Source of the DNA: Mobula birostris
Taxonomy: Eukaryota
Length of the DNA: 64,000 nucleotides
NCBI RefSeq assembly: GCF_030028105.1
Contig: NC_092391.1
Span: forward strand, 27,253,223 to 27,317,222
Direction of reading: 5' to 3'
Shown one piece after another: positions 1-64,000 of the stretch. Within the stretch, counting starts at the first letter, position 1. Each line of letters begins with the position of its first letter. The translations under genes and the position numbers were made by a program. Under the pieces are notes generated by a model. The model searched no databases and had not been told where the DNA came from. It was given only the letters and a program-made list of their open reading frames with translations.

Positions 1-232
1 GGATACACTACACATGGCCACTCAACCCAGTGGTGGGGATACACTCTAGCATCATCAGTGACTGGGGGGAAGAGAAACTCAGCTGACGTTTCAGGCCAGT
101 GGCTTCAAACGTTGACCGTTTCTCTTCCCACAGATGAGACCTCATTGAGTATTTACAGCACTGTCTGGCTCCTTAGGGCCTGTTGCCCTTTTCCATCAAG
201 TGTCCTTGCGTTCCCGTCTGGATAGGGCGCCA

Positions 233-505
233 GGGTCGCGTAGCGGTTGGCGCCACGCTATTAAAGCTCCAGCGCTCCGGAGGTCGGAGTTCAATTTTGT
301 AAGGAATGTCTGTGCGTCCTCCTTGTGGAAAGTGTGGGTTTTCTCCAGGCCCCCGCTTTCCTCCCACCGTCCAATGACGTACCGGGCAGGTGAATTGGTC
401 ATTGTAAATTGTCCTGTGATTAGATTGGGGTTAGCTGGGTTTGTCAGGGGTTGCTGGGGTGGTGCGGCTGGAAGAGCTGTATCTCTAAATAAGTAGATAA
501 AATGA
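233..505 (+). mobile_element. tRNA-derived V-SINE-like element
   Basis: tRNA-like head (GTAGCGGTTGG...GGAGTTCAAT) followed by a V-domain-like GTGTGGGTTTTCTCC...TTTCCTCCCAC. A related copy lies on the - strand at ~49880-50130. Confidence 0.65.
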
Positions 506-2189
506 ACCATCCACACTTCCCCTAGAGAAGTCAGTCTGACTGAGCTGATGTGCCCTTTCATTAGTGAAAACAAATGTTTCTTCAATTGCCTGCAGCCACA
601 ATGATTGGTTCCTACCGAGATCACCACATGCCCACACTCAGGCCGGCCTGAGGCCGTGTCTAATCTCCCACTGCAGGTGGGCGGATTGCCACAGTGTCTA
701 TCTACAGAACTTCCCTATCACAGTGTCCTTACTGACATCTTTTGGAGTCCAGAGTTGGGTAACGTCAGAGCCGCAGGAAAAACTTGCCCTTTGTTCCACT
801 CGGTCCATACTGATCTTCCTGCGTCCAGCCATCAACCCGCACTCATCCTACGTTAGTCCCATTCCGTTCTCCCGGTATTCCCAATCAACCTCACCCCTCT
901 CACTTCTAACTCAAACCTACTCACCGTGGGCCATTTTCACTAGCCAGTTAACAAAAAAGCACACACATCACTGGATCATAAATCTGACCTCTGAATGTTT
1001 TATATTGTGGCAACGGGGAAAACTATTCTCACTTATTGATGGGATTAACAAAATGACTTTTATATATTGCACAAACACAAAATGCCGGAGGAACTCAGCA
1101 CCTATCACCTGCCATCTTGTACTCCTTCCCCTCCCCCACCTTCTTATTCTGGCTTCTTCCCCTGGTTTTCCAACCCTGATTGACAGTCTCAGCCCAAAAT
1201 TGTTTATTTCCCTCCATAGATTCTGCCTGGCCTGCTGAGTTCGTCCAACACTTTTTTTTGTCTGTAGTTCTATGTATTGCACATCACGATAATAGGTGAA
1301 CCCTGCTCTTCAGCAGTCAACACACACACCCTGCTTCACCCCATTTCTGGCTGAGGTTGTATCCTCATTTGGCCAATCATCCGGCTTCCAGTGACCCGGG
1401 CCAGGTCTAATCTGATTCCCCTAGGTGCTCGTCTTTCCTGGGTTGGGGAAGGACCTTTATCTTGACTTCTTTCTTAGGGGATCAAGTTGATCTGGATCTC
1501 TTGGAGAGCCATCACTCTCGTTGTATCTACTGCCCCTAGAGGAGAGAGCCTGCCAGTCTTTGTCACATTGTGAGCAGCTGTTCACAGCACCAGCTGGGCC
1601 ATCCTGAACGTCAGGGCCACGAATTTGTGCCTCACGCCCTTATTGGAGATTATTTATTGTCATTCTTCAGCGCACAAGTGTAAAGGAGAGCGGTTATTAT
1701 TTTCTCAAGATCTGATGCCACATTAAAAATCACAAGCATAAAGTACACAATAATAAAAAAACACAATAAATAGAAATGCATAAGATTAGATTTTATACAT
1801 AGTCTGATTGTATGTACAGTACATAAAGTGACACTCGATACAGGAGTATCTGTGCACGAAGAGACTGACAGGAGATGGTAAACTAGTAGTTGTTGTGGGT
1901 GGGTTAATGGGTGGGGGTGTTGATCACAGCAAGTAACTGCTTTTGAGTCTGGTGGTCCTGGCATTGACGTTCTGCAGTCTCCTCCCTCACGGGAGTGGGA
2001 GAAACAGTCCACGAGCTGGGTGTATGAGAACCTTCATGATATCGCCGGCCTTTTCCAGCTCCTTTTTGTGTATCTGTCCTTAGTGGCAGGTAGGCTGGGG
2101 CCGGTGTTAAGCACCCGTTGCTGAGCCCTCCTGTCCAGCACAGTGCAGTTTCCATACCACGGTGCGATATGTTAGTATGCTCTCATATA

Positions 2190-3782
2190 CAGGGCCTACA
2201 AAAAGTATTCACCATCCTTGAAAGTTTTCATGTTTTATTGTCTTACATTAAATCACAGTGGATTTAATTTGGCTTTTTATGACACTGATCAACAGCCAAA
2301 AACTTTTGTGTCAAACTGAAAACAGATCTCTACAAAGTGATCTAAATTAATTACAAATATAAAACACAAAATAATTGCATAAGTGTTCACCCCCTACAGT
2401 CAGTATTTAGTAGACGCACCTTTGGCAGCAGTTACAGCCTTGAGCCTATGTGGGTAGGTCTCTATCAGCTTTGCACATCTGGACACTGCAATTTTTACCC
2501 ATTATTCTTTACAAGACTGCTCAAGCCTTGTCAGATTGCATAGGGATCGTGAGCGAACAGCCCTTTTCAAGTCCAGCCACAAATTCTCAATTGGATTGAG
2601 GCCTGGACTCTGACTTGGCCACTCCAGGACATTAAATTTGTTGTTTTTAAGCCACTCCTGTGTAGCTTTGGCTTTATGCTTGGGGTCATTGTCTTGCTGG
2701 AAAACAAATCTTCTCCCGTCGCAGTTCTCTTGCAGGCTGCATCAGGTTATCTCCAGGATTTCCCCGTATTTTGCTGCATTCATTTTACCCTCTACTTTCA
2801 CAAGCCTTCCAGGGCCTGCTGCAGTGAAGCATCCCCACAGCATGATGCAGCCACCACCATGTTCCATGATAGGGATGGTTTGTTTTTGATGACGTGTGGT
2901 GTTTGGCTTACACCATAGTGTTTAGTCTGATGGCCAAAAAGCTCAATTTTGATTTCATCAGACCATAGAACCTACTTCCAGCTGACTTCAGCGTCCCCCA
3001 CATGCTACCTGGCAAACTCTAGCCGAGATTTCATGTGATTCTTTTTCCAACAGTGGTTTTCTCTTTGTCACTCTCCCATAAAGCTACAACTGGTGAAGCA
3101 CCCAGGTAACAGTTGTATGTGCAGTCTCTCCCATCTCAGCCACTGAAGCTTGTAACTCCTCCAGAGCTGTCATAGGGCTCTTGGTGGCCTCCATCACCAG
3201 TCCCCTTCTTGCATGGTCACTCCGTTTTTGAAAACCGTCTGCTCTAGGTAGATTCACAGCCAAGCTATGTTCTTTCCATTTCTTGATTATTGATTTAACT
3301 GTACTCCAAGGAATAGTCAGTGACTTCAAAATTTTCTTGTATCCATCTCCTGACTTGTGCTTTTCAATAACCTTTTTGTGGAGTTGCTTGGAATGTTCTT
3401 TTGTCTTTCTGGTGTCGTTTTTGCCAGGATACTGACTCACCAGCAGTTGGACCTTACAGATACAAGTGTATTTTTACCACAATCAATTGAAACACCTTGA
3501 CTACACATGGTGATTTCCATTTAACCAATTATGTGCTTCTAAAACCAATTAGCACCACCTGTGATGATTTGGTGTGTCATATTATCAATTATTTTGTGTT
3601 CTATATTTGTAATTAATTTAGATCACTTTATAGAGATCTGTTTTCACTTTGACATGAGTCTTTTTCTGTTGATCAGTGTCAAAAAAGGCCAAATTAAATC
3701 CATTGTGATTCAATGTTGTAAGACAATAAAATAAGAAAACTTCCGGGGCCAGGGGTGCTGTGTATACTTTTTATACGCACTG
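2190..3782 (-). mobile_element. Tc1-like DNA transposon with long TIRs, degenerate transposase
   Basis: About 200-bp inverted ends (CAGGGCCTACAAAAAGTATTC... / ...TACTTTTTATACGCACTG). Minus-strand ORF 3084-3440 encodes a Tc1 N-terminus (KTKEHSKQLHKKVIEKHKSGDGYKKI...WSTVKSIIKKWKE); the rest is frameshifted. Confidence 0.9.
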
Positions 3783-4132
3783 TGTAATTGAATCCCCTTA
3801 ATTTTACAACATGAGCCCGCACTTTGAAGTAAGCTGGGCTCCTTACTGCATGTGTTGTGGTTATGTTTCATCCAACTTTTTTATCAGGTTACACACCTGA
3901 ATTGCAGATTTCAGTTAATGGTTACACCCCAAATCCTCCCCTTTTATGTCGTTACTGTTCCTGAAATCATTACCTGTGGCATCTGAAGCAGTTCCAGGGT
4001 CCTGTCCTCCCTGTGACCTCTCTGGTCAATTACCCTTCCCACAGGGCCCACTGATTATTGCCACAGCATCCCCGACTCGTCACCAGCAGAGTCCTGTCCT
4101 CCCTGTGACCTCTCTGGTCAATTACCCCTCCT

Positions 4133-4635
4133 CAGACATCCCATCTCTCCCGGAATTTCTGGGAGTCTCCCGCATATTAATAGTGGCTCCCTGATGCCCG
4201 CAAATTATATACAATATTACAGAAATCAACTTTTTTGAGAGCAAGCGAGAGAGCGCGAGAGCGACCACGAGAGAGAGAGAGAGCGAGTGAGAACACGCCA
4301 TGGCAGAGTGTACCAAAAAAATATAAAACGTACGTCACCCCAGACTACACTAAAGTGTATCCCTGTCTAATAGGGGTCAAAATAATGACAGTGTTGCTCG
4401 CTGCACTGTTTGCAAGTGATTTTTCTATTGCCCATGGTGGGTTAAGACTGCAAAAGACATGTTGAGGTGAGGTTAACAGGAGTCATTCATTCATTAGCAT
4501 AGCTAATGTTATTTAAACTAGCTGGCTGGCTGCTAAGGAGCTACTCGATTGCAGACATCCCACCTCTCCCGGAAGTCTCCTGCAAATTGATGGTGCTACC
4601 TCCCTGAAATGAGTTTTTGCAGGGTGGGATGTCTG
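4133..4635. mobile_element. Non-autonomous TIR element (MITE)
   Basis: TIRs CAGACATCCCA / TGGGATGTCTG, with an internal repeat of the left end at ~4552. It interrupts the second copy of a ~90-bp tandem duplication. Confidence 0.75.
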
Positions 4636-4804
4636 CTTCCTACAGGGCCCACTGATTCCTGCTGCAGCTTCCCCGACTTGTCACCAGCACAAATACAGCA
4701 TGTGTCCACGTCACTCCTCTCATGGCTCTGTAGGATACTGACCGGTGGTGGCGGTGGGTGTGGTCTCTCGTTGCAGGTTCGTGGTCTCACCTGCACTCCC
4801 TTCC

Positions 4805-5210
4805 CTTTCACACACCCAAACACATAACTTTGCACCAACACACTCCCACAACCACATTTACACTGATACACACTCACACACACACACACCTACACACACT
4901 TGTATGCACACACAGATGCATAGTCTCACACATACCTGCAAAGATGCATGAACTTATGTACAGAGCACAGACACATACAGTACATACCAACATACACTCA
5001 TAACACCCTAAAATATACACACGTATACGCTCATAGATACACCCACAAAACATATATATTCAAACACATACACAAAATCTTAGTCACATAGACAGTTCAC
5101 ATAAAAAACATTCAAATATAATCACAAACACATTCACAGTCACACATGAGCACATCTATAAACACACATTCGCATACAATATATGCACATACTCTCACAC
5201 ACACACAGAT
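4805..5210. repeat. Degenerate (CA)n-rich low-complexity tract
   Basis: Imperfect CA/TA dinucleotide runs. Confidence 0.8.
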
Positions 5211-5676
5211 GGGCCAGAAGGGCAGACGTTTACCTTCAACAGAATCCAGAATACAGTAATTCAGCCACTTGGAGGCGATGACAAACATTTCTCCATCCAG
5301 TGCCCTGGTGATCCGAAATTCCCTCCACCAGAGTCCGTTGCAGCCGCGAGTGAATGCAAGGCTGAAAGAGTGCCAGGTCAGTACGACAGAGTATAGGAAA
5401 CAAATGCCAGCGGGGTGGAGTACGGATTCAGATTCTAAAGCAAGGGTTGACAGTTTCGAGGGGTGAATAGCCTCCTCTCCAGTGTTCAACTCCAGCCACA
5501 GGCTGCCACAAGGGCAGAAGCCCAGGGACAACATGCAGCCTGAGAGGAGGGCAGGCAGAGAGCATGGGCTGCAAGGATTACCATCTTCAGTAATGGTGTT
5601 ATGACAAATGGATATTAATATCTTTATAAGTGATAATCAAATGAAACGTATTTCTTTGTTGATCAACAATATATAG

Positions 5677-5755
5677 ATCCCGACCAATTAATCCGATATA
5701 TCGAACAACCAACCAGGTTTATGGGAGTCAGCGGCCAACTGTCCATGAAATGCCG
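5677..5755 (+). CDS. PIERCE1: PIERCE1 (C9orf116) penultimate coding exon
   Basis: AG|A...CCG|GTAAG, 79 nt. Encodes [26 protein letters not shown], matching the PIERCE1 YRTSNQAYGSRAPTVHEMP motif. Exon 1 was not found in the window. Confidence 0.85.
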
Positions 5756-6223
5756 GTAAGAATGATTTCCGAAATCAGCTGGTTTACTGTGATATCTGCC
5801 ACTGTTTTAATAACTTGCTGCAATCAACTGTCCAAATTCTGGTTCATTATTTCATAATTTATAGGATGTCCCCCAGTGAGGGCCAGTGTGTGTGGGACCC
5901 ATCCCCCAGTGAGGGTCACAGTGTGTGGACCCCTCTCCCAATCGAATATTTATTCATGGAATCCGAAGTTCAGTGACAATTAGACACAGCGAGAAACACG
6001 TTTCTCACTGAGACTCGCCACCAGAAGAACCTGTACCCAGATAAGGGTCAGTGTGCATAAAACCCAGTTATTATTTTTCCTCAGTTAAGTTTCCAAAAGA
6101 GGTAAAATCAGTCCTATCCTGACGATCTAATTGTGATGTTAGGGTCTGCTGATGGAATTGAGAGTGGTGCTGGGTTCTGTCTCTTCCCTTAGACTCATCC
6201 CTTCTCATCTCTTTTTATTCCAG

Positions 6224-6412
6224 ACCAGCTACTTTTCAGTATCTCGTAAGCTTTCTAATCACTTAAGTAAATGTGGAATGTACAGAGACAATGGATTCAA
6301 TGTGGGCCTGGAGAAGTCCCTGGTCACTGGGCCAGACAACCTCATTCGGTTCCAGGACCGTCTGAACTTCCACCGCTCCTACTTTCATGCTGGCCCATCC
6401 GACACGGAATAG
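6224..6412 (+). CDS. PIERCE1: PIERCE1 (C9orf116) terminal coding exon
   Basis: Polypyrimidine tract + CAG acceptor, in frame with the previous exon. TSYFSVSRKLSNHLSKCGMYRDNGFNVGLEKSLVTGPDNLIRFQDRLNFHRSY...* matches the PIERCE1 C-terminus. ATTAAA at 6513-6518. Confidence 0.88.
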   Translation, partial: TSYFSVSRKLSNHLSKCGMYRDNGFNVGLEKSLVTGPDNLIRFQDRLNFHRSYFHAGPSDTE

Positions 6413-6734
6413 TGGATGTGATTTCCTCGTGCTCACTCCACTCCTTACAGCAGTCAGCTGCATTTTCTTTGTATGTCCCTTACACAACAGTGTAATAATT
6501 TAAATCTGTTCTATTAAAAAGGATTTGTACAAGTATAAAATGGTCCTTTATATTGGAACCCGTGCTTAGTGAACAACATTCACCCATACCCCATGACTTA
6601 GCTTGTGATTTCAAGATCTGGTCCAGAGACTTGAACGCTTAATTCGGGCCAACACTTCTACTGGATTATAGAGGAGACCTGCCTTACGAGGGGCTGTCAG
6701 TGCTGCACAACACTGCAGGGTAGATGTCGTACTG

Positions 6735-6916
6735 GGCCAGCTGGCGGTGTAGTGGCATCAGCACTGGACTTTGAGACGGATATACCTGACCGGGTCCCAA
6801 CCTGGGCAGGCAGCAGTGTCTGCGCGGAAGAAAGGCCTGGCAATCTACTAAAGTATCTTGGACAACTACACTATCCATAGGGTCAGCATGAGTCAACGGC
6901 ACTCAACAAAAACAAC
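6735..6916 (+). mobile_element. Short tRNA-head SINE with RTE-like 3' tail
   Basis: Head GCCAGCTGGCGGTGTAGTGG; tail CCATAGGGTCAGCATGAGTC...ACTCAACAAAAACAAC resembling RTE 3' ends. Confidence 0.5.
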
Positions 6917-7221
6917 TGAAGGGGTACTGCAGAAGAAATGCTTCTTAGTTAGAAAGACAGGACCGAGGGAGTACTGCAGGGTTTATGGTGTCTTCCGCCC
7001 CCCCCCCCCCCGATAAGACTAATTTACAACCTTTCTTCATTAAAATTTTCCCTTTTCTATACTATTTAATAATTTCTGCCCTTAACTTTTTTTTGTCATC
7101 TCAGACTGTCTATTCAGCTCGTTGGCCATTGCAATTCCCAGTTTAAGCAGCAGGTGGGTGAGGAGAGGGGCCAAGGTGAGTGACATCAACTAAAATGGGC
7201 CGAACAGTCAAGCCTCTAGAT

Positions 7222-7301
7222 CAGAGGTCCCCAACCCTTTTTCTGCCAAGGACCAATATCATTAAGCAAAGGGTCCATGGTCTCCAAGTTGGAAACCCCT
7301 G
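7222..7301. mobile_element. 80-bp hAT/Charlie-type MITE
   Basis: TIR CAGAGGTCCCCAAC / GTTGGAAACCCCTG; 8-bp TSD CTCTAGAT/CTCTAGAC. Confidence 0.8.
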
Positions 7302-9075
7302 CTCTAGACCATCTATCCCCAAATTAACTTAAAACAAGATGATCCGATGTACAGGGGACACTGGAGAGTCTGGCATTTATCACCCACCCAAAGGTGGTGG
7401 TTTGAGTTCTTTATAACCTGCCAGCAGCTTTCTGACTGAGTTCAGAGCAGAAGAATAAAATTAGAAATAAAAGAGCAACACTTTAGGTTTCCACCCTAAA
7501 GGGACAACTGAACCAGTTGGAATTTGCATTCATGTTACTGTTATGGTCACTTTTATGATAACAGCTTTTTATTCTCAAATTATTGTTCTGCGATTTAATG
7601 TCAGAATCAAGATCATCAATTAAGGCTGGATACTTACACAAGTGGTTACAGGCACAACTCAGCAAGAGATCATTACTTCCCCATGATTCTGTTAGTGCTA
7701 ATCGCAAGCAGTTAAGCATCAGCCAATATGTTTAATGTAGCCTTGTTGTGCAACTGAAGTTTAACTTGTTTCCAATCAGACTGGAACTACAATAAGTGTT
7801 TCTCTCACTTTCAATGGTACAAAGGTCATGGGACATCCTTTATGTTCTTCTTCCCAGTATGTCCCATGTTTGAAATCAGATGACCTTCACAAAATGCAAG
7901 TTTTCAATATCTTTCAGTGTATGAGGCAATCATCAAACCATCATTTTGTACGCAGGCTATCAGGGGACAGGAGTAAAATCGCTACTTGTTTCCCTCCACC
8001 TCATTCCCCCTCCCCAGGTCCGGTGAAACCTTGGCCGAGATCCATCACTGCTAAGGACAGGCTAATACACATCACCACTTTTTAATCTTATAAGGCATAG
8101 ACTTCACAATCACTTGTCACACCTTGAGTGAGAATCTATGGGACAAAAAAAAACACAGAACAACTGCCTCCAGTTGAAATTTACTAACAAATTCAAAAAC
8201 TACACAGTGTCATTTTGCTGTAAGTTCTTCAGGAATGGTAATACTTTTATTGCGTAAACACTATGACTGTACCAAGTAATACTGTTGAGGATTACAGTGA
8301 GGTTTCAGCTTCAGGCAGTGTTGCACAAAGTCACTTTCACATCAAGATTTTGCTAACACTTTAACTACTTGTTGTTCTCTTGAGGTCAAACAGTTTGAAA
8401 TTAAAAATATATGAAGTTTCCTACCTTGAATTTTCCTGTTTGATTTGGATGTTCGCCCAGATTAGAACTCACAAGCAACTAAATGAACATGTTGCCATTA
8501 CATTTACAAACCACATGTCAGACAATGCCGTGAGTTCCAAGTTACTGACCCAATAATGGAGAAAATCAGCCACTTAACCAAACAGCAGGCAAAAGAACGT
8601 ATCCCTTTCAAAAAGAGGTGAAAATGAACAATAAGTTGATCAGCGTCAGAAAGAAAAAAGATTTCGGATGGGCTTGGGGCGGTGAAGAGAGAAGCTGGCC
8701 TTTGATCAATGACCAGCCAGCTTTACCAACTTTCCTGCCCTTGTTTTGTTCGCTTTAAATGGGAGAGACCCGGATCAAAAAAAAAAGGCAGGTAAATCAC
8801 CATGAGCAACCCTGTGCCAGTGCCGTAAGACCAGTTTCACCCCATCCACAAATCCATCTTTCTCCTTCTAATTCCACTGCAGCAACCTCAATTTCCTAGG
8901 AGTCCTTTTTCCATTGACTTGTTTGCCTGGTCAGCAGCATCTCGTAAACAGTGTTAGAGGAGGCATGGCGCTTTTGAATGCATGTTGTGAAACGTTCTCG
9001 TCTGTGTTACTGCTCTATTCCAGCAGCTTTGTTCGTTGCGGACATGGCAGCTCAGTCCAAGATCTCTGCTGCCCG

Positions 9076-9295
9076 TCAGACAGGATCCGGGGTGCCCGCT
9101 CTGTGGCCGTTCACCTGCGGTTGCAAGGCTGTAGTGCTCAGCGTTGCTCCAGTGTTAGCTTCTCCAGGGGCCACCACCGAGGCAGAGGACACGATTTCCA
9201 TCGCCATCTCCTCTTCAGCTGTGGCTGCCCCCTCTTCCTCCCGTCTCCGGTATGCTTCACAGAGTGGGAGGTCAGCACCATCCCACAGGCTGTAG
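9076..9295 (-). CDS. MED22: MED22 long-isoform terminal exon
   Basis: Pyrimidine tract + AAG acceptor; phase fits the donor at 13861. Encodes (S)YSLWDGADLPLCEAYRR...*, matching the DLPLCEAY motif of the long MED22 isoform. AATAAA (-) at 8246-8251. Confidence 0.88.
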
Positions 9296-10919
9296 CTTGC
9301 CAGGAACAAAGACGGCGTAAGAGAGAAGAGCAACGGATATAAGAATGAATCAAGAGTTATGACCAAAAAATACATAAAAGGGAGTTAGTGACAAAGAAAT
9401 GGAAGAACTTGCATTTCTGTAATGCCTTTCAACAGCTCCGGAACTCCCAAATTACTGAACCACCAACAAAACACTTTTACCAAAACAAGCAGCTACAGTA
9501 GGCCATTTGCCCATTCCACCAGTCAATATAGTCATAGCTGATCACACGAATTCAGTACCCTCTTCCTGCTTTCTCCCTTAACCCCTTCATTTAGTCATCA
9601 GAACTATGTCCAACTCCTTACTGAATACATTTAATAATATGGTATCAACTGAGTATTCAGATTTCCCCACAAGATATTTCTCATCGCGATCCTACAGGAC
9701 GTGATTCCTGCTTCCAGACACCCTGCCGTTGGGAACATCTTTCAGCATCTATGCACTTAGTGTTCAGTAGAGTCCTTCTTACTTTCCTAACCTCTAGCAA
9801 ATACAAGTCAATTTCTCCAATCTCTCTGTGTCAGTCCTGTCACCACAGGATATCCTTGAGCAGCAGCCAGTCCTGGGCATCAGTCTAGTGAACTTTTGCT
9901 GCAGTCCCTGCCCAGCAAGAACGTCCTTCCCCAGACAAGGAGACCACAACTGTACATGGTATGCAAGGTGTGGTCTCACTAAGGTCCTACAGAACTGTTT
10001 GTTTTCTTAACCACCTGCTGCTAATTGCATCCTTACTTTCATCAACTAGCACACACAACACCACCAACACCCACGAGTTTAGTAATAAATACTTAGTAGA
10101 CAGCCAGTTTAAGCCCACAGTGCAATAATGGCCAACCAGCTACTCTATGTTTTGGATTTGTATTGGCCAGGCACCAAGGTCTCTTCACTATTCCTTAAAC
10201 AGTACCATGGGACCTTTTCAAGAGGCTTTCAAGGACTCAGTTAAATAACACAGCCAAAGGAAACCATCCCTGACAATGCAAAACTCCCTCAGTATGTATG
10301 GACTTTGTTTTGCTCACATCTCAGAAGCAAGAGGCTACTCACAGAGCACCAGCTAGGCTTGGGAGGTCTTTGTGCAAGACCAGGTGCACAAACACTCTCG
10401 GTGTCTCTTCACCAATTAAATACAAATTCAAATATTTCCCCGTTCTGCTCTCTCCCTCTGTTCCCTGGCCGTGGACTATGCACTTTGTTCCAAAGTTCTC
10501 TATGCCACCTATCAAGAGCTGTTATCCATATCCTAAGTCACCCTGTTCTGTTCACCTAATGCTCACTGACTTTACCATTCCTCTCTACGTCACTCCAATT
10601 CTGGCTGTCAGTTCAATCCTGATCTAAGTGCTCAGCTATAAACCACTCTCCCTGTTTAACACACCCCTTCAATCTTTTATGGTCAATCCTTTGGTCACCT
10701 ACCCTAAAATCCCCTGTGGTACTGTGTATCATTTGGAAAATCACTTCCTTGCCTGCTTGGGCACGTTTGGTTACATTAAAGGCACCAAATTAATGCAAGT
10801 TCTTCTTGAATAGGGTTCTGTTAGAAAATAAGCTTCAAGACAGCAATCTTCAGAGGTCCCATCAAGCACCCCAGTCATATTAGCATAGGTTAAATAGAAT
10901 GGTAAAGCTCCCTGTATAC

Positions 10920-10999
10920 CAGGAGTTCCCAACCTGGGGCCCAGGGACTCCTTGCTTAATGGTATTGGTCCATGGCATAAAAAAGGTTGGGAACCCCTG
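10920..10999. mobile_element. 80-bp hAT/Charlie-type MITE (reverse copy of 7222-7301 family)
   Basis: TIR CAGGAGTTCCCAACC / GGTTGGGAACCCCTG; interior is reverse-complement similar to the 7222 copy. Confidence 0.75.
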
Positions 11000-13851
11000 C
11001 TCTACAACACAGGGAAGTAACACCCCAATCCCTATTCTGACAAGTTATCAGTTAACACAGTGAAGTCATGGGAGAAACACTGACTGTTCATCAATCTCTG
11101 TGGGTTCGTTTGTCTTTTTAACCATCTCTGCTTCTGCAGAATAACTTGTATGATGAATAACAGTTAAATTTCTGAGGAAATTAAAAGAAACCAACTGACA
11201 GATGGAAGCTTGGTGGAAATTAAATTAGATAAGGAGTGACATTAAATGGACAACACAGAAATTGAAAATCAATGATCTGTATGTTTTAACTTTATTTAAG
11301 TTCTGTATAAGAAGATGAATCTTTAAAATGGGATGCTAGAATATGTAACAAAATTAGCACCCAGTCTAAATTATATATAAATCTTAAAATAAGCACATAC
11401 AGAAATAAAAACAGCTTTCTTTAAAATGTTGGGAACAGTGAACAAGGCACAAAGTTTAAATGACAATTATTAAATGTATTATTCATTTGGACATCACTCA
11501 TTACTGGAAGGAGCAGTTAGTTAGAACCATTACAGACCCCAGTGACAAGTGGCTTTAAAATCTAAGGAACGTGTTTCACTGAAAAAGAATCAGCAATGTG
11601 GTCACATTAATTCTAAAGAGTATGCAAAGATATTTGGGAAGCTTTCATGTGCTCTTTCTCCTGCATGCAGTTCCCAGACTGGCTGGTTATTTCTCCTCCT
11701 CCTTCCCCAAGGGCAAGTTTTCTTTGTGCTGTGGACGAGGGCCAACTACTCTCTGATATCTCACTGTCCCACACGAATTCCAAACAGCCACTCCTTGGGT
11801 TTGATAAAGTCCCAGGGCCATACAGGCACAGAACCAGATTCTTTGGCCCTTAACTTCCACACTGACCACCTATCTGACTGTGGGTAACACTGCAACTCGG
11901 CTAACTGTATGCAAGAAAATGCACACTTTCCAGGAAGGATCAATCATACTAGCAGTCATCAGAAGAAACTGTGATTGACTGCCCCCCACATCTCCTCTCC
12001 AGACAAGGAGCAACCGTGGCAGACCCCATTCCCAGCTCTGACTGAGACTGGTATTTTACAAACACACCACGGATGGAATCCAGATCTGTATAGCTAAGAA
12101 AATATTCTAATCCCAATAGTATTCACCATACAGAACAGAGGTCTTGGGCTCTGGGGGCCAGTCTCTGGATCTCGGTAGAGCAGGCCTTGACCAAATCCTT
12201 ACTCACGTTGCAACAGAATTACTTACTGAGCACAGGGGCTGCATTTGGATAATGGGAAAAGTAGGTGACTCATGCATGGAATATCATGAGATGTACAACT
12301 CAGTCACAATAACATGACATCGTGGGATTCACGCAAGATGTACAAACAACAGTACACCTGGGTAGGCATTGAACATTTGAGTCTCTACAGCTGGATGAAG
12401 ACCAAATATTATGGGGTTTACTATTAAGAAGCCACTTTTGATATGTGAAACACGACATAAACTAGCAATTTACAACAGTTAAGTAGGCAATTGGCAGAGC
12501 TGATATGAGATATATAAGGAAATACTATGGAACAAAGTGGGTTCACTGTAACAGCAATGCTGGTATTAGTATTATTTCACTGTGGAAATGAGAGGCTCTG
12601 AATTACTCAATGCTTCAATTTAACAGTTGCAACTTGTAGCTTACAAAGAATATGAAAATATAAATTTATATTATATAAAATTTCGCTGCAGCGATCTTTA
12701 TATACAACATATTTTGCGACGTGAGTTAAATCAAATGCCCTTTAACATACTACTTGTGGGGAAAAAAGGATGTAACTGTCCTATTTTTTATGATCAAAAA
12801 GTCATTCTACAGCAAACAAATATAGGATTACATCCCTCCCCTAAAAACATGAAATTTGTGTCATACACAGTGTGACTTCTAAATTGTGACAAACAAGGGG
12901 TAGTGCATACATGAAATGTATAAGATTATATTTTTGGAGAAATATATAGAATTCCAGTTTATGTTTTATAAAATTATAAAATTTCTCATATTTTCATTGC
13001 ATAGAACAGGACACCAATATCCATCATTTAAAAATGATTGTCAAACATAAAAGAAGCATTTTTCCCACCTTACATAAAAAGGTACAATATACTCTAACTT
13101 TCAATGCCTTCTGCACAGGGAAAAGCAAACTCCTCTAACAGGCGCTGAAGCAGAGGGAGCTTCTTCAAAACTGCATGAGGGAATGTTTTAGTGACCCTCC
13201 TTGAATATTTGACGATGGATTGGCAAACACCTTTAAGGAGGCCATTTGCACCCCACAGTTCCCCCACAAAGGATTATTGTTTCGTAAGGCATTGTGGAAG
13301 GGAGCTAGGGTGCAGAATAAACTACATTTACTTACCATGTGTTTCAGTGAAATGTCAGCAATTTGTTTAACATCAGAGTTGAGACGAAGAGAAACCGTGA
13401 AAAACACAACTGTTTTCCCTATCCCTGCATGCAAGTCTCTATGAAAGGCTAGTAAGCACTGACTGGTCAGGTTGTAAAAGCAGCTATTGTGTTAGACCAA
13501 AACTGTGGTCAGTAGGTGATCGTGTACTGTAAAGGTGCTTCAAACCAGAACACAAACTATCTTCAAAAGAACAATTTCCATTTCTAGTGCATTACACAAG
13601 GATATCTATAATAAGCAGCATTATGAAAACAGTTTAAGCAGAAACCCCTTCTCATCTCAATGAAATACCCTGGTGCAATGGAATCAGTACAAGAACCTCA
13701 GCTTGTTAAACATGGCAATAGAAGAATATTATGTTGTGGGATTAAAAAAGTCTAACATTCTGAGAAGGTGAAACTGGTTACACTGTGGAGTATGTCAGAA
13801 CCCGTCGTGGCTGTTCAGACATGTTTGAGGCTGAGGAAGGGCAGTCCCGTG

Positions 13852-14070
13852 CTATTTGTACCTGGAGGAGTAATATTCTTCTTCCAGCTCGTACAGATCA
13901 ACTGCAATCTCATCTCGTAGGGTGATCAGCTTCTTGTCACATTCTTCCTGTAGACTCCGAAGCTGCTGCTTTCGCTGGTTTATGGCTTCGTTCACGGAGG
14001 GAAAGTCATTCAGAATCAGGAACTGTTTAAGGTCTGACACCAGCTTCATGAGAGACTCCCCAGCACGCAC
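13852..14070 (-). CDS. MED22: MED22 coding exon 3 (209 nt to donor at 13861; reads through to stop at 13852 in the short isoform)
   Basis: [30 protein letters not shown]...[14 protein letters not shown]; AG acceptor at 14071-14072. Confidence 0.97.
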
Positions 14071-14137
14071 CTAAATCAAGACAACACAGAATGAAAACAC
14101 ATCTATACATCTATCTATCTATCTATCTATACATGCT

Positions 14138-14532
14138 GGCTAAACCAGGTGAGGGTAGCCGACGGGTCTCAAACCCTTGGTGAGATAGGGAGCTGTCTAT
14201 CCCAGCACGTGAAGACAGACTCCGGCGGATTGAGCGGACGAGACCAATGGAAGGTCCAACGGTCAAGGCAGCAGTCTCTGCAAGCGTCGTGGAACGTGTA
14301 GAGCAGGACAAGACACGGAAGACGTCCTGGTCATCCACTGCGCCTAGTCCCATCTCCAGCCGTCTCGACTCTGTCTTGCCACTGGATCCAGATGGGAATT
14401 GGGAAGAGAGAGTGAGGCTGATGCTGTGCAACTCTCCCTCACTTAAATCCAAATCACGCGCTAGTCTCGACACCATCATAATGGTGCGAGGTCCTCATCG
14501 ACGTCAACGATGGACGAACAACAACAACAACA
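14138..14532 (+). mobile_element. 5'-truncated copy of RTE-like non-autonomous retroposon with (CAA)n tail
   Basis: Near-identical to 51353-51737; ends GGACGAACAACAACAACAAC. Confidence 0.85.
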
Positions 14533-14582
14533 TATTATAGATATATATAGAAGACAAAAACACAGAATGAAAACATATATAA

Positions 14583-14624
<42 letters not shown>

Positions 14625-15199
14625 CTACTGTGGATTTACAGGTCAATTTCACTGTGCATTACTTACGTGGTGTTAAGACAAGTGAGGGCCTAAACTAAGA
14701 GATGTGGGTGAAAGATGATCGGACCTGGATGAATAGTAAATTTTAAACATTCTGCTCTTGAGGATACAAAAGCAATTTTCTGAAACTATTATATCGAAAC
14801 AGCCCATTCAGCTCCTTGACTCTGCTCCCTTATTCAATCAGATATCATAAATTCATCTAACCACTTTTCTGTAACTGTGAATGTGCTCTGTCTAACAAAA
14901 ATGAACCAATCTCAGCTTCAAAATTGTTAACTGTCTGCCACCTTCAACTCTTCAGGTTACAGGATACCAGAACTCCACTATACTTGAGGGACAGATTGCT
15001 TCCCTTGAAAGTTGTTATTTTTTCTTCTATGTACCACTCACTCTTTACTACAAATGTCCATATTATCAAAGAATGAAATTTCAAGGTGAAAATTTACATT
15101 GAAAGCTTCCACTGTAAATGTTGATTTAAGACATTATAATGGATTAGATCATCATGAACTGCAATACCTTGAATATAGCTGTTATACCTCCTCACTGTA

Positions 15200-15980
15200 T
15201 CTCCTATCAGCACAGGCATGCCTCAGGGATGAATGCTTAACCCACTGCTCTACTCTCTGCACTCTCATGACTGTGTGGCTAAGCACTGCTCAATCAACAT
15301 CTATAAATCTGCAGATCACACCACTGCTGTTGATGAAATCTCAGATGGGGACATACAGGAGTGAGATGGATCGGCTAGTTGACTGGTGTCTCAACGTCCT
15401 GATGTTTCTGGGTGTCACCATCTTGGAGGACATGTCCTGGGCCTAATACACTGTTGCAAACACAAAGAAAACGTGCTAGCATCTCTTACTTATTAAGAGT
15501 TTGAGAAGATTTGGTATATCACCAAAGGCCGTTGCAAATTTCCATCGATCGGTGAAGAGCGTTAGGACTGGTTGTATCGTGGCCTGGTATGGAGGGTCCA
15601 ATGTGCAAGATTGCAAGAGGCTGCCAGGGACTGTAGACTCAGCCAGCCTCATCCTGGGCACTAGCCTCCCTACCATCATCAACAGCATCTTCAAGGTGGC
15701 ATCTATCATTAAGGAACCTCACCATTTGGGACACGCCCTCTACTCATTTCTACCATCAGTGAGGTGATACAGGACCCACACTCAACAATTCAGGAACAGC
15801 ATCTCCTCCTCCACCACCATCAGATTCTCAAAAAGTCTATGGATACTATCTCATTATTCCTTTCTTTGTTGTGCTCTTTTTTGGGTAACTTATAATCATT
15901 TTTATGTCTTTGCCTGAACTGCTGCCATGAAGCAACAAATTTCACATCACTAAGTCTGTGATACAAAACCTGACAGCTAT
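15200..15980 (+). mobile_element. Degenerate Rex1/Babar-like LINE 3' fragment
   Basis: Broken RT C-terminal motifs (FLGVTI..., RRFGISPK...GCIVAWYG). Confidence 0.65.
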
Positions 15981-16263
15981 TCTAAACACGGTATGGATAT
16001 TGGTTCATGTTAACATTTCTTACCAAATTGCTATTCACCATTATACAAAATGTTTACATAAGAATTTATCAAACTTTAGATGAAGTTCTAATTCTAGCGT
16101 CCTAAGTTCCAAAGATGAAAAGCAACTTTATGTTCAGCTGTAATAAAAATAGAAAATGCAGGTCAGTCCGCCTGTGTTAAGAGGAATAACGTTAATAATT
16201 CACACCAATGATCTTTCAGCTGTGCTGCCCTGTAATCCTCCCATTTGGGGTGTTCTACATATA

Positions 16264-16330
16264 CAGTACTGTGCAGAAGTCTTAGGCACATGCATATGGC
16301 TCGGCTGCCTCAGACTTTTGCACACTACTG
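16264..16330. mobile_element. 67-bp Tc1-derived MITE
   Basis: TA-flanked; ends CAGTACTGTGCAGAAGTC / GACTTTTGCACACTACTG, the same ends as the 52340 element. Confidence 0.7.
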
Positions 16331-16637
16331 TAGTCATTTGATGTATTGCACTTTCCTGCTGCTGCAAAACAAACCCGAATTTCATGACATATGTGAGTGA
16401 TGATAAACCTAATTCTGATATGGGTCTCTATCATGGCCTGAGAGCAGGAAGAGAGGCAGGGAGGGGGGAATCATGGTTGGGAAAGGTCGTGTGGGAACCA
16501 CCCCCCCCCACCCCAGCAAGGGTCAGCATATGTGGGACCCATCCCTAGCAAGGCTCAGTGTGTGTGGGACCAAGGAGAGACACAGAAAGTATAAACTACT
16601 CAGACAAAATTGTGAATTTGACCTCCTTGGTACGTAC

Positions 16638-16718
16638 AATATTTGCTGCTCTCACATGCATCTCATAGTGATCTTGTTCACACTGAGTCGCGCGGGAAAC
16701 CTGTGTCTCGTCTTCAAC
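16638..16718 (-). CDS. MED22: MED22 coding exon 2
   Basis: 81 nt, AG/GT flanked; VEDETQVSRATQCEQDHYEMHVRAANI. Confidence 0.96.
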
Positions 16719-18715
16719 CTGCAAGACAAGATTGAGCTTCAGATTAATATATCTCAGCGTGAAAAGGACTTTACATTAAGCCTCAAACTAGTTCTGTTTA
16801 TTCCCCTCCATAGATGCTGCCTTTTTTCAAGACCATAAAAGACATAGCAGCATAAACAGGCCATTTAGCCAATCGAGTCTGCTCCAACATTCCATCATGG
16901 CTCATTTATTAAACCCACTTGTGCTGCCTTTTCCCTGTAACCTTTGATGTCCTGACTAATCAAGAACCTATCAACTTCTGCTTCAAATAATCCAATGACT
17001 TGGCCATCACAGCCATCTGTGGCAATGAATTCCACAGACTCACCACCCTCAGGCTAAAGAATTTCCTCCTTATCTCTGTTCTAAATGGACTTCTCTTTAT
17101 TCTGAGGCTGTGCCCTCTGGTCCTAGACTCTCCCACTACAGGAAATATCCTTTCCACATCCACTTTACCTTTGGCCTTTCAATATTCAATAGGTTTCAAT
17201 CAGATCCCCCCTCATCCTTCTAAACTCTAGCAAGTAAAGGCCCATAGCCATCAAAACGCTCCTGATGCATTAACCCTTTTATTCCTGGAATCAATCTCAT
17301 GAACATCTTCTTAGATAAGGGGCACAAAAACTGCACACAATACTCCTCTGCAGTCCGATTTATGTCTTATAAAACCTTAGCATTACATTCTTACTTTTAT
17401 ATTCTTGTCCTCTCAAAATGAATGCCAATATTCCATCTGCCCCCTTTTTTGCCCATTCTCCCAATCTGTCCAAGTCCTTTTGCAGACTCCCTGCTCCCTC
17501 GACACTACCTGCCCCTCCACCTATCTTCGTATTGTCCACAAACTTGGCTACAAGGCATCAAATCCATCATCCAATTCATTACATATACGAGAAAAGAAGT
17601 GGTTCTAACACTGACACCAGTGAGATACAATTAGTCATCAGCAGCCAACCAGAAAAGGCCCCCTTTATTTCCATTCTTTGCCTCCTGCCAGTCAACCAAT
17701 CTTCTATCCATGCTAGTATCTTTCCTGAAATACCGTGGGCTCTTAAATTGTTAAGCAGCCTTGCATGCAGCACCTTATTATAGGCCTTCGGAAAATCCAC
17801 TTAAACAAGATCCACTGACTCTCTTTTGTCTATCCGGTCTCTTATTTCTTTAAAGAATATCAACAGATTTGACAGAAAAGATTTCCCCTTACAAAACCAT
17901 GCTGATTTTGGCATATTTTATCATGTGCCTGCAAGTACCCCGAAACCTCATCCTTGACAATCGACTCCAACATTTTCTCAACCACTGAGGTCAGACTAAA
18001 TGGCCTATAATTTCCTATCTTTAGCCTCTCTCTTTTAAAGAGTGGAGTGACATTTGCAATTTTCCAGTCCTCCAGAACTATTCCAGAATCTAGCGATTCT
18101 TGAAAGATCATTACTAATGCCTCCACAATCTCTTCAGCCACCTCTTTCAGAACCCTGTGGTGTAGTCATATCTACTTTTAGATCTTTCCGCTTCCTAAAC
18201 ACCTTAGTAATAGCAACTGCACTCACTTTTGTTCCAAAACTCCTGAATTTCCAGCATACTGCTGGTGTCTTCCACAGTGAAGACTGATGCAAAGTACCTA
18301 AGTTTGTCCACCATTTTTTTTGTCCCTCATTACTATCTCGCCGGCGTCATTTTCCCAGTGATCCGATATCCATTCTTGCCTCTCCTTTAGCTTTTATGTA
18401 TCTGAAAAAAACTTTTGGTATCATCTTTTATATTACTGGTTAGCTTACCTTCATATTTCATCTTTTCTCTCCTTATAGCTTTTAGTTGATTTGTCTTAGT
18501 ATTTAAAGGCTTCCCAACCCTCTAAATTCCCACAAGTTTTTGCTATATATGCCCTCTCTTTTGCTTTTACGCTGTCTTTGACCTCCCTTGTCATTCTCCT
18601 CTCAGAATACTTCATCTTTGCGATGTATCTATCCTGCGCTTCCTGATTTGTTTCCAGAAACTCCAGCCATTGCTGCTCTGCCATCATCCCTGTTAGTGAC
18701 CCTTTCCTATCAACT

Positions 18716-19773
18716 CAGAATTGGCTTGCCTGCAGAAGGCAGAGGGTGGTGGTGGAGGGAGTACATTCAGATTGGAGGATTGTGACTAGTGGTGTCCCAC
18801 AAGGATCTGTTCTGGGACCTCTACTTTTCGTGATTTTTATTAACGACCTGGATGTAGGGGTAGAAGGGTGCGTTGGCAAGTTTGCAGACGACACAAAGGT
18901 TGGTGGTGTTGTAGATAGTGTAGAGGATTGTCGAAGATTGCAAAGAGACATTGATAGGATGCAGAAGTGGGCTGAGAAGTGGCAGATGGATTTCAACCCG
19001 GAGAAGTGTGAGGTGGTACACTTTGGAAGGACAAACTCCAAGGCAGAGTACAAAGTAAATGGCAGGATACTTGGTAGTGTGGAGGAGCAGAGGGATCTGG
19101 GGGTACATGTCCACAGATCCCTGAAAGTTGCCTCACAGGTAGATAGGGTAGTTAAGAAAGCTTATGGGGTGTTAGCTTTCATAAGTCGAGGGATAGAGTT
19201 TAAGAGCCGCAATGTAATGGTGCAGCTCTATAAAACTCTGGTGAGGCCACACTTGGAGTACTGTGTCCAGTTCTGGTCACCTCACTATAGGAAGGATGTG
19301 GAAGCATTGGAAAGGGTACAGAGGAGATTTACCAGGATGCTGCCTGGTTTAGAGAGGATGCATTATGATCAGAGATTAAGGGAGCTAGGGCTTTACTCTT
19401 TGGAGAGAAGGAGGATGAGAGCAGACATGATAGAGGTGTACAAGATATTAAGAGGAATAGATAGAGTGGATAGCCAGCGCTTCTTCCCCAGGGCACCACT
19501 GCTCAATACAAGAGGACATTCCTCTTAACGTAAGGGGTGGGAAGTTCAAGGGGGATATTACAGGAAGGTTTTTTACTCAAGAGAGTGGTTGGTGCGTGGA
19601 ATGCACTGCCTGAGTCAGTGGTGGAGGCAGATACACTAATGAAATTTAAGAGACTACTATACAGGTATATGGAGGAATTTAAGGTGGGGAGTTATATGGG
19701 AGGCAGGCTTTGAGGGTCGGCACAACATTGTGGGCCCAAGGGCCTGTACTGTGCTGTACTATTCTATGTTCTA
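18716..19773 (+). mobile_element. Young 5'-truncated CR1 LINE
   Basis: Open 260-aa RT C-terminus ([36 protein letters not shown]); TTCTATGTTCTA tail. Confidence 0.93.
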
Positions 19774-20022
19774 AAACATTGCCCTTTTGACCTGCATTTT
19801 CTAATTCTCGTTATAATTTGTACCCCACCTCCTGGCTACTGTTTGGGGGCCTGCATATAACTCCCGTCATTGTTTTTTCACCCTTGTAGTTTCTTAACTC
19901 TACCCACAAAGATTCTATATATCCCAATCCTATGTCACCTCTTTCTAACCAACGCGCACAAAATGCTGGAGAAACTCAGCAGGTCAGGCAGCAACTGTGG
20001 AAATGAATAAAGAAATTGACAT

Positions 20023-20868
20023 CAAGCAACACACATCAAAGTTGCTGGTGAACGCAGCAGGCCAGGCAGCATCTCTAGAAAGAGGTACAGTCGACGTTTC
20101 AGGCCGAGACCCTTCGCCAGGACTAACTGAAGGAAGAGTGAGTAAGGAATTTGAAAGTTGGAGGGGGAGGGGGAGATCCAAAATGATAGGAGAAGACAGG
20201 AGGGGGAGGGGTGGAGCCAAGAGCTGGACAGGTGATTGGCAAAAGGGGATATGAGAGGATCATTGGACAGGAGGTCTGGGAAGAAAGACAAGGGGGGGGT
20301 ACCCAGAGGATGGGCAAGAGGTATATTCAGAGGAACAGAGGGAGAAAAAGGAGAGTGAGAGAAAGAATGTGTGCATAAAAATAAGTAACAGATGGGGTAC
20401 GAGGGGGAGGTGGGGCCTAGCAGAAGTTAGAGAAGTTGATGTTCATGCCATCAGGTTGGAGGCTACCCAGACGGAATATAAGGTGTTGTTCCTCCAACCT
20501 GAGTGTGGCTTCATCTTTACAGTAGAGGAGGCCGTGGATAGACATGTCAGAATGGGAATGGGATGTGGAATTAAAATGTTTGGCCACTGGGAGATCCTGC
20601 TTTCTCTGGCGGACAGAGCGTAGATGTTCAGCAAAGCGGTCTCCCAGTCTGCGTCGGGTCTCGCCAATATATAAAAGGCCACATCGGGAGCACCGGACGC
20701 AGTATATCACCCCAGTCGACTCACAGGTGAAGTGTTGCCTCACCTGGAAGGACTGTTTGGGGCCCTGAATGGTGGTAAGGGAGGAAGTGTAAGGGCATGT
20801 GTAGCACTTGTTCCGCTTACACGGATAAGTGCCAGGAGGGAGATCAGTGGGGAGGGATGGGGGGGACG
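20023..20868 (-). mobile_element. Penelope-like element 3' fragment (GIY-YIG endonuclease + pLTR with hammerhead motif)
   Basis: ORF 20417-20743 has GVIYCVRC..C...YIGETRRRLGDRFAEH; flanking duplication AATTGACAT at 20014-20022 and 20869-20877. Confidence 0.92.
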
Positions 20869-21649
20869 AATTGACATTTTGGGCTGAGAGCCTTCTTCAG
20901 GATTCTTTCTAAGAATTTGGTTTCATTTTTTTTTTACCAACATAGCCACCCAACCCCTTCTGCCTATCTGCCTGTCCTTTTGATACAATGTGGTATCACA
21001 TTGTATGTGATGTTCAGCTCCCAACTATGACCTTCTTTCAGGCACAGCTCAGTGATGCCCACAACATCGTACCTGCACTACAAGATCATCTACCTTATCC
21101 TGCATATCGTGTGCATTCAAATACAACACCCTCAGTCGTGTATTCATCACCCTTTTCAATTTTGCTCTGATTTGCACTTCAGTTCATCTCACTGACTGCA
21201 ATTTTGCCCTATCATCTGCCTGTCCATCCTCACAGTCACATGACACACTGCATCTAGTTGTATACCAACTGCCTCACCCTCAGCTCTATCACTCTGGCTC
21301 CCAACTCTTGCCAAACTTAACCCCCTCCCCCACAGCTCTAGCAAACCTGCTCACAACTGAGGTTCTAAGCAACTGAACAGGACTGAGCTGGCAAACCTGA
21401 AAAACCTGACAGAGGCCTTTAAAGTGATGAAAGGGCAGGTGTTTCCAACCTGGGGAAGTCCAGAACCAGGAATCATAAACACAAGATTGGCAGTAATAAA
21501 TCTTAAGAAGAAATTCAACGAGAAACTTCTTCTGAAGAATGAGCAGAATACTACACGGAGTAGTTCGGGTGAATGGTACAGAGGCTGCATCACACTAGAA
21601 GGGAGAAAGATAGATATGCTAATAACATGAGATGTAACTGTGTGGAGCT

Positions 21650-22200
21650 ATAAGTAAGGTTTAACCCTGGATGGTGGAGATCCTTTGCTTTCCTGAAACA
21701 CCTCATGGAGATGTGCTTAATGATGGGGAAGGTTTTACCCATGATGGACTGGCCATATCCACTACCTTTTGTAGGATTTTCCGTTTGAGGGTATTGGTGC
21801 ATCTACACTAAGAGGCAGTGATGCAGCCAGTCAGTATACTCTCCACTACACAGCTATAGAAGTCTGTCAAGGTTTTAGATGTCCTGCCAAATCTTCATAA
21901 ACTCCTGTAGAGGCACAGCCGTGCTTTCTTTGTAATTACACTTGCATACTAGACCCAAGGAAGGTCCTCTGAAATGATAACACTAGGAATTTAAAGTTGC
22001 TGACCCTCTCCACCTCTGATCCTCCCATGAGGACTGGCTCATGGACCTCAGGTTTAACTCCCATGAGAACTGAGTAATCAGCTCCTTGGTCTTGCTGACA
22101 TTGAGTGAGAGGTTGTTGTTGGGGCACCACTCAGCTAGACTTTCAATCTCCCTCCTACACTGTATGCTGATTAGTCACCACCTTTGACTTGGCCGGCGAC
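21650..22200 (-). mobile_element. Degenerate Rex1/Babar-like LINE fragment
   Basis: Remnant motif GSEVERVSNFKFL. Confidence 0.55.
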
Positions 22201-23149
22201 AGTAAGACATGGATGAGGCAATTTTTATTTTCCCTCAGGGTTGTGAGTTTGGAACAGGGTTCCTGACAGAATGGTGGAAGTAGCCTGAGTAGTTTTAAGG
22301 TGGGGTCATTTAGATTGTTGATTATTAATGGAATGAAAAATTAATGTACGCAAAGGAGAATGTGGCTTTCTTCTGCTCCCAATACGTACATTCACGTACT
22401 GTAATAAATTGTTATGAAGGGAACTGAGAAAGGGGAGATGAGGCATAGGGCAGATCAGCCAGGATTATAGTGAAAGGTAGAAAAGGTGTGAGGAGCTGAG
22501 ATGCCAACACCTGTTGTTGTTTTGCCCAGTTGTGTGGAGCATGGATGGGTTGAGTTGCTGGTTACCCGTGATCTGAGTGAAGGGGTGAGCACCTGTTCCT
22601 CCATCTTGCTCCACAATTCATTGAGCTAATGAGCAGATGGAGACACAGGAGACTGCAGTTGCTGGCGGTGTGCAGCAACAATCTGCTGGAGGAGCTCAGG
22701 TCGAGCGACATCCATGGGAGGAGAGGAATTGCTGACGTTTCGGGACAAAATCGTGCATCGTGGCTTCCCGTAGATGCTGCTCAATTTGCTGGGCTCCTCC
22801 AGTAGGTCGTTTATTGCTGTAAGCTGCCAGCTGGTCGGGACCACCTCAGATCTGGGAAGCCCAGAGTGTGGGAGGAACTCAGCAATTCAAAAGAGGGGAG
22901 CCGGGCAGTTGGGACGTTCTGCGTGCCACAGTTCAAGGACACATTGGATTGCACAACAGGAATGAGAGAATTTAAAAGAAGTGAGCAGTGGCAGTCGGGA
23001 AATTCTGCATGTCACAGTTCCTGGGAGATATTGGATTGTGCTGTGGGAGAGAGTTCAAAAGTGGTGAGTGGGGCCAGTCAGAACATTCCACCATTTCCGA
23101 GGAGACACTGGATTGTGCATAATTGAGCATTCTGCAAGGGTCAATAAAA

Positions 23150-26100
23150 AGTTAGGTTTAAGCAGAGCGGCCATTCTGTGAGTGGGCAAGTTTCAGAGTG
23201 GAGAGCTCAAGCTTTAGCTTATAGAGGCTTTCACGAGAAGACATGAAGGCTGCAGGTAGATTCTTTTGTTCAAATTTTCTTTCTTTCTTATTGCATAGTT
23301 GGAGCTGTGGGGATGCCAGGTATGATAGTGGAATGCTCCAAAGATTTGGTTATTTCTTCAGCAGTTTGATTGGGGCACGACTGCGCAAGCGTGTGGATGT
23401 CAGCCACTTAGAACAGCGAGTAGGGTTTAAAAGGAGACAGCTTTATAGAGTGGGCGTCAGAGTAGAGGGAGACAGAGTAGGAAGGCCTTGGCTCAACAGA
23501 GCTTCGGTGATAACAGGTCGAGGCCAGGTAGGTTAACTGTGTAGAATATAGACAGGAAGTATGTGTGAGAGGCCGGTTTTCTATGCTCGATGTCAGATGT
23601 GGGACACTGGGGAAGACTCCCAGCCTCTTAGACGGCCACATCTGCGCCAGGTGCGTTGAGCTGCAGCTCCTTAGGGACCACGTTAGGGAACTGGAGATGC
23701 AGTTCGATGACCTTCATCTGGTCAGGGAGAGTGAGGAGGTGATAGAGAGGAGCTATAGGCACTGGGGCCTCGGGAGACAGATAAGTGGGTAACAGTCAGG
23801 AGAGGGAAAGGCAAGAGGCAGATACTAGAGAGTACCCTTGTGGCTGTACCCTTTAACAATAAGTACTCCTGTTTGAGGACTTTTGGAGGGGGGGGGGAAC
23901 GGCCTACCTGGGAGAAGCAACAGTGGCCGCACCTCTGGCACAGAGTCTGGCCCGGTGGCTCAGCAAGGCAGGGAAAGGAAGAGGATGGCAGCAGTGATCG
24001 GGGTAGGGTGTCAGATAGGCAATTCTGTGGGCGCAGGAAAGAAGCACGGATGGTAGTTTGCCTCCTAGGTGCCAGGGTCCAGGATGATTCTGATCGTGTC
24101 CATGATATCCTGAAGTGGGAAGGAGAACATCCAGAGGTCATGGTACATATTGGTACCAATGATATAGGCAGGAAAAGGGATGAGGTCCTGAAAGCAGACT
24201 ACAGGGAGTTAGGAAGGATGTTGAGAAGCAGGACCACAAAGCTGGTCATCTCGGGATTACTGCCTGTGCCACGTGACGGTGAGTACAGGAATAGAGTGAG
24301 GTGGAGGATAAATGCGTGGCTGAGGGATTGGAGCAGGGGGCAGGGATTCAGATATCTGAATGATTGGGACCTCTTTTGGGGCAGGTATCACCTGTACAAA
24401 AAGGACGGGTTGCACGTGAATCCCAGGGGGGGCCAATATCCTGGCGGGGAGGTTTGCTAAGGCTATTGGGGAGAGTTTAAACTAGAATTGCTGGGGGGGT
24501 GGGAACCGAACTGAAATGACAGAGGAAGGCTCACAAATAGAGAAAGCTTGGAGACAGCGCGAGAGGAGAATGGGCAGGTGAAGGAGAAGAGATGCGCTCA
24601 GACCGATGGTTTGAGATGTGTCTATTTTAATGCAAGGAGTATTATGAACAAAGCGGATGAGCTTAGAGCGTGGATCAGTACTTGGAGCTATGACGTTGTG
24701 GCCATTACAGAGACTTGGATGGCTCAGGGACCGGAATGGTTACTTCAAGTGCTGGGTTTTAGATGTTTCAGAAGAGACAGGGAAGGAAGCAAAAGAGGTG
24801 GGGGTGTGGCACTGTTGATCAGAGATAGTGTCACAGCTGCAGAAAAGGTGGACGTCACGAAGGGATTGTCTACGGAGTCTCTGTGGGTGGAAGTTAGGAG
24901 AAAGAAGGGATCAATAACTCTACTGGGTGTTTTTTATAGACCACCCAATAGTAACAGTGACATTGAGGAGCAGATAGGGAGGCAGATTCTGGAAAGGTGT
25001 AATAATAACAGGGTTGTTTTGTGGTGGGAGATTATAATTTCCCAAATATCGATTAGCATCTCCCTAGAGCAAGGGGCTTAGATGGGGTGGAGTTTGTTAG
25101 GTGTGTTCAGGAAGGTTTCTTGACACAATATGTAGATAAGCCTACAAGAAGAGCGGCTGTACTTGAACTGGTATTGGGAAACGAACCTGGTCAGGTGTCA
25201 GATCTCTCAGTGGGAGAGCATTTTGGAGATAGTGATCACAATTCTATCTCCTTTACCATAGCCTTGGAGAGGGATAGGAACAGACAAATTAGGAAAGGGT
25301 TTAAATGGAGTAAGGGGAATTATGAGGCTGTCAGGCAAGAACTTAGAAGCATAAATTGGCAACAGATGTTCTCAGCGAAATGTATGGAAGAAATGTGGCA
25401 AATGTTCAGCGGATATTTGTGTAGAGTTGGTATGTTCCAAAGAGACAGGAAAAGGATGGTAGGGTACAGAAACCGTGGTGTACAAAGGCTGCTGTAAATC
25501 TAGTCAAGAAGAGCTGAGAAGAAGAAGAAAAGGTTCAAAAAACTAGATGATAGAGATCTAGGTTATAAGGCTAGCATGAAAGAGCTTAAGAATGAAATTA
25601 GGAGAGAAAGAAGGGGCCATGAGAAGAGCTTAGCGGATAGGATTAAGGAAAATCCCAAGGCGTTCTACAAGTATGTGAAGAGCAAGAGAATAAGACATGA
25701 GAGAATAGGACCAATCAAGTGTGACAGTGGAAAAGTGTGTATGGAACTGGGGGAGATAGCAGAGGTACTTAGTGGACACTTTGCTTCAGTATTCACTACA
25801 GAAAAGGACCTTGGGAATTGTAGGGATGACTTACAGCAGACTGAAAAGCTTGAACATGTAGATATTAAGTGCTGGAGATTTTGGAAAGCATCAAGTTGGA
25901 CAAGTCATCGGGACCGGACAAGATGTACCCCAGGCTACTGTAGGAGGCGAGGGAGGAGATTGCTGAACATCTGGCGATGATCTTTGCATCATCAATGGGG
26001 ACGGGAGAGGTTCTGGAGGATTGGAGGGTTGCGGATGTTGTTCCTTTATTCAAGAAAGGGAGTAGAGATAGCCCAGGAAATTATAGACCAGTGAGTCTTA

Positions 26101-27455
26101 CCTCAGTGGTTGGTAAGTTGATGGAGAAGATCCTGAGAGGCAGGATTTATGAACATTTGGAGAGGCATAATATGATTAGGAATAGTCAGCATGGCTTTGT
26201 GAAAGGCAGGTCGTGCCTTACAAGCCTGATTGTATTTTTTGAGGATGTGACTAAGAACATTGATGAAGGTAGAGCAGTAGATGTAGTGTATATGGACTTT
26301 GGCAAGACATTTGACAAGGTACCCCATGCAAGGCTTATTGAGAAAGTAAGGAGGCATGGGATCCAAGGAGACATTGCTTTGTGGATCAAGAAATGGCTTG
26401 CCCATAGAAGGCAAAGAGTGGTTGTAGATGGATCATATTCTGCATGGAGGTCGGTGACCAGTGGTGTGCCACCGGGATCTGTTCTGGGACCCCTACTCTT
26501 CGTGATTTTGATAAATGACCTGGATGAAGAATAGTAAATTTGCTGATGACACAAAGGTTGGGGGTGTTGTGGATAGTGTAGAGGGCTGCCAGAGGTTACA
26601 GCAGGACATTGATAAGATGCAAGACTGGGCTGAAAAGTGGCAGATGGGAGTTCAACCTAGATAAGTGTGAGGTGGTTCATTTTGGTAGGTCAAATACCAT
26701 GGCAGAATATAGTATTAATGGTAAGACTCTTGGCAGTGTGGAGGATCAGAGGGATCTTGGGGTCTGAGTCCATAGGACACTCAAAGCTGCTGTGCAGGTT
26801 GACTCTGTGGTTAAGAAAGCATATGGTACATTGGCCTTCATCAATCGTGGGATTGAGTTTCGGAGCCGAGAGGTAATGTTGCAGCTGTATAGGACCCTGG
26901 TCAGACCCCGCTTGGAGTACTGTGCTCAGTTCTGGTTGCCTCACTACAGGAAGGATGTGGAAACCATAGAAAGGGTGCAGAGGAGATTTACAAGGATGTT
27001 GCCTGGATTGGGGAGCATGCCTTACAAGAGTAGGTTGAGTGAACTTGGCCTTTTCTCCTTGGAGTGACGGAGGATGAGAGGAGACCTGATAGAGGCTTAT
27101 AAGATGATGAGAGGCATTGATCACGTGTATAGTCAGAGGCTTTTTCCCAGGGCTGAAATGGCAGCATGAGAGGGCACAGTTTTAAGGTGCTTGGAAGTAG
27201 GTACAGAGGAGATGTCAGGGGTAAGTTGTTTTATTTTAAAAAACGCAGTGAGTGGTGAGTGTGTGGAACGGGCTGCTGGCAATGGTGGTGGAGATGGATA
27301 CAATAGGGTCTTTTATTAGAATCCTGGATAGGTACATGGAGCGTAGAAAAATAGAGGTCTATGGATAACCCTAGGTAATTTCTAAGGTAAGGGCATGTTC
27401 GGCTCAGCTTTGTGGGCCGAAGGGCCTGTACTGTGCTGTAGGTTTTTTTTATGTT
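23150..27455 (+). mobile_element. Near full-length, frameshifted CR1 LINE (ORF1 zinc finger + esterase; ORF2 APE endonuclease + RT)
   Basis: HICARC zinc-finger remnant; SGNH-like VHIGTNDIG; YFNARSI/VAITETW/SDHN endonuclease motifs; [11 protein letters not shown] and [11 protein letters not shown] motifs; CR1 tail. Confidence 0.93.
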
Positions 27456-28351
27456 AACCCAGGTCACTGGAACAGTGAGGCAGAGTTTTAATGATGGTGT
27501 CATTGTGCCATTCTGTTGCAGTAGTTCATATGGTTTATAATACAAAATGGGCAGAAAACTCAACCCCAGCACCGGGTACAGGCATGGTTTTCACAGGAAA
27601 CTTGAGAAATTAGGTGCTGCCAATGAATGAGATTGACCTGACCACATGGCTTTGAAATTTAAGACACTATGAATCCCTAAGGCAAGAAAGAGAAGAACAA
27701 TTTTTTTAAAATCACAAAAGAAAGAGAAGTTGAACAAGTTTCTGGAAAAGAAACACTTAAGGTGATGAGGTTAGTCTGCAAGACATTGAAAGCTGCTGGA
27801 GCAGTGAGGCAAAATGCAGATCAGGGTAAATGACTGGTGAGCTGGAGACTGCAGGCACTCTCTTAAAGGACCAAATGAAAACTCACTGGCTGAGTAGAGA
27901 CTGGTATCAGGACGTAGAAAAATTGTGCTTTTCCAGACTGAGTAAGAAGGAGCAATAATATTTTTCCTTCCTACCCAAAAATAACCCATTTGCTTATGTT
28001 TCTTACAACAGAATCACTGACCTTCACATCACAGTAAACTTACATAGCCCGATCTTCCTACAATCTCTTCACCGTGCAGGTGGAAACCTAACTTCTGGTG
28101 TAGTCACTCCTGTACTACTCCCCACACAACATGGACCACACCTGTCCAATCAGACTGCTGGAAAATAATGCATGCAAACCCAGGGTCCATGCACGCACAT
28201 TCCCTGAAACCATCCCTGGAAATCCTGCTGTGGTAAATTTCAGGGCCCAGATGTACAATTGAAAAAATAATCTTCTTAAATGATCAATGTCAGGAAAATG
28301 AAAGCTCCCTTGGAGACCAGCTGTACTTGCTTCAGATTGGTTATCACATAC

Positions 28352-28474
28352 CCGAGCACTTTTAATGATTTCCGTGAAGTTATCCAGAATAGATTTAATG
28401 TCATCTTTCAGTCTCTTGTTGTAGGATTGGAGCAGGATTTCCTTACTTTGAGGCAGAGTCCGTTGCTGGGACAT
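28352..28474 (-). CDS. MED22: MED22 first coding exon
   Basis: [41 protein letters not shown]|GTATGT; acceptor at ~28492. Confidence 0.97.
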
Positions 28475-29351
28475 TCTGCTCTTGTCCTACACTGAGAGAA
28501 GTCACAATAAAAAAAGGAAGCACGTGATTAGAGCATTTTCAACACTTTCTCTGCTATCTTGTACTTTTGTTAGGTCAAACACTCTTCTACGGAGTGAGGA
28601 CACTACCTTTTAGTTGCTGGTGAGATTGCTCTGCTACAGAGGGGAGAATGTTGTCCATATTTTCTGCATTGTGGATGTGGACTTGGACTGTGGGCTTTTA
28701 TTTTCAGTCTTATGGCCTTTTTTGTATTCTGTGTTTCCGTCCCATCCTTCTCGTTTTTTTTGTGTGTGGGTGAGGAAAACTTGGGGGTCACTGTGCTGAT
28801 TCCGTTTTTGTTAAGTTTTTTTTGTGTGGGGAGGAGGGATTTGGGGGTCGATTATCATGCTGCCGTCCTTTTCTTACTTGGTTTCGTGGCTATCTGGAGA
28901 AGAAAATTTCAGACTTGCATACTTTGATAATAAATAAACCTTTGAAACATAAGTGCCTTTCACAGATGCAAGATAAGTGATCACGATTCTTGTATAGTCA
29001 TGGTCTAGAGCTGCTGACAATTGGTCACAGTAAAACTCTAGGGATGGTAATCAATATAATAACCTAATTGCTGGATTTGATGAGTCTAATTTCAAAGATT
29101 GTAGGTTCAGTTCTAGTCTAGAGGTTTGAGAAGAGTATTCAGAGACTGCTGTGACTTCTTATGTATTAAACTGGGGTGTTTTTTTTCCCCTCTCATGTGG
29201 ATGTAAACAATCTAGCAGCATTGTTTGAAAATAAGGCAGTTACTTGTAGAGTCCTACACCAGTATCCATCTCTCACACAGCTTCACTTATAAACATGATC
29301 TGGTTATATTACAGCAGCGTTTGTAGAAACTTACCAAATGTAAATGGCTGT

Positions 29352-30506
29352 CATGAATAAGCTCTTCTTGGGCTTCCAGCATGTCCAGGTATCAACTATA
29401 ACCGATATTTCTATAACAAACTCTGCCATCTTCGTCTTGATGCCTGGGCATGTCTATTCTGGTGGTACTTATACCCAGTAGTCCATCCCTCCTGACTGGA
29501 TGAGGGCTGACCAACCAGGTTTCCGCTCTCCCATCTTGTTTACAATTTACCATATAACCATATAACAATTACAGCACAGAAACAGGCCATCTCAGCCCTT
29601 CTAGTCCGTGACGAACTCTTACTCTCACCTAGTCCCACCGACCTGCACTCAGCCCATAACCCTCCATTCCTTTCCTGTCCACATAGCTATCCAATTTAAC
29701 TTTGAACAACAACATCGAACCTGCCTCAACCACTTCTGCTGGAAGCTTGTTCCACACAGCTACCACTCTCTGAGTAAAGAAGTTCCCCCTCATGTTACCC
29801 CTAAACTTTTGCCCTTTAACTCTCAACTCATGTCCTCTTGTTTGAATCTCCCCCACTCTCAATGGAAAAGGCCTATCAACTCTATCTATCCCCCTCATCA
29901 TTTTAAATACCTCTATCAAGTCCCCCCTCAACCTTCTACGCTCCAAAGAATAAAGACCCAACTTGTTCAACCTTTCTCTGTAACTTAGGAGATGAAACCC
30001 AGGTAACATTCTTGTAAATCTTCTCTGTACTCTATTTTGTTGAAATCCTTCCTATAATTTGGTGACCAAAACTGTACACAATACTCCAAATTTGGCCTTA
30101 CCAATGCCTTGTACAATTTCAACATTACATCCCAACTCCTATACTCAATGCTCTGATTTATAAAGGCCAGCATACCAAAAGCTTAATTTAATCCCAGTTC
30201 TTACTTAGAGCGAGAACTTCCATCTTTGTTAAAAACCTTTTCCTCTAAAAATTAAAGTTTTTTCAACAAAGACAGAGGTCTCGCTCTAAGAACGAACTGG
30301 AATTCAGTTGTAAACAAGGTGGGAGAGTAGAAACCTGATTGGATGAGGACTAACCAATCAGGAGGGACAGACAACAGGGGTATAAATACCACTGGACTGG
30401 ACATGCCCGGATATCATCCCTGAAGAAGATGGCAGAGTTTATCGAAACATCAGTGTTTATCGAAACCTGTACCCGGCTGGAAGCCCGGAAGAGTTTATTC
30501 GTCATA
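29352..30506. mobile_element. Foldback (inverted-arm) element with hammerhead-like motifs, interrupted by a CR1 fragment
   Basis: Arms ATGAATAAGCTCTT... / ...AAGAGTTTATTCGTCAT are mutually inverted; second copy at 46413-46814. Confidence 0.75.
29549..30185 (-). mobile_element. CR1 LINE 3' fragment
   Basis: LVRPNLEYCVQFWSP, LERRRLRGDLIEVFK; tandem ACCATATA tail. Confidence 0.9.
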
Positions 30507-31049
30507 TATGGCGGGAGAGCACAAGATCCTTTTTCAAATGGGTCGCATGTTTCCCACATTACAAAACTGGCCATGCTTCAAAAGTACTTCACGGGCTGCA
30601 AACTACATTGGAGTAGGCTATAATCCTGACAGGTGCCTTACAAATGCTTTTTTCTGTTGAGAGGAAAAAAATGGGAAACCAAGCAATACACTGAAAATGA
30701 GGGAATGGTGCTAAATCAGGGTTGTATTATTTGCTATAGTGCCTTGAAAATTCTCAGAATGTCCCAAAGTGCTTTAAATCCAGCAAAATACCTTTTGAAG
30801 TGCTTCAAGGTTCAAGACAGCAGAGATGATACCCCTGTTCTGCAAAATAGTGCCATGGAACCTGAAAAATAACAGATTACTGCAGACAGTTAGCAGATCA
30901 GGCTGCATATATGTGGAAAGGCAAACAAGCTTCACATTTCCGATTCGAGACCCTTCATAATAGCACATTGCCTGAGATTATGTTCTATGAAGAAATAAGC
31001 ATAGTCAGTAGTTGACCCATGACTGAGGCTCAGTCAAAGGCTGCAGAAT

Positions 31050-31720
31050 ACATTCAGGCTGGAGGAACTATACAAGTCAGGATGCATCTATGGAGGGAAA
31101 TAAACAGTTGATATTTCCAGCTGGACCTCTTCTTCAAGACCGGAAAGTGATATTAGTCAGAATAGGAAGGTGGGGGGGGGGGCGGGAAGGGAAGGAGTAC
31201 AAGATGGCAGGTGATGGGTGAGACGAGGCGGGGTGGGATATGTCAAAAGTTATATGCACAAGAGCTAACGGGCTGGAGGAGGAGGAGGAATCTGATAAGG
31301 GAGCACAGTTGACCATAATATAAAGGTTAAGCATCTCAGCTCTGTGCACTTTTCAGTCAGAAACTTCCTGTGGCCACCTATTTTTGATACCATTTCCCAT
31401 TTCCACACTAACCCATAGCCTCCTCTACTGACAAACTGAAACCAAACCAAGGCTGGAGGAGAAGCACTTCATATTTGGCCTGAGAAGTCTCCTCCCCTGG
31501 TCTCCCCTATCACCTACCAGCTTGTACTCCTCTGCCTCCCCTCCCTTCTTATTTTGGCTTCTATCCCCTTCATTTCCAGTCCTGATGAAAGGTCCCAGCC
31601 CGAATTAATCGAATTATCAACTGTTTATTTCCTTCAAAAGATGCTGCCTGGCCTGTTGAGCTCCCCCAGCGTTTTGCTGAGTGTTATTCAAAATTCCCAG
31701 CATCTGCAGAATCCCTCATG
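31050..31720. mobile_element. Degenerate Penelope-derived element with inverted pLTR halves
   Basis: GCTGGAGGAACT...GATGCATCT and GATGCTGCCTGGCCTG...CCAGCATCTGCAGA ends; decayed CTGATGAAAGG...CCCGAA motif at ~31582. Confidence 0.6.
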
Positions 31721-32153
31721 CCATCTTCAGTTCAGTTTCTGAACTTACTACCCAAGCGTCCAGTGGATCAGAATCATTTTCATTTACATAATAGTGAAAT
31801 ATGTTGTTTTGCAGCAGCAGTATAGCGCAATACATAAGAAAATCACTGTAAATTGCAAAAGCAAATATAAAAAATAAATAAAGCAGAGTAAATAATGAAA
31901 TTGTGTTCATGATTTCATGGAGCATTCAGAAATATGACAGAAGGGAAAAAACGTACTTAAAATATTGAGTGTGTCTGATGGTAGTAATGAGAAGAGGGGC
32001 ACCCATATCCATCTCCCCATTTTTTCTCTAGCTTCAGCGACAGATCTCTGGTTCCCAACACCACCCGCCTTTCCCAGTGTTCACTCCCCGCTCTTAGGCC
32101 CGCTCACGTCGATGCGAAACTAAACACAACCCCATTACTACGGAACAACTCAC

Positions 32154-32345
32154 CTCAGCCCCCGCCAACACACTGCGACCACCACCAAACCTTGCTGCCA
32201 TACATCCCGCCTCCCGACGTAGCTGATTGGCGTTGGGCGCTGGGTGAACAGGAAACATCACGATGTCTATCGCTAGCCGAGCTGCCCGTTAAAAGTAGCG
32301 CGAGGTATCAAGTTCGGTTGCGCCCTGCGTGACGGACTTCATTTT
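32154..32345 (-). promoter_or_regulatory. MED22: Probable MED22 promoter / non-coding first exon
   Basis: Local CpG-rich patch upstream of the first coding exon; strong minus-strand donor GAG|GTGAGT at 32154/32153; CCAAT (-) at ~32226. The TSS cannot be determined. Confidence 0.6.
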
Positions 32346-32419
32346 GTGAAGGTCACACCATGTTAGTAAGGTCCTTATGAAGGAGATGGTGGGGGAAAGA
32401 AATCTACAGATAATTGACT

Positions 32420-33150
32420 TTAGTTCTTACATCCCTCACATACATGAGGAATAAAAATCTTTACGTTACGTCTCCCTCTGAATGTGCAAGTTATAGTAAT
32501 TTGTAATAAATAGTAGGTACAGTAAAATATACAGTACAACAGAACAGTCAATATAGTTTAGAAATACAATTGTATCAGCGTGAATTAATCAGTCTGATGG
32601 CCTGGTGGAAGAAGCTGTCCTGGAGCCTGTTGGTCCTGGCTTTTATGCTGCGGTACCACTTCCTGGATGGTAGCAGCTGGAACAGTTTGTGATTGACTTG
32701 GGTCCCCAGTGATCCTTTGGGCCCTTTTTACGCACCTGTCTTCTGTCCGCACCACTCTCTGCAGAGTCCTGCGATTGAGGGAAGTACAGCTCCCATACCA
32801 GGCAGTGATGCAGCCAGTCAGGATGCTCTCAATTGTGCCCCTGTAGAAAGTTCTTGGGATTTGGGGACTCAAGCCAATCTTCTTCAGCTGTCTGAGATTG
32901 TGCGTTTTTCGCCACACAGCAGTACTTAAAGACCAAGTGAGGTCCTTGGTGATGTAGATGCTGAAGAACTTAAAGCTGTTCATCCTCTCAACCCCAGATC
33001 CATTGATGTCAATAGGATTTAGCCTGTCTCCATTCCTCCTATAGTCCACAATCAGCTCCTTTGTTTTCGTGACATTGAGGGGGAGGTTGTTTTCTTAACA
33101 CCACTGTGTCAGGGTGATGACTTCTTCCCTGTAGGCTGCCTCGTTATTGA
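32420..33150 (-). mobile_element. Rex1/Babar-like LINE 3' fragment
   Basis: DYRR...INGSGVERMNSFKF...TFYRGTIESILTGCITAWYG. Confidence 0.8.
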
Positions 33151-33199
33151 TGCCTCTCAACGGGGCTCCCAAGGTGCAATGTCTTCTGGACATTGTAGT

Positions 33200-35990
33200 C
33201 GGTCGGCAAGAGTTACGGGGGCCTGGTGGTTTGTACCACCTGTAATATGACTGAAGGGAAATTTAGACTTGTGTGATAGTTTGGAATGGATTTTGGCATA
33301 ATATAAAAGGAAAATGAGTCGGGGGGGTGGTTGGGGAGGATTATGGTCGCCGGCTGAAAGGCATTCAGACTGGGGTAGAAGATGCTGTACGTTTCAAGAT
33401 AATGATTACTTTCATATCTTATTGTGACAAAATTCTTTACCTTGACAAAGTTTACGCAGAAAGATTGGGGAAAGTAAAATCAGCAATATGTCTTAGCAAG
33501 GCTAGGGTGTTGATTACACGTGCTGATATAAAACAACAGGAGAAAATACTGAAAGTGAAGACTCTGGACCAGAATAAAATTGTTAGTAGGGGGTAAAATG
33601 AAGGCTTGGGGTGTTCTTTCAGGTGAACCTCTCTGTGTATCTGTGGAGGATATTAGGGACAATCTGGTCCCTCAAGTTGTTTTGGCAAAGAGATTACAGG
33701 CCTGGGGGTGGGGGGGAAATGTGATAGCTGATCTGTTCTGTTGAGTTTTTCTGGTGAAGTGCTGCTGTGAAAAAATCTATTTCGGCTGTATCAGTTATTC
33801 AGTCAGAAAGTATGACCCTCCTCCGTTGCGGTGTTTTAAGTGCCAATGAGTGGGACACGTTGCTGCTTCTTGCAGGCGGAAATGTGGAAGAGAACGTGAA
33901 TATGGGAATTGTGAAGTTGGCGTTGGGGCAAGATGCGGTGCTCACAGTGCTGCTTATTTAAGATGCCCTGTTTTACAAAAGGCTTTGGAAATTCAGAAGG
34001 TGAGGTTAGGACATAACATTTCTTACGCTGAAGCTGTGAGATTTGATTCCTCTACATCTGTAGGGTGTTGGGTTAAGACAGGCACTTACAAGGTTTCAGA
34101 TGGGGGAAGATCATGAAGTGAGGTTCTGTAGGTGGGGAGTGGGGGAGGTGAAGTATCTATGGAGGTATTGATTAAAAGATAGATTTTCTTGCGTTTCTGT
34201 GTGCTGTGGTTAATGGAACACTACTGGTAGGAAAGAAGTCTGATAAACTCAGGATATTGGTGGGTAGAGCGTCAAAGTATTTGGGTTTAGTGGGAATTAC
34301 TCCTGAACAGGTAAATGAATTGCTTAGGAGGGAAGATTTGGGGAATGACAGTAAAGAGAATGGGCTGATGGTGAACAGTGATTGTACACAAAGTGCTACA
34401 CAGTGATCTTCTCTTAAACTTACAGTTCTTCATTGGAATGCGAGAAGTCTGTTCACCAACGTACGGGAACTTAAAGAGTATGTCTTAGGTTTTGGTATTC
34501 CCTTGAGTGATACTTGTGTGCAAGAATCAATCACAATTATCGTTTGAGATTCTGGGTTATGAGCTGAGGGAGGAGGCTGTGCCACCTTTGTGCAGGACAG
34601 TTTGTTGTACAGAAGCTTGTCTTCTCCAGAAAATACCGAATGTGTAATTATTGAATGGTTGTATTTACAGGGTGGGAATTGTGAACTTTTATAATCCAGG
34701 TCAGGAACTGTCTGTGGAAGGTTTGGGAAAAATGGCAGGAAAATATTCTGGTAAAATTATTTTTTGTGGTGACTTTAATGCAGAGTGATTTGCAGGGCAG
34801 TAAGATTACAGTGCCAGTGAAGCAGTAGTAGAGGAATTTTTGGAAGAATATAATTTAATTTGTTTAAATGATGGAAGAAAGACAAGGATGGATATTGCTA
34901 AAGGTGGGGGCTCTTGTCTGGACTTGACTCTTATCCCTGCTCCACTTGCAGTTGTGATGTAATGACTGATGGTATGGGGAATGATCATTTCCCAGCCCTG
35001 TGTACTGTAGGGATGAAAGTTCACTGTCAGAATTTGGATTCTGGTACTAAATGGTGTTTTAGGAGGGCAAACTGGGAAAAATTTCTGTTGAGTGAAGAAA
35101 CCATTTTATCAATTATCTCCAGGAGACACCATTGTCACCCAGTTTGGATAGGGCCCAAGTGCAGAATGAGAGACACTGACGCGGGTCAATAGTTCACAGA
35201 CTTTAATGCGAACAGTGTTAAAGGGAAAATAAAACAATAAACACTAGGCCAAATAGGGCCATTAACTAAAACTCTCAAATGGAAAACAAAGCCTATACTG
35301 TGGCTGAAAAGAACAACGAGGAATAAAACGAGTACCACTAGTCTTCAGAGTCAGTTGACTCGACAGTCTAATTTCTCAGGGAAGACAGAATGCAGGCACC
35401 AAAGCATTTCTGTGTCCAAGTCTCAACAAATACTACGACGGAATGAACGGAGTTAAATACTATCACAACGAAATAATAATTAGCTGACACGTGCATATTC
35501 ACGAGCGCAACTGCCAAACCTTCTGTGGCTGACGCTACCGCAGGAGACTATCGGAGTATAATTTCTAGTTCGTGTGGGGCAGTCCATCAGGCCATTCCTC
35601 TGGTGTCTCAGAGAGCTGGTAAGAAATGTGTTCCTTGGTGGACACAAGAATGTACGAAGTCTATCAGAGACTGGAGATGGGCTTTTTGCATTTTGAAATG
35701 TAGATTAACGCAAGAAGCCTTGAAGAACTTTCAGAAGAAAACAGGTGGCAAGGAGAGTTATTAGGAATGCTAAGAGAGCAGCTCAACAATTGGGAGGGAA
35801 ACTGGTCTGACAGTGCTGTGGAGAATGCTAAAGAAAATAAATGGTGTCACAGGTTACATCCAGATTCCAGTGTTAGCGGAGAATAGAAACTTGGCTACAA
35901 TGGTCATAGAAAAGGAAAACATGTTCGCAAAGACACATGGACTAGTCAATTTAGGGGATAATATATTCAAATTCAAATGCAGAAAAACTA
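33200..35990 (+). mobile_element. Degenerate Nimb/I-clade-like LINE (gag-knuckle ORF1 + APE endonuclease)
   Basis: PLRCFKCQ..GHVAASC...AHSAAYLRCP...ISYAEAVR; HWNARSL, GDFNA, LNDG..TR, DHFP, ANWEKF, VPWW remnants. Confidence 0.7.
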
Positions 35991-37624
35991 GTCACACTTG
36001 GCCATCATAAACTATAATGCTCTCAAATTCGTACGGCTGCAATGGTGAAAGTGCAAATAAAGTATTAGAATACCAGAATTAAATGCTCAGAATCAGGTTT
36101 AATATCACCGGCATATGTCGCGAAATCTGTTGTTTTGCAGCACCATTAAATTGCAGTACGTAATTTTAAAAAGCCATCAATTACAAAAAGAAGTATATAC
36201 TAAAACTTAAAGTAAGTAAGTAGTGCAAAAGAGAGCAAATGAAAAATAGTGAGGTAGTGTTCATGGGTTCATTGTCCATCTGATAGCAGATGGGAAGAAA
36301 CTATTCCTGAAATGTTGAGTGTGTCTCTGCAGGTGTGTGTGTTCTCCCCTCCGACGGCAGCAATGAGAAGAGGGCATGTCCTGGGTGATGATGGTCCTTA
36401 ATGGTGGATGTCACCTTCTTCAGATGAATACTTTACTTTATACTTTATTGTCGCCGAACGATTGATACTAGAACGTACAATCATCACAGCGATATTTGAT
36501 TCTGTGCTTCCCGCTCCCTGGATTACAAATATTAAATACTAAAAATATTAAAAAGATTTTCCTCATATGGGTTAAAATTCCAATATCGAAATCCAAGTAT
36601 GTATCAAAATGGAACTGTGGGTAGGTACAATCCTTGACAATGGATCCTAAAGAAGATATTTATCCCACAGATTAATACTGGTTGGAAATTATCTATCTAG
36701 CTCAGAACTTACCAGAGGAATAAATGAATGACAAAATTAAGTTCTATTTGATGTTGTTTTATTATAACTCTACAAAGTAATACAGGTCCTGTAGTAACAA
36801 AGTCTGTCCTTTTACCTAAAACTGACTAGAATGACAAAATCCACCAGGAACAAAGATTTACAAACATTATTTACAATCAGCCTGAAAAATAATTGCTTCA
36901 CTTAGCTAGAAGGATTACTTTGTCCACGCTGCAACCTCTCAATCTTTTATGTTCATTTTAAAGAAACTTGGAAACAGTTGCACCATTCTATCCTGAATTT
37001 GTCCATTTTTTTCTCTTTGAATGGCTTCTGTAGAATGATTTCAGACGATTACTCACCGAGCTAACCTGCTATCCATTATCTTTCTATGAATGAGGTGCCT
37101 ATGTTCTGAAGAAAAGATTCTACACAATTACAAAAATATATCTTCATAATTCTTCTGAGGCATCTCTGAAGTCTACTGGCTACCAGCTTTTATCAATCAA
37201 TTTGCAGATGTGAATGCATTTGGCAGGGTCCATCCCTAATTCACCCCAAAAAAGCTGTTAGGTTGCCTGAAGCTGGTAGGCCTGTGTAATGTTGCTGTTT
37301 TGACTCCAGGATGATGACATAAGAACAGAATATTTTCAATTACAATGCTGTGTGGAGGTGGACTTTCAACTGGTATTTTCATGGACTTGGTACCCATGTC
37401 CTTTTTTGGACCAGAGAAGGTGTTGAATCATTTGCCAATTTTTTTACTGTATCCTGTAGATCATACAATCTGCAGCCTTTACATGCCATCTGCAATTTCT
37501 TAAGCTTGTTAGTGTATAATTTGTGAACTTTCCCCTCAAGTTCAGCCAAACTCTTATAAAATGGCAACTGCAAGGTCCCGAGTGCTATTCTCCTTCAGCA
37601 AAACGTTGCACTTTGGCAACAGTA

Positions 37625-37790
37625 TCAGGATTTCAGTTGCTCTCCAGAGCTCGTTGTGTCCTTAGAAACATCTCCTTCAGCTGGATCTCCAGGTTTATCA
37701 TTCACTACTTCTGTCAGGATTTCCAGAGAGCCATCACCAACCACACGCTGAACCTTTTCTCCTCTCGCAGCCAGTATTTCTTCAATATTC
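37625..37790 (-). CDS. DNLZ: DNLZ exon 3
   Basis: CAG acceptor; (K)NIEEILAARGEKVQRVVGDGSLEIL...EQLKS*; AATAAA (-) at 36758-36763. Confidence 0.93.
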
Positions 37791-38438
37791 CTGATGGCAT
37801 CAATCAGAGGGAAATTTGTTCAAAATGGTGCCTATTAATACATTTAATAATAATATGTGCCAAGATAACCTTGAGTGGGGCTAGAAGGTGAAAGATAATT
37901 GGGCCACATTGAGTTTGGATTGCTTTAAAGTTATACTTCAATTTTATATTTATCAATTGAATAGTAAACTGAAACAGAACAAGATTTTATTTTGCATTAC
38001 AGACAAAGAAACTGGGTTATACAAAACTGTCACTGCCTCCAGGGTGTAATTAATAGGTGATTTGTTTCCAGTACTTGTCAGCAAGGACATAGAGAAACTA
38101 AGAGTAAATCATCGATAGATGCCTTGCGTTGGACAACAAGACCCTGCAGAGGATAGTAAAAACTGCTGAGAGGATCATGGAACCTTCCTCCCTCCCAATT
38201 TGTGACAGTTACCAGGAGCACTGGAGACGAAGAGTCCAAGACATTGTTGAGGATCTCCCCACCCATCGCAAAATCTCTCTGACCTGCTACCGTTAGGAGG
38301 AGGTATAGGATCAGCAGGACGAGGACTGACAGACTGGACAGCAACTTCTTCCCCCAGGCTGTGAGACTAATGAACACCCTGCCACCGGTGAGGTCACATC
38401 ACTGTTTACTGTTACCTGTGCAGTGCACTTCACATGTA

Positions 38439-39849
38439 CAAACCCCATTTCCAGAAAAGTTGGGATGTTTTCCAAAATGCAATAAAAACAAAAATCTGTG
38501 ATATGTTAATTTACGTGATCCTTTATTTAACTGAAAAAGTACAAAGAAAAGATTTTCCATAGTTTTACTGACCAACTTAATTGTATTTTGTAAACATACA
38601 CAAATTTAGAATTTGATGGCTGCAACACACTCAACAAAAGTTGGGACAGAGGCATGTTTACCATTGTGTTACATCACCTTTCCTTTTAATAACACTTTTT
38701 AATCGTTTTGGAACTAAGGATACTAATTGTAGTAGATTTACAACTGGAAATTTTGTCCATTCTTGCTTGATATAAGACTTCAGCTGCTCAACAGTCCGTG
38801 GTCTCCGTTGTCTGATTCTCCTCTTCATGATGCGCCATACATTTTCAATAGGAGATAGATCTGGACTGGCAGCAGGCCAGTCAAGCACACGCACTCTGTC
38901 TACAAAGCCACGCTGTTGTAGCCCGTGCAGAATGTGGTCTGGCATTGTCCTGCTGAAATAAGCATGGACGTCCCGGGAAGAGACGCCGCCTTGATGGCAA
39001 CATCTGTCTCTCTAAAATCCTAATTTACACCTCAGAGTCAATGGTACCTTCACATACATGCAACTCACCCATGCCATGGGCACTGATGCACCCCCATACC
39101 ATCACAGATGCTGGCTTTTGCACCTTTCGCTGATAACAATCTGGACGCGTGTTTTCATCTTTGGCACGGAGAACTTGACGCCTGTTTTTTCCGAAAACTA
39201 GCTGAAATGTGGACTCATCTGACCACAGCACATGGTTCCACAGTCTTTCGGTCCATCTGAGATGAGCTCGGGCCCAGAGAACTTGCTGGCGTTTCTGCAT
39301 AGAGTTGATATATGGCTTCCTCCTTGCGTAATACAGTTTCAAGTTGCATTTCTGGATGCAGCGACGGACTGTGTTGAGTGACAATGGTTTTCCAAAGTAC
39401 TCTCAATCTTGCGTTGAGAAATGTTCCTTTTGAACTGACTAACAATTCTCTCTCGAATTTTGGCACAAAGGGGTGAGACACGACCCATCCTTGCTTGCAA
39501 AGACTGAGCCTTTGATGGACACTACTTTTATACCCAGTCATGATACCTCACCTGCTACCCATTAGCCTGCTTAATGTGGAGTCTTCCAAACCGGTGTTAC
39601 TTGAATATTCTGTGCACTTTTCAATCTTATTTTAACTCTGTCCCAACTTTTGTTGAGTGTGTTGCAGCCATCAAATTCTAAATTTGTGTATATTTAAAAA
39701 AATACACTTAAGTTGGTCAGTAAACTATTGAAAATCTTTTCTTTGCACTTTTGTCAGTTAAATAAAGGTTCACGTGAATTAACATATCACAGACTTTTGT
39801 TTTTATTGCATTTTGGAAAATATCCCAACTTTTCTGGAAATTGGGTTTG
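38439..39849 (-). mobile_element. Tc1-like transposon with ~210-bp TIRs, frameshifted and internally deleted transposase
   Basis: TA-flanked; TIR CAAACCCCATTTCCAGAAAAGTTGGGAT; WSDESTF, QQDNA and SPDLSPIENVW motifs; inserted in an older LINE 3' remnant. Confidence 0.93.
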
Positions 39850-40124
39850 TATTTTGAATGATATTTTATTAACTTATTTGTGGTAATATTGTATTTTAAG
39901 TACCATACATAATATGTATTTTATGGGTGCACTGTGGTCTGGAGGAACTTTGTTTCATTTGGTTGTATACAGTATAGGTACAGTCAGATGAAAATAAACT
40001 TCAACTTGAAGCAGTCCAGGAGTAAATTTCTGCCTCCAATAACGGTGAGCTCCTCAGGGGCTCAAGTGTTTGTGGACAGTGATAACTGTATTTTAATTTG
40101 AAACTGTAAATAGTGTCATCAAGT

Positions 40125-43100
40125 TGTGTGTGTGTGTGACCCCTCCCCCAGTGAGGGTCAGTGTGAGTCTGTGACCCCTCCCCCAGTGAGGGTCAGTGTG
40201 TGTGTGGGACCCGTCTCCCAGTGAGGGTCAGTGTGTGTGTGGGACCCGTCTCCCAGTGCGGGTCAGTGTGTGTGTGACCCCTCCCCCAGTGAGGGTCAGT
40301 GTGTGTGGGACCCGTCCCCCAGTGAGGGTCAGTGTGTGTGTGGGACCCGTCCCCCAGTGAGGGTCAGTGTGTGTGGGAAGCACCTCCCAGTGAGGGTCAG
40401 TGTGTATGGGACCCATCCCCCCAGTGAGGGTCAGTGTGTGTGGGACCCCTCCCCCAGTGAGGGTCAGTGTGTGTGTGGGACCCGTCCCCCAGTGAGGGTC
40501 AGTGTGTGTGGGACCCATCCCCCCAGTGAGGGTCAGTGTGTGGGGGACCCGTCTCCAAGTGAGGGTCAGTGTGTGTGTGGGATCCATCTCCCAGTGAGGG
40601 TCAGTGTGTGTGGGACCCGTCCCCCAGTGAGGGTCAGTGTGTGTGGGACCCATCTCCCAGTGAGGGTCAGTGTGTGTGGGACCCCTCCCCCAGTGAGGGT
40701 CAGTGTGTGTGGGACCCATCCCCCCCAGTGAGGGTCAGTGTGTGTGGGACCCGTCTTCCAGTGAGGGTCAGTGTGTGTGTGGGATCCGTCTCCCAGTGAG
40801 GGTCAGTGTGTGTGTGTGTGTGTGTGGGATCCATCCCCCAGTGAGGGTCAGTGTGTGTGGGACCCATCCCCCAGTGAGGGTCAGTGTGTGTGTGTGGGAC
40901 CCATCCCCCAGTGAGGGTCAGTGTGTGTGTGGGACCCGTTCCCCAGTGAGGGTCAGAGTGTGTGTGTGGGACCCATTCCCCAGTAAGGGTCAGTGTGTGT
41001 GTGGGACCCGTCCCCCAGTGAGGGTCAGTGTGTGTGGGATCCATCCCCCCATTGTGAGTCAGTGTGTGCGTGGGATCCATCCCCCCATTGTGAGTCAGTG
41101 TGTGTGGGATCCATCCCCCCATTGTGAGTCAGTGTGTGTGGGATCCATCCCCCCATTGTGAATCAGTGTGTGTGGGACCCCTCCCCCTATTGTGAGTCAG
41201 TGTGTGTGTGGGACCCCTCCCCCTATTGTGAGTCAGTGTGTGTGTGGGAAGCACCTCCCAGTGAGGGTCAGTGTGTGTGGGACCCACCTCCCAGTGACGG
41301 TCAGTGTGTGTGGGACCAGTCCCCCAGTGAGGGTCAGTGTGTGTGGGACCCATCCCCCCAGTGAGGGTCAGTGTGTGTGTGGGATCCGTCTCCCAGTGAG
41401 GGTCAGTGTGTGTGTGTGGGATCCATCCTCCAGTGAGGGTCAGTGTGTGGAGGACCCGTCCCCCAGAGAGGGTCAGTGTGTGTGGGACCCGTCCCCCCAG
41501 TGAGGGTCAGTGTGTGTGTGGGACCAGTCTCCCAGTGAGGGTCAGTGTGTGGGGGACCCGTCTCCCAGTGAGGGTCAGTGTGTGTGTGGGACCCGTCTCC
41601 CAGTGAGGGTCAGTGTGTGGGGGACCCATCTCCCAGTGAGGGTCAGTGTGTGTGTGACCCCTCCCCCAGTGAGGGTCAGTGTGTGTGTGGGACCCGTCCC
41701 CCAGTGAGGGTCAGTGTGTGTGGGATCCGTCTCCCAGTGAGGGTCAGTGTGTGGGGGACCCGTCTCCCAGTGAGGGTCAGTGTGTGTGTGTGGGATCCAT
41801 CCCCCAGTGAGGGTCAGTGTGTGTGGGACCCATCCCCCAGTGAGGGTCAGTGTGTGTGGGACCCATCCCCCAGTGAGGGTCAGTGTGTGGGGGACCCGTC
41901 TCACAGTGAGGGTCAGTGTGTGGGGGACCCGTCTCCCAGTGAGGGTCAGTGTGTGGAGGACCCGTCCCCCAGAGAGGGTCAGTGTGTGTGGGACCCGTCC
42001 CCCCAGTGAGGGTCAGTGTGTGTGGGACCCGTCCCCCCAGTGAGGGTCAGTGTGTGTGTGACCCCTCCCCCAGTGAGGGTCAGTGTGTGTCTGTGACCCC
42101 TCCCCCAGTGAGGGTCAGTGTGTGTGTGGGATCCGTCTCCCAGTGAGGGTCAGTGTGTGTGGGATCTGTCCCCCAGTGAGGGTCAGTTTGTGTGTGGGAC
42201 CCATCCCCCAGTGAGGGTCAGTGTGTGTGGGACCCGTCCCCCAGTGAGGGTCAGTGTGTGTGGGACCCATCCCCCAGTGAGGGTCAGTGTGTGGGGGACC
42301 CGTCTCCCAGTGAGGGTCAGTGTGTGGGGGACCCGTCCCCCCAGTGAGGGTCAGTGTGTGTGGGATCTGTCTCCCAGTGAGGGTCAGTGTGTGGGGGACC
42401 GGTCTCCCAGTGAGGGTCAGTGTTTGTGGGACCCATCCCCCCAGTGAGGGTCAGTGTGTGTGTGTCCCATCCCCCAGTGAGGGTCAGTGTGTGTGGGACC
42501 CGTCTCCCAGTGAGGGTCAGTGTGTGTGGGACCCGTCCCCCCAGTGAGGGTCAGTGTGTGTGGGACCGATCCCCCCAGTGAGGGTCAGTGTTTGTGGGAC
42601 CGATCCCCCCAGTGAGGGACAGTGTGTGTGGGACCAGTCCCCCAGTGAGGGTCAGTGTGTGTGTGGGACCAACCGCCCAGTGAGGGTCAGTGTGGGAAGG
42701 ACCTGTCCCCCAGAGAGGGTCAGTGTGTGTGGGACCCGTCCCCCAGTGAGGGTCAGTGCGTGTGTGATCCATCCCCCCATTGTGAGTCAGTGTGTGTGGG
42801 ATCCATCCCCCCATTGTGAGTCAGTGTGTGTGGGATCCATCCCCCCATTGTGAGTCAGTGTGTGTGTGGGATCCATCCCCCCATTGTGAGTCACTGTGTG
42901 TGGGACCCCTCCCCCCATTGTGAGTCAGTGTGTGTGGGACCCCTCCCCCCATTGTGAGTCAGTGTGTGTGGGATCCATCCCCCGATTGTGAGTCAGTGTG
43001 TGTGGGATCCATCCCCCGATTGTGAGTCAGTGTGTGTGGGAAGCACCTCCCAGTGAGGGTCAGTGTGGGAAGGACCTGTCCCCCAGAGAGGGTCAGTGTG

Positions 43101-45435
43101 TGTGGGACCCGTCCCCCAGTGAGGGTCAGTGTGTGTGGGACCCGTCCCCCCAGTGAGGGTCAGTGTGTGTGGGACCGATCCCCCCAGTGAGGGTCAGTGT
43201 TTGTGGGACCGATCCCCCCAGTGAGGGACAGTGTGTGTGGGACCCCTCCCCCAGTGAGGGTCAGTGTGTGTGTGGGATCCATCCCCCCATTGTGAGTCAG
43301 TGTGTGTGTGGGAAGCACCTCCCAGTGAGGGTCAGTGTGTGGGGGACCCGTCCCCCCCAGTGAGGGTCAGTGTGTGTGTGGGACCAACCTCCCAGTGAGG
43401 GTCAGTGTGGGAAGGACCTGTCCCCCAGAGAGGGTCAGTGTGTGTGGGACCCGTCCCCCCAGTGAGGGTCAGTGTGTGTGGGACCTGTCCCCCCAGTGAG
43501 GGTCAGTGTTTGTGGGACCGATCCCCCCAGAGAGGGTCAGTGTGTGTGGGACCCGTCCCCCCAGTGAGGGTCAGTGTGTGTGGGACCTGTCCCCCCAGCG
43601 AGGGTCAGTGTTTGTGGGACCGATCCCCCCAGTGAGGGACAGTGTGTGTGGGACCCACCTCCCAGTGAGGGTCAGTGTGTGTGGGAGCCGTCCCCCCAGT
43701 GAGGGTCAGTGTGTGTGGGACCCCTCCCCCAGTGACGGTCAGTGTGTGTGGGACCCCTCCCCCAGTGAGGGTCAGTGTGTGTGGGATCCATCCCCCAGTG
43801 AGGGTCAGTGTGTGTGGGACCCATCCCCCAGTGAGGGTCAGTGTGTGGGGGACCCGTCTCCCAGTGAGGGTCAGTGTGTGGGGGACCCGTCCCCCCAGTG
43901 AGGGTCAGTGTGTGTGGGATCTGTCTCCCAGTGAGGGTCAGTGTGTGGGGGACCGGTCTCCCAGTGAGGGTCAGTGTTTGTGGGACCCATCCCCCCAGTG
44001 AGGGTCAGTGTGTGTGTGTCCCATCCCCCAGTGAGGGTCAGTGTGTGTGGGACCCGTCTCCCAGTGAGGGTCAGTGTGTGTGGGACCCGTCCCCCCAGTG
44101 AGGGTCAGTGTGTGTGGGACCGATCCCCCCAGTGAGGGTCAGTGTTTGTGGGACCGATCCCCCCAGTGAGGGACAGTGTGTGTGGGACCAGTCCCCCAGT
44201 GAGGGTCAGTGTGTGTGTGGGACCAACCGCCCAGTGAGGGTCAGTGTGGGAAGGACCTGTCCCCCAGAGAGGGTCAGTGTGTGTGGGACCCGTCCCCCCA
44301 GTGAGGGTCAGTGTTTGTGGGACCGATCCCCCCAGTGAGGGACAGTGTGTGTGGGACCCCTCCCCCAGTGAGGGTCAGTGTGTGTGTGGGATCCATCCCC
44401 CCATTGTGAGTCAGTGTGTGTGTGGGAAGCACCTCCCAGTGAGGGTCAGTGTGTGGGGGACCCGTCCCCCCCAGTGAGGGTCAGTGTGTGTGTGGGACCA
44501 ACCTCCCAGTGAGGGTCAGTGTGGGAAGGACCTGTCCCCCAGAGAGGGTCAGTGTGTGTGGGACCCGTCCCCCAGTGAGGGTCAGTGTGTGTGGGACCTG
44601 TCCCCCCAGTGAGGGTCAGTGTTTGTGGGACCGATCCCCCCAGAGAGGGTCAGTGTGTGTGGGACCCGTCCCCCAGTGAGGGTCAGTGTGTGTGGGACCT
44701 GTCCCCCCAGTGAGGGTCAGTGTTTGTGGGACCGATCCCCCCAGAGAGGGTCAGTGTGTGTGGGACCCGTCCCCCAGTGAGGGTCAGTGTGTGTGGGACC
44801 TGTCCCCCAGTGAGGGTCAGTGTGTGTGGGACCCGTCCCCCCAGTGAGGGTCAGTGTGTGTGGGACCTGTCCCCCCAGTGAGGGTCAGTGTTTGTGGGAC
44901 CGATCCCCCCAGTGAGGGACAGTGTGTGTGGGACCCACCTCCCAGTGAGGGTCAGTGTGTGTGGGAGCCGTCCCCCCAGTGAGGGTCAGTGTGTGTGGGA
45001 CCCCTCCCCCAGTGACGGTCAGTGTGTGTGGGACCCCTCCCCCAGTGAGGGTCAGTGTGTGTGGGATCCATCCCCCAGTGAGGGTCAGTGTGTGTGGGAC
45101 CCATCCCCCAGTGAGGGTCAGTGTGTGGGGGACCCGTCTCCCAGTGAGGGTCAGTGTGTGGGGGACCGGTCTCCCAGTGAGGGTCAGTGTTTGTGGGGGA
45201 CCCGTTTCCCCAGTGAGGGTCAGTGTGTGGGGGACCGGTCTCCCAGTGAGGGTCAGTGTTTGTGGGGGACCCGTTTCCCCAGTGAGGGTCAGTGTGTGTG
45301 GGGGACCTGTTTCCCCAGTGAGGGTCAGTGTGTGTGTGTCCCATCCCCCAGTGAGGGTCAGTGTGTGTGGGGGACCCGTTTCCCCAGTGAGGGTCAGTGT
45401 GTGTGGGGGACCTGTCTCCCCAGTGAGGGTCGGTG
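40125..45435. repeat. ~5.3-kb minisatellite, ~31-33-bp unit CAGTGAGGGTCAGTGTGTGTGGGACCCGTCCCC
   Basis: Directly visible tandem array in DNLZ intron 2. Confidence 0.98.
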
Positions 45436-45439
45436 TGAG

Positions 45440-45835
45440 GGACAGCTCACTCATCTTTGGTCCCCACAGACACTCAGCTCTCAGTTGTGACTCCAAGTAG
45501 CTCGAAGCTGTTGCATGTGATAGGGGCTTCATACCCCAGGGAGAAAGGGACATGCCCATCCTCGCGTGCAGAGTCAACTCTGGCAGATTGGGTGGATGAG
45601 ATCTACAGTGAGATCAACGGTCAGGAAGGTGGCTCTGCAATGCCCCATGGACAGCGAGTGGCATGATGAGGAACAGAAGTAAACGTGGTCATCTGCTACA
45701 ACCAAGGAAGGTGCTTGTTTGCATCACTGGACCTGGATTTCTGAGACAAAGTGGAACTGCCCTAGTGCAACAGCTTTTCCACTTTAAAACTCCTGCGCAC
45801 ATGTTTCCTGTCATCGGACATGACGGACGCCCACA
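45440..45835 (+). mobile_element. Older diverged relative of the 51186-51737 retroposon
   Basis: Shares TTTGGTCCCCAC..CACTCAGCTCTCA..TGTG.CTCC..GTAGCT and CAACGGTCA.GAAGG.GG.CTCTGCAA blocks. Confidence 0.6.
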
Positions 45836-45890
45836 TTGCTGAAATTTTAAGTAGAATTCCACTAGTTAAATTAAATTAATCAGGACTTAC

Positions 45891-46030
45891 TTTTTCCCTT
45901 CGAGGTCTGAAAACCATCCCAAATTGTCAGCTATGATATGATGATTGCTACACCCCGGGCACTTCACAATAACCACTCCATTGTGATAAGCAAGTTTGGA
46001 AATCCTCTTGGCGGATCTTTCATTACACAC
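45891..46030 (-). CDS. DNLZ: DNLZ exon 2
   Basis: 140 nt, AG/GT flanked; [46 protein letters not shown] (zf-DNL motif). Confidence 0.96.
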
Positions 46031-46412
46031 CTGAAAGAATATAAAATACTCATCAGCGTTGTATTAGGAAAGGTTCAGATCCTTTTTCTATTTGACCTTA
46101 ACCTGCCTCTCCACCTCAAACCCCTAAATTTGTTTCTGAGCCAGCACTGGATAATGAACAGAGGTGAGTGACTCTGGTCTCCGAATACCAAAGGTTAAAG
46201 AGCAACTTCCCTGTATCCTTGTTCCCGACATAAGTAATGCCGTATTCTCATATACCTCACAACATATAGTCTTTGAGGGCAGTACAGGGGTATAGACAGG
46301 TGAGTGGCTCCCTCAGTTCCTATGATGGGGTTTGTGTGTTTGCTTTGTGACTGGGGTTCTTCCCACATCCTACAGAAATATACAGATTAAAAAATCTAGT
46401 CCTTTCCCGGCG

Positions 46413-46814
46413 TGTATGACGAATAAACTCTTCTCAGGCTCCCAGCCAGGTACAGGAATCGATTATAAACGACGTTTCAATGACAACCACTGCCATCTCC
46501 ATCAGAGATGATGCCCGGGTATGTCTAGTCCGAAGGTATTGTTACCCCCACCGTCCTTGTTAAAATAGAGGAAAAGAACTTTAACAAAGGCAAAGGTCCC
46601 ACTCAAGTTGGAATTCACTTGTAAACAAGGTGGGAGAGTGGAAACCTGATTGGATGAGGACTAACCAATCAGGAGGGATGGACAATGGGGGTATCAATAC
46701 CACCAGGCCAGACATCATCCTCATGAAGACGGCAGAGGTTTTCATCGAAACGCCGGTTATAACTGACACTTGTACCCAGCTGGAAGCCCAAGAAGAGTTT
46801 ATTCATCATATACA
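46413..46814. mobile_element. Foldback element with hammerhead-like motifs (same family as 29352-30506)
   Basis: Ends TGTATGACGAATAAACTCTT / AAGAGTTTATTCATCATATACA; in DNLZ intron 1. Confidence 0.78.
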
Positions 46815-47444
46815 GATTGTCAGATAACTTACCACCAGTTGCCCCTCGTGTAGCTGAGTAGTGGAATCTGGGATGGGGGGGGGTTAAGGGGGTGATGTTG
46901 ATAGGAGCACGAATTATTTGTTTTTATTGTAACTTATAGTAACTTGTTATGTATTGCACTGATGGCACAACATGACAAATTTCACAACATATATAATCCT
47001 GATTCTGGGGTTATGAATAGCACAACATGGGTGCTTGGTGATGGAGACTCAGTGGGTTCAGTGGATGTGCTGTGTCTCATCCATTCTCTCTCTCTCCATT
47101 TATGTCTAATTTAAATTTCCCGTGTTGTCTGAACCTAAGCGCCTTGATGCTGCTGCAAGTTTTTCCTATTGTACCTGTACCTCACACATTTGTGTACATG
47201 ACAGTAACCTCTATCTGACCTGACCCTCCTGCAAGTGGTATGTGGAAACCCTTACAGCATGAAATCAAGCCCTTTGGCCCATGCGTCTCCCTAGGCTATA
47301 GGGAGAACGTGCACGACCCTGGGTTATCGAACCCTCCTTGCTGTTCCCCCACCCGCACCCCCACTATACTCTGAACAGTCATTGCAAGTGTCCCGGAGGC
47401 TCCGGAATGCAGATGCGGAGGGGCAGAGCCGTCCTCTCGCTCAC

Positions 47445-47660
47445 CTTGCAGGTGTAGACCAGCTGATAGTGGGTGGCAGCGGCCTGGCTCGCACCGACGG
47501 CAGCCCGCCTGTTCCGGCCGCTCCAGAGGCTTCTGCCGTGGGGTAGAGGCCGACCGCCGGCAAGGAGTACCCGGCGCGGACACCTGGAGGCCGCAGCAAT
47601 CAGCCGGGAGGTCACCGCTCCCCCTAAACGAGTAAAAGCGAGATGGAGACGCAGCGCCAT
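47445..47660 (-). CDS. DNLZ: DNLZ exon 1 (mitochondrial targeting-like N-terminus)
   Basis: ATG at 47660; Arg/Ala/Leu-rich MALRLHLAFTRL... ending THYQLVYTCK|GTGAG; total CDS 522 nt, 173 aa. Confidence 0.92.
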
Positions 47661-47800
47661 CGCTCCCACCGCGGCTGCAGCGCAGTTACTATGGAAACTC
47701 CAGCACACGTGTCCCGACCGGAAATACGTCACTGCCGCTTTCTCCGGGACCCTCGGGAGCCGCTTGTCCTGTCACGTGACACTGACTGGTTGGTGCAAAA
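47661..47800 (-). promoter_or_regulatory. DNLZ: DNLZ CpG-rich promoter
   Basis: CpG-rich; ETS-like CCGGAAAT at ~47718; palindromic E-box GTCACGTGAC at 47771-47780. Confidence 0.6.
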
Positions 47801-48697
47801 GGTTTCAGAAGCTGAGAAAAGAAGGGAAATCTCCCTCCGTTAAAAGTTAAACGAATACTTCATAAGATAACTGGTACCAGTTTAACAGTATTGAAAGTAT
47901 TTACATTTTAAACACAAGAGATACTGCAGACCCTGGAAATCCAGAGCACAACTACTGGTGGAACGCAGTAGGTCAGCCTGCAATTTTAACAGTTGAGGAC
48001 ATTCCAGGCCAGACCCTTCACCAGGACTCTTCATTTCTTTACATTTGTCTGCATTAAATTGGAATTATTATGTGGCTGGCTATTGGTTTTATGATAAACC
48101 GGTTGCTATGCTCAAAAGTGACAGATCAACTCTTTTTCCACAGATGATGACTGAGCGCCTGTGTGCTTCCAGGACGTTCTAGTTATAAAAATAATACTAT
48201 TTACAGTTTTCTGTACTGCCGTCTCTGCAATACCTATCTGCTCACAGAGCTATTATGTGGACCCAAAAAGCATTTGACTGTTTGCAAAATAAAATAGTGA
48301 AGATCTATATGTTGACTGTAATAGGCAGACACTAACATTTGCAATTTAATGCAGGCAAGTGTAAATAAATACGAGGTCAAAGATAGGTAGAGGGGACAGT
48401 GAAACTCGTTGCTTGGGAAGGAAGTTTACAGGTAGAATTTATATATACAATACTTCAAACGTGACAAGTTGAAATGCAATTGAATGATTACAAATAATTA
48501 TGACCTTAAATAATATTTAGGGCCTTCATTAGAGGATTGATTTCATTATTGAGTATTGCACCTTCAGAAGGGCAGCTTGACTTCACACGTTGGATTATGA
48601 ATAAGATTATAAGGAGCAGAAACAAATTTAGGATATTTGGCCCTTTGTACATGCTTCTGTATTCAACAAAGCCATAGCCAAATCTTTCACTTCTTTT

Positions 48698-49858
48698 TAA
48701 ATCTTTTTATTAATTTTCCAAAGTTATAAACACAATAACAATGTTGATACAGAGAGACTGGAATAATCTGGATGTGGCCTTCTATATGTTGGTGAGACCC
48801 GACGCAGACTGGGAGATCGTTTTGCTGAACACCCACACTCTGTCCGCCAGAGAAAGCAGGATCTCCCAGTGGCCACACGTTTTATTCCACATCCCATTCC
48901 CATTCTGATATGTCTATCCACGGCCACCTCTACTGTAAAGATAAGCCACACTCAGGTTGGAGGAACAACACCTTATATTCCCTCTGGGTAGCCTCCAACC
49001 TGATGGCATGAACATTGACTTCTCAAACTTCTGCTAATGCCCCAACTGCCCGTCGAACCCCATCCGTTATTTATTTATATACACATTTTTTTTTCTCTCT
49101 CTCTCTCTCCTTTTTCTCCCTCTGTCCCTCTCACTATACCCCTTGCCCATCCTCTGGGTCCCCCCCCCCATTTTCTTTCTCCCTGGGCCTCCTGTCCCAT
49201 GATCCTCTCATATCTCCTTTGCCAATCACCTGTCCAGCTCTTGGCTCCATCCCTCCCCCTCCTGTCTTCTCCTATCATTTTGGATCTTTCCCCACCCTTC
49301 CCAATTTCAAATCTCTTACTAGCTCTTCCTTCAGTTAGTCCTGACGAAGGGTCTCAGCCTGAAACGTGGACTGTACCTCTTCCTAGAGATGCTGCCTGGT
49401 CTGCTGCGTTCACCGGCAACTTTTATGTGTGTTGCTGGAATAATCTTATTGTTAATAAGCATATACAAAAAAAGATTTCAAATAATACAAGTATAATAGA
49501 CTTCCAAACTCATGATGTAATTAATCATAGAGAAAAAAGAAATAAAAAGAAAAAAATACAAAGAAAACCCCCAAAAAGAAACAAAAAAAAGAACTAAATA
49601 CTAAACCCAAAAAAGCAAACAGAACAAAACAAGGCTAGACCATTATCTTAAATCGAACACGTTCAATGATGTTGTCAACTCTGCTCCTCTATTCATATAT
49701 TTTAAGTTAATGAGGAGGATTCGGAAAGGTCAAATTACATCATATGAAAATGTTGAATAAATGGTTTCCAAGTCTCTTCAAATTTAACCGAAGGATCAAA
49801 AATGTCACTTCTAATTTTTCCTAAATTTAAACATGATATAGTTTGGGAAAACCATGCT
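48698..49858 (-). mobile_element. L1/Tx1-type LINE 3' fragment hosting a Penelope insertion
   Basis: C-terminal WFSQTISCLNLGKIR...KFEETWKPFIQHF*; 18-bp TSD AAATCTTTCACTTCTTTT at 48680 and 49859. Confidence 0.75.
48770..49434 (+). mobile_element. Penelope-like 3' fragment with pLTR hammerhead motif
   Basis: Reverse-complement homolog of 20023-20868; flanking duplication CTGGAATAATCT at 48758 and 49435. Confidence 0.88.
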
Positions 49859-51185
49859 AAATCTTTCACTTCTTTTATTTTTGTTTATTTATTTACTGAG
49901 AATCGTTTCAGAATAGCCTCTTGCAGCCACGCCACCCAGCAATCCCCCATTTAATCCTAGCCTAATTGTGGTGCAATTTACAATGACTAATTAACCTATC
50001 AATCGGTTTATGTCCCTGGATTGTGGGAGGAAACTGAAGCAAACCCATGGGGAGAACATACAGGCAGCAGTGGGAATTGAACCCATGTCGCTGGTACTGT
50101 AAACTGGTGTGCTAACCACTACGCCACTGTACAACTTCTCTGCAGTATTTCATATCCTTAGTAGCCAAAAATCAATTGAACTCTGAAGAATCTTTGTGAT
50201 TGAACCTCCACAATCCCGTTGGATATATCTACTTCCCATTGGGTAAGACATTTCTTTTCATCTCTTTAACCCCTATGAAGACTGTGAACCATGGTCCTAG
50301 GCACATCAACCAGAGGAAATATCCTCTGCATCAACCCTGTCAAACCTATGAAGAATTTTGCATGTTTCAATGAGATTATATGTCATTTGTATAAATTCTA
50401 GAGAATATAAACCCAGACTGCCTAATCTCTCCTCAAACAACAAATCTGCTACCCAGGAATGAATCTAGTAAACCATTACTGTTTTCCCCATTAGCCTTCC
50501 TTAAATAGAGAGACCTATCTTGCAGGAATGCTCTTACCAGTGCACTATAAAGTTGGGGTAAGATTTCAAATCCTCTTGAAATTAAGCACAATACCACATA
50601 ACTTTATAATTGTTTGCTTCACCTGCATGTTAACTCTCAGTGTCAATTGTACAAGAAACATTTAGACGTTCCTCTACACCCAAAGTCCCCCCCAGCTTCC
50701 CCCTCCCGCGCGTAAGCAGCAGTGAGCAATGATTCCCCCCTCCCCCCACCAGAAATAAACACGCATCGGTACCATCGCCGAGCCCAAGCGTGTGCTAAGC
50801 AATAGCAAAGATACAGACCAAAGTTACCCCAATGGCTTTGCATTTCATCCGATATTCGACAAACCACAGGTTCTCTCTCTCCCTGGCAAGGGGGAGGGAG
50901 GTGTCTCCCATTCTCACAGTGAGCGGGATGTTATTTGCACATTATATTCCATGTGCAATTTCATTGCTATTTTATTAAGTCTGTTTCTATCCCTTGAAGC
51001 CTCTTTGTATCCTCCTTACAACCTACACTGACACCTAGTAGAACATTACCACCCTTTGGCCAATGATGTTGTTCCAGCCTTTTAACCTACTTTGAGATCA
51101 ATCTAACTCTTCCCTCCCATATTGCCCTCCATTTTTTTCTTAATCCTTGTGCCTGTGTAACAGTAACCATCTCTTGTAAGTGTAT

Positions 51186-51368
51186 GGGGTGTCAGGGAGG
51201 GGTAGCACCTGTGGTGGGGGAACATGTCGCGTCCTTTTCAAGGCAGTTAGTCCACCTTTGGTCCCCACCTGGCACTCAGCTCTCACCTGTGGCTCCCTGT
51301 AGCTGTTTGCATGCGACAGCGGCCACACCCCGGGCAACGGCTCCGACAAGCCGGCTAAACCAGGTGAG
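51186..51368 (+). ncRNA. Candidate HDV-like self-cleaving ribozyme
   Basis: P1 GGGGUGU/ACACCCC; P2 CUCACCUGU/AC(C)AGGUGAG; P3 GGC/GCC; P1.1 CC/GG; GCAA-P4(CGGC/GCCG)-GCUAA with catalytic-position C at 51355. Confidence 0.6.
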
Positions 51369-51737
51369 GGTAGCCGATGGGTCTCAAACCCTCGGTGAGA
51401 TAGGGAGTTGTCTATCCCAGCACGTGAAGACAGACTCCGGCGGATTGAGCGGATGAGACCAGTGGAAGGTCCAACAGTCAAGAAGGCGGTCTCTGCAAGC
51501 GTCGTGGAACGTGTAGAGCAGGACAAGACACAGAAGACGTCCTGGTCATCCACTGCGCCTAGTCCCATCTCCAGCCGTCTAGACGCTGTCTTGCCACTGG
51601 ATCCAGATGGGAATTGGGAAGAGAGAGTGAGGCTGACGCTGCACAACTCTCCCTCACTTAAATCCAAATCACGCGCTAGTCTCGACACCATCATAATGGT
51701 GTCGAGGTCCTCATCGACGTCAATGATGGACGAACAA
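51186..51737 (+). mobile_element. Apparently full-length non-coding RTE-like retroposon with 5' HDV-like ribozyme fold
   Basis: 3' ~385 bp near-identical to 14138-14532; the 5' part folds into the HDV double pseudoknot. Confidence 0.8.
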
Positions 51738-52339
51738 GAGAACCATCAAGAAAACTGGTTATGCAGTACTGTGCAAAAGTCTTGGGCATATATATTTAGG
51801 GCCTCAGTTGGAGGGTTGATTTCAATATTGGGTACAGCACTTTCAGAAGGATAGCTTGACTCTACACATATTGTGTTGTTGGATTATGAATAAGATTATA
51901 AGAAACATAAGCAAACTTAGGCTATTAGGCCCTTTGTACATCCTTCTGTATTCAACAAAACCATCACCCGATCTCCATTCCCCTTGTACCAGCCATGATT
52001 CCCCTCTCCCTGTCCCCTTCCCACCCTCAGTCCACAATAGAGACCCATACCAGAATCAGGTTTATCACCACTCTCATATGTCATGTTTTTTTTGTGGCAG
52101 AAGTGCAATGCAATGCATAAAATTATTGCAATACTGTTTGGATTCCTGGATGTTAGGAAGTTTAGGCAAAAAAAAGCAGGTGTTTCATTTCATCAGAAAG
52201 TTCAGATGAGAAGGGGAGTGGTTGATGGAGATGGATGATCTCTTGAAAATGCTGAGTCTTTCCTTCTGCCATCAGATTTCTGAACATTGCATTAAATCAT
52301 AAACAGTATTTCATTATTCCTTTTACTTTGCACAGTTTA

Positions 52340-52726
52340 CAGTACCGTGTAAAAGCCTTAGACAGCAGAGATTTTTATATGGTTTCAGATGGTATGGCCT
52401 CCACAGGGCCCTGATCTCAACATCATCGAGACTGTCTGGGATCACCTGGAGAGACAGAAGCAAGTGAGACAGCCAGAGTCTGCAGAAGAACTGTGGCAAG
52501 TTCTCCAAGATGCTTGGAACAACCTACCAGCTGATTTTCATATAAAACTGCATGACAGTGTACCTAAGAGAATTGATGCGGTTTTAAGGGCAAAAGATGG
52601 TCACACCTTTGATTTGATTTAGTTTTTTTTAACTGTATTGTATTTTTTGATATTTAGAAACTGTCAATTTCATTATTTTGAAAGCATCTTTACAGATTTT
52701 TTGCTGAAGACTTTTTCACAGGACTG
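52340..52726 (+). mobile_element. Internally deleted Tc1 element
   Basis: WPPQGPDLNIIETVWDHLE transposase C-terminus; CAGTACCGTG... / ...CACAGGACTG ends. Confidence 0.8.
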
Positions 52727-53024
52727 CATTTATTCCGTAATTCACAGTATTTTAAATTATTTGCACTAATCTGCTGCCACGAAGCAACACATTTGATATA
52801 TAAGTGGGTGATAATAAACCCGATTCTGATTGTGGAAGATGGGGAAGGGGGGATGTGCATGTGGCAGAATTTTGCTGAAGTTGGTGGAAATTAAGAAGGC
52901 TGGTTTGTTGAATGTGGAGGCAGGTGGAGTGGAAGGACAGGATCTTGGGAACTATCTGTGGGAGGAGAAAGGGTTAGAGCAGATATAGGGGAAAGAAATG
53001 AGACAGTCAAGGTCACTTTCAACT

Positions 53025-53600
53025 ATAGATAGATACTTTATTGATAAAGAAAATTACACTGTCACAGTAGCATTACAAGTGCACAGATATACAAATATTA
53101 GAAGAGAAATATGAAAGAATAAAAATTACCTCGAACAGTCTATCAGGAGGGGAGTCATCACGTCCCCAGCTATAGGTTGACTCATAATAGAGCCTAATGG
53201 CTGAGGGTAAGAATGAGCTCATATAGCGCTCTTTGGATCAGCACAGCTGTCTTAGTCTATCACTAAAAGTGCTCCTCTGTCCAGCCAAGGTGGCATGCAG
53301 AGAGTGAGAAACATTGTCCAAAATTGCGAGTATTTTCCTTAGGGTCCTTTGTTCACTGTCAGCCTCCAGTGTGTCCAGTTTGACTCCTATAACACAGTCA
53401 GCCTTTCTAATCAGTTTATTGAGCCTGTTGGCATCACCTGTGTTGATGCCATTGCCCCAACACACCACCACATAGAAGATTGTACTGGGGCCAACAGACT
53501 GGTAGAACATGTGAAGGGGAGGCCTGCGTACTCCAGAGGGCCTCGGTCTCCTCAGGAGGTAGAGGCAACTCTGGCCCTCTTGTACACAGCCACTATGGTG
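53025..53600 (-). mobile_element. Rex1/Babar-like LINE 3' fragment
   Basis: MFYQSV...YVVVCWG...RLNKLIRKA. Confidence 0.75.
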
Positions 53601-54439
53601 TAGATAGAAGCTAGAATTAAGGAAAGCAATGAAGTCAGATGTACCTGTGTGAAAAGAACTTGCAAATGAAGCAGATATAATGGGGGTGGGGGTGGTGAAC
53701 TGGGAGAATGGAGAACCTGTAGCACTGGCCAGGGGTATAGCTGAGAGTGCCCTGGGAGTCCGTGACTTGCAATGGCTAACTTATCCTCTGAGAAGGAGAT
53801 GGAGGAAGAGAAGAGGAAAATCACAAATGGACCATGTAAAACTGTGGGCAGGGTGGAAACTGACAGTATAAACCCGAAGGGGTAAGATAGAGGAAATAGT
53901 AAATTTTACTGCTGGGAGACAGTGACCTAATTTTCTGTGGTGGGATCAGATTCAGAATCAAACTGGTTTAATGTCATACACACCAGGGTGTAATGAAATT
54001 CCTTGCTCGTCTGAAGCTCACGGTGTACGTGTTAATAATAAATATAACAATCTCAGCGTCCAGAGCAGAACAACAGATTGGCGCAAAGATAGCGGTGCAG
54101 TGAGAAATGATAATATGACAATAACCGAATTACCAAGAGAGATAGAGTTCGAGGACGTGGCAGGTGGACGAGGGGAACTTTGGCCCATGCGAGATCGAGG
54201 TAAGTTAGTCAGCCCGCCGCAATCCGCCCTTTTCAGCTTTTTTGACGACCACTGAATGAATGGGATGCTGGAAGTTGTGTGTGTAGGAGGTCAGGTCAGC
54301 AATTGACTCCTGGGGCGATGGAGGAACACAGCAGGTCAGCCAGCATCTACAGAGGGCACACTGCCTGACCTCCTGCGTTCCCCCGGCGTTTTGTGTTTTA
54401 CTCCAGATTTCCAGCATCGACAGTACAGTATCTTCATCA

Positions 54440-54565
54440 GCACTTCCGCCTTGTGCCTATCCCTTTAAATTGAACTCTCGCAGCGACATTAAGTAACGCG
54501 AGAGCAGGTTCGGGTATTACCCGGCATTCCGCGCTCTCGCCCTCTCTCTTTCTCTTCCCCCCGCC
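54440..54565 (+). promoter_or_regulatory. RPL7A: RPL7A promoter and 5'TOP tract
   Basis: CACTTCCG ETS-like site at 54441; pyrimidine tract CCTCTCTCTTTCTCTTCCCCCC just before GCCATG; YY1-like CGCCATTTT at 54763 in intron 1. Confidence 0.8.
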
Positions 54566-54568
54566 ATG
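54566..54568 (+). CDS. RPL7A: RPL7A exon 1 (ATG only)
   Basis: GCCATG|GTGAGG after the TOP tract. Confidence 0.92.
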
Positions 54569-56100
54569 GTGAGGCCGTGGTCTTTCTTTGTACCGTTCCG
54601 AATCCGCCGCCATCGGCGCTTCCTTAGGCGCGTCGCCCTCTCTGGTGCCCCGATGTCCATCGGCAGGCTTCCCGCTCCACCCGCAGTCCGAAATTAGGAC
54701 GCGATGGTGTGGTGAAGATGAAGTTTGAGGGAGGTTTATGTTCAAAGTGGGTTAGGGGGTACCGCCATTTTACAGTTGCGGATGGCCGGCTCCTGCTTGG
54801 AGCCCGGGGAAGGGTGGCTAACTCCTGCCCCAACCCGAGGTCCCGGAACGACCGTCTTATTTCCTTGCAGCTGTACCGCGTTTAGTGCAGGTCGAGTCTC
54901 GGTGTTTGCGCCGTGTCGGAAACTGCAGGCCCGCATTGCCCAGCGAGAGGGCCCGACGTTGCGGCGATAAGCAATTCAATTTGGTTCACGGTGAATGGAA
55001 TAGTTATAAAGTGGGAATGGTTCATGGGGCCTGCGGGTCTGGTGCGTTACACACGGGGAATTGCGATGCACAGGTTCCTAGCAGCGGAGGGTGTTGCCAC
55101 AGGCGGTTGTTTCTCTGGTGAGGTGCCGCATGACGAGTAGAGTTGAATTAGATGGCATAAACACTGGTATTGTTATTTCTGGTAAGTTATCAGTTACTGT
55201 GATTTGCTTTTGATTGAGGAAAGGTTAATAGATGGCGTCCGGCATTTGGAATTGAGACCATTGGTATTTTTTGATTTTATAGCAATTGTCCAGCATTGAG
55301 TGTATGCCACAACATTTCTAGACTTGCTGGTAGTCAAAAATGCCAGGAAGGAAGCTAATATCAACCTAGTGAAATGGACAGAAACGCATGAACTTTAATG
55401 CGTTTTGTACCAGTGAGCTAAAGCAACATGGAGGCTGCTGTTGAAGAAGGTGCAGGAACAGAACAAGCTGGAGGTCTGAGTGCACAATGGTAAAAGTCAG
55501 GAATGTGGTTGAGGAAGCAAGTGGTAAGACGTTCAGTTTTGGGCTTGTCAGCATTTATAACATCTTGTAGAGGTTTTAAAATTTTGGTCTGGTATCTGGA
55601 TTAGTGTTTTAATTTTGGTTGCTGCACAGGAAGGATGGGAAGGCTTTAAAGGTAATGCAGAAATGGATTTGTGTATCGTTCCTCCAATGGTTAGTTTAGA
55701 GGGGCTGGTGTTTATTCTTCAGAATAGATAAGACATAATGTTATTTGGCTGGTGTTTATTCTTCAGAATAGATAAGACATATGTTATTTGAGCAGTGGAC
55801 CAAATGCATTATCTGAGTGTTATTATCTTTGGGCTGGTATAGAACTAGTGATAAGTTTCAGGGAACGAATGAAGAGAATAAGTGGGGGTGCAGTATCGGG
55901 TTAAATTTGGAATGCATCAGCTTCCATTGTGGTCTCGAGGGGGAATTGTGATAAACAGTGCACCAGAATGTATTGTGGTTGACTGCTGTGCTGTAATCGC
56001 TCCTAATGCCTCTGGAAGTCAAAGCCAATGAGCTGATTTGGATGGCTTTAGGTGTTGGTAAGCTTGCTGTATCATTATCTGTGATTTCTGCCTTTTTCAG

Positions 56101-56221
56101 CCAAAAGGGAAGAAAGCCAAGGGCAAGAAGGTGGCCCCGGCCCCTTCAGTTGTCAAGAAGCATGAGGTGAAAAAAGTCGTAAATCCTCTTTTTGAAAAGA
56201 GGCCCAAGAACTTTGGGATTG
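56101..56221 (+). CDS. RPL7A: RPL7A exon 2
   Basis: [40 protein letters not shown]; AG/GT flanked. Confidence 0.97.
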
Positions 56222-57382
56222 GTGAGTTCTGCATTCAGTTAAAAAATCTTAAATACTGGGTAAGATTTGGGTGTGAATGGGAAACTTAAGAGCATTGACA
56301 GTGTTGAGCCAACCAAGATTATTGCTTTTTAACCCATTTAGGCCTGTCTTTTCTGAAATCACCAATGTTTAATTGGGTTACCCGAATGGGATGCTTCTTT
56401 CTACAGAAGGTGGGAAAAGTTTGCAACTCATTCTGTGAATAAAAACTAGTCAGATTATGTTCTGGGCTGTTTCTGGTTACCTTGGTATTACAGGAATGAG
56501 CAGGTTAAATAACACAAAATGCTGGAGGAACTCCAGCAGGTTAAGCATCACCTTTGGAAATCAATAAACAGTGTTCTGGGCCAAGAACTTTCTTTGGGAG
56601 GTGCCAGTTTAAAAAGCTGGGGAGGATAGTTAGGAGATGATGTGTGAAGCCATGTGGGTAGGAAAACAAATGGTTGGAGAGGAAGGAATCTGATGGGGAG
56701 AAGAGTGGTCAAGTCCTTATTGAATGTTGGAATACACATTCTGCTAGTAAAGCTGCTGGCTTGTTGATCACACCTCCAGTCTTGGAAAGCACCTAGTTAT
56801 TGGCAGGGGTTAAATTGTAGTTGGAGTTAAGGGCATCATTCAGTTTAAATTGAAATTTCATAATGTATATTTGCAGTAGTTGAAAGCTCATTGTCCTGCT
56901 GAAAGGTTTTGGCATGAAACATAGACTGTAATCTTTTTCAAGATGCCTGGCCTGCTGAGTTCCTCCAGGACTTTGTGTGTGTTGCTTGGATTTCCAGCAG
57001 CTGCAGATTTTTTCTTGTTTGTTTGTCATTATAATTTCTCCATGTTTTGATAGTATTTTGTTGTCTGTAAAAAGTTGCTGTAGTTGCTTGTAAACCGGAG
57101 TCATGGGTGGGTGAGGATATCTGAAACTGAAGACATTAAAGGTTTGAAGGCTTGTACTGATTTATTATTATACTGAGGTACATTGAAAAGCTGGTCCATG
57201 CTGTTCATACAGTGCAGTGAGATACAATGTGGTGAAACAATGCAGAATAAAGTATACAAACTACAGAGAAAGGTAAATAAGGTGCATGATTATAATTGGG
57301 TAGATTGAGGTCAGTTATCTCATCTGCTGGAGAGTGATGACAGGACAGAAGCTGTCTTGAGCCTGGGTCAGATAATGCCTGA

Positions 57383-57655
<273 letters not shown>

Positions 57656-57820
57656 TAGTGTTATAAAAGGCTTTGAAAGATGCCAAAATGAATTGTGTCT
57701 GCTGCACATCGCTCTTCCCTTGCCTCAACGTGTGAATTGTTTCTGGGTCTTAAGGAAATTCTTTTTCCTGTTTCCTCAGAGCATGAGGGGAAGGGTCAGT
57801 AGGTTGGGAATCTCGGAGTT

Positions 57821-57894
57821 TGCAGATGATGTAAACAGAATATTTGCTATCTGAGTTTAACGGATGACATTTATCCACCAAGATCGCTGATGCA
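57821..57894 (+). ncRNA. SNORD24: SNORD24 (U24) box C/D snoRNA
   Basis: TGCA terminal stem; box C ATGATGT; guide AGAATATTTGCTAT + CTGA (D'); guide CCACCAAGATCG + CTGA (D). Confidence 0.93.
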
Positions 57895-58009
57895 CTCTTG
57901 AGTCCCTCTACCAGCAGCAGCCTGTGAAACTAACACTTGCTTCCTGCCCCCACATTCTCTGCTCCACTCCGCCCAAAATATCCTGGTTAATGACGATTCA
58001 TTTTTGCAG

Positions 58010-58150
58010 CCACCCAGCTCTTCAAATTGGCACACAAGTACAGGCCTGAGACTAAACAAGAGAAGAAGCAAAGGTTGCTGGCCCGGGCTGAGCAGAAGGC
58101 GGCTGGGAAAGCTGACGCTCCCACAAAGAGACCTGCTGTTCTCAGAGCCG
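58010..58150 (+). CDS. RPL7A: RPL7A exon 4
   Basis: [47 protein letters not shown]. Confidence 0.97.
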
Positions 58151-58792
58151 GTAAGATGGGTTCACTGCTTGCTTAACTTGAACTGGCGACGCAGACTCAA
58201 TGGGCCAGGTGGCTGCTATATCTTATGGTCTAACTTGTAGTTGACATTGGATGTAGAAGTGAATGGCATTCTTGACTAAGGTGTGAGAGGATTGACACTA
58301 GTTCACTTGCCTTTCAGTTAGAATAGTTAGAGGGATATTATTGACTAGTATTGGGTATGGTGATGCGATTTCAGGGAGTTGCTTACAGTTAATAGCCATT
58401 GTGTACCTTTTATGGTGGACCTGACTTAATTCTTTGTAAGCTCAGCTTCTCGGGCAGCTTGTCTATTATTCCCTGACAATTCCAGTGCACTCTTCCGCTG
58501 GTTGTCTTCAGTGAGCTTTCTCATTTATTTGTTTTTGTGCCCTAATCTGTATTACTGTGTTCAACCACCACCTCTGTGTTTCTGGACTTGCTCTGGTTGA
58601 TTTTCTTAATTTTGTTAGAATCCCTCCCACACCTGTCTCTGGTTCTCTAAATCCACCAACTGCAGTGCATTTACTATTGATGACTTGGGGTTGTATTCCT
58701 AGGCTCTGCATTGGTGCTGAGGAAAGTTTACTGTTTTAAGTTTTGTTGCAGTCTCTCTCCAATCTCATTCTTGTGATAACAAATTGGCTAAT

Positions 58793-58870
58793 GTTGCAAT
58801 GATGTTTGAATTTCTTCACCTGAAGTTCAGCATGTAGATCAAACAAACGAGCTTTTTAACACTGAGCAAC
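58793..58870 (+). ncRNA. SNORD36: SNORD36 (U36) copy, intron 4
   Basis: GTTGC/GCAAC stem; box C; GAATTTCTTCAC-CTGA; GAGCTTTTTAACA-CTGA. Confidence 0.92.
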
Positions 58871-58961
58871 AAGCCATGGGTCTTCTCTCTCGCCTTCCTT
58901 GTGGATTGAGGATTTTTATTTTCTAAGGGATTTGGGGATACAAGCAGCAGTTAAATGTATA

Positions 58962-59532
58962 CGAGGGGTGATTGATAAGTTCATGGCCTACAGTAGAAGG
59001 AATCAATCTTAGAAAACCTAGCACATTTATTTTTCAACATAGTCCCCTCCTACGTTTACACACCTAGTCCAGTGGTCGTGGAGCATACGTATCTTGGACC
59101 TCCAGAAAGTGTCCACAGCAGGGGTGATTGATAGGTTCGTGGCCTAAGGTAGGAGACTAGTTATACAGCTCTTGTTACATGCATGTGCAGTTCAACTCTT
59201 TGAGTGATTATGCAGAAAGTTTGAAGTTAACAACTCATCTCCTTCTACCTTAGGCCACGAACTTATCAATCACCCCAATGAGTTATTAACTTCAAACTTT
59301 CTGCATAATCACGTGCATGTAACGAGAGCTGTATAATTCATCTTCTACCTTAGGCTACGAACTTATCAATCACCCCTGCTGTGGACACTTCCTGGAGGTC
59401 CATGATCCGTATGCTCCATGACCATTGGACTAAGTATGTAAAAGTATGAGGGGACTATGTTGAAAAATAAATGTGCTAGGTTTTCTAAAATTGACTCCTA
59501 CCTTAGGCCACAAACTTGACAATCATCTCTCG
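58962..59532. mobile_element. Palindromic mariner-like MITE with nested TIR copies
   Basis: TA-flanked; CGAGGGGTGATTGATAAGTT / AACTTGACAATCATCTCTCG ends; the two halves are reverse complements. Confidence 0.88.
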
Positions 59533-59632
59533 TAACTAATTGGTGCAGAAAGACTGGAGGATTTTGTTGTATACCTGATTCTGTAAGTGTTGCCTTGTTT
59601 GTCTCAAAGGCCATTATTCTGTCTTTGTACAG

Positions 59633-59712
59633 GTGTGAATACTGTCACCACATTGGTGGAGAATAAGAAAGCTCAGCTGGTGATTATTGCGCATGATGTT
59701 GATCCTATTGAG
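59633..59712 (+). CDS. RPL7A: RPL7A exon 5
   Basis: [27 protein letters not shown]. Confidence 0.97.
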
Positions 59713-60107
59713 GTAAGCTGTGCACTCCTTGCTCCCTAAATCTAGACCCAATTTGGGCGCCAGGCATAACTATACTGATGACTTAATGCTGCTGGAGATT
59801 TTCCCATCTGAGGTGATGGCATAGCTGTTTCAGAGATGGGCGATCTTTCATTATTTACGGAGGGGCTTTCTTCGATCATCAAGGCTGCTCTGCCCTACAC
59901 AAAGGATGATCTTACTCCTTGTGTCTCTATTTGTTGAGACTGGGATGAAGATGTTCTCAGTTTTGTTCCTTGTATTTGACCAAGCCAAATTCATAGATTG
60001 TGCATACTGGGAGCTGGAAGGTCATCATTGTTGGTGTGGCATGGGGGCTTGACTGGGTCATCAAAATCTCTGCTTCCCTATTAATCTGTTATGCATCAGC
60101 CTGGCTA

Positions 60108-60185
60108 ATGCGATGATGAATTTGAATTTCTTCACCTGAAGTTCAGTGTGTAGATCAGAGAAACGAGCTTTTTAACCCTGAGCAT
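60108..60185 (+). ncRNA. SNORD36: SNORD36 (U36) copy, intron 5
   Basis: ATGC/GCAT stem; box C ATGATGA; both guides followed by CTGA. Confidence 0.92.
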
Positions 60186-60619
60186 CAAGCCAAGGCTGTG
60201 CTGTATATCTGATTCAGAGGGACTTTCCCTTTCTCCTTAAACCTTATTTGTTCAGTGTTCCTTCCAGTAGTTTGGAATGAGAGAATTTTCAATTGAAATA
60301 AATCCCAGACACTTGTAGCAATGTGTGGGTGAAATGAGAAGTGTCAGTGTGTCAACTTGGTGCTTAAATTCCAAATTCCCACATGGTTCCTGCCTTCCCT
60401 GTTCCCAATTTCTTGTTCCTTTATTGCTAGGCATTTCGCTGCCTGAGCCTTGGGTGTAGCTTAAGCTTAATAGCTGAGTTCACTTTAAAACACACCAATT
60501 ACGCTAAAGGGTTTGACTTTAATTTGATAATTTTCTGTGAAATAGAATCTTTTGTATAAGAGTTGATTAGTCAAGCCAGTACTAATCTCCATTTTCCACT
60601 TCCCTGATGCCCCCTCCAG

Positions 60620-60750
60620 TTGGTTGTGTTCCTGCCTGCCCTCTGCCGTAAGATGGGAGTTCCTTATTGCATTGTCAAAGGCAAAGCCAGACTGGGGCGT
60701 CTTGTGCACAGGAAGACTGCCAGCTGCCTCGCTTTTGCACAACTAAACCC
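60620..60750 (+). CDS. RPL7A: RPL7A exon 6
   Basis: [43 protein letters not shown]. Confidence 0.97.
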
Positions 60751-61109
60751 GTGAGTAACCTGTCTATTACTGACGATTGGGAGTGGTGTGTCACTTGATC
60801 TGTTTACTGTGTTTTCATGTTGAAATGTTCAAGGGGGGTGGCGTGTCAGTCTCAACACTGAGGGGCATCTACATGTTGATCAGTCAGCAAGAGCTGATCC
60901 AATAGTATTTCCAGCATTTGGTGTGATGGTGGGGTAGAGTCCTTGCAGTTCTTGACCTATTGGTAATGAACTAAAAATGAATATTGAAAACAATGCCAGA
61001 AGGCTTCTTTGAGGGCACCGGCTCTTTGGGGTTTGATTCTGCTCTCTGTTGGCATATAGTACATTAAACCAGGGTGTACAGCTACTTCCTCTAGCTGGGC
61101 TGAACCAAG

Positions 61110-61183
61110 AATGCAATGATGTGCGATGAATTTCTTCACCTGAATAACCATGTGGTATTTTGAGCTTTTTAACCCTGAGCATT
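61110..61183 (+). ncRNA. SNORD36: SNORD36 (U36) copy, intron 6
   Basis: AATGC/GCATT stem plus outer TGAACCAA/TTGGTTCA; both guides followed by CTGA. Confidence 0.92.
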
Positions 61184-61258
61184 TGGTTCATTCAAATGCC
61201 TTTCCTAGTGCTCTCATATGTTCCAGAAAATAATGTTTATTTGTCTTCCCACCCCCAG

Positions 61259-61328
61259 TGAGGACAAGGGTGCAATTGCCAAGCTGATAGAGGCTGTGCG
61301 GACAAACTACAATGAGCGATATGATGAG
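61259..61328 (+). CDS. RPL7A: RPL7A exon 7
   Basis: [23 protein letters not shown]. Confidence 0.97.
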
Positions 61329-61726
61329 GTATGATCCTGGCTCTGCATCTTTACATTTGGTTATTTTCCCATGGGAAGTTGTCTCCCAGAATGCATTGAA
61401 GAGACAAATATAAGCTGAATAATCTTAAACTACCTGTAGGATGGGGATGATTGCGTATCCCTGCCTTGTGTGCAAGGGTTGCAGATCCGAGAGTCCTGGA
61501 ATATAATGGTTGGAAGAGGTGTGATTGTTAGGAGCCCAATTACTATCAGCTGAGTAACTGGGACATGAAAGACTATCTTGTCTTTTGGACGAAGTCAGAC
61601 TTTAACTGTAGACCCATAAGAGGGGTGGTGGTTATCCTGTGTGAATCCTGATAGATCTCTGGATCTTTCTGGGATGATGAGGCTAGTAGGACCAGTGTAG
61701 TGCCTGCAGAGAAGTTTGGTGCATGA

Positions 61727-61864
<138 letters not shown>

Positions 61865-62734
61865 ATTGTGTCGACTGTGCCCATTGTACATAAATAAAAG
61901 TAGTCATATTTTAACTTTTTTTGAATTGAGACTATCTGGTTGAACTGAGCTCAGTCTTGGGTATACTATAACTTTACAATTTGCCTACTTTCCCTTCTTA
62001 CACCTGATTAATGTTTATGAAGATTTGTGGTTCATTGTACTGTTGCATAAACATTGCAGCCATCTGCACTTTCACCTTGGTCTTAATCAGGTCAGTCATC
62101 AAGGAAGCCTACTTCCTTAGATTCTGTTTTTGCTGTTTGTGTTCCTACTTCAACTGAAGCACATTTTGATGGAGACTCAAGTTTAAGTACATTTTGGAAG
62201 TGTTGAGGAAACATGGCATTTTCATAAGAGTATTTGAATACTAGAGACTTGGATTAAATATCAACACTTGAATAGGTTTCTTTGTAATTGATTTTGTTGC
62301 AGGTCTAATGAGTTGACATAACTGCATTTAGCTACTTCATACTGGAGTACCAGATTCAAACATTTTAGTACTGTAATTTAAAGGATATTGGCATTATGGC
62401 AGGTAAATGCAGCACCGGCTATTACCCTGCCCAATGTTATCCAGTTAAGTCACCATTCCTGGTAACTAGGTTTCCTTCCATGTAGCAAAGATGTGCTGCT
62501 GGGTTAATGGGACTAATAAAGGATGTTGACATTGCTGGGAATGAACAGTGGATGGAATGGTTTGATACATTTTCCTATAGTTTTTGATCCCTGATGTAAA
62601 CTTTGGAGTTCTGTGCCAAATAATGTTCAACTAAAAGGTAGTCTTGATGCATTGATGTCTATCTTCAAGGCATTGGGAAGATAACACCAATTCTTGCCAG
62701 AGCAAATCCTTAGTCCACTAGCCAAGTTGGATTC

Positions 62735-62970
62735 TTTTTGGTGTGTGCATGCATCCGTGATGATGTCTTTCATGACTTACAAGGTGCGGAGAGAGACTGG
62801 CGTGCCACTCCTCACAGACATCTTCGCAGTATTTTCCCTTTATTTTACGAGGTTGCGTTGCAATCTTGACACTCAACCCAGCACGGATGGAAAGCGGACC
62901 CGACTAGTTTTGAACCCGGGAACCTCTGCTCCTGGGTCTGGCACTAATGTCATTGCGCCACCAGCTGGCT
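62735..62970 (-). mobile_element. tRNA-derived SINE
   Basis: Minus strand GCCAGCTGGTGGCGCAATG...GGTTCCCGGGTTCAAAAC (A/B box-like); head resembles the 6735 element. Confidence 0.6.
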
Positions 62971-63654
62971 TAGGGTTGGATTATTCTTAAAATCTTACGT
63001 GGAAAGATTACTAACAAGTATCTACTTGAAAAAGATTCCAGGATTTTTTTTGTCAAATTTGGACTCAGTGATGCCTGGAAATTGATCTTTGGCTCCTTAA
63101 AAGAATTGGTTGCTGTTCTGGGAGCCTCCATGTTACCTAGCACCTTTCCTGTCCATGGTTCCCACAGTTGCCTCATTAGCCATCTTAATCAGTTACAGTG
63201 GAAGCAACTCATTGACAAGCCAGAGGGTAATTGCAGTTGGAGAAACTAATTTTATTGGGAATATTAAGTGTGATTAATTGTAACATTTCCATTGGAAGAA
63301 CCTGGCAAGTAGAATGGAATGCCAAGCCAGTTCTTAGGCAGGGATTTTCCGGATGAACTTCTGGAACCACATATAGGAGGTAGCTGCACAAAGTCCATAC
63401 CTTTCAAATAAAGAAAAGATTGTGATAGAAATGAGAGGACAACAGGTTGAAGGTCTAATGATGGATTACTGATGAGGTGTTTAACGGCACAGACATGGAG
63501 ATGTTCCCACTTGTTGGGAAAAGGAAATTTAAGGAAATATCAGTCAAATCAATAGTGAACCTAAAAAGGAACTTCCTTTTCTTCAACGCATTGGGAAAAG
63601 GAATTTTCTTTTCTTCAAACCCCCCCCCCCCAAAAAAAAAGACTAGTAAGAACT

Positions 63655-64000
63655 TAATGACAAAATGCTGGAGAGACTCAGTAAGTTAGGCAGTGTCTGG
63701 TGGAGAAGTTGATCTTTTGGGTCAAAACCCTTCAGGACTATGGGGGGGGGGGAGGAATGCAAGCTAGCAGGTTATAGGTGAAAGGTAAGGGATGAAGAAA
63801 GAATCTTAATACGAGAGGACTGAACCATGGAAGAAAGGGAAAGAGTTGAACCAGAGGGAGGGGGTGGTGATGGGGAACAGAGGGTAGCCAGAGTAGTGGA
63901 AAGTGAGCAGGAGCAATTTTAAAAAGTTGGAGAAAACAATGTTCATGGCTGCAGGTTTGAGGGTACACAGCCAGATTGGGGGGGGGGGGGTTACTCATCC
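63655..64000 (-). mobile_element. Degenerate Penelope-derived fragment
   Basis: CAAAATGCTGGAG..ACTCAG...GGCAG end and purine-rich body resembling 20023-20460. Confidence 0.55.

What the first reader, a model, noticed from the sequence alone, without database searches (positions are those of the whole stretch)
51186..51368. HDV-like ribozyme with a hairpin-expanded L3 at the 5' end of a non-coding retroposon
Seen in sequence: all helices of the HDV nested double pseudoknot, in the right order. P1 is GGGGUGU (51186-92)/ACACCCC (51325-31). J1/2 is ~90 nt. P2 is CUCACCUGU (51282-90)/AC(C)AGGUGAG (51359-68) with one bulge. P3 is GGC (51291-93)/GCC (51322-24), and L3 starts UCC, pairing with GG (51332-33) as P1.1. 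Then come GCAA, P4 CGGC/GCCG and J4/2 G-C-UAA, mirroring the HDV genomic GGGCAAC...GGCGAA core. Unusual: L3 is ~28 nt with its own GCUGU/ACAGC hairpin instead of the canonical ~7 nt. Established: HDV-like ribozymes process 5' ends of R2 and RTE retroelements. Inference: this is a young ribozyme-headed, (CAA)n-tailed non-autonomous retroposon family, possibly with a new L3 variant.
Basis: partly seen in the sequence, partly recalled or inferred. Interest (0 to 1): 0.82.

Follow-up and report, generated by a model that had tools for sequence, protein, structure and literature searches.

The report
Delta-type ribozyme head of ray retroposon
The first 183 bases of a very abundant short jumping element in a ray genome can fold like the self-cutting hepatitis-delta RNA, a known way for such elements to trim their own front end, but here with an unusual extra hairpin in the catalytic loop and with cutting still untested.

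Summary

**For a ribozyme:**
- A relaxed HDV descriptor finds only this site at the stricter levels in the window. At the as-found level it occurs in 0 of 910 shuffles.
- The fold sits at the 5' edge of a high-copy, ORF-less, (CAA)n-tailed retroposon family. The family is shared by several related species, with Mobula protein hits.
- The core is better conserved between subfamilies than J1/2 or the downstream body: 28/33 versus 21/45 residues, p = 0.0008.

**Against or unresolved:**
- Rfam gives no ribozyme hit even at E <= 10.
- No covariation could be read.
- L3 is 28 nt, an 8-nt strand plus a 19-nt hairpin, against the usual 7-8.
- Shared sequence runs 1-11 nt upstream of G51186. 11 of 15 other readable copies carry a second tandem 9-nt unit.
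- Cleavage is untested.

**Verdict:** probably a real HDV-like ribozyme, and a new L3 variant of a known kind. This scan already noted the same family repeatedly on other DNA of this genome.

The parts
51178..51185 (+). Degenerate upstream copy of the 9-nt terminal unit (reads K-C-M in frame with 51186). It is part of the element in this lineage and lies 5' of the proposed cut site.
   Evidence: Shared with P0007 (K-C-L), P0030 (C-M before two units) and partly P0024. Contig pieces reach 51180, 51182 and 51183.
51186..51192 (+). P1 5' strand GGGGUGU. The proposed cleavage is 5' of G51186.
   Evidence: 7 Watson-Crick pairs with 51325-51331. Summed depth rises from 4.8e4 to 8.2e5 between bins 51154-51187 and 51188-51221 in X1.
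51193..51281 (+). J1/2, 89 nt. 51193-51271 folds alone into a long irregular hairpin, a peripheral domain of the P1.2 type.
   Evidence: Folded alone it gives -32.0 kcal/mol. The best-supported family variants 51211, 51241, 51245 and 51249 fall here. It is the least conserved segment between subfamilies.
51279..51290 (+).
   Evidence: Duplex with 51359-51371 gives -18.8 kcal/mol. The scan counted 12 pairs with one bulge.
51291..51293 (+). P3 5' strand GGC.
   Evidence: Pairs with GCC 51322-51324. It also forms in the unconstrained fold.
51294..51301 (+). Single-stranded part of L3, UCCCUGUA. C51295-C51296 are available for P1.1, and G51299 sits at loop position 6.
   Evidence: Family variants at 51297 and 51298 fall at loop positions 4-5 only.
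51302..51320 (+). Extra hairpin inserted between the L3 strand and P3 3' strand: 6-bp stem 51302-51307 / 51315-51320 with a 7-nt loop.
   Evidence: L3 folded alone gives -6.6 kcal/mol. Its translation S-C-L-H-A-T-A is identical in the other subfamily. Variant 51314 lies in the loop.
51322..51324 (+). P3 3' strand GCC.
51325..51331 (+). P1 3' strand ACACCCC.
51332..51337 (+). P1.1 3' side (G51332-G51333), then J1/4 GCAA.
51338..51353 (+). P4 hairpin, CGGC(U)/(A)GCCG.
   Evidence: Variants 51343 (family majority T) and 51349 (A>G keeps a U-G pair) lie in the loop or closing pair.
51354..51358 (+). J4/2 G-C-U-A-A, with C51355 as the candidate catalytic cytosine.
   Evidence: Fits C-N-R-A directly before P2. 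In the other subfamily only the N position differs, L to Q.
51359..51371 (+). P2 3' strand.
51372..51745 (+). Body and 3' end of the retroposon copy, with a degenerate (CAA)n-type tail from about 51738.
   Evidence: 94.9% identical to 14131-14521 over 392 nt. High summed depth continues to bin 51698-51731.
14131..14533 (+). Second copy in the window. It is 5'-truncated inside P4 (equivalent to about 51346) and has a clean (CAA)n tail.
   Evidence: A 17-nt target duplication sits at 14083-14099 / 14559-14575.
45440..45790 (+). Old, diverged relative of the family. It lacks about 59 nt covering P4, J4/2 and P2 3' strand, or P3' to P2' depending on the alignment.
   Evidence: nhmmer E = 3e-20 and alignment A1.

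Best explanation
Window 51186-51368 is the head of one copy (about 51178-51745) of a very abundant, young, ORF-less, (CAA)n-tailed retroposon family of a ray genome.

**What the head looks like.** It has every part of the HDV-type nested double pseudoknot, with two departures:
- J1/2 is an 89-nt domain that folds on itself.
- A 19-nt hairpin (51302-51320) sits between an otherwise ordinary 8-nt L3 strand and the P3 3' strand.

**Most likely function.** The family head is a self-cleaving ribozyme. It would cut 5' of the first G of a GGGGUGU P1 strand (G51186 here), with C51355 as the catalytic base. That frees the element RNA from read-through transcripts before a LINE reverse transcriptase copies it. 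The same strategy is described for R2, R4, Baggins, RTE and L1Tc elements.

**Shown versus inferred.**
- Shown: the pairings; their rarity in shuffles; the position at the family's 5' edge; stronger conservation of the core than of J1/2 and the downstream body.
- Inferred: cleavage itself, the cut site, and tolerance of the L3 insertion.

**This particular copy.** It keeps the core of the family majority. It is probably silent: it has a copy-specific competing pairing, and no RNA evidence was obtained.
For: **Specificity of the fold**
- All helices are in the right order.
- This is the sole hit of the relaxed descriptor at the stricter levels on both strands of the window. The as-found level occurs in 0 of 910 shuffles.
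- The pseudoknotted fold is energetically competitive. Its nested part gives -63.0 and the P2 duplex -18.8 kcal/mol, against -83.7 for the best nested fold of 51186-51372.

**Position**
- Summed contig depth jumps about 17-fold in X1 between bins ending 51187 and starting 51188, and stays high to about 51731.
- In all 15 other copies whose junction is readable, the P1 unit lies within one or two 9-nt units of where likeness between copies ends.

**Conservation**
- Comparing c51 with the other subfamily in frame 51187, the core 51282-51380 keeps 28 of 33 residues. J1/2 plus downstream keeps 21 of 45. Fisher p = 0.0008.
- All 9 best-supported variant positions inside 51186-51368 fall in J1/2, L3 positions 4-5, the hairpin loop or the P4 loop. 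The chance of that is 0.024.
- c51 differs from the family majority at 51211, 51245, 51298 and 51343 only, none in a helix or in J4/2.

**Precedent in papers**
- HDV-like ribozymes at the 5' ends of RTE, Baggins, R2, R4 and L1Tc elements, and in some SINEs: passages of PMC6765202 and PMC3774820.
- J1/2 of 216-498 nt in silkmoth R2.
- Structured J1/2 plus a 12-bp P2 in the Agam-2 ribozymes: PMC4908430, part 1.
Against: - No Rfam family matches. At gathering level only snoRNAs were found. At E <= 10 on 51000-51900 there were 3 unrelated weak hits.
- L3 is 28 nt. The papers read give 7 nt (CPEB3, antigenomic HDV, R2) or 8 nt (genomic HDV), and L3 forms the active site.
- The first P1 pair is G-C, not the G-U wobble that I recall as usual.
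- The plain fold is not unusually stable, z = -1.08. The best nested fold uses 51187-51196 with 51268-51277 instead of P1.
- In this copy 51193-51199 can pair perfectly with 51293-51299, covering the P1.1 cytosines.
- No covariation is available. The family is young, and the copies readable at protein level show only uncompensated decay: P0003 breaks G51189-C51328, and P0008 has two P2 mismatches.
- A P2 change in the other subfamily (A51362 to T) has a partner at a silent codon position, so compensation cannot be read.
- 5' ends do not sit exactly at G51186. T precedes the first unit in 13 of 15 copies, and 11 of 15 carry a second tandem unit.
- c51 shares 51178-51185 with P0007 and P0030. 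RNAs of that lineage therefore began upstream of the proposed cut site.
- The old relative at 45.4 kb lacks the catalytic segment.
- No RNA evidence: the runs labelled RNA are guesses and are contigs.
Confidence: 0.62

Rival explanations
1. Relic of a ribozyme. The head descends from a genuine HDV-like ribozyme of a LINE, but the hairpin inserted in L3 (or other changes) has inactivated it. The 5' end of this family would then be set by something else, for example transcription initiation at an internal promoter. The fold may persist for another use, such as protein binding or translation, as has been discussed for R2.
For: - L3 is 28 nt against 7-8 nt in every ribozyme described in the papers read.
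- Shared sequence and tandem units lie upstream of the P1 used here. A degenerate upstream unit is inherited in c51, P0007 and P0030.
- Both units of two-unit copies could serve as P1, yet 11 of 15 copies keep both.
- PMC6765202 (passages) reports R2 protein binding and IRES-like roles of the fold.
Against: - The core, including the inserted hairpin, is the best conserved part between subfamilies. An inactive relic should decay like its surroundings.
- No promoter evidence was gathered.
Confidence: 0.17
2. Chance resemblance. This would be a GC-rich structured 5' region of a retroposon that happens to satisfy a loosened HDV descriptor, and that was noticed because thousands of copies repeat it.
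For: - By my rough arithmetic from the descriptor (not a tool result), the as-found level should occur about once per thousand windows. That is consistent with 0 of 910, so a multi-gigabase genome would hold tens of chance hits.
- Rfam is silent.
- The fold is not unusually stable.
- There is no covariation.
Against: - A chance hit would also have to fall within about 10 nt of a retroposon family's 5' edge.
- It would have to show core-specific conservation.
- It would have to match the delta core beyond the descriptor: L3 starting U-C-C with a G at position 6, GCAA after P1.1, and a P4 hairpin placed exactly between J1/4 and J4/2.
Confidence: 0.14
3. Protein-coding constraint. The conserved stretch would be part of a short real ORF (frame 51187, 90 aa here) of the element, and the conservation would reflect the protein rather than RNA structure.
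For: - The frame is open in c51 (51184-51456).
- It is open in the other subfamily, with ORFs of 82-157 aa.
Against: - No Pfam family matches.
- The opposite strand is open for 184 aa over the same DNA, so open frames are cheap in this composition.
- The proteins were found because they are open, which is a selection bias.
- Conservation stops at the 3' end of P2, not at the end of the ORF.
Confidence: 0.04

Closest known systems
HDV-like ribozymes at the 5' ends of RTE-type and Baggins non-LTR retrotransposons, including the mosquito drz-Agam-2 group. Ruminski et al. 2011 is cited in PMC3774820 and PMC6765202 but is not held here. The assignment of Agam-2 to RTE is recalled.
   Same: - The ribozyme sits at the extreme 5' end of a promoter-less retroelement.
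- P1 is 7 bp.
- J1/2 is large and structured, and P2 extends to about 12 bp (PMC4908430, part 1).
- The proposed role is release from co-transcripts.
   Different: - L3 carries a 19-nt hairpin.
- The host is a cartilaginous fish.
- The element is a roughly 560-nt non-coding derivative.
- The terminal 9-nt unit is often tandemly doubled.
- Activity is untested.
R2 / R4 element ribozymes (PMC3774820).
   Same: - Double pseudoknot with a long J1/2 (216-498 nt in silkmoths).
- Variable P4.
- Few conserved positions apart from the catalytic C and L3 residues.
- 5' junctions are variable and sometimes carry short duplications.
   Different: - R2 is site-specific in rDNA and often cleaves upstream in 28S.
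- Its P1.1, P3 and L3 together span 15 nt, so its L3 is far shorter than here.
- This family is dispersed.
L1Tc HDV-like ribozyme of Trypanosoma cruzi (passages of PMC6765202). Its non-autonomous partner NARTc sharing the head is recalled, not read.
   Same: A ribozyme head on a dispersed LINE, and (recalled) on its short non-coding derivative.
   Different: A protozoan host with polycistronic transcription, and no L3 insertion is known to me.
CPEB3 ribozyme, the known vertebrate HDV-like ribozyme (bioRxiv 10.1101/2022.09.22.508989, passages).
   Same: A vertebrate HDV-like fold with P1.1 formed between L3 and J1/4.
   Different: It is a single conserved intronic locus with a 7-nt L3 and a short J1/2, and it is not part of a mobile element.
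Hammerhead- or twister-bearing SINE-like elements: schistosome SINEs, retrozymes and Penelope-like elements (passages of PMC6765202; abstract listing of PMC8501958).
   Same: A non-autonomous repeat whose RNA is processed by its own small ribozyme.
   Different: A different ribozyme class and a different mechanism of spread.

Membership tests
HDV-like self-cleaving ribozyme | Nested double pseudoknot with strands in the order P1, P2, P3, L3, P3', P1', P1.1, P4, J4/2, P2'. | tested here: met
   Coordinates were read. It is the only descriptor hit in the window at the strict level.
HDV-like self-cleaving ribozyme | P1 of 6-7 bp starting at the cleavage site, and P2 of at least 5 bp (PMC3774820, section 16). 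| tested here: met
   P1 has 7 Watson-Crick pairs. P2 has 9-12 pairs with one bulge.
HDV-like self-cleaving ribozyme | 3-bp P3 closing a short L3 of 7-8 nt that forms the active site. | tested here: not met
   P3 is 3 bp, but L3 is 28 nt: an 8-nt strand, a 19-nt hairpin and 1 nt. The papers read give 7 or 8 nt.
HDV-like self-cleaving ribozyme | P1.1 of one or two pairs between L3 and the bases right after P1'. | tested here: met
   C51295-C51296 can pair with G51332-G51333. This is potential pairing only.
HDV-like self-cleaving ribozyme | Catalytic cytosine in J4/2 just before the P2 3' strand. | tested here: met
   C51355 lies in G-C-U-A-A directly before P2'. It is kept in the other subfamily, which reads S/G-R-Q/L.
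HDV-like self-cleaving ribozyme | G-U wobble as the first P1 pair. Recalled as usual, not stated as defining in the papers read. | tested here: not met
   The pair G51186-C51331 is Watson-Crick. The P0015 cluster reads W for R at this codon, which implies a U at 51331.
HDV-like self-cleaving ribozyme | Match to a curated covariance model (Rfam HDV, CPEB3 or drz families). | tested here: not met
   No match at gathering score or at E <= 10. The long L3 and J1/2 would depress any score.
HDV-like self-cleaving ribozyme | Compensatory changes that support the helices. | tested here: inconclusive
   No full-length DNA copies beyond the window could be fetched. Variation seen lies outside the helices or is unreadable at silent codon positions.
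HDV-like self-cleaving ribozyme | Site-specific Mg-dependent self-cleavage giving a 5'-hydroxyl product. | not testable with these tools
   No assay is available. The runs are contigs, which cannot show RNA ends.
Ribozyme-terminated non-LTR retroposon (RTE-type, non-autonomous) | Ribozyme cleavage site coincides with the element's 5' end. | tested here: inconclusive
   The family edge lies within 1-11 nt of G51186. T stands at -1 in 13 of 15 copies, a second unit is present in 11 of 15, and c51 shares 51178-51185 with other copies.
Ribozyme-terminated non-LTR retroposon (RTE-type, non-autonomous) | Retroposon hallmarks: 3' simple-repeat tail, 5' truncation and target-site duplication. | tested here: met
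   The copy at 14131-14533 is 5'-truncated, ends in (CAA)n and has a 17-nt duplication. For c51 the best candidate duplication is 7 nt, and 263 of 2000 shuffles do as well.
Ribozyme-terminated non-LTR retroposon (RTE-type, non-autonomous) | Head and tail shared with an autonomous RTE LINE. | tested here: inconclusive
   - There is no partner in the window. The LINE at 23.8-26.5 kb has a GDSL esterase ORF and no likeness to the element.
- Residues 33-86 of the + ORF match short mollusc and unnamed proteins. UniRef names one of them an endonuclease/exonuclease/phosphatase protein.
- P0014 gives only E = 0.12 to Exo_endo_phos_2.
- No long RT protein was hit.

The most novel reading that the evidence does not exclude
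Ray genomes carry, in what may be on the order of ten thousand copies, an active HDV-like ribozyme of a new structural variant. A stable hairpin would be tolerated at the junction of the catalytic loop L3 and P3. The P1 substrate strand would be tandemly doubled at the element's tip, giving alternative cut sites that add or remove a 9-nt unit at each round of retroposition.
Probability: 0.4. Interest if true: 0.62.

Novelty: new variant of a known kind. Interest (0 to 1): 0.5.

Why it matters
- **Structure.** If the head cleaves, the delta-ribozyme active site would be shown to accept a large insertion at the L3/P3 junction. Motif descriptors and the Rfam models exclude that region from variation, so other natural members may be missed for the same reason.
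- **Biology.** It would also document ribozyme-dependent processing of a highly successful non-autonomous retroposon in a vertebrate.
- **Mechanism.** The doubled P1 unit offers a simple handle for asking how cleavage-site choice shapes 5' junctions.
- **If it does not cleave.** It becomes a useful example of a convincing-looking false positive, or of a relic.

Tried and rejected
**Other head types**
- tRNA-, 5S- or 7SL-type SINE head: ARAGORN found nothing in 50000-53000, and Rfam at E <= 10 found no such RNA. Rejected.

**Alternative cut sites**
- I listed all 6-7-bp helices whose 5' strand starts at 51170-51195.
- A one-base shift (51185-51191 with 51326-51332) is possible but leaves A51325 between P3 and P1. 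Rejected.

**Fetching more DNA copies**
- A metagenome scan with a 21-letter pattern gave 9 loci, all chance matches of 22-27 nt or less.
- I therefore read other copies only through database ORF translations. This leaves third codon positions unknown. The sample is mostly one young subfamily of one unnamed ENA assembly.

**RTE origin through protein likeness**
- The + ORF hit 14 short proteins and no long RT protein.
- Pfam found nothing at 0.01 for six of them. At E <= 10, P0014 gave only a weak 0.12 hit.
- The PDB sequence search of P0014 was blank.

**Other checks**
- Origin of the 33-bp satellite from the element head: weak, since 16 of 500 shuffles score as well.
- Target duplication of c51: not significant.

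**Literature**
- Searches for a natural L3 insertion or for elasmobranch ribozymes found no such report. Only listings and the passages named in the report were read.
- Ruminski 2011, Webb 2009 and Webb & Luptak 2011 are not held.
- Supplements were not opened. Figure S2 of PMC3774820 and Table S1 of PMC4908430 may show L3 variants that I could not see.

**Limits of the read data**
- Read laying listed only the best-supported differences, with 104 rows hidden. Absence of listed variants in the helices is therefore not proof that there are none.
Full report
**Setting**

The window is vertebrate DNA.
- Rfam at gathering level finds SNORD24 and three SNORD36 copies at 57.8-61.2 kb on the plus strand.
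- A minus-strand exon at 13852-14070 matches Pfam Med22 (7e-18).
- An ORF laid over the element finds relatives in Mobula birostris and Mobula hypostoma. Earlier notes of this scan call the genome a ray.

**The observation**

- P1: 51186-51192 with 51325-51331, seven Watson-Crick pairs.
- P2: 51282-51290 with 51359-51368, one bulged C.
- P3: 51291-51293 with 51322-51324.
- P1.1: C51295-C51296 with G51332-G51333.
- P4: 51338-51341 with 51350-51353.
- J4/2: G-C-U-A-A at 51354-51358, directly before P2'.

Two refinements:
- P2 can extend to 11-12 pairs.
- L3 divides into an 8-nt single strand (51294-51301), a 6-bp hairpin with a 7-nt loop (51302-51320), and G51321. The insertion therefore sits at the 3' end of a loop strand of ordinary length, not in its middle. 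From memory, the ordinary loop starts U-C-C and has a conserved G at its sixth position. Both hold here, and the last loop position is dispensable in crystallised constructs. This is recall, not a test.

**Is it more than chance?**

I wrote a descriptor with the usual constraints but with L3 allowed up to 35 nt and J1/2 up to 100 nt.
- The candidate is the only hit on either strand of the window at the strict and as-found levels. One other hit appears at the loosest level.
- In 910 dinucleotide shuffles, the as-found level occurred in 0 shuffles, the strict level in 40, and the loosest level 0.91 times per shuffle.
- My own rough arithmetic puts the as-found rate near one per thousand windows. 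The motif alone would therefore recur by chance in a genome of gigabases, and the descriptor was written after the fact.
- The plain nested fold is not unusually stable: z = -1.08, and 31 of 200 shuffles fold as well.
- The pseudoknotted topology is energetically competitive. Its nested part gives -63.0 and the P2 duplex -18.8 kcal/mol, against -83.7 for the best nested fold.
- Rfam finds no ribozyme family here even at E <= 10. With a 28-nt L3 and an 89-nt J1/2 this is expected and says little.

**What the element is**

- A second copy lies at 14131-14533. It is 94.9% identical over 392 nt, 5'-truncated inside P4, and ends in (CAA)n. It is flanked by a 17-nt target duplication, with about 25-30 nt of filler at both junctions.
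- An old relative lies at about 45440-45790 and lacks about 59 nt that include the catalytic segment.
- Contigs of four public runs laid at 80% likeness show very high summed depth from bin 51188-51221 to bin 51698-51731. In X1 this is 3e5 to 1.8e6, against 57-190 in outer flank bins. The step at the 5' side is about 17-fold. The tool warns that this is no copy number, so "order of ten thousand copies" is only a rough reading.
- In X1, 1783 of 17437 laid contigs are at least 99% alike.
- 20 of 24 listed runs, from ten coded organisms, hold part of the stretch.
- None of the three element ORFs scanned has a Pfam family, and no tRNA-like head is found.
- c51 sits inside another repeat (51052-51153) and next to a Tc1-like terminal repeat (51760-51799).

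**Conservation**

The best-supported differences between c51 and the laid contigs inside 51186-51368 are at nine positions: 51211, 51241, 51245, 51249, 51297, 51298, 51314, 51343 and 51349.
- All nine lie in J1/2, L3 positions 4-5, the hairpin loop, or the P4 loop or closing pair. The chance of that is 0.024.
- 104 further rows were hidden, so this is suggestive only.

A second subfamily is readable through database ORFs in frame 51187.
- Between it and c51, the core (P2 through P2') keeps 28 of 33 residues.
- J1/2 plus the downstream stretch keeps 21 of 45. Fisher p = 0.0008.
- The five core differences map, by single-base changes, to:
  - 51298, L3 position 5;
  - 51343, the P4 loop;
  - 51349, which keeps a U-G pair;
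  - 51356, the free position after the catalytic C;
  - 51362, in P2. Its partner 51288 is a silent codon position, so compensation cannot be read.
- The inserted hairpin is unchanged at this level.
- Single decayed copies show uncompensated breaks (P0003, P0008), as expected for dead copies.
- No true covariation test was possible.

**The 5' end**

Among 15 database ORFs that read through the junction:
- 11 have a second tandem copy of the 9-nt unit (G-C-Q in this frame) in front of the unit that forms P1 in c51.
- 4 have one unit.
- The residue before the first unit is L, M, V or I in 13 of 15, which puts a T at position -1.

c51 itself has a degenerate unit at 51178-51186 (K-C-M).
- It shares this with P0007 (K-C-L), P0030 (C-M before two units) and partly P0024.
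- Three listed contig pieces reach 51180, 51182 and 51183.

Three consequences follow:
- The P1 motif is always at the tip of the element.
- Shared sequence extends 1-11 nt beyond G51186.
- In the c51 lineage the retroposed RNA began upstream of the proposed cut site.

Two explanations are open:
- The reverse transcriptase adds an untemplated base, and sometimes re-primes on the G run to duplicate the terminal 9 nt. In that case both units start with a P1-competent sequence.
- The 5' end is set by transcription initiation rather than by cleavage.

PMC3774820 (abstract and discussion passages) reports variable 5' junctions, untemplated bases and short duplications for ribozyme-processed R2. That makes the first explanation plausible but not shown.

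**Relation to LINEs**

- No partner LINE is in the window. The LINE at 23.8-26.5 kb carries GDSL esterase, endonuclease and RT ORFs and has no likeness to the element.
- The + ORF 51408-51851 hits 14 short proteins in a library of 1.84 billion, and none is a long RT protein.
- Two of the ten looked up are mollusc proteins. UniRef names one an endonuclease/exonuclease/phosphatase domain protein.
- P0014 continues into a stretch with a weak Exo_endo_phos_2 match, E = 0.12 and below the cut-off.
- This hints that nt 51504-51665 derive from the 5' part of an endonuclease-bearing LINE spread over distant animals.
- The RTE label rests on that hint, on the (CAA)n tail, on my recollection of RTE tails, and on earlier unchecked notes of this scan.

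**Comparison with what is known**

- Passages of PMC6765202 state that HDV-like ribozymes occur in R2, L1Tc, Baggins and RTE elements, which lack their own promoters. They also state that some LINEs and SINEs use hammerhead or HDV-like ribozymes.
- PMC3774820 gives P1 of 6-7 bp, P2 of at least 5 bp, a variable P4, and a J1/4 of 0-2 nt. It states that the 15 nt of P1.1, P3 and L3 are highly conserved, and gives J1/2 of 216-498 nt in silkmoths.
- PMC4908430 (part 1 of 4 read) shows that a structured J1/2 with a 12-bp P2 activates the Agam-2 ribozymes.
- The CPEB3 structure preprint (passages) gives 7-nt L3 loops, and 8 nt in genomic HDV.
- Against these, the present head is ordinary in P1, P2, P3, P1.1, P4, J4/2 and its long structured J1/2. 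It is unusual only in the L3 hairpin, the G-C first pair and the doubled terminal unit.
- My searches found no report of a natural L3 hairpin or of such ribozymes in cartilaginous fishes. These cover open-access text only, and supplements were closed.

**Verdict**

The most likely reading (0.62) is a genuine HDV-like self-cleaving head of a non-autonomous retroposon, a new structural variant of a known kind.

The rivals are:
- an inactivated relic (0.17);
- a chance resemblance (0.14);
- coding constraint (0.04).

This copy keeps the family-majority core. It has a copy-specific 7-bp competitor of L3 and P1.1, and no RNA evidence was obtained.

The same family was already noted many times by this scan on other DNA of this genome. 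Two follow-ups reached a similar verdict. Those notes were leads, not evidence.

Noticed in passing
window 40128-45437: A 33-bp satellite of about 156 units (86-87% matches) ends exactly where the old diverged copy of the retroposon begins (about 45440). Likeness of the unit to the element's head is weak: 16 of 500 shuffles score as well.
   Followed up: partly
window 57821-61183 (+): SNORD24 and three SNORD36 copies lie in a row, the arrangement of an RPL7A-type snoRNA host gene.
   Followed up: no
window 13852-14070 (-): An exon encodes the C-terminal half of the Med22 domain (Pfam 7e-18). The truncated retroposon copy at 14131-14533 lies just beside it on the opposite strand.
   Followed up: partly
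window 23840-26531 (+) and 18746-19525 (+): A decayed LINE with GDSL-esterase, endonuclease and reverse-transcriptase ORFs, plus a separate RT fragment. Neither is related to the element's tail.
   Followed up: partly
window 51052-51153 and 51760-51799: c51 is nested in other repeats: a high-copy repeat upstream and a Tc1-like terminal repeat downstream. One contig in each of three runs joins 51136 directly to 51760.
   Followed up: no
window 14083-14099 and 14559-14575: The truncated copy has a 17-nt target duplication. It is separated from the element by about 25-30 nt of AT-rich or microsatellite filler on both sides.
   Followed up: partly
window 51504-51665 (+ frame of ORF 51408-51851): This stretch has translated likeness (about 54-60% over about 50-65 residues) to short proteins of molluscs (Elysia marginata, Dreissena polymorpha) and to unnamed Logan and ENA proteins. 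Part of the element body is therefore shared with LINE-like elements of distant animals.
   Followed up: partly
window 51282-51293 (-): Two Mobula gene models stop matching the element right after the residues E-P-Q. On the minus strand this DNA reads like a splice donor, so copies seem to be exonised in annotated genes. This is an inference.
   Followed up: no
I did not look at it.
   Followed up: no
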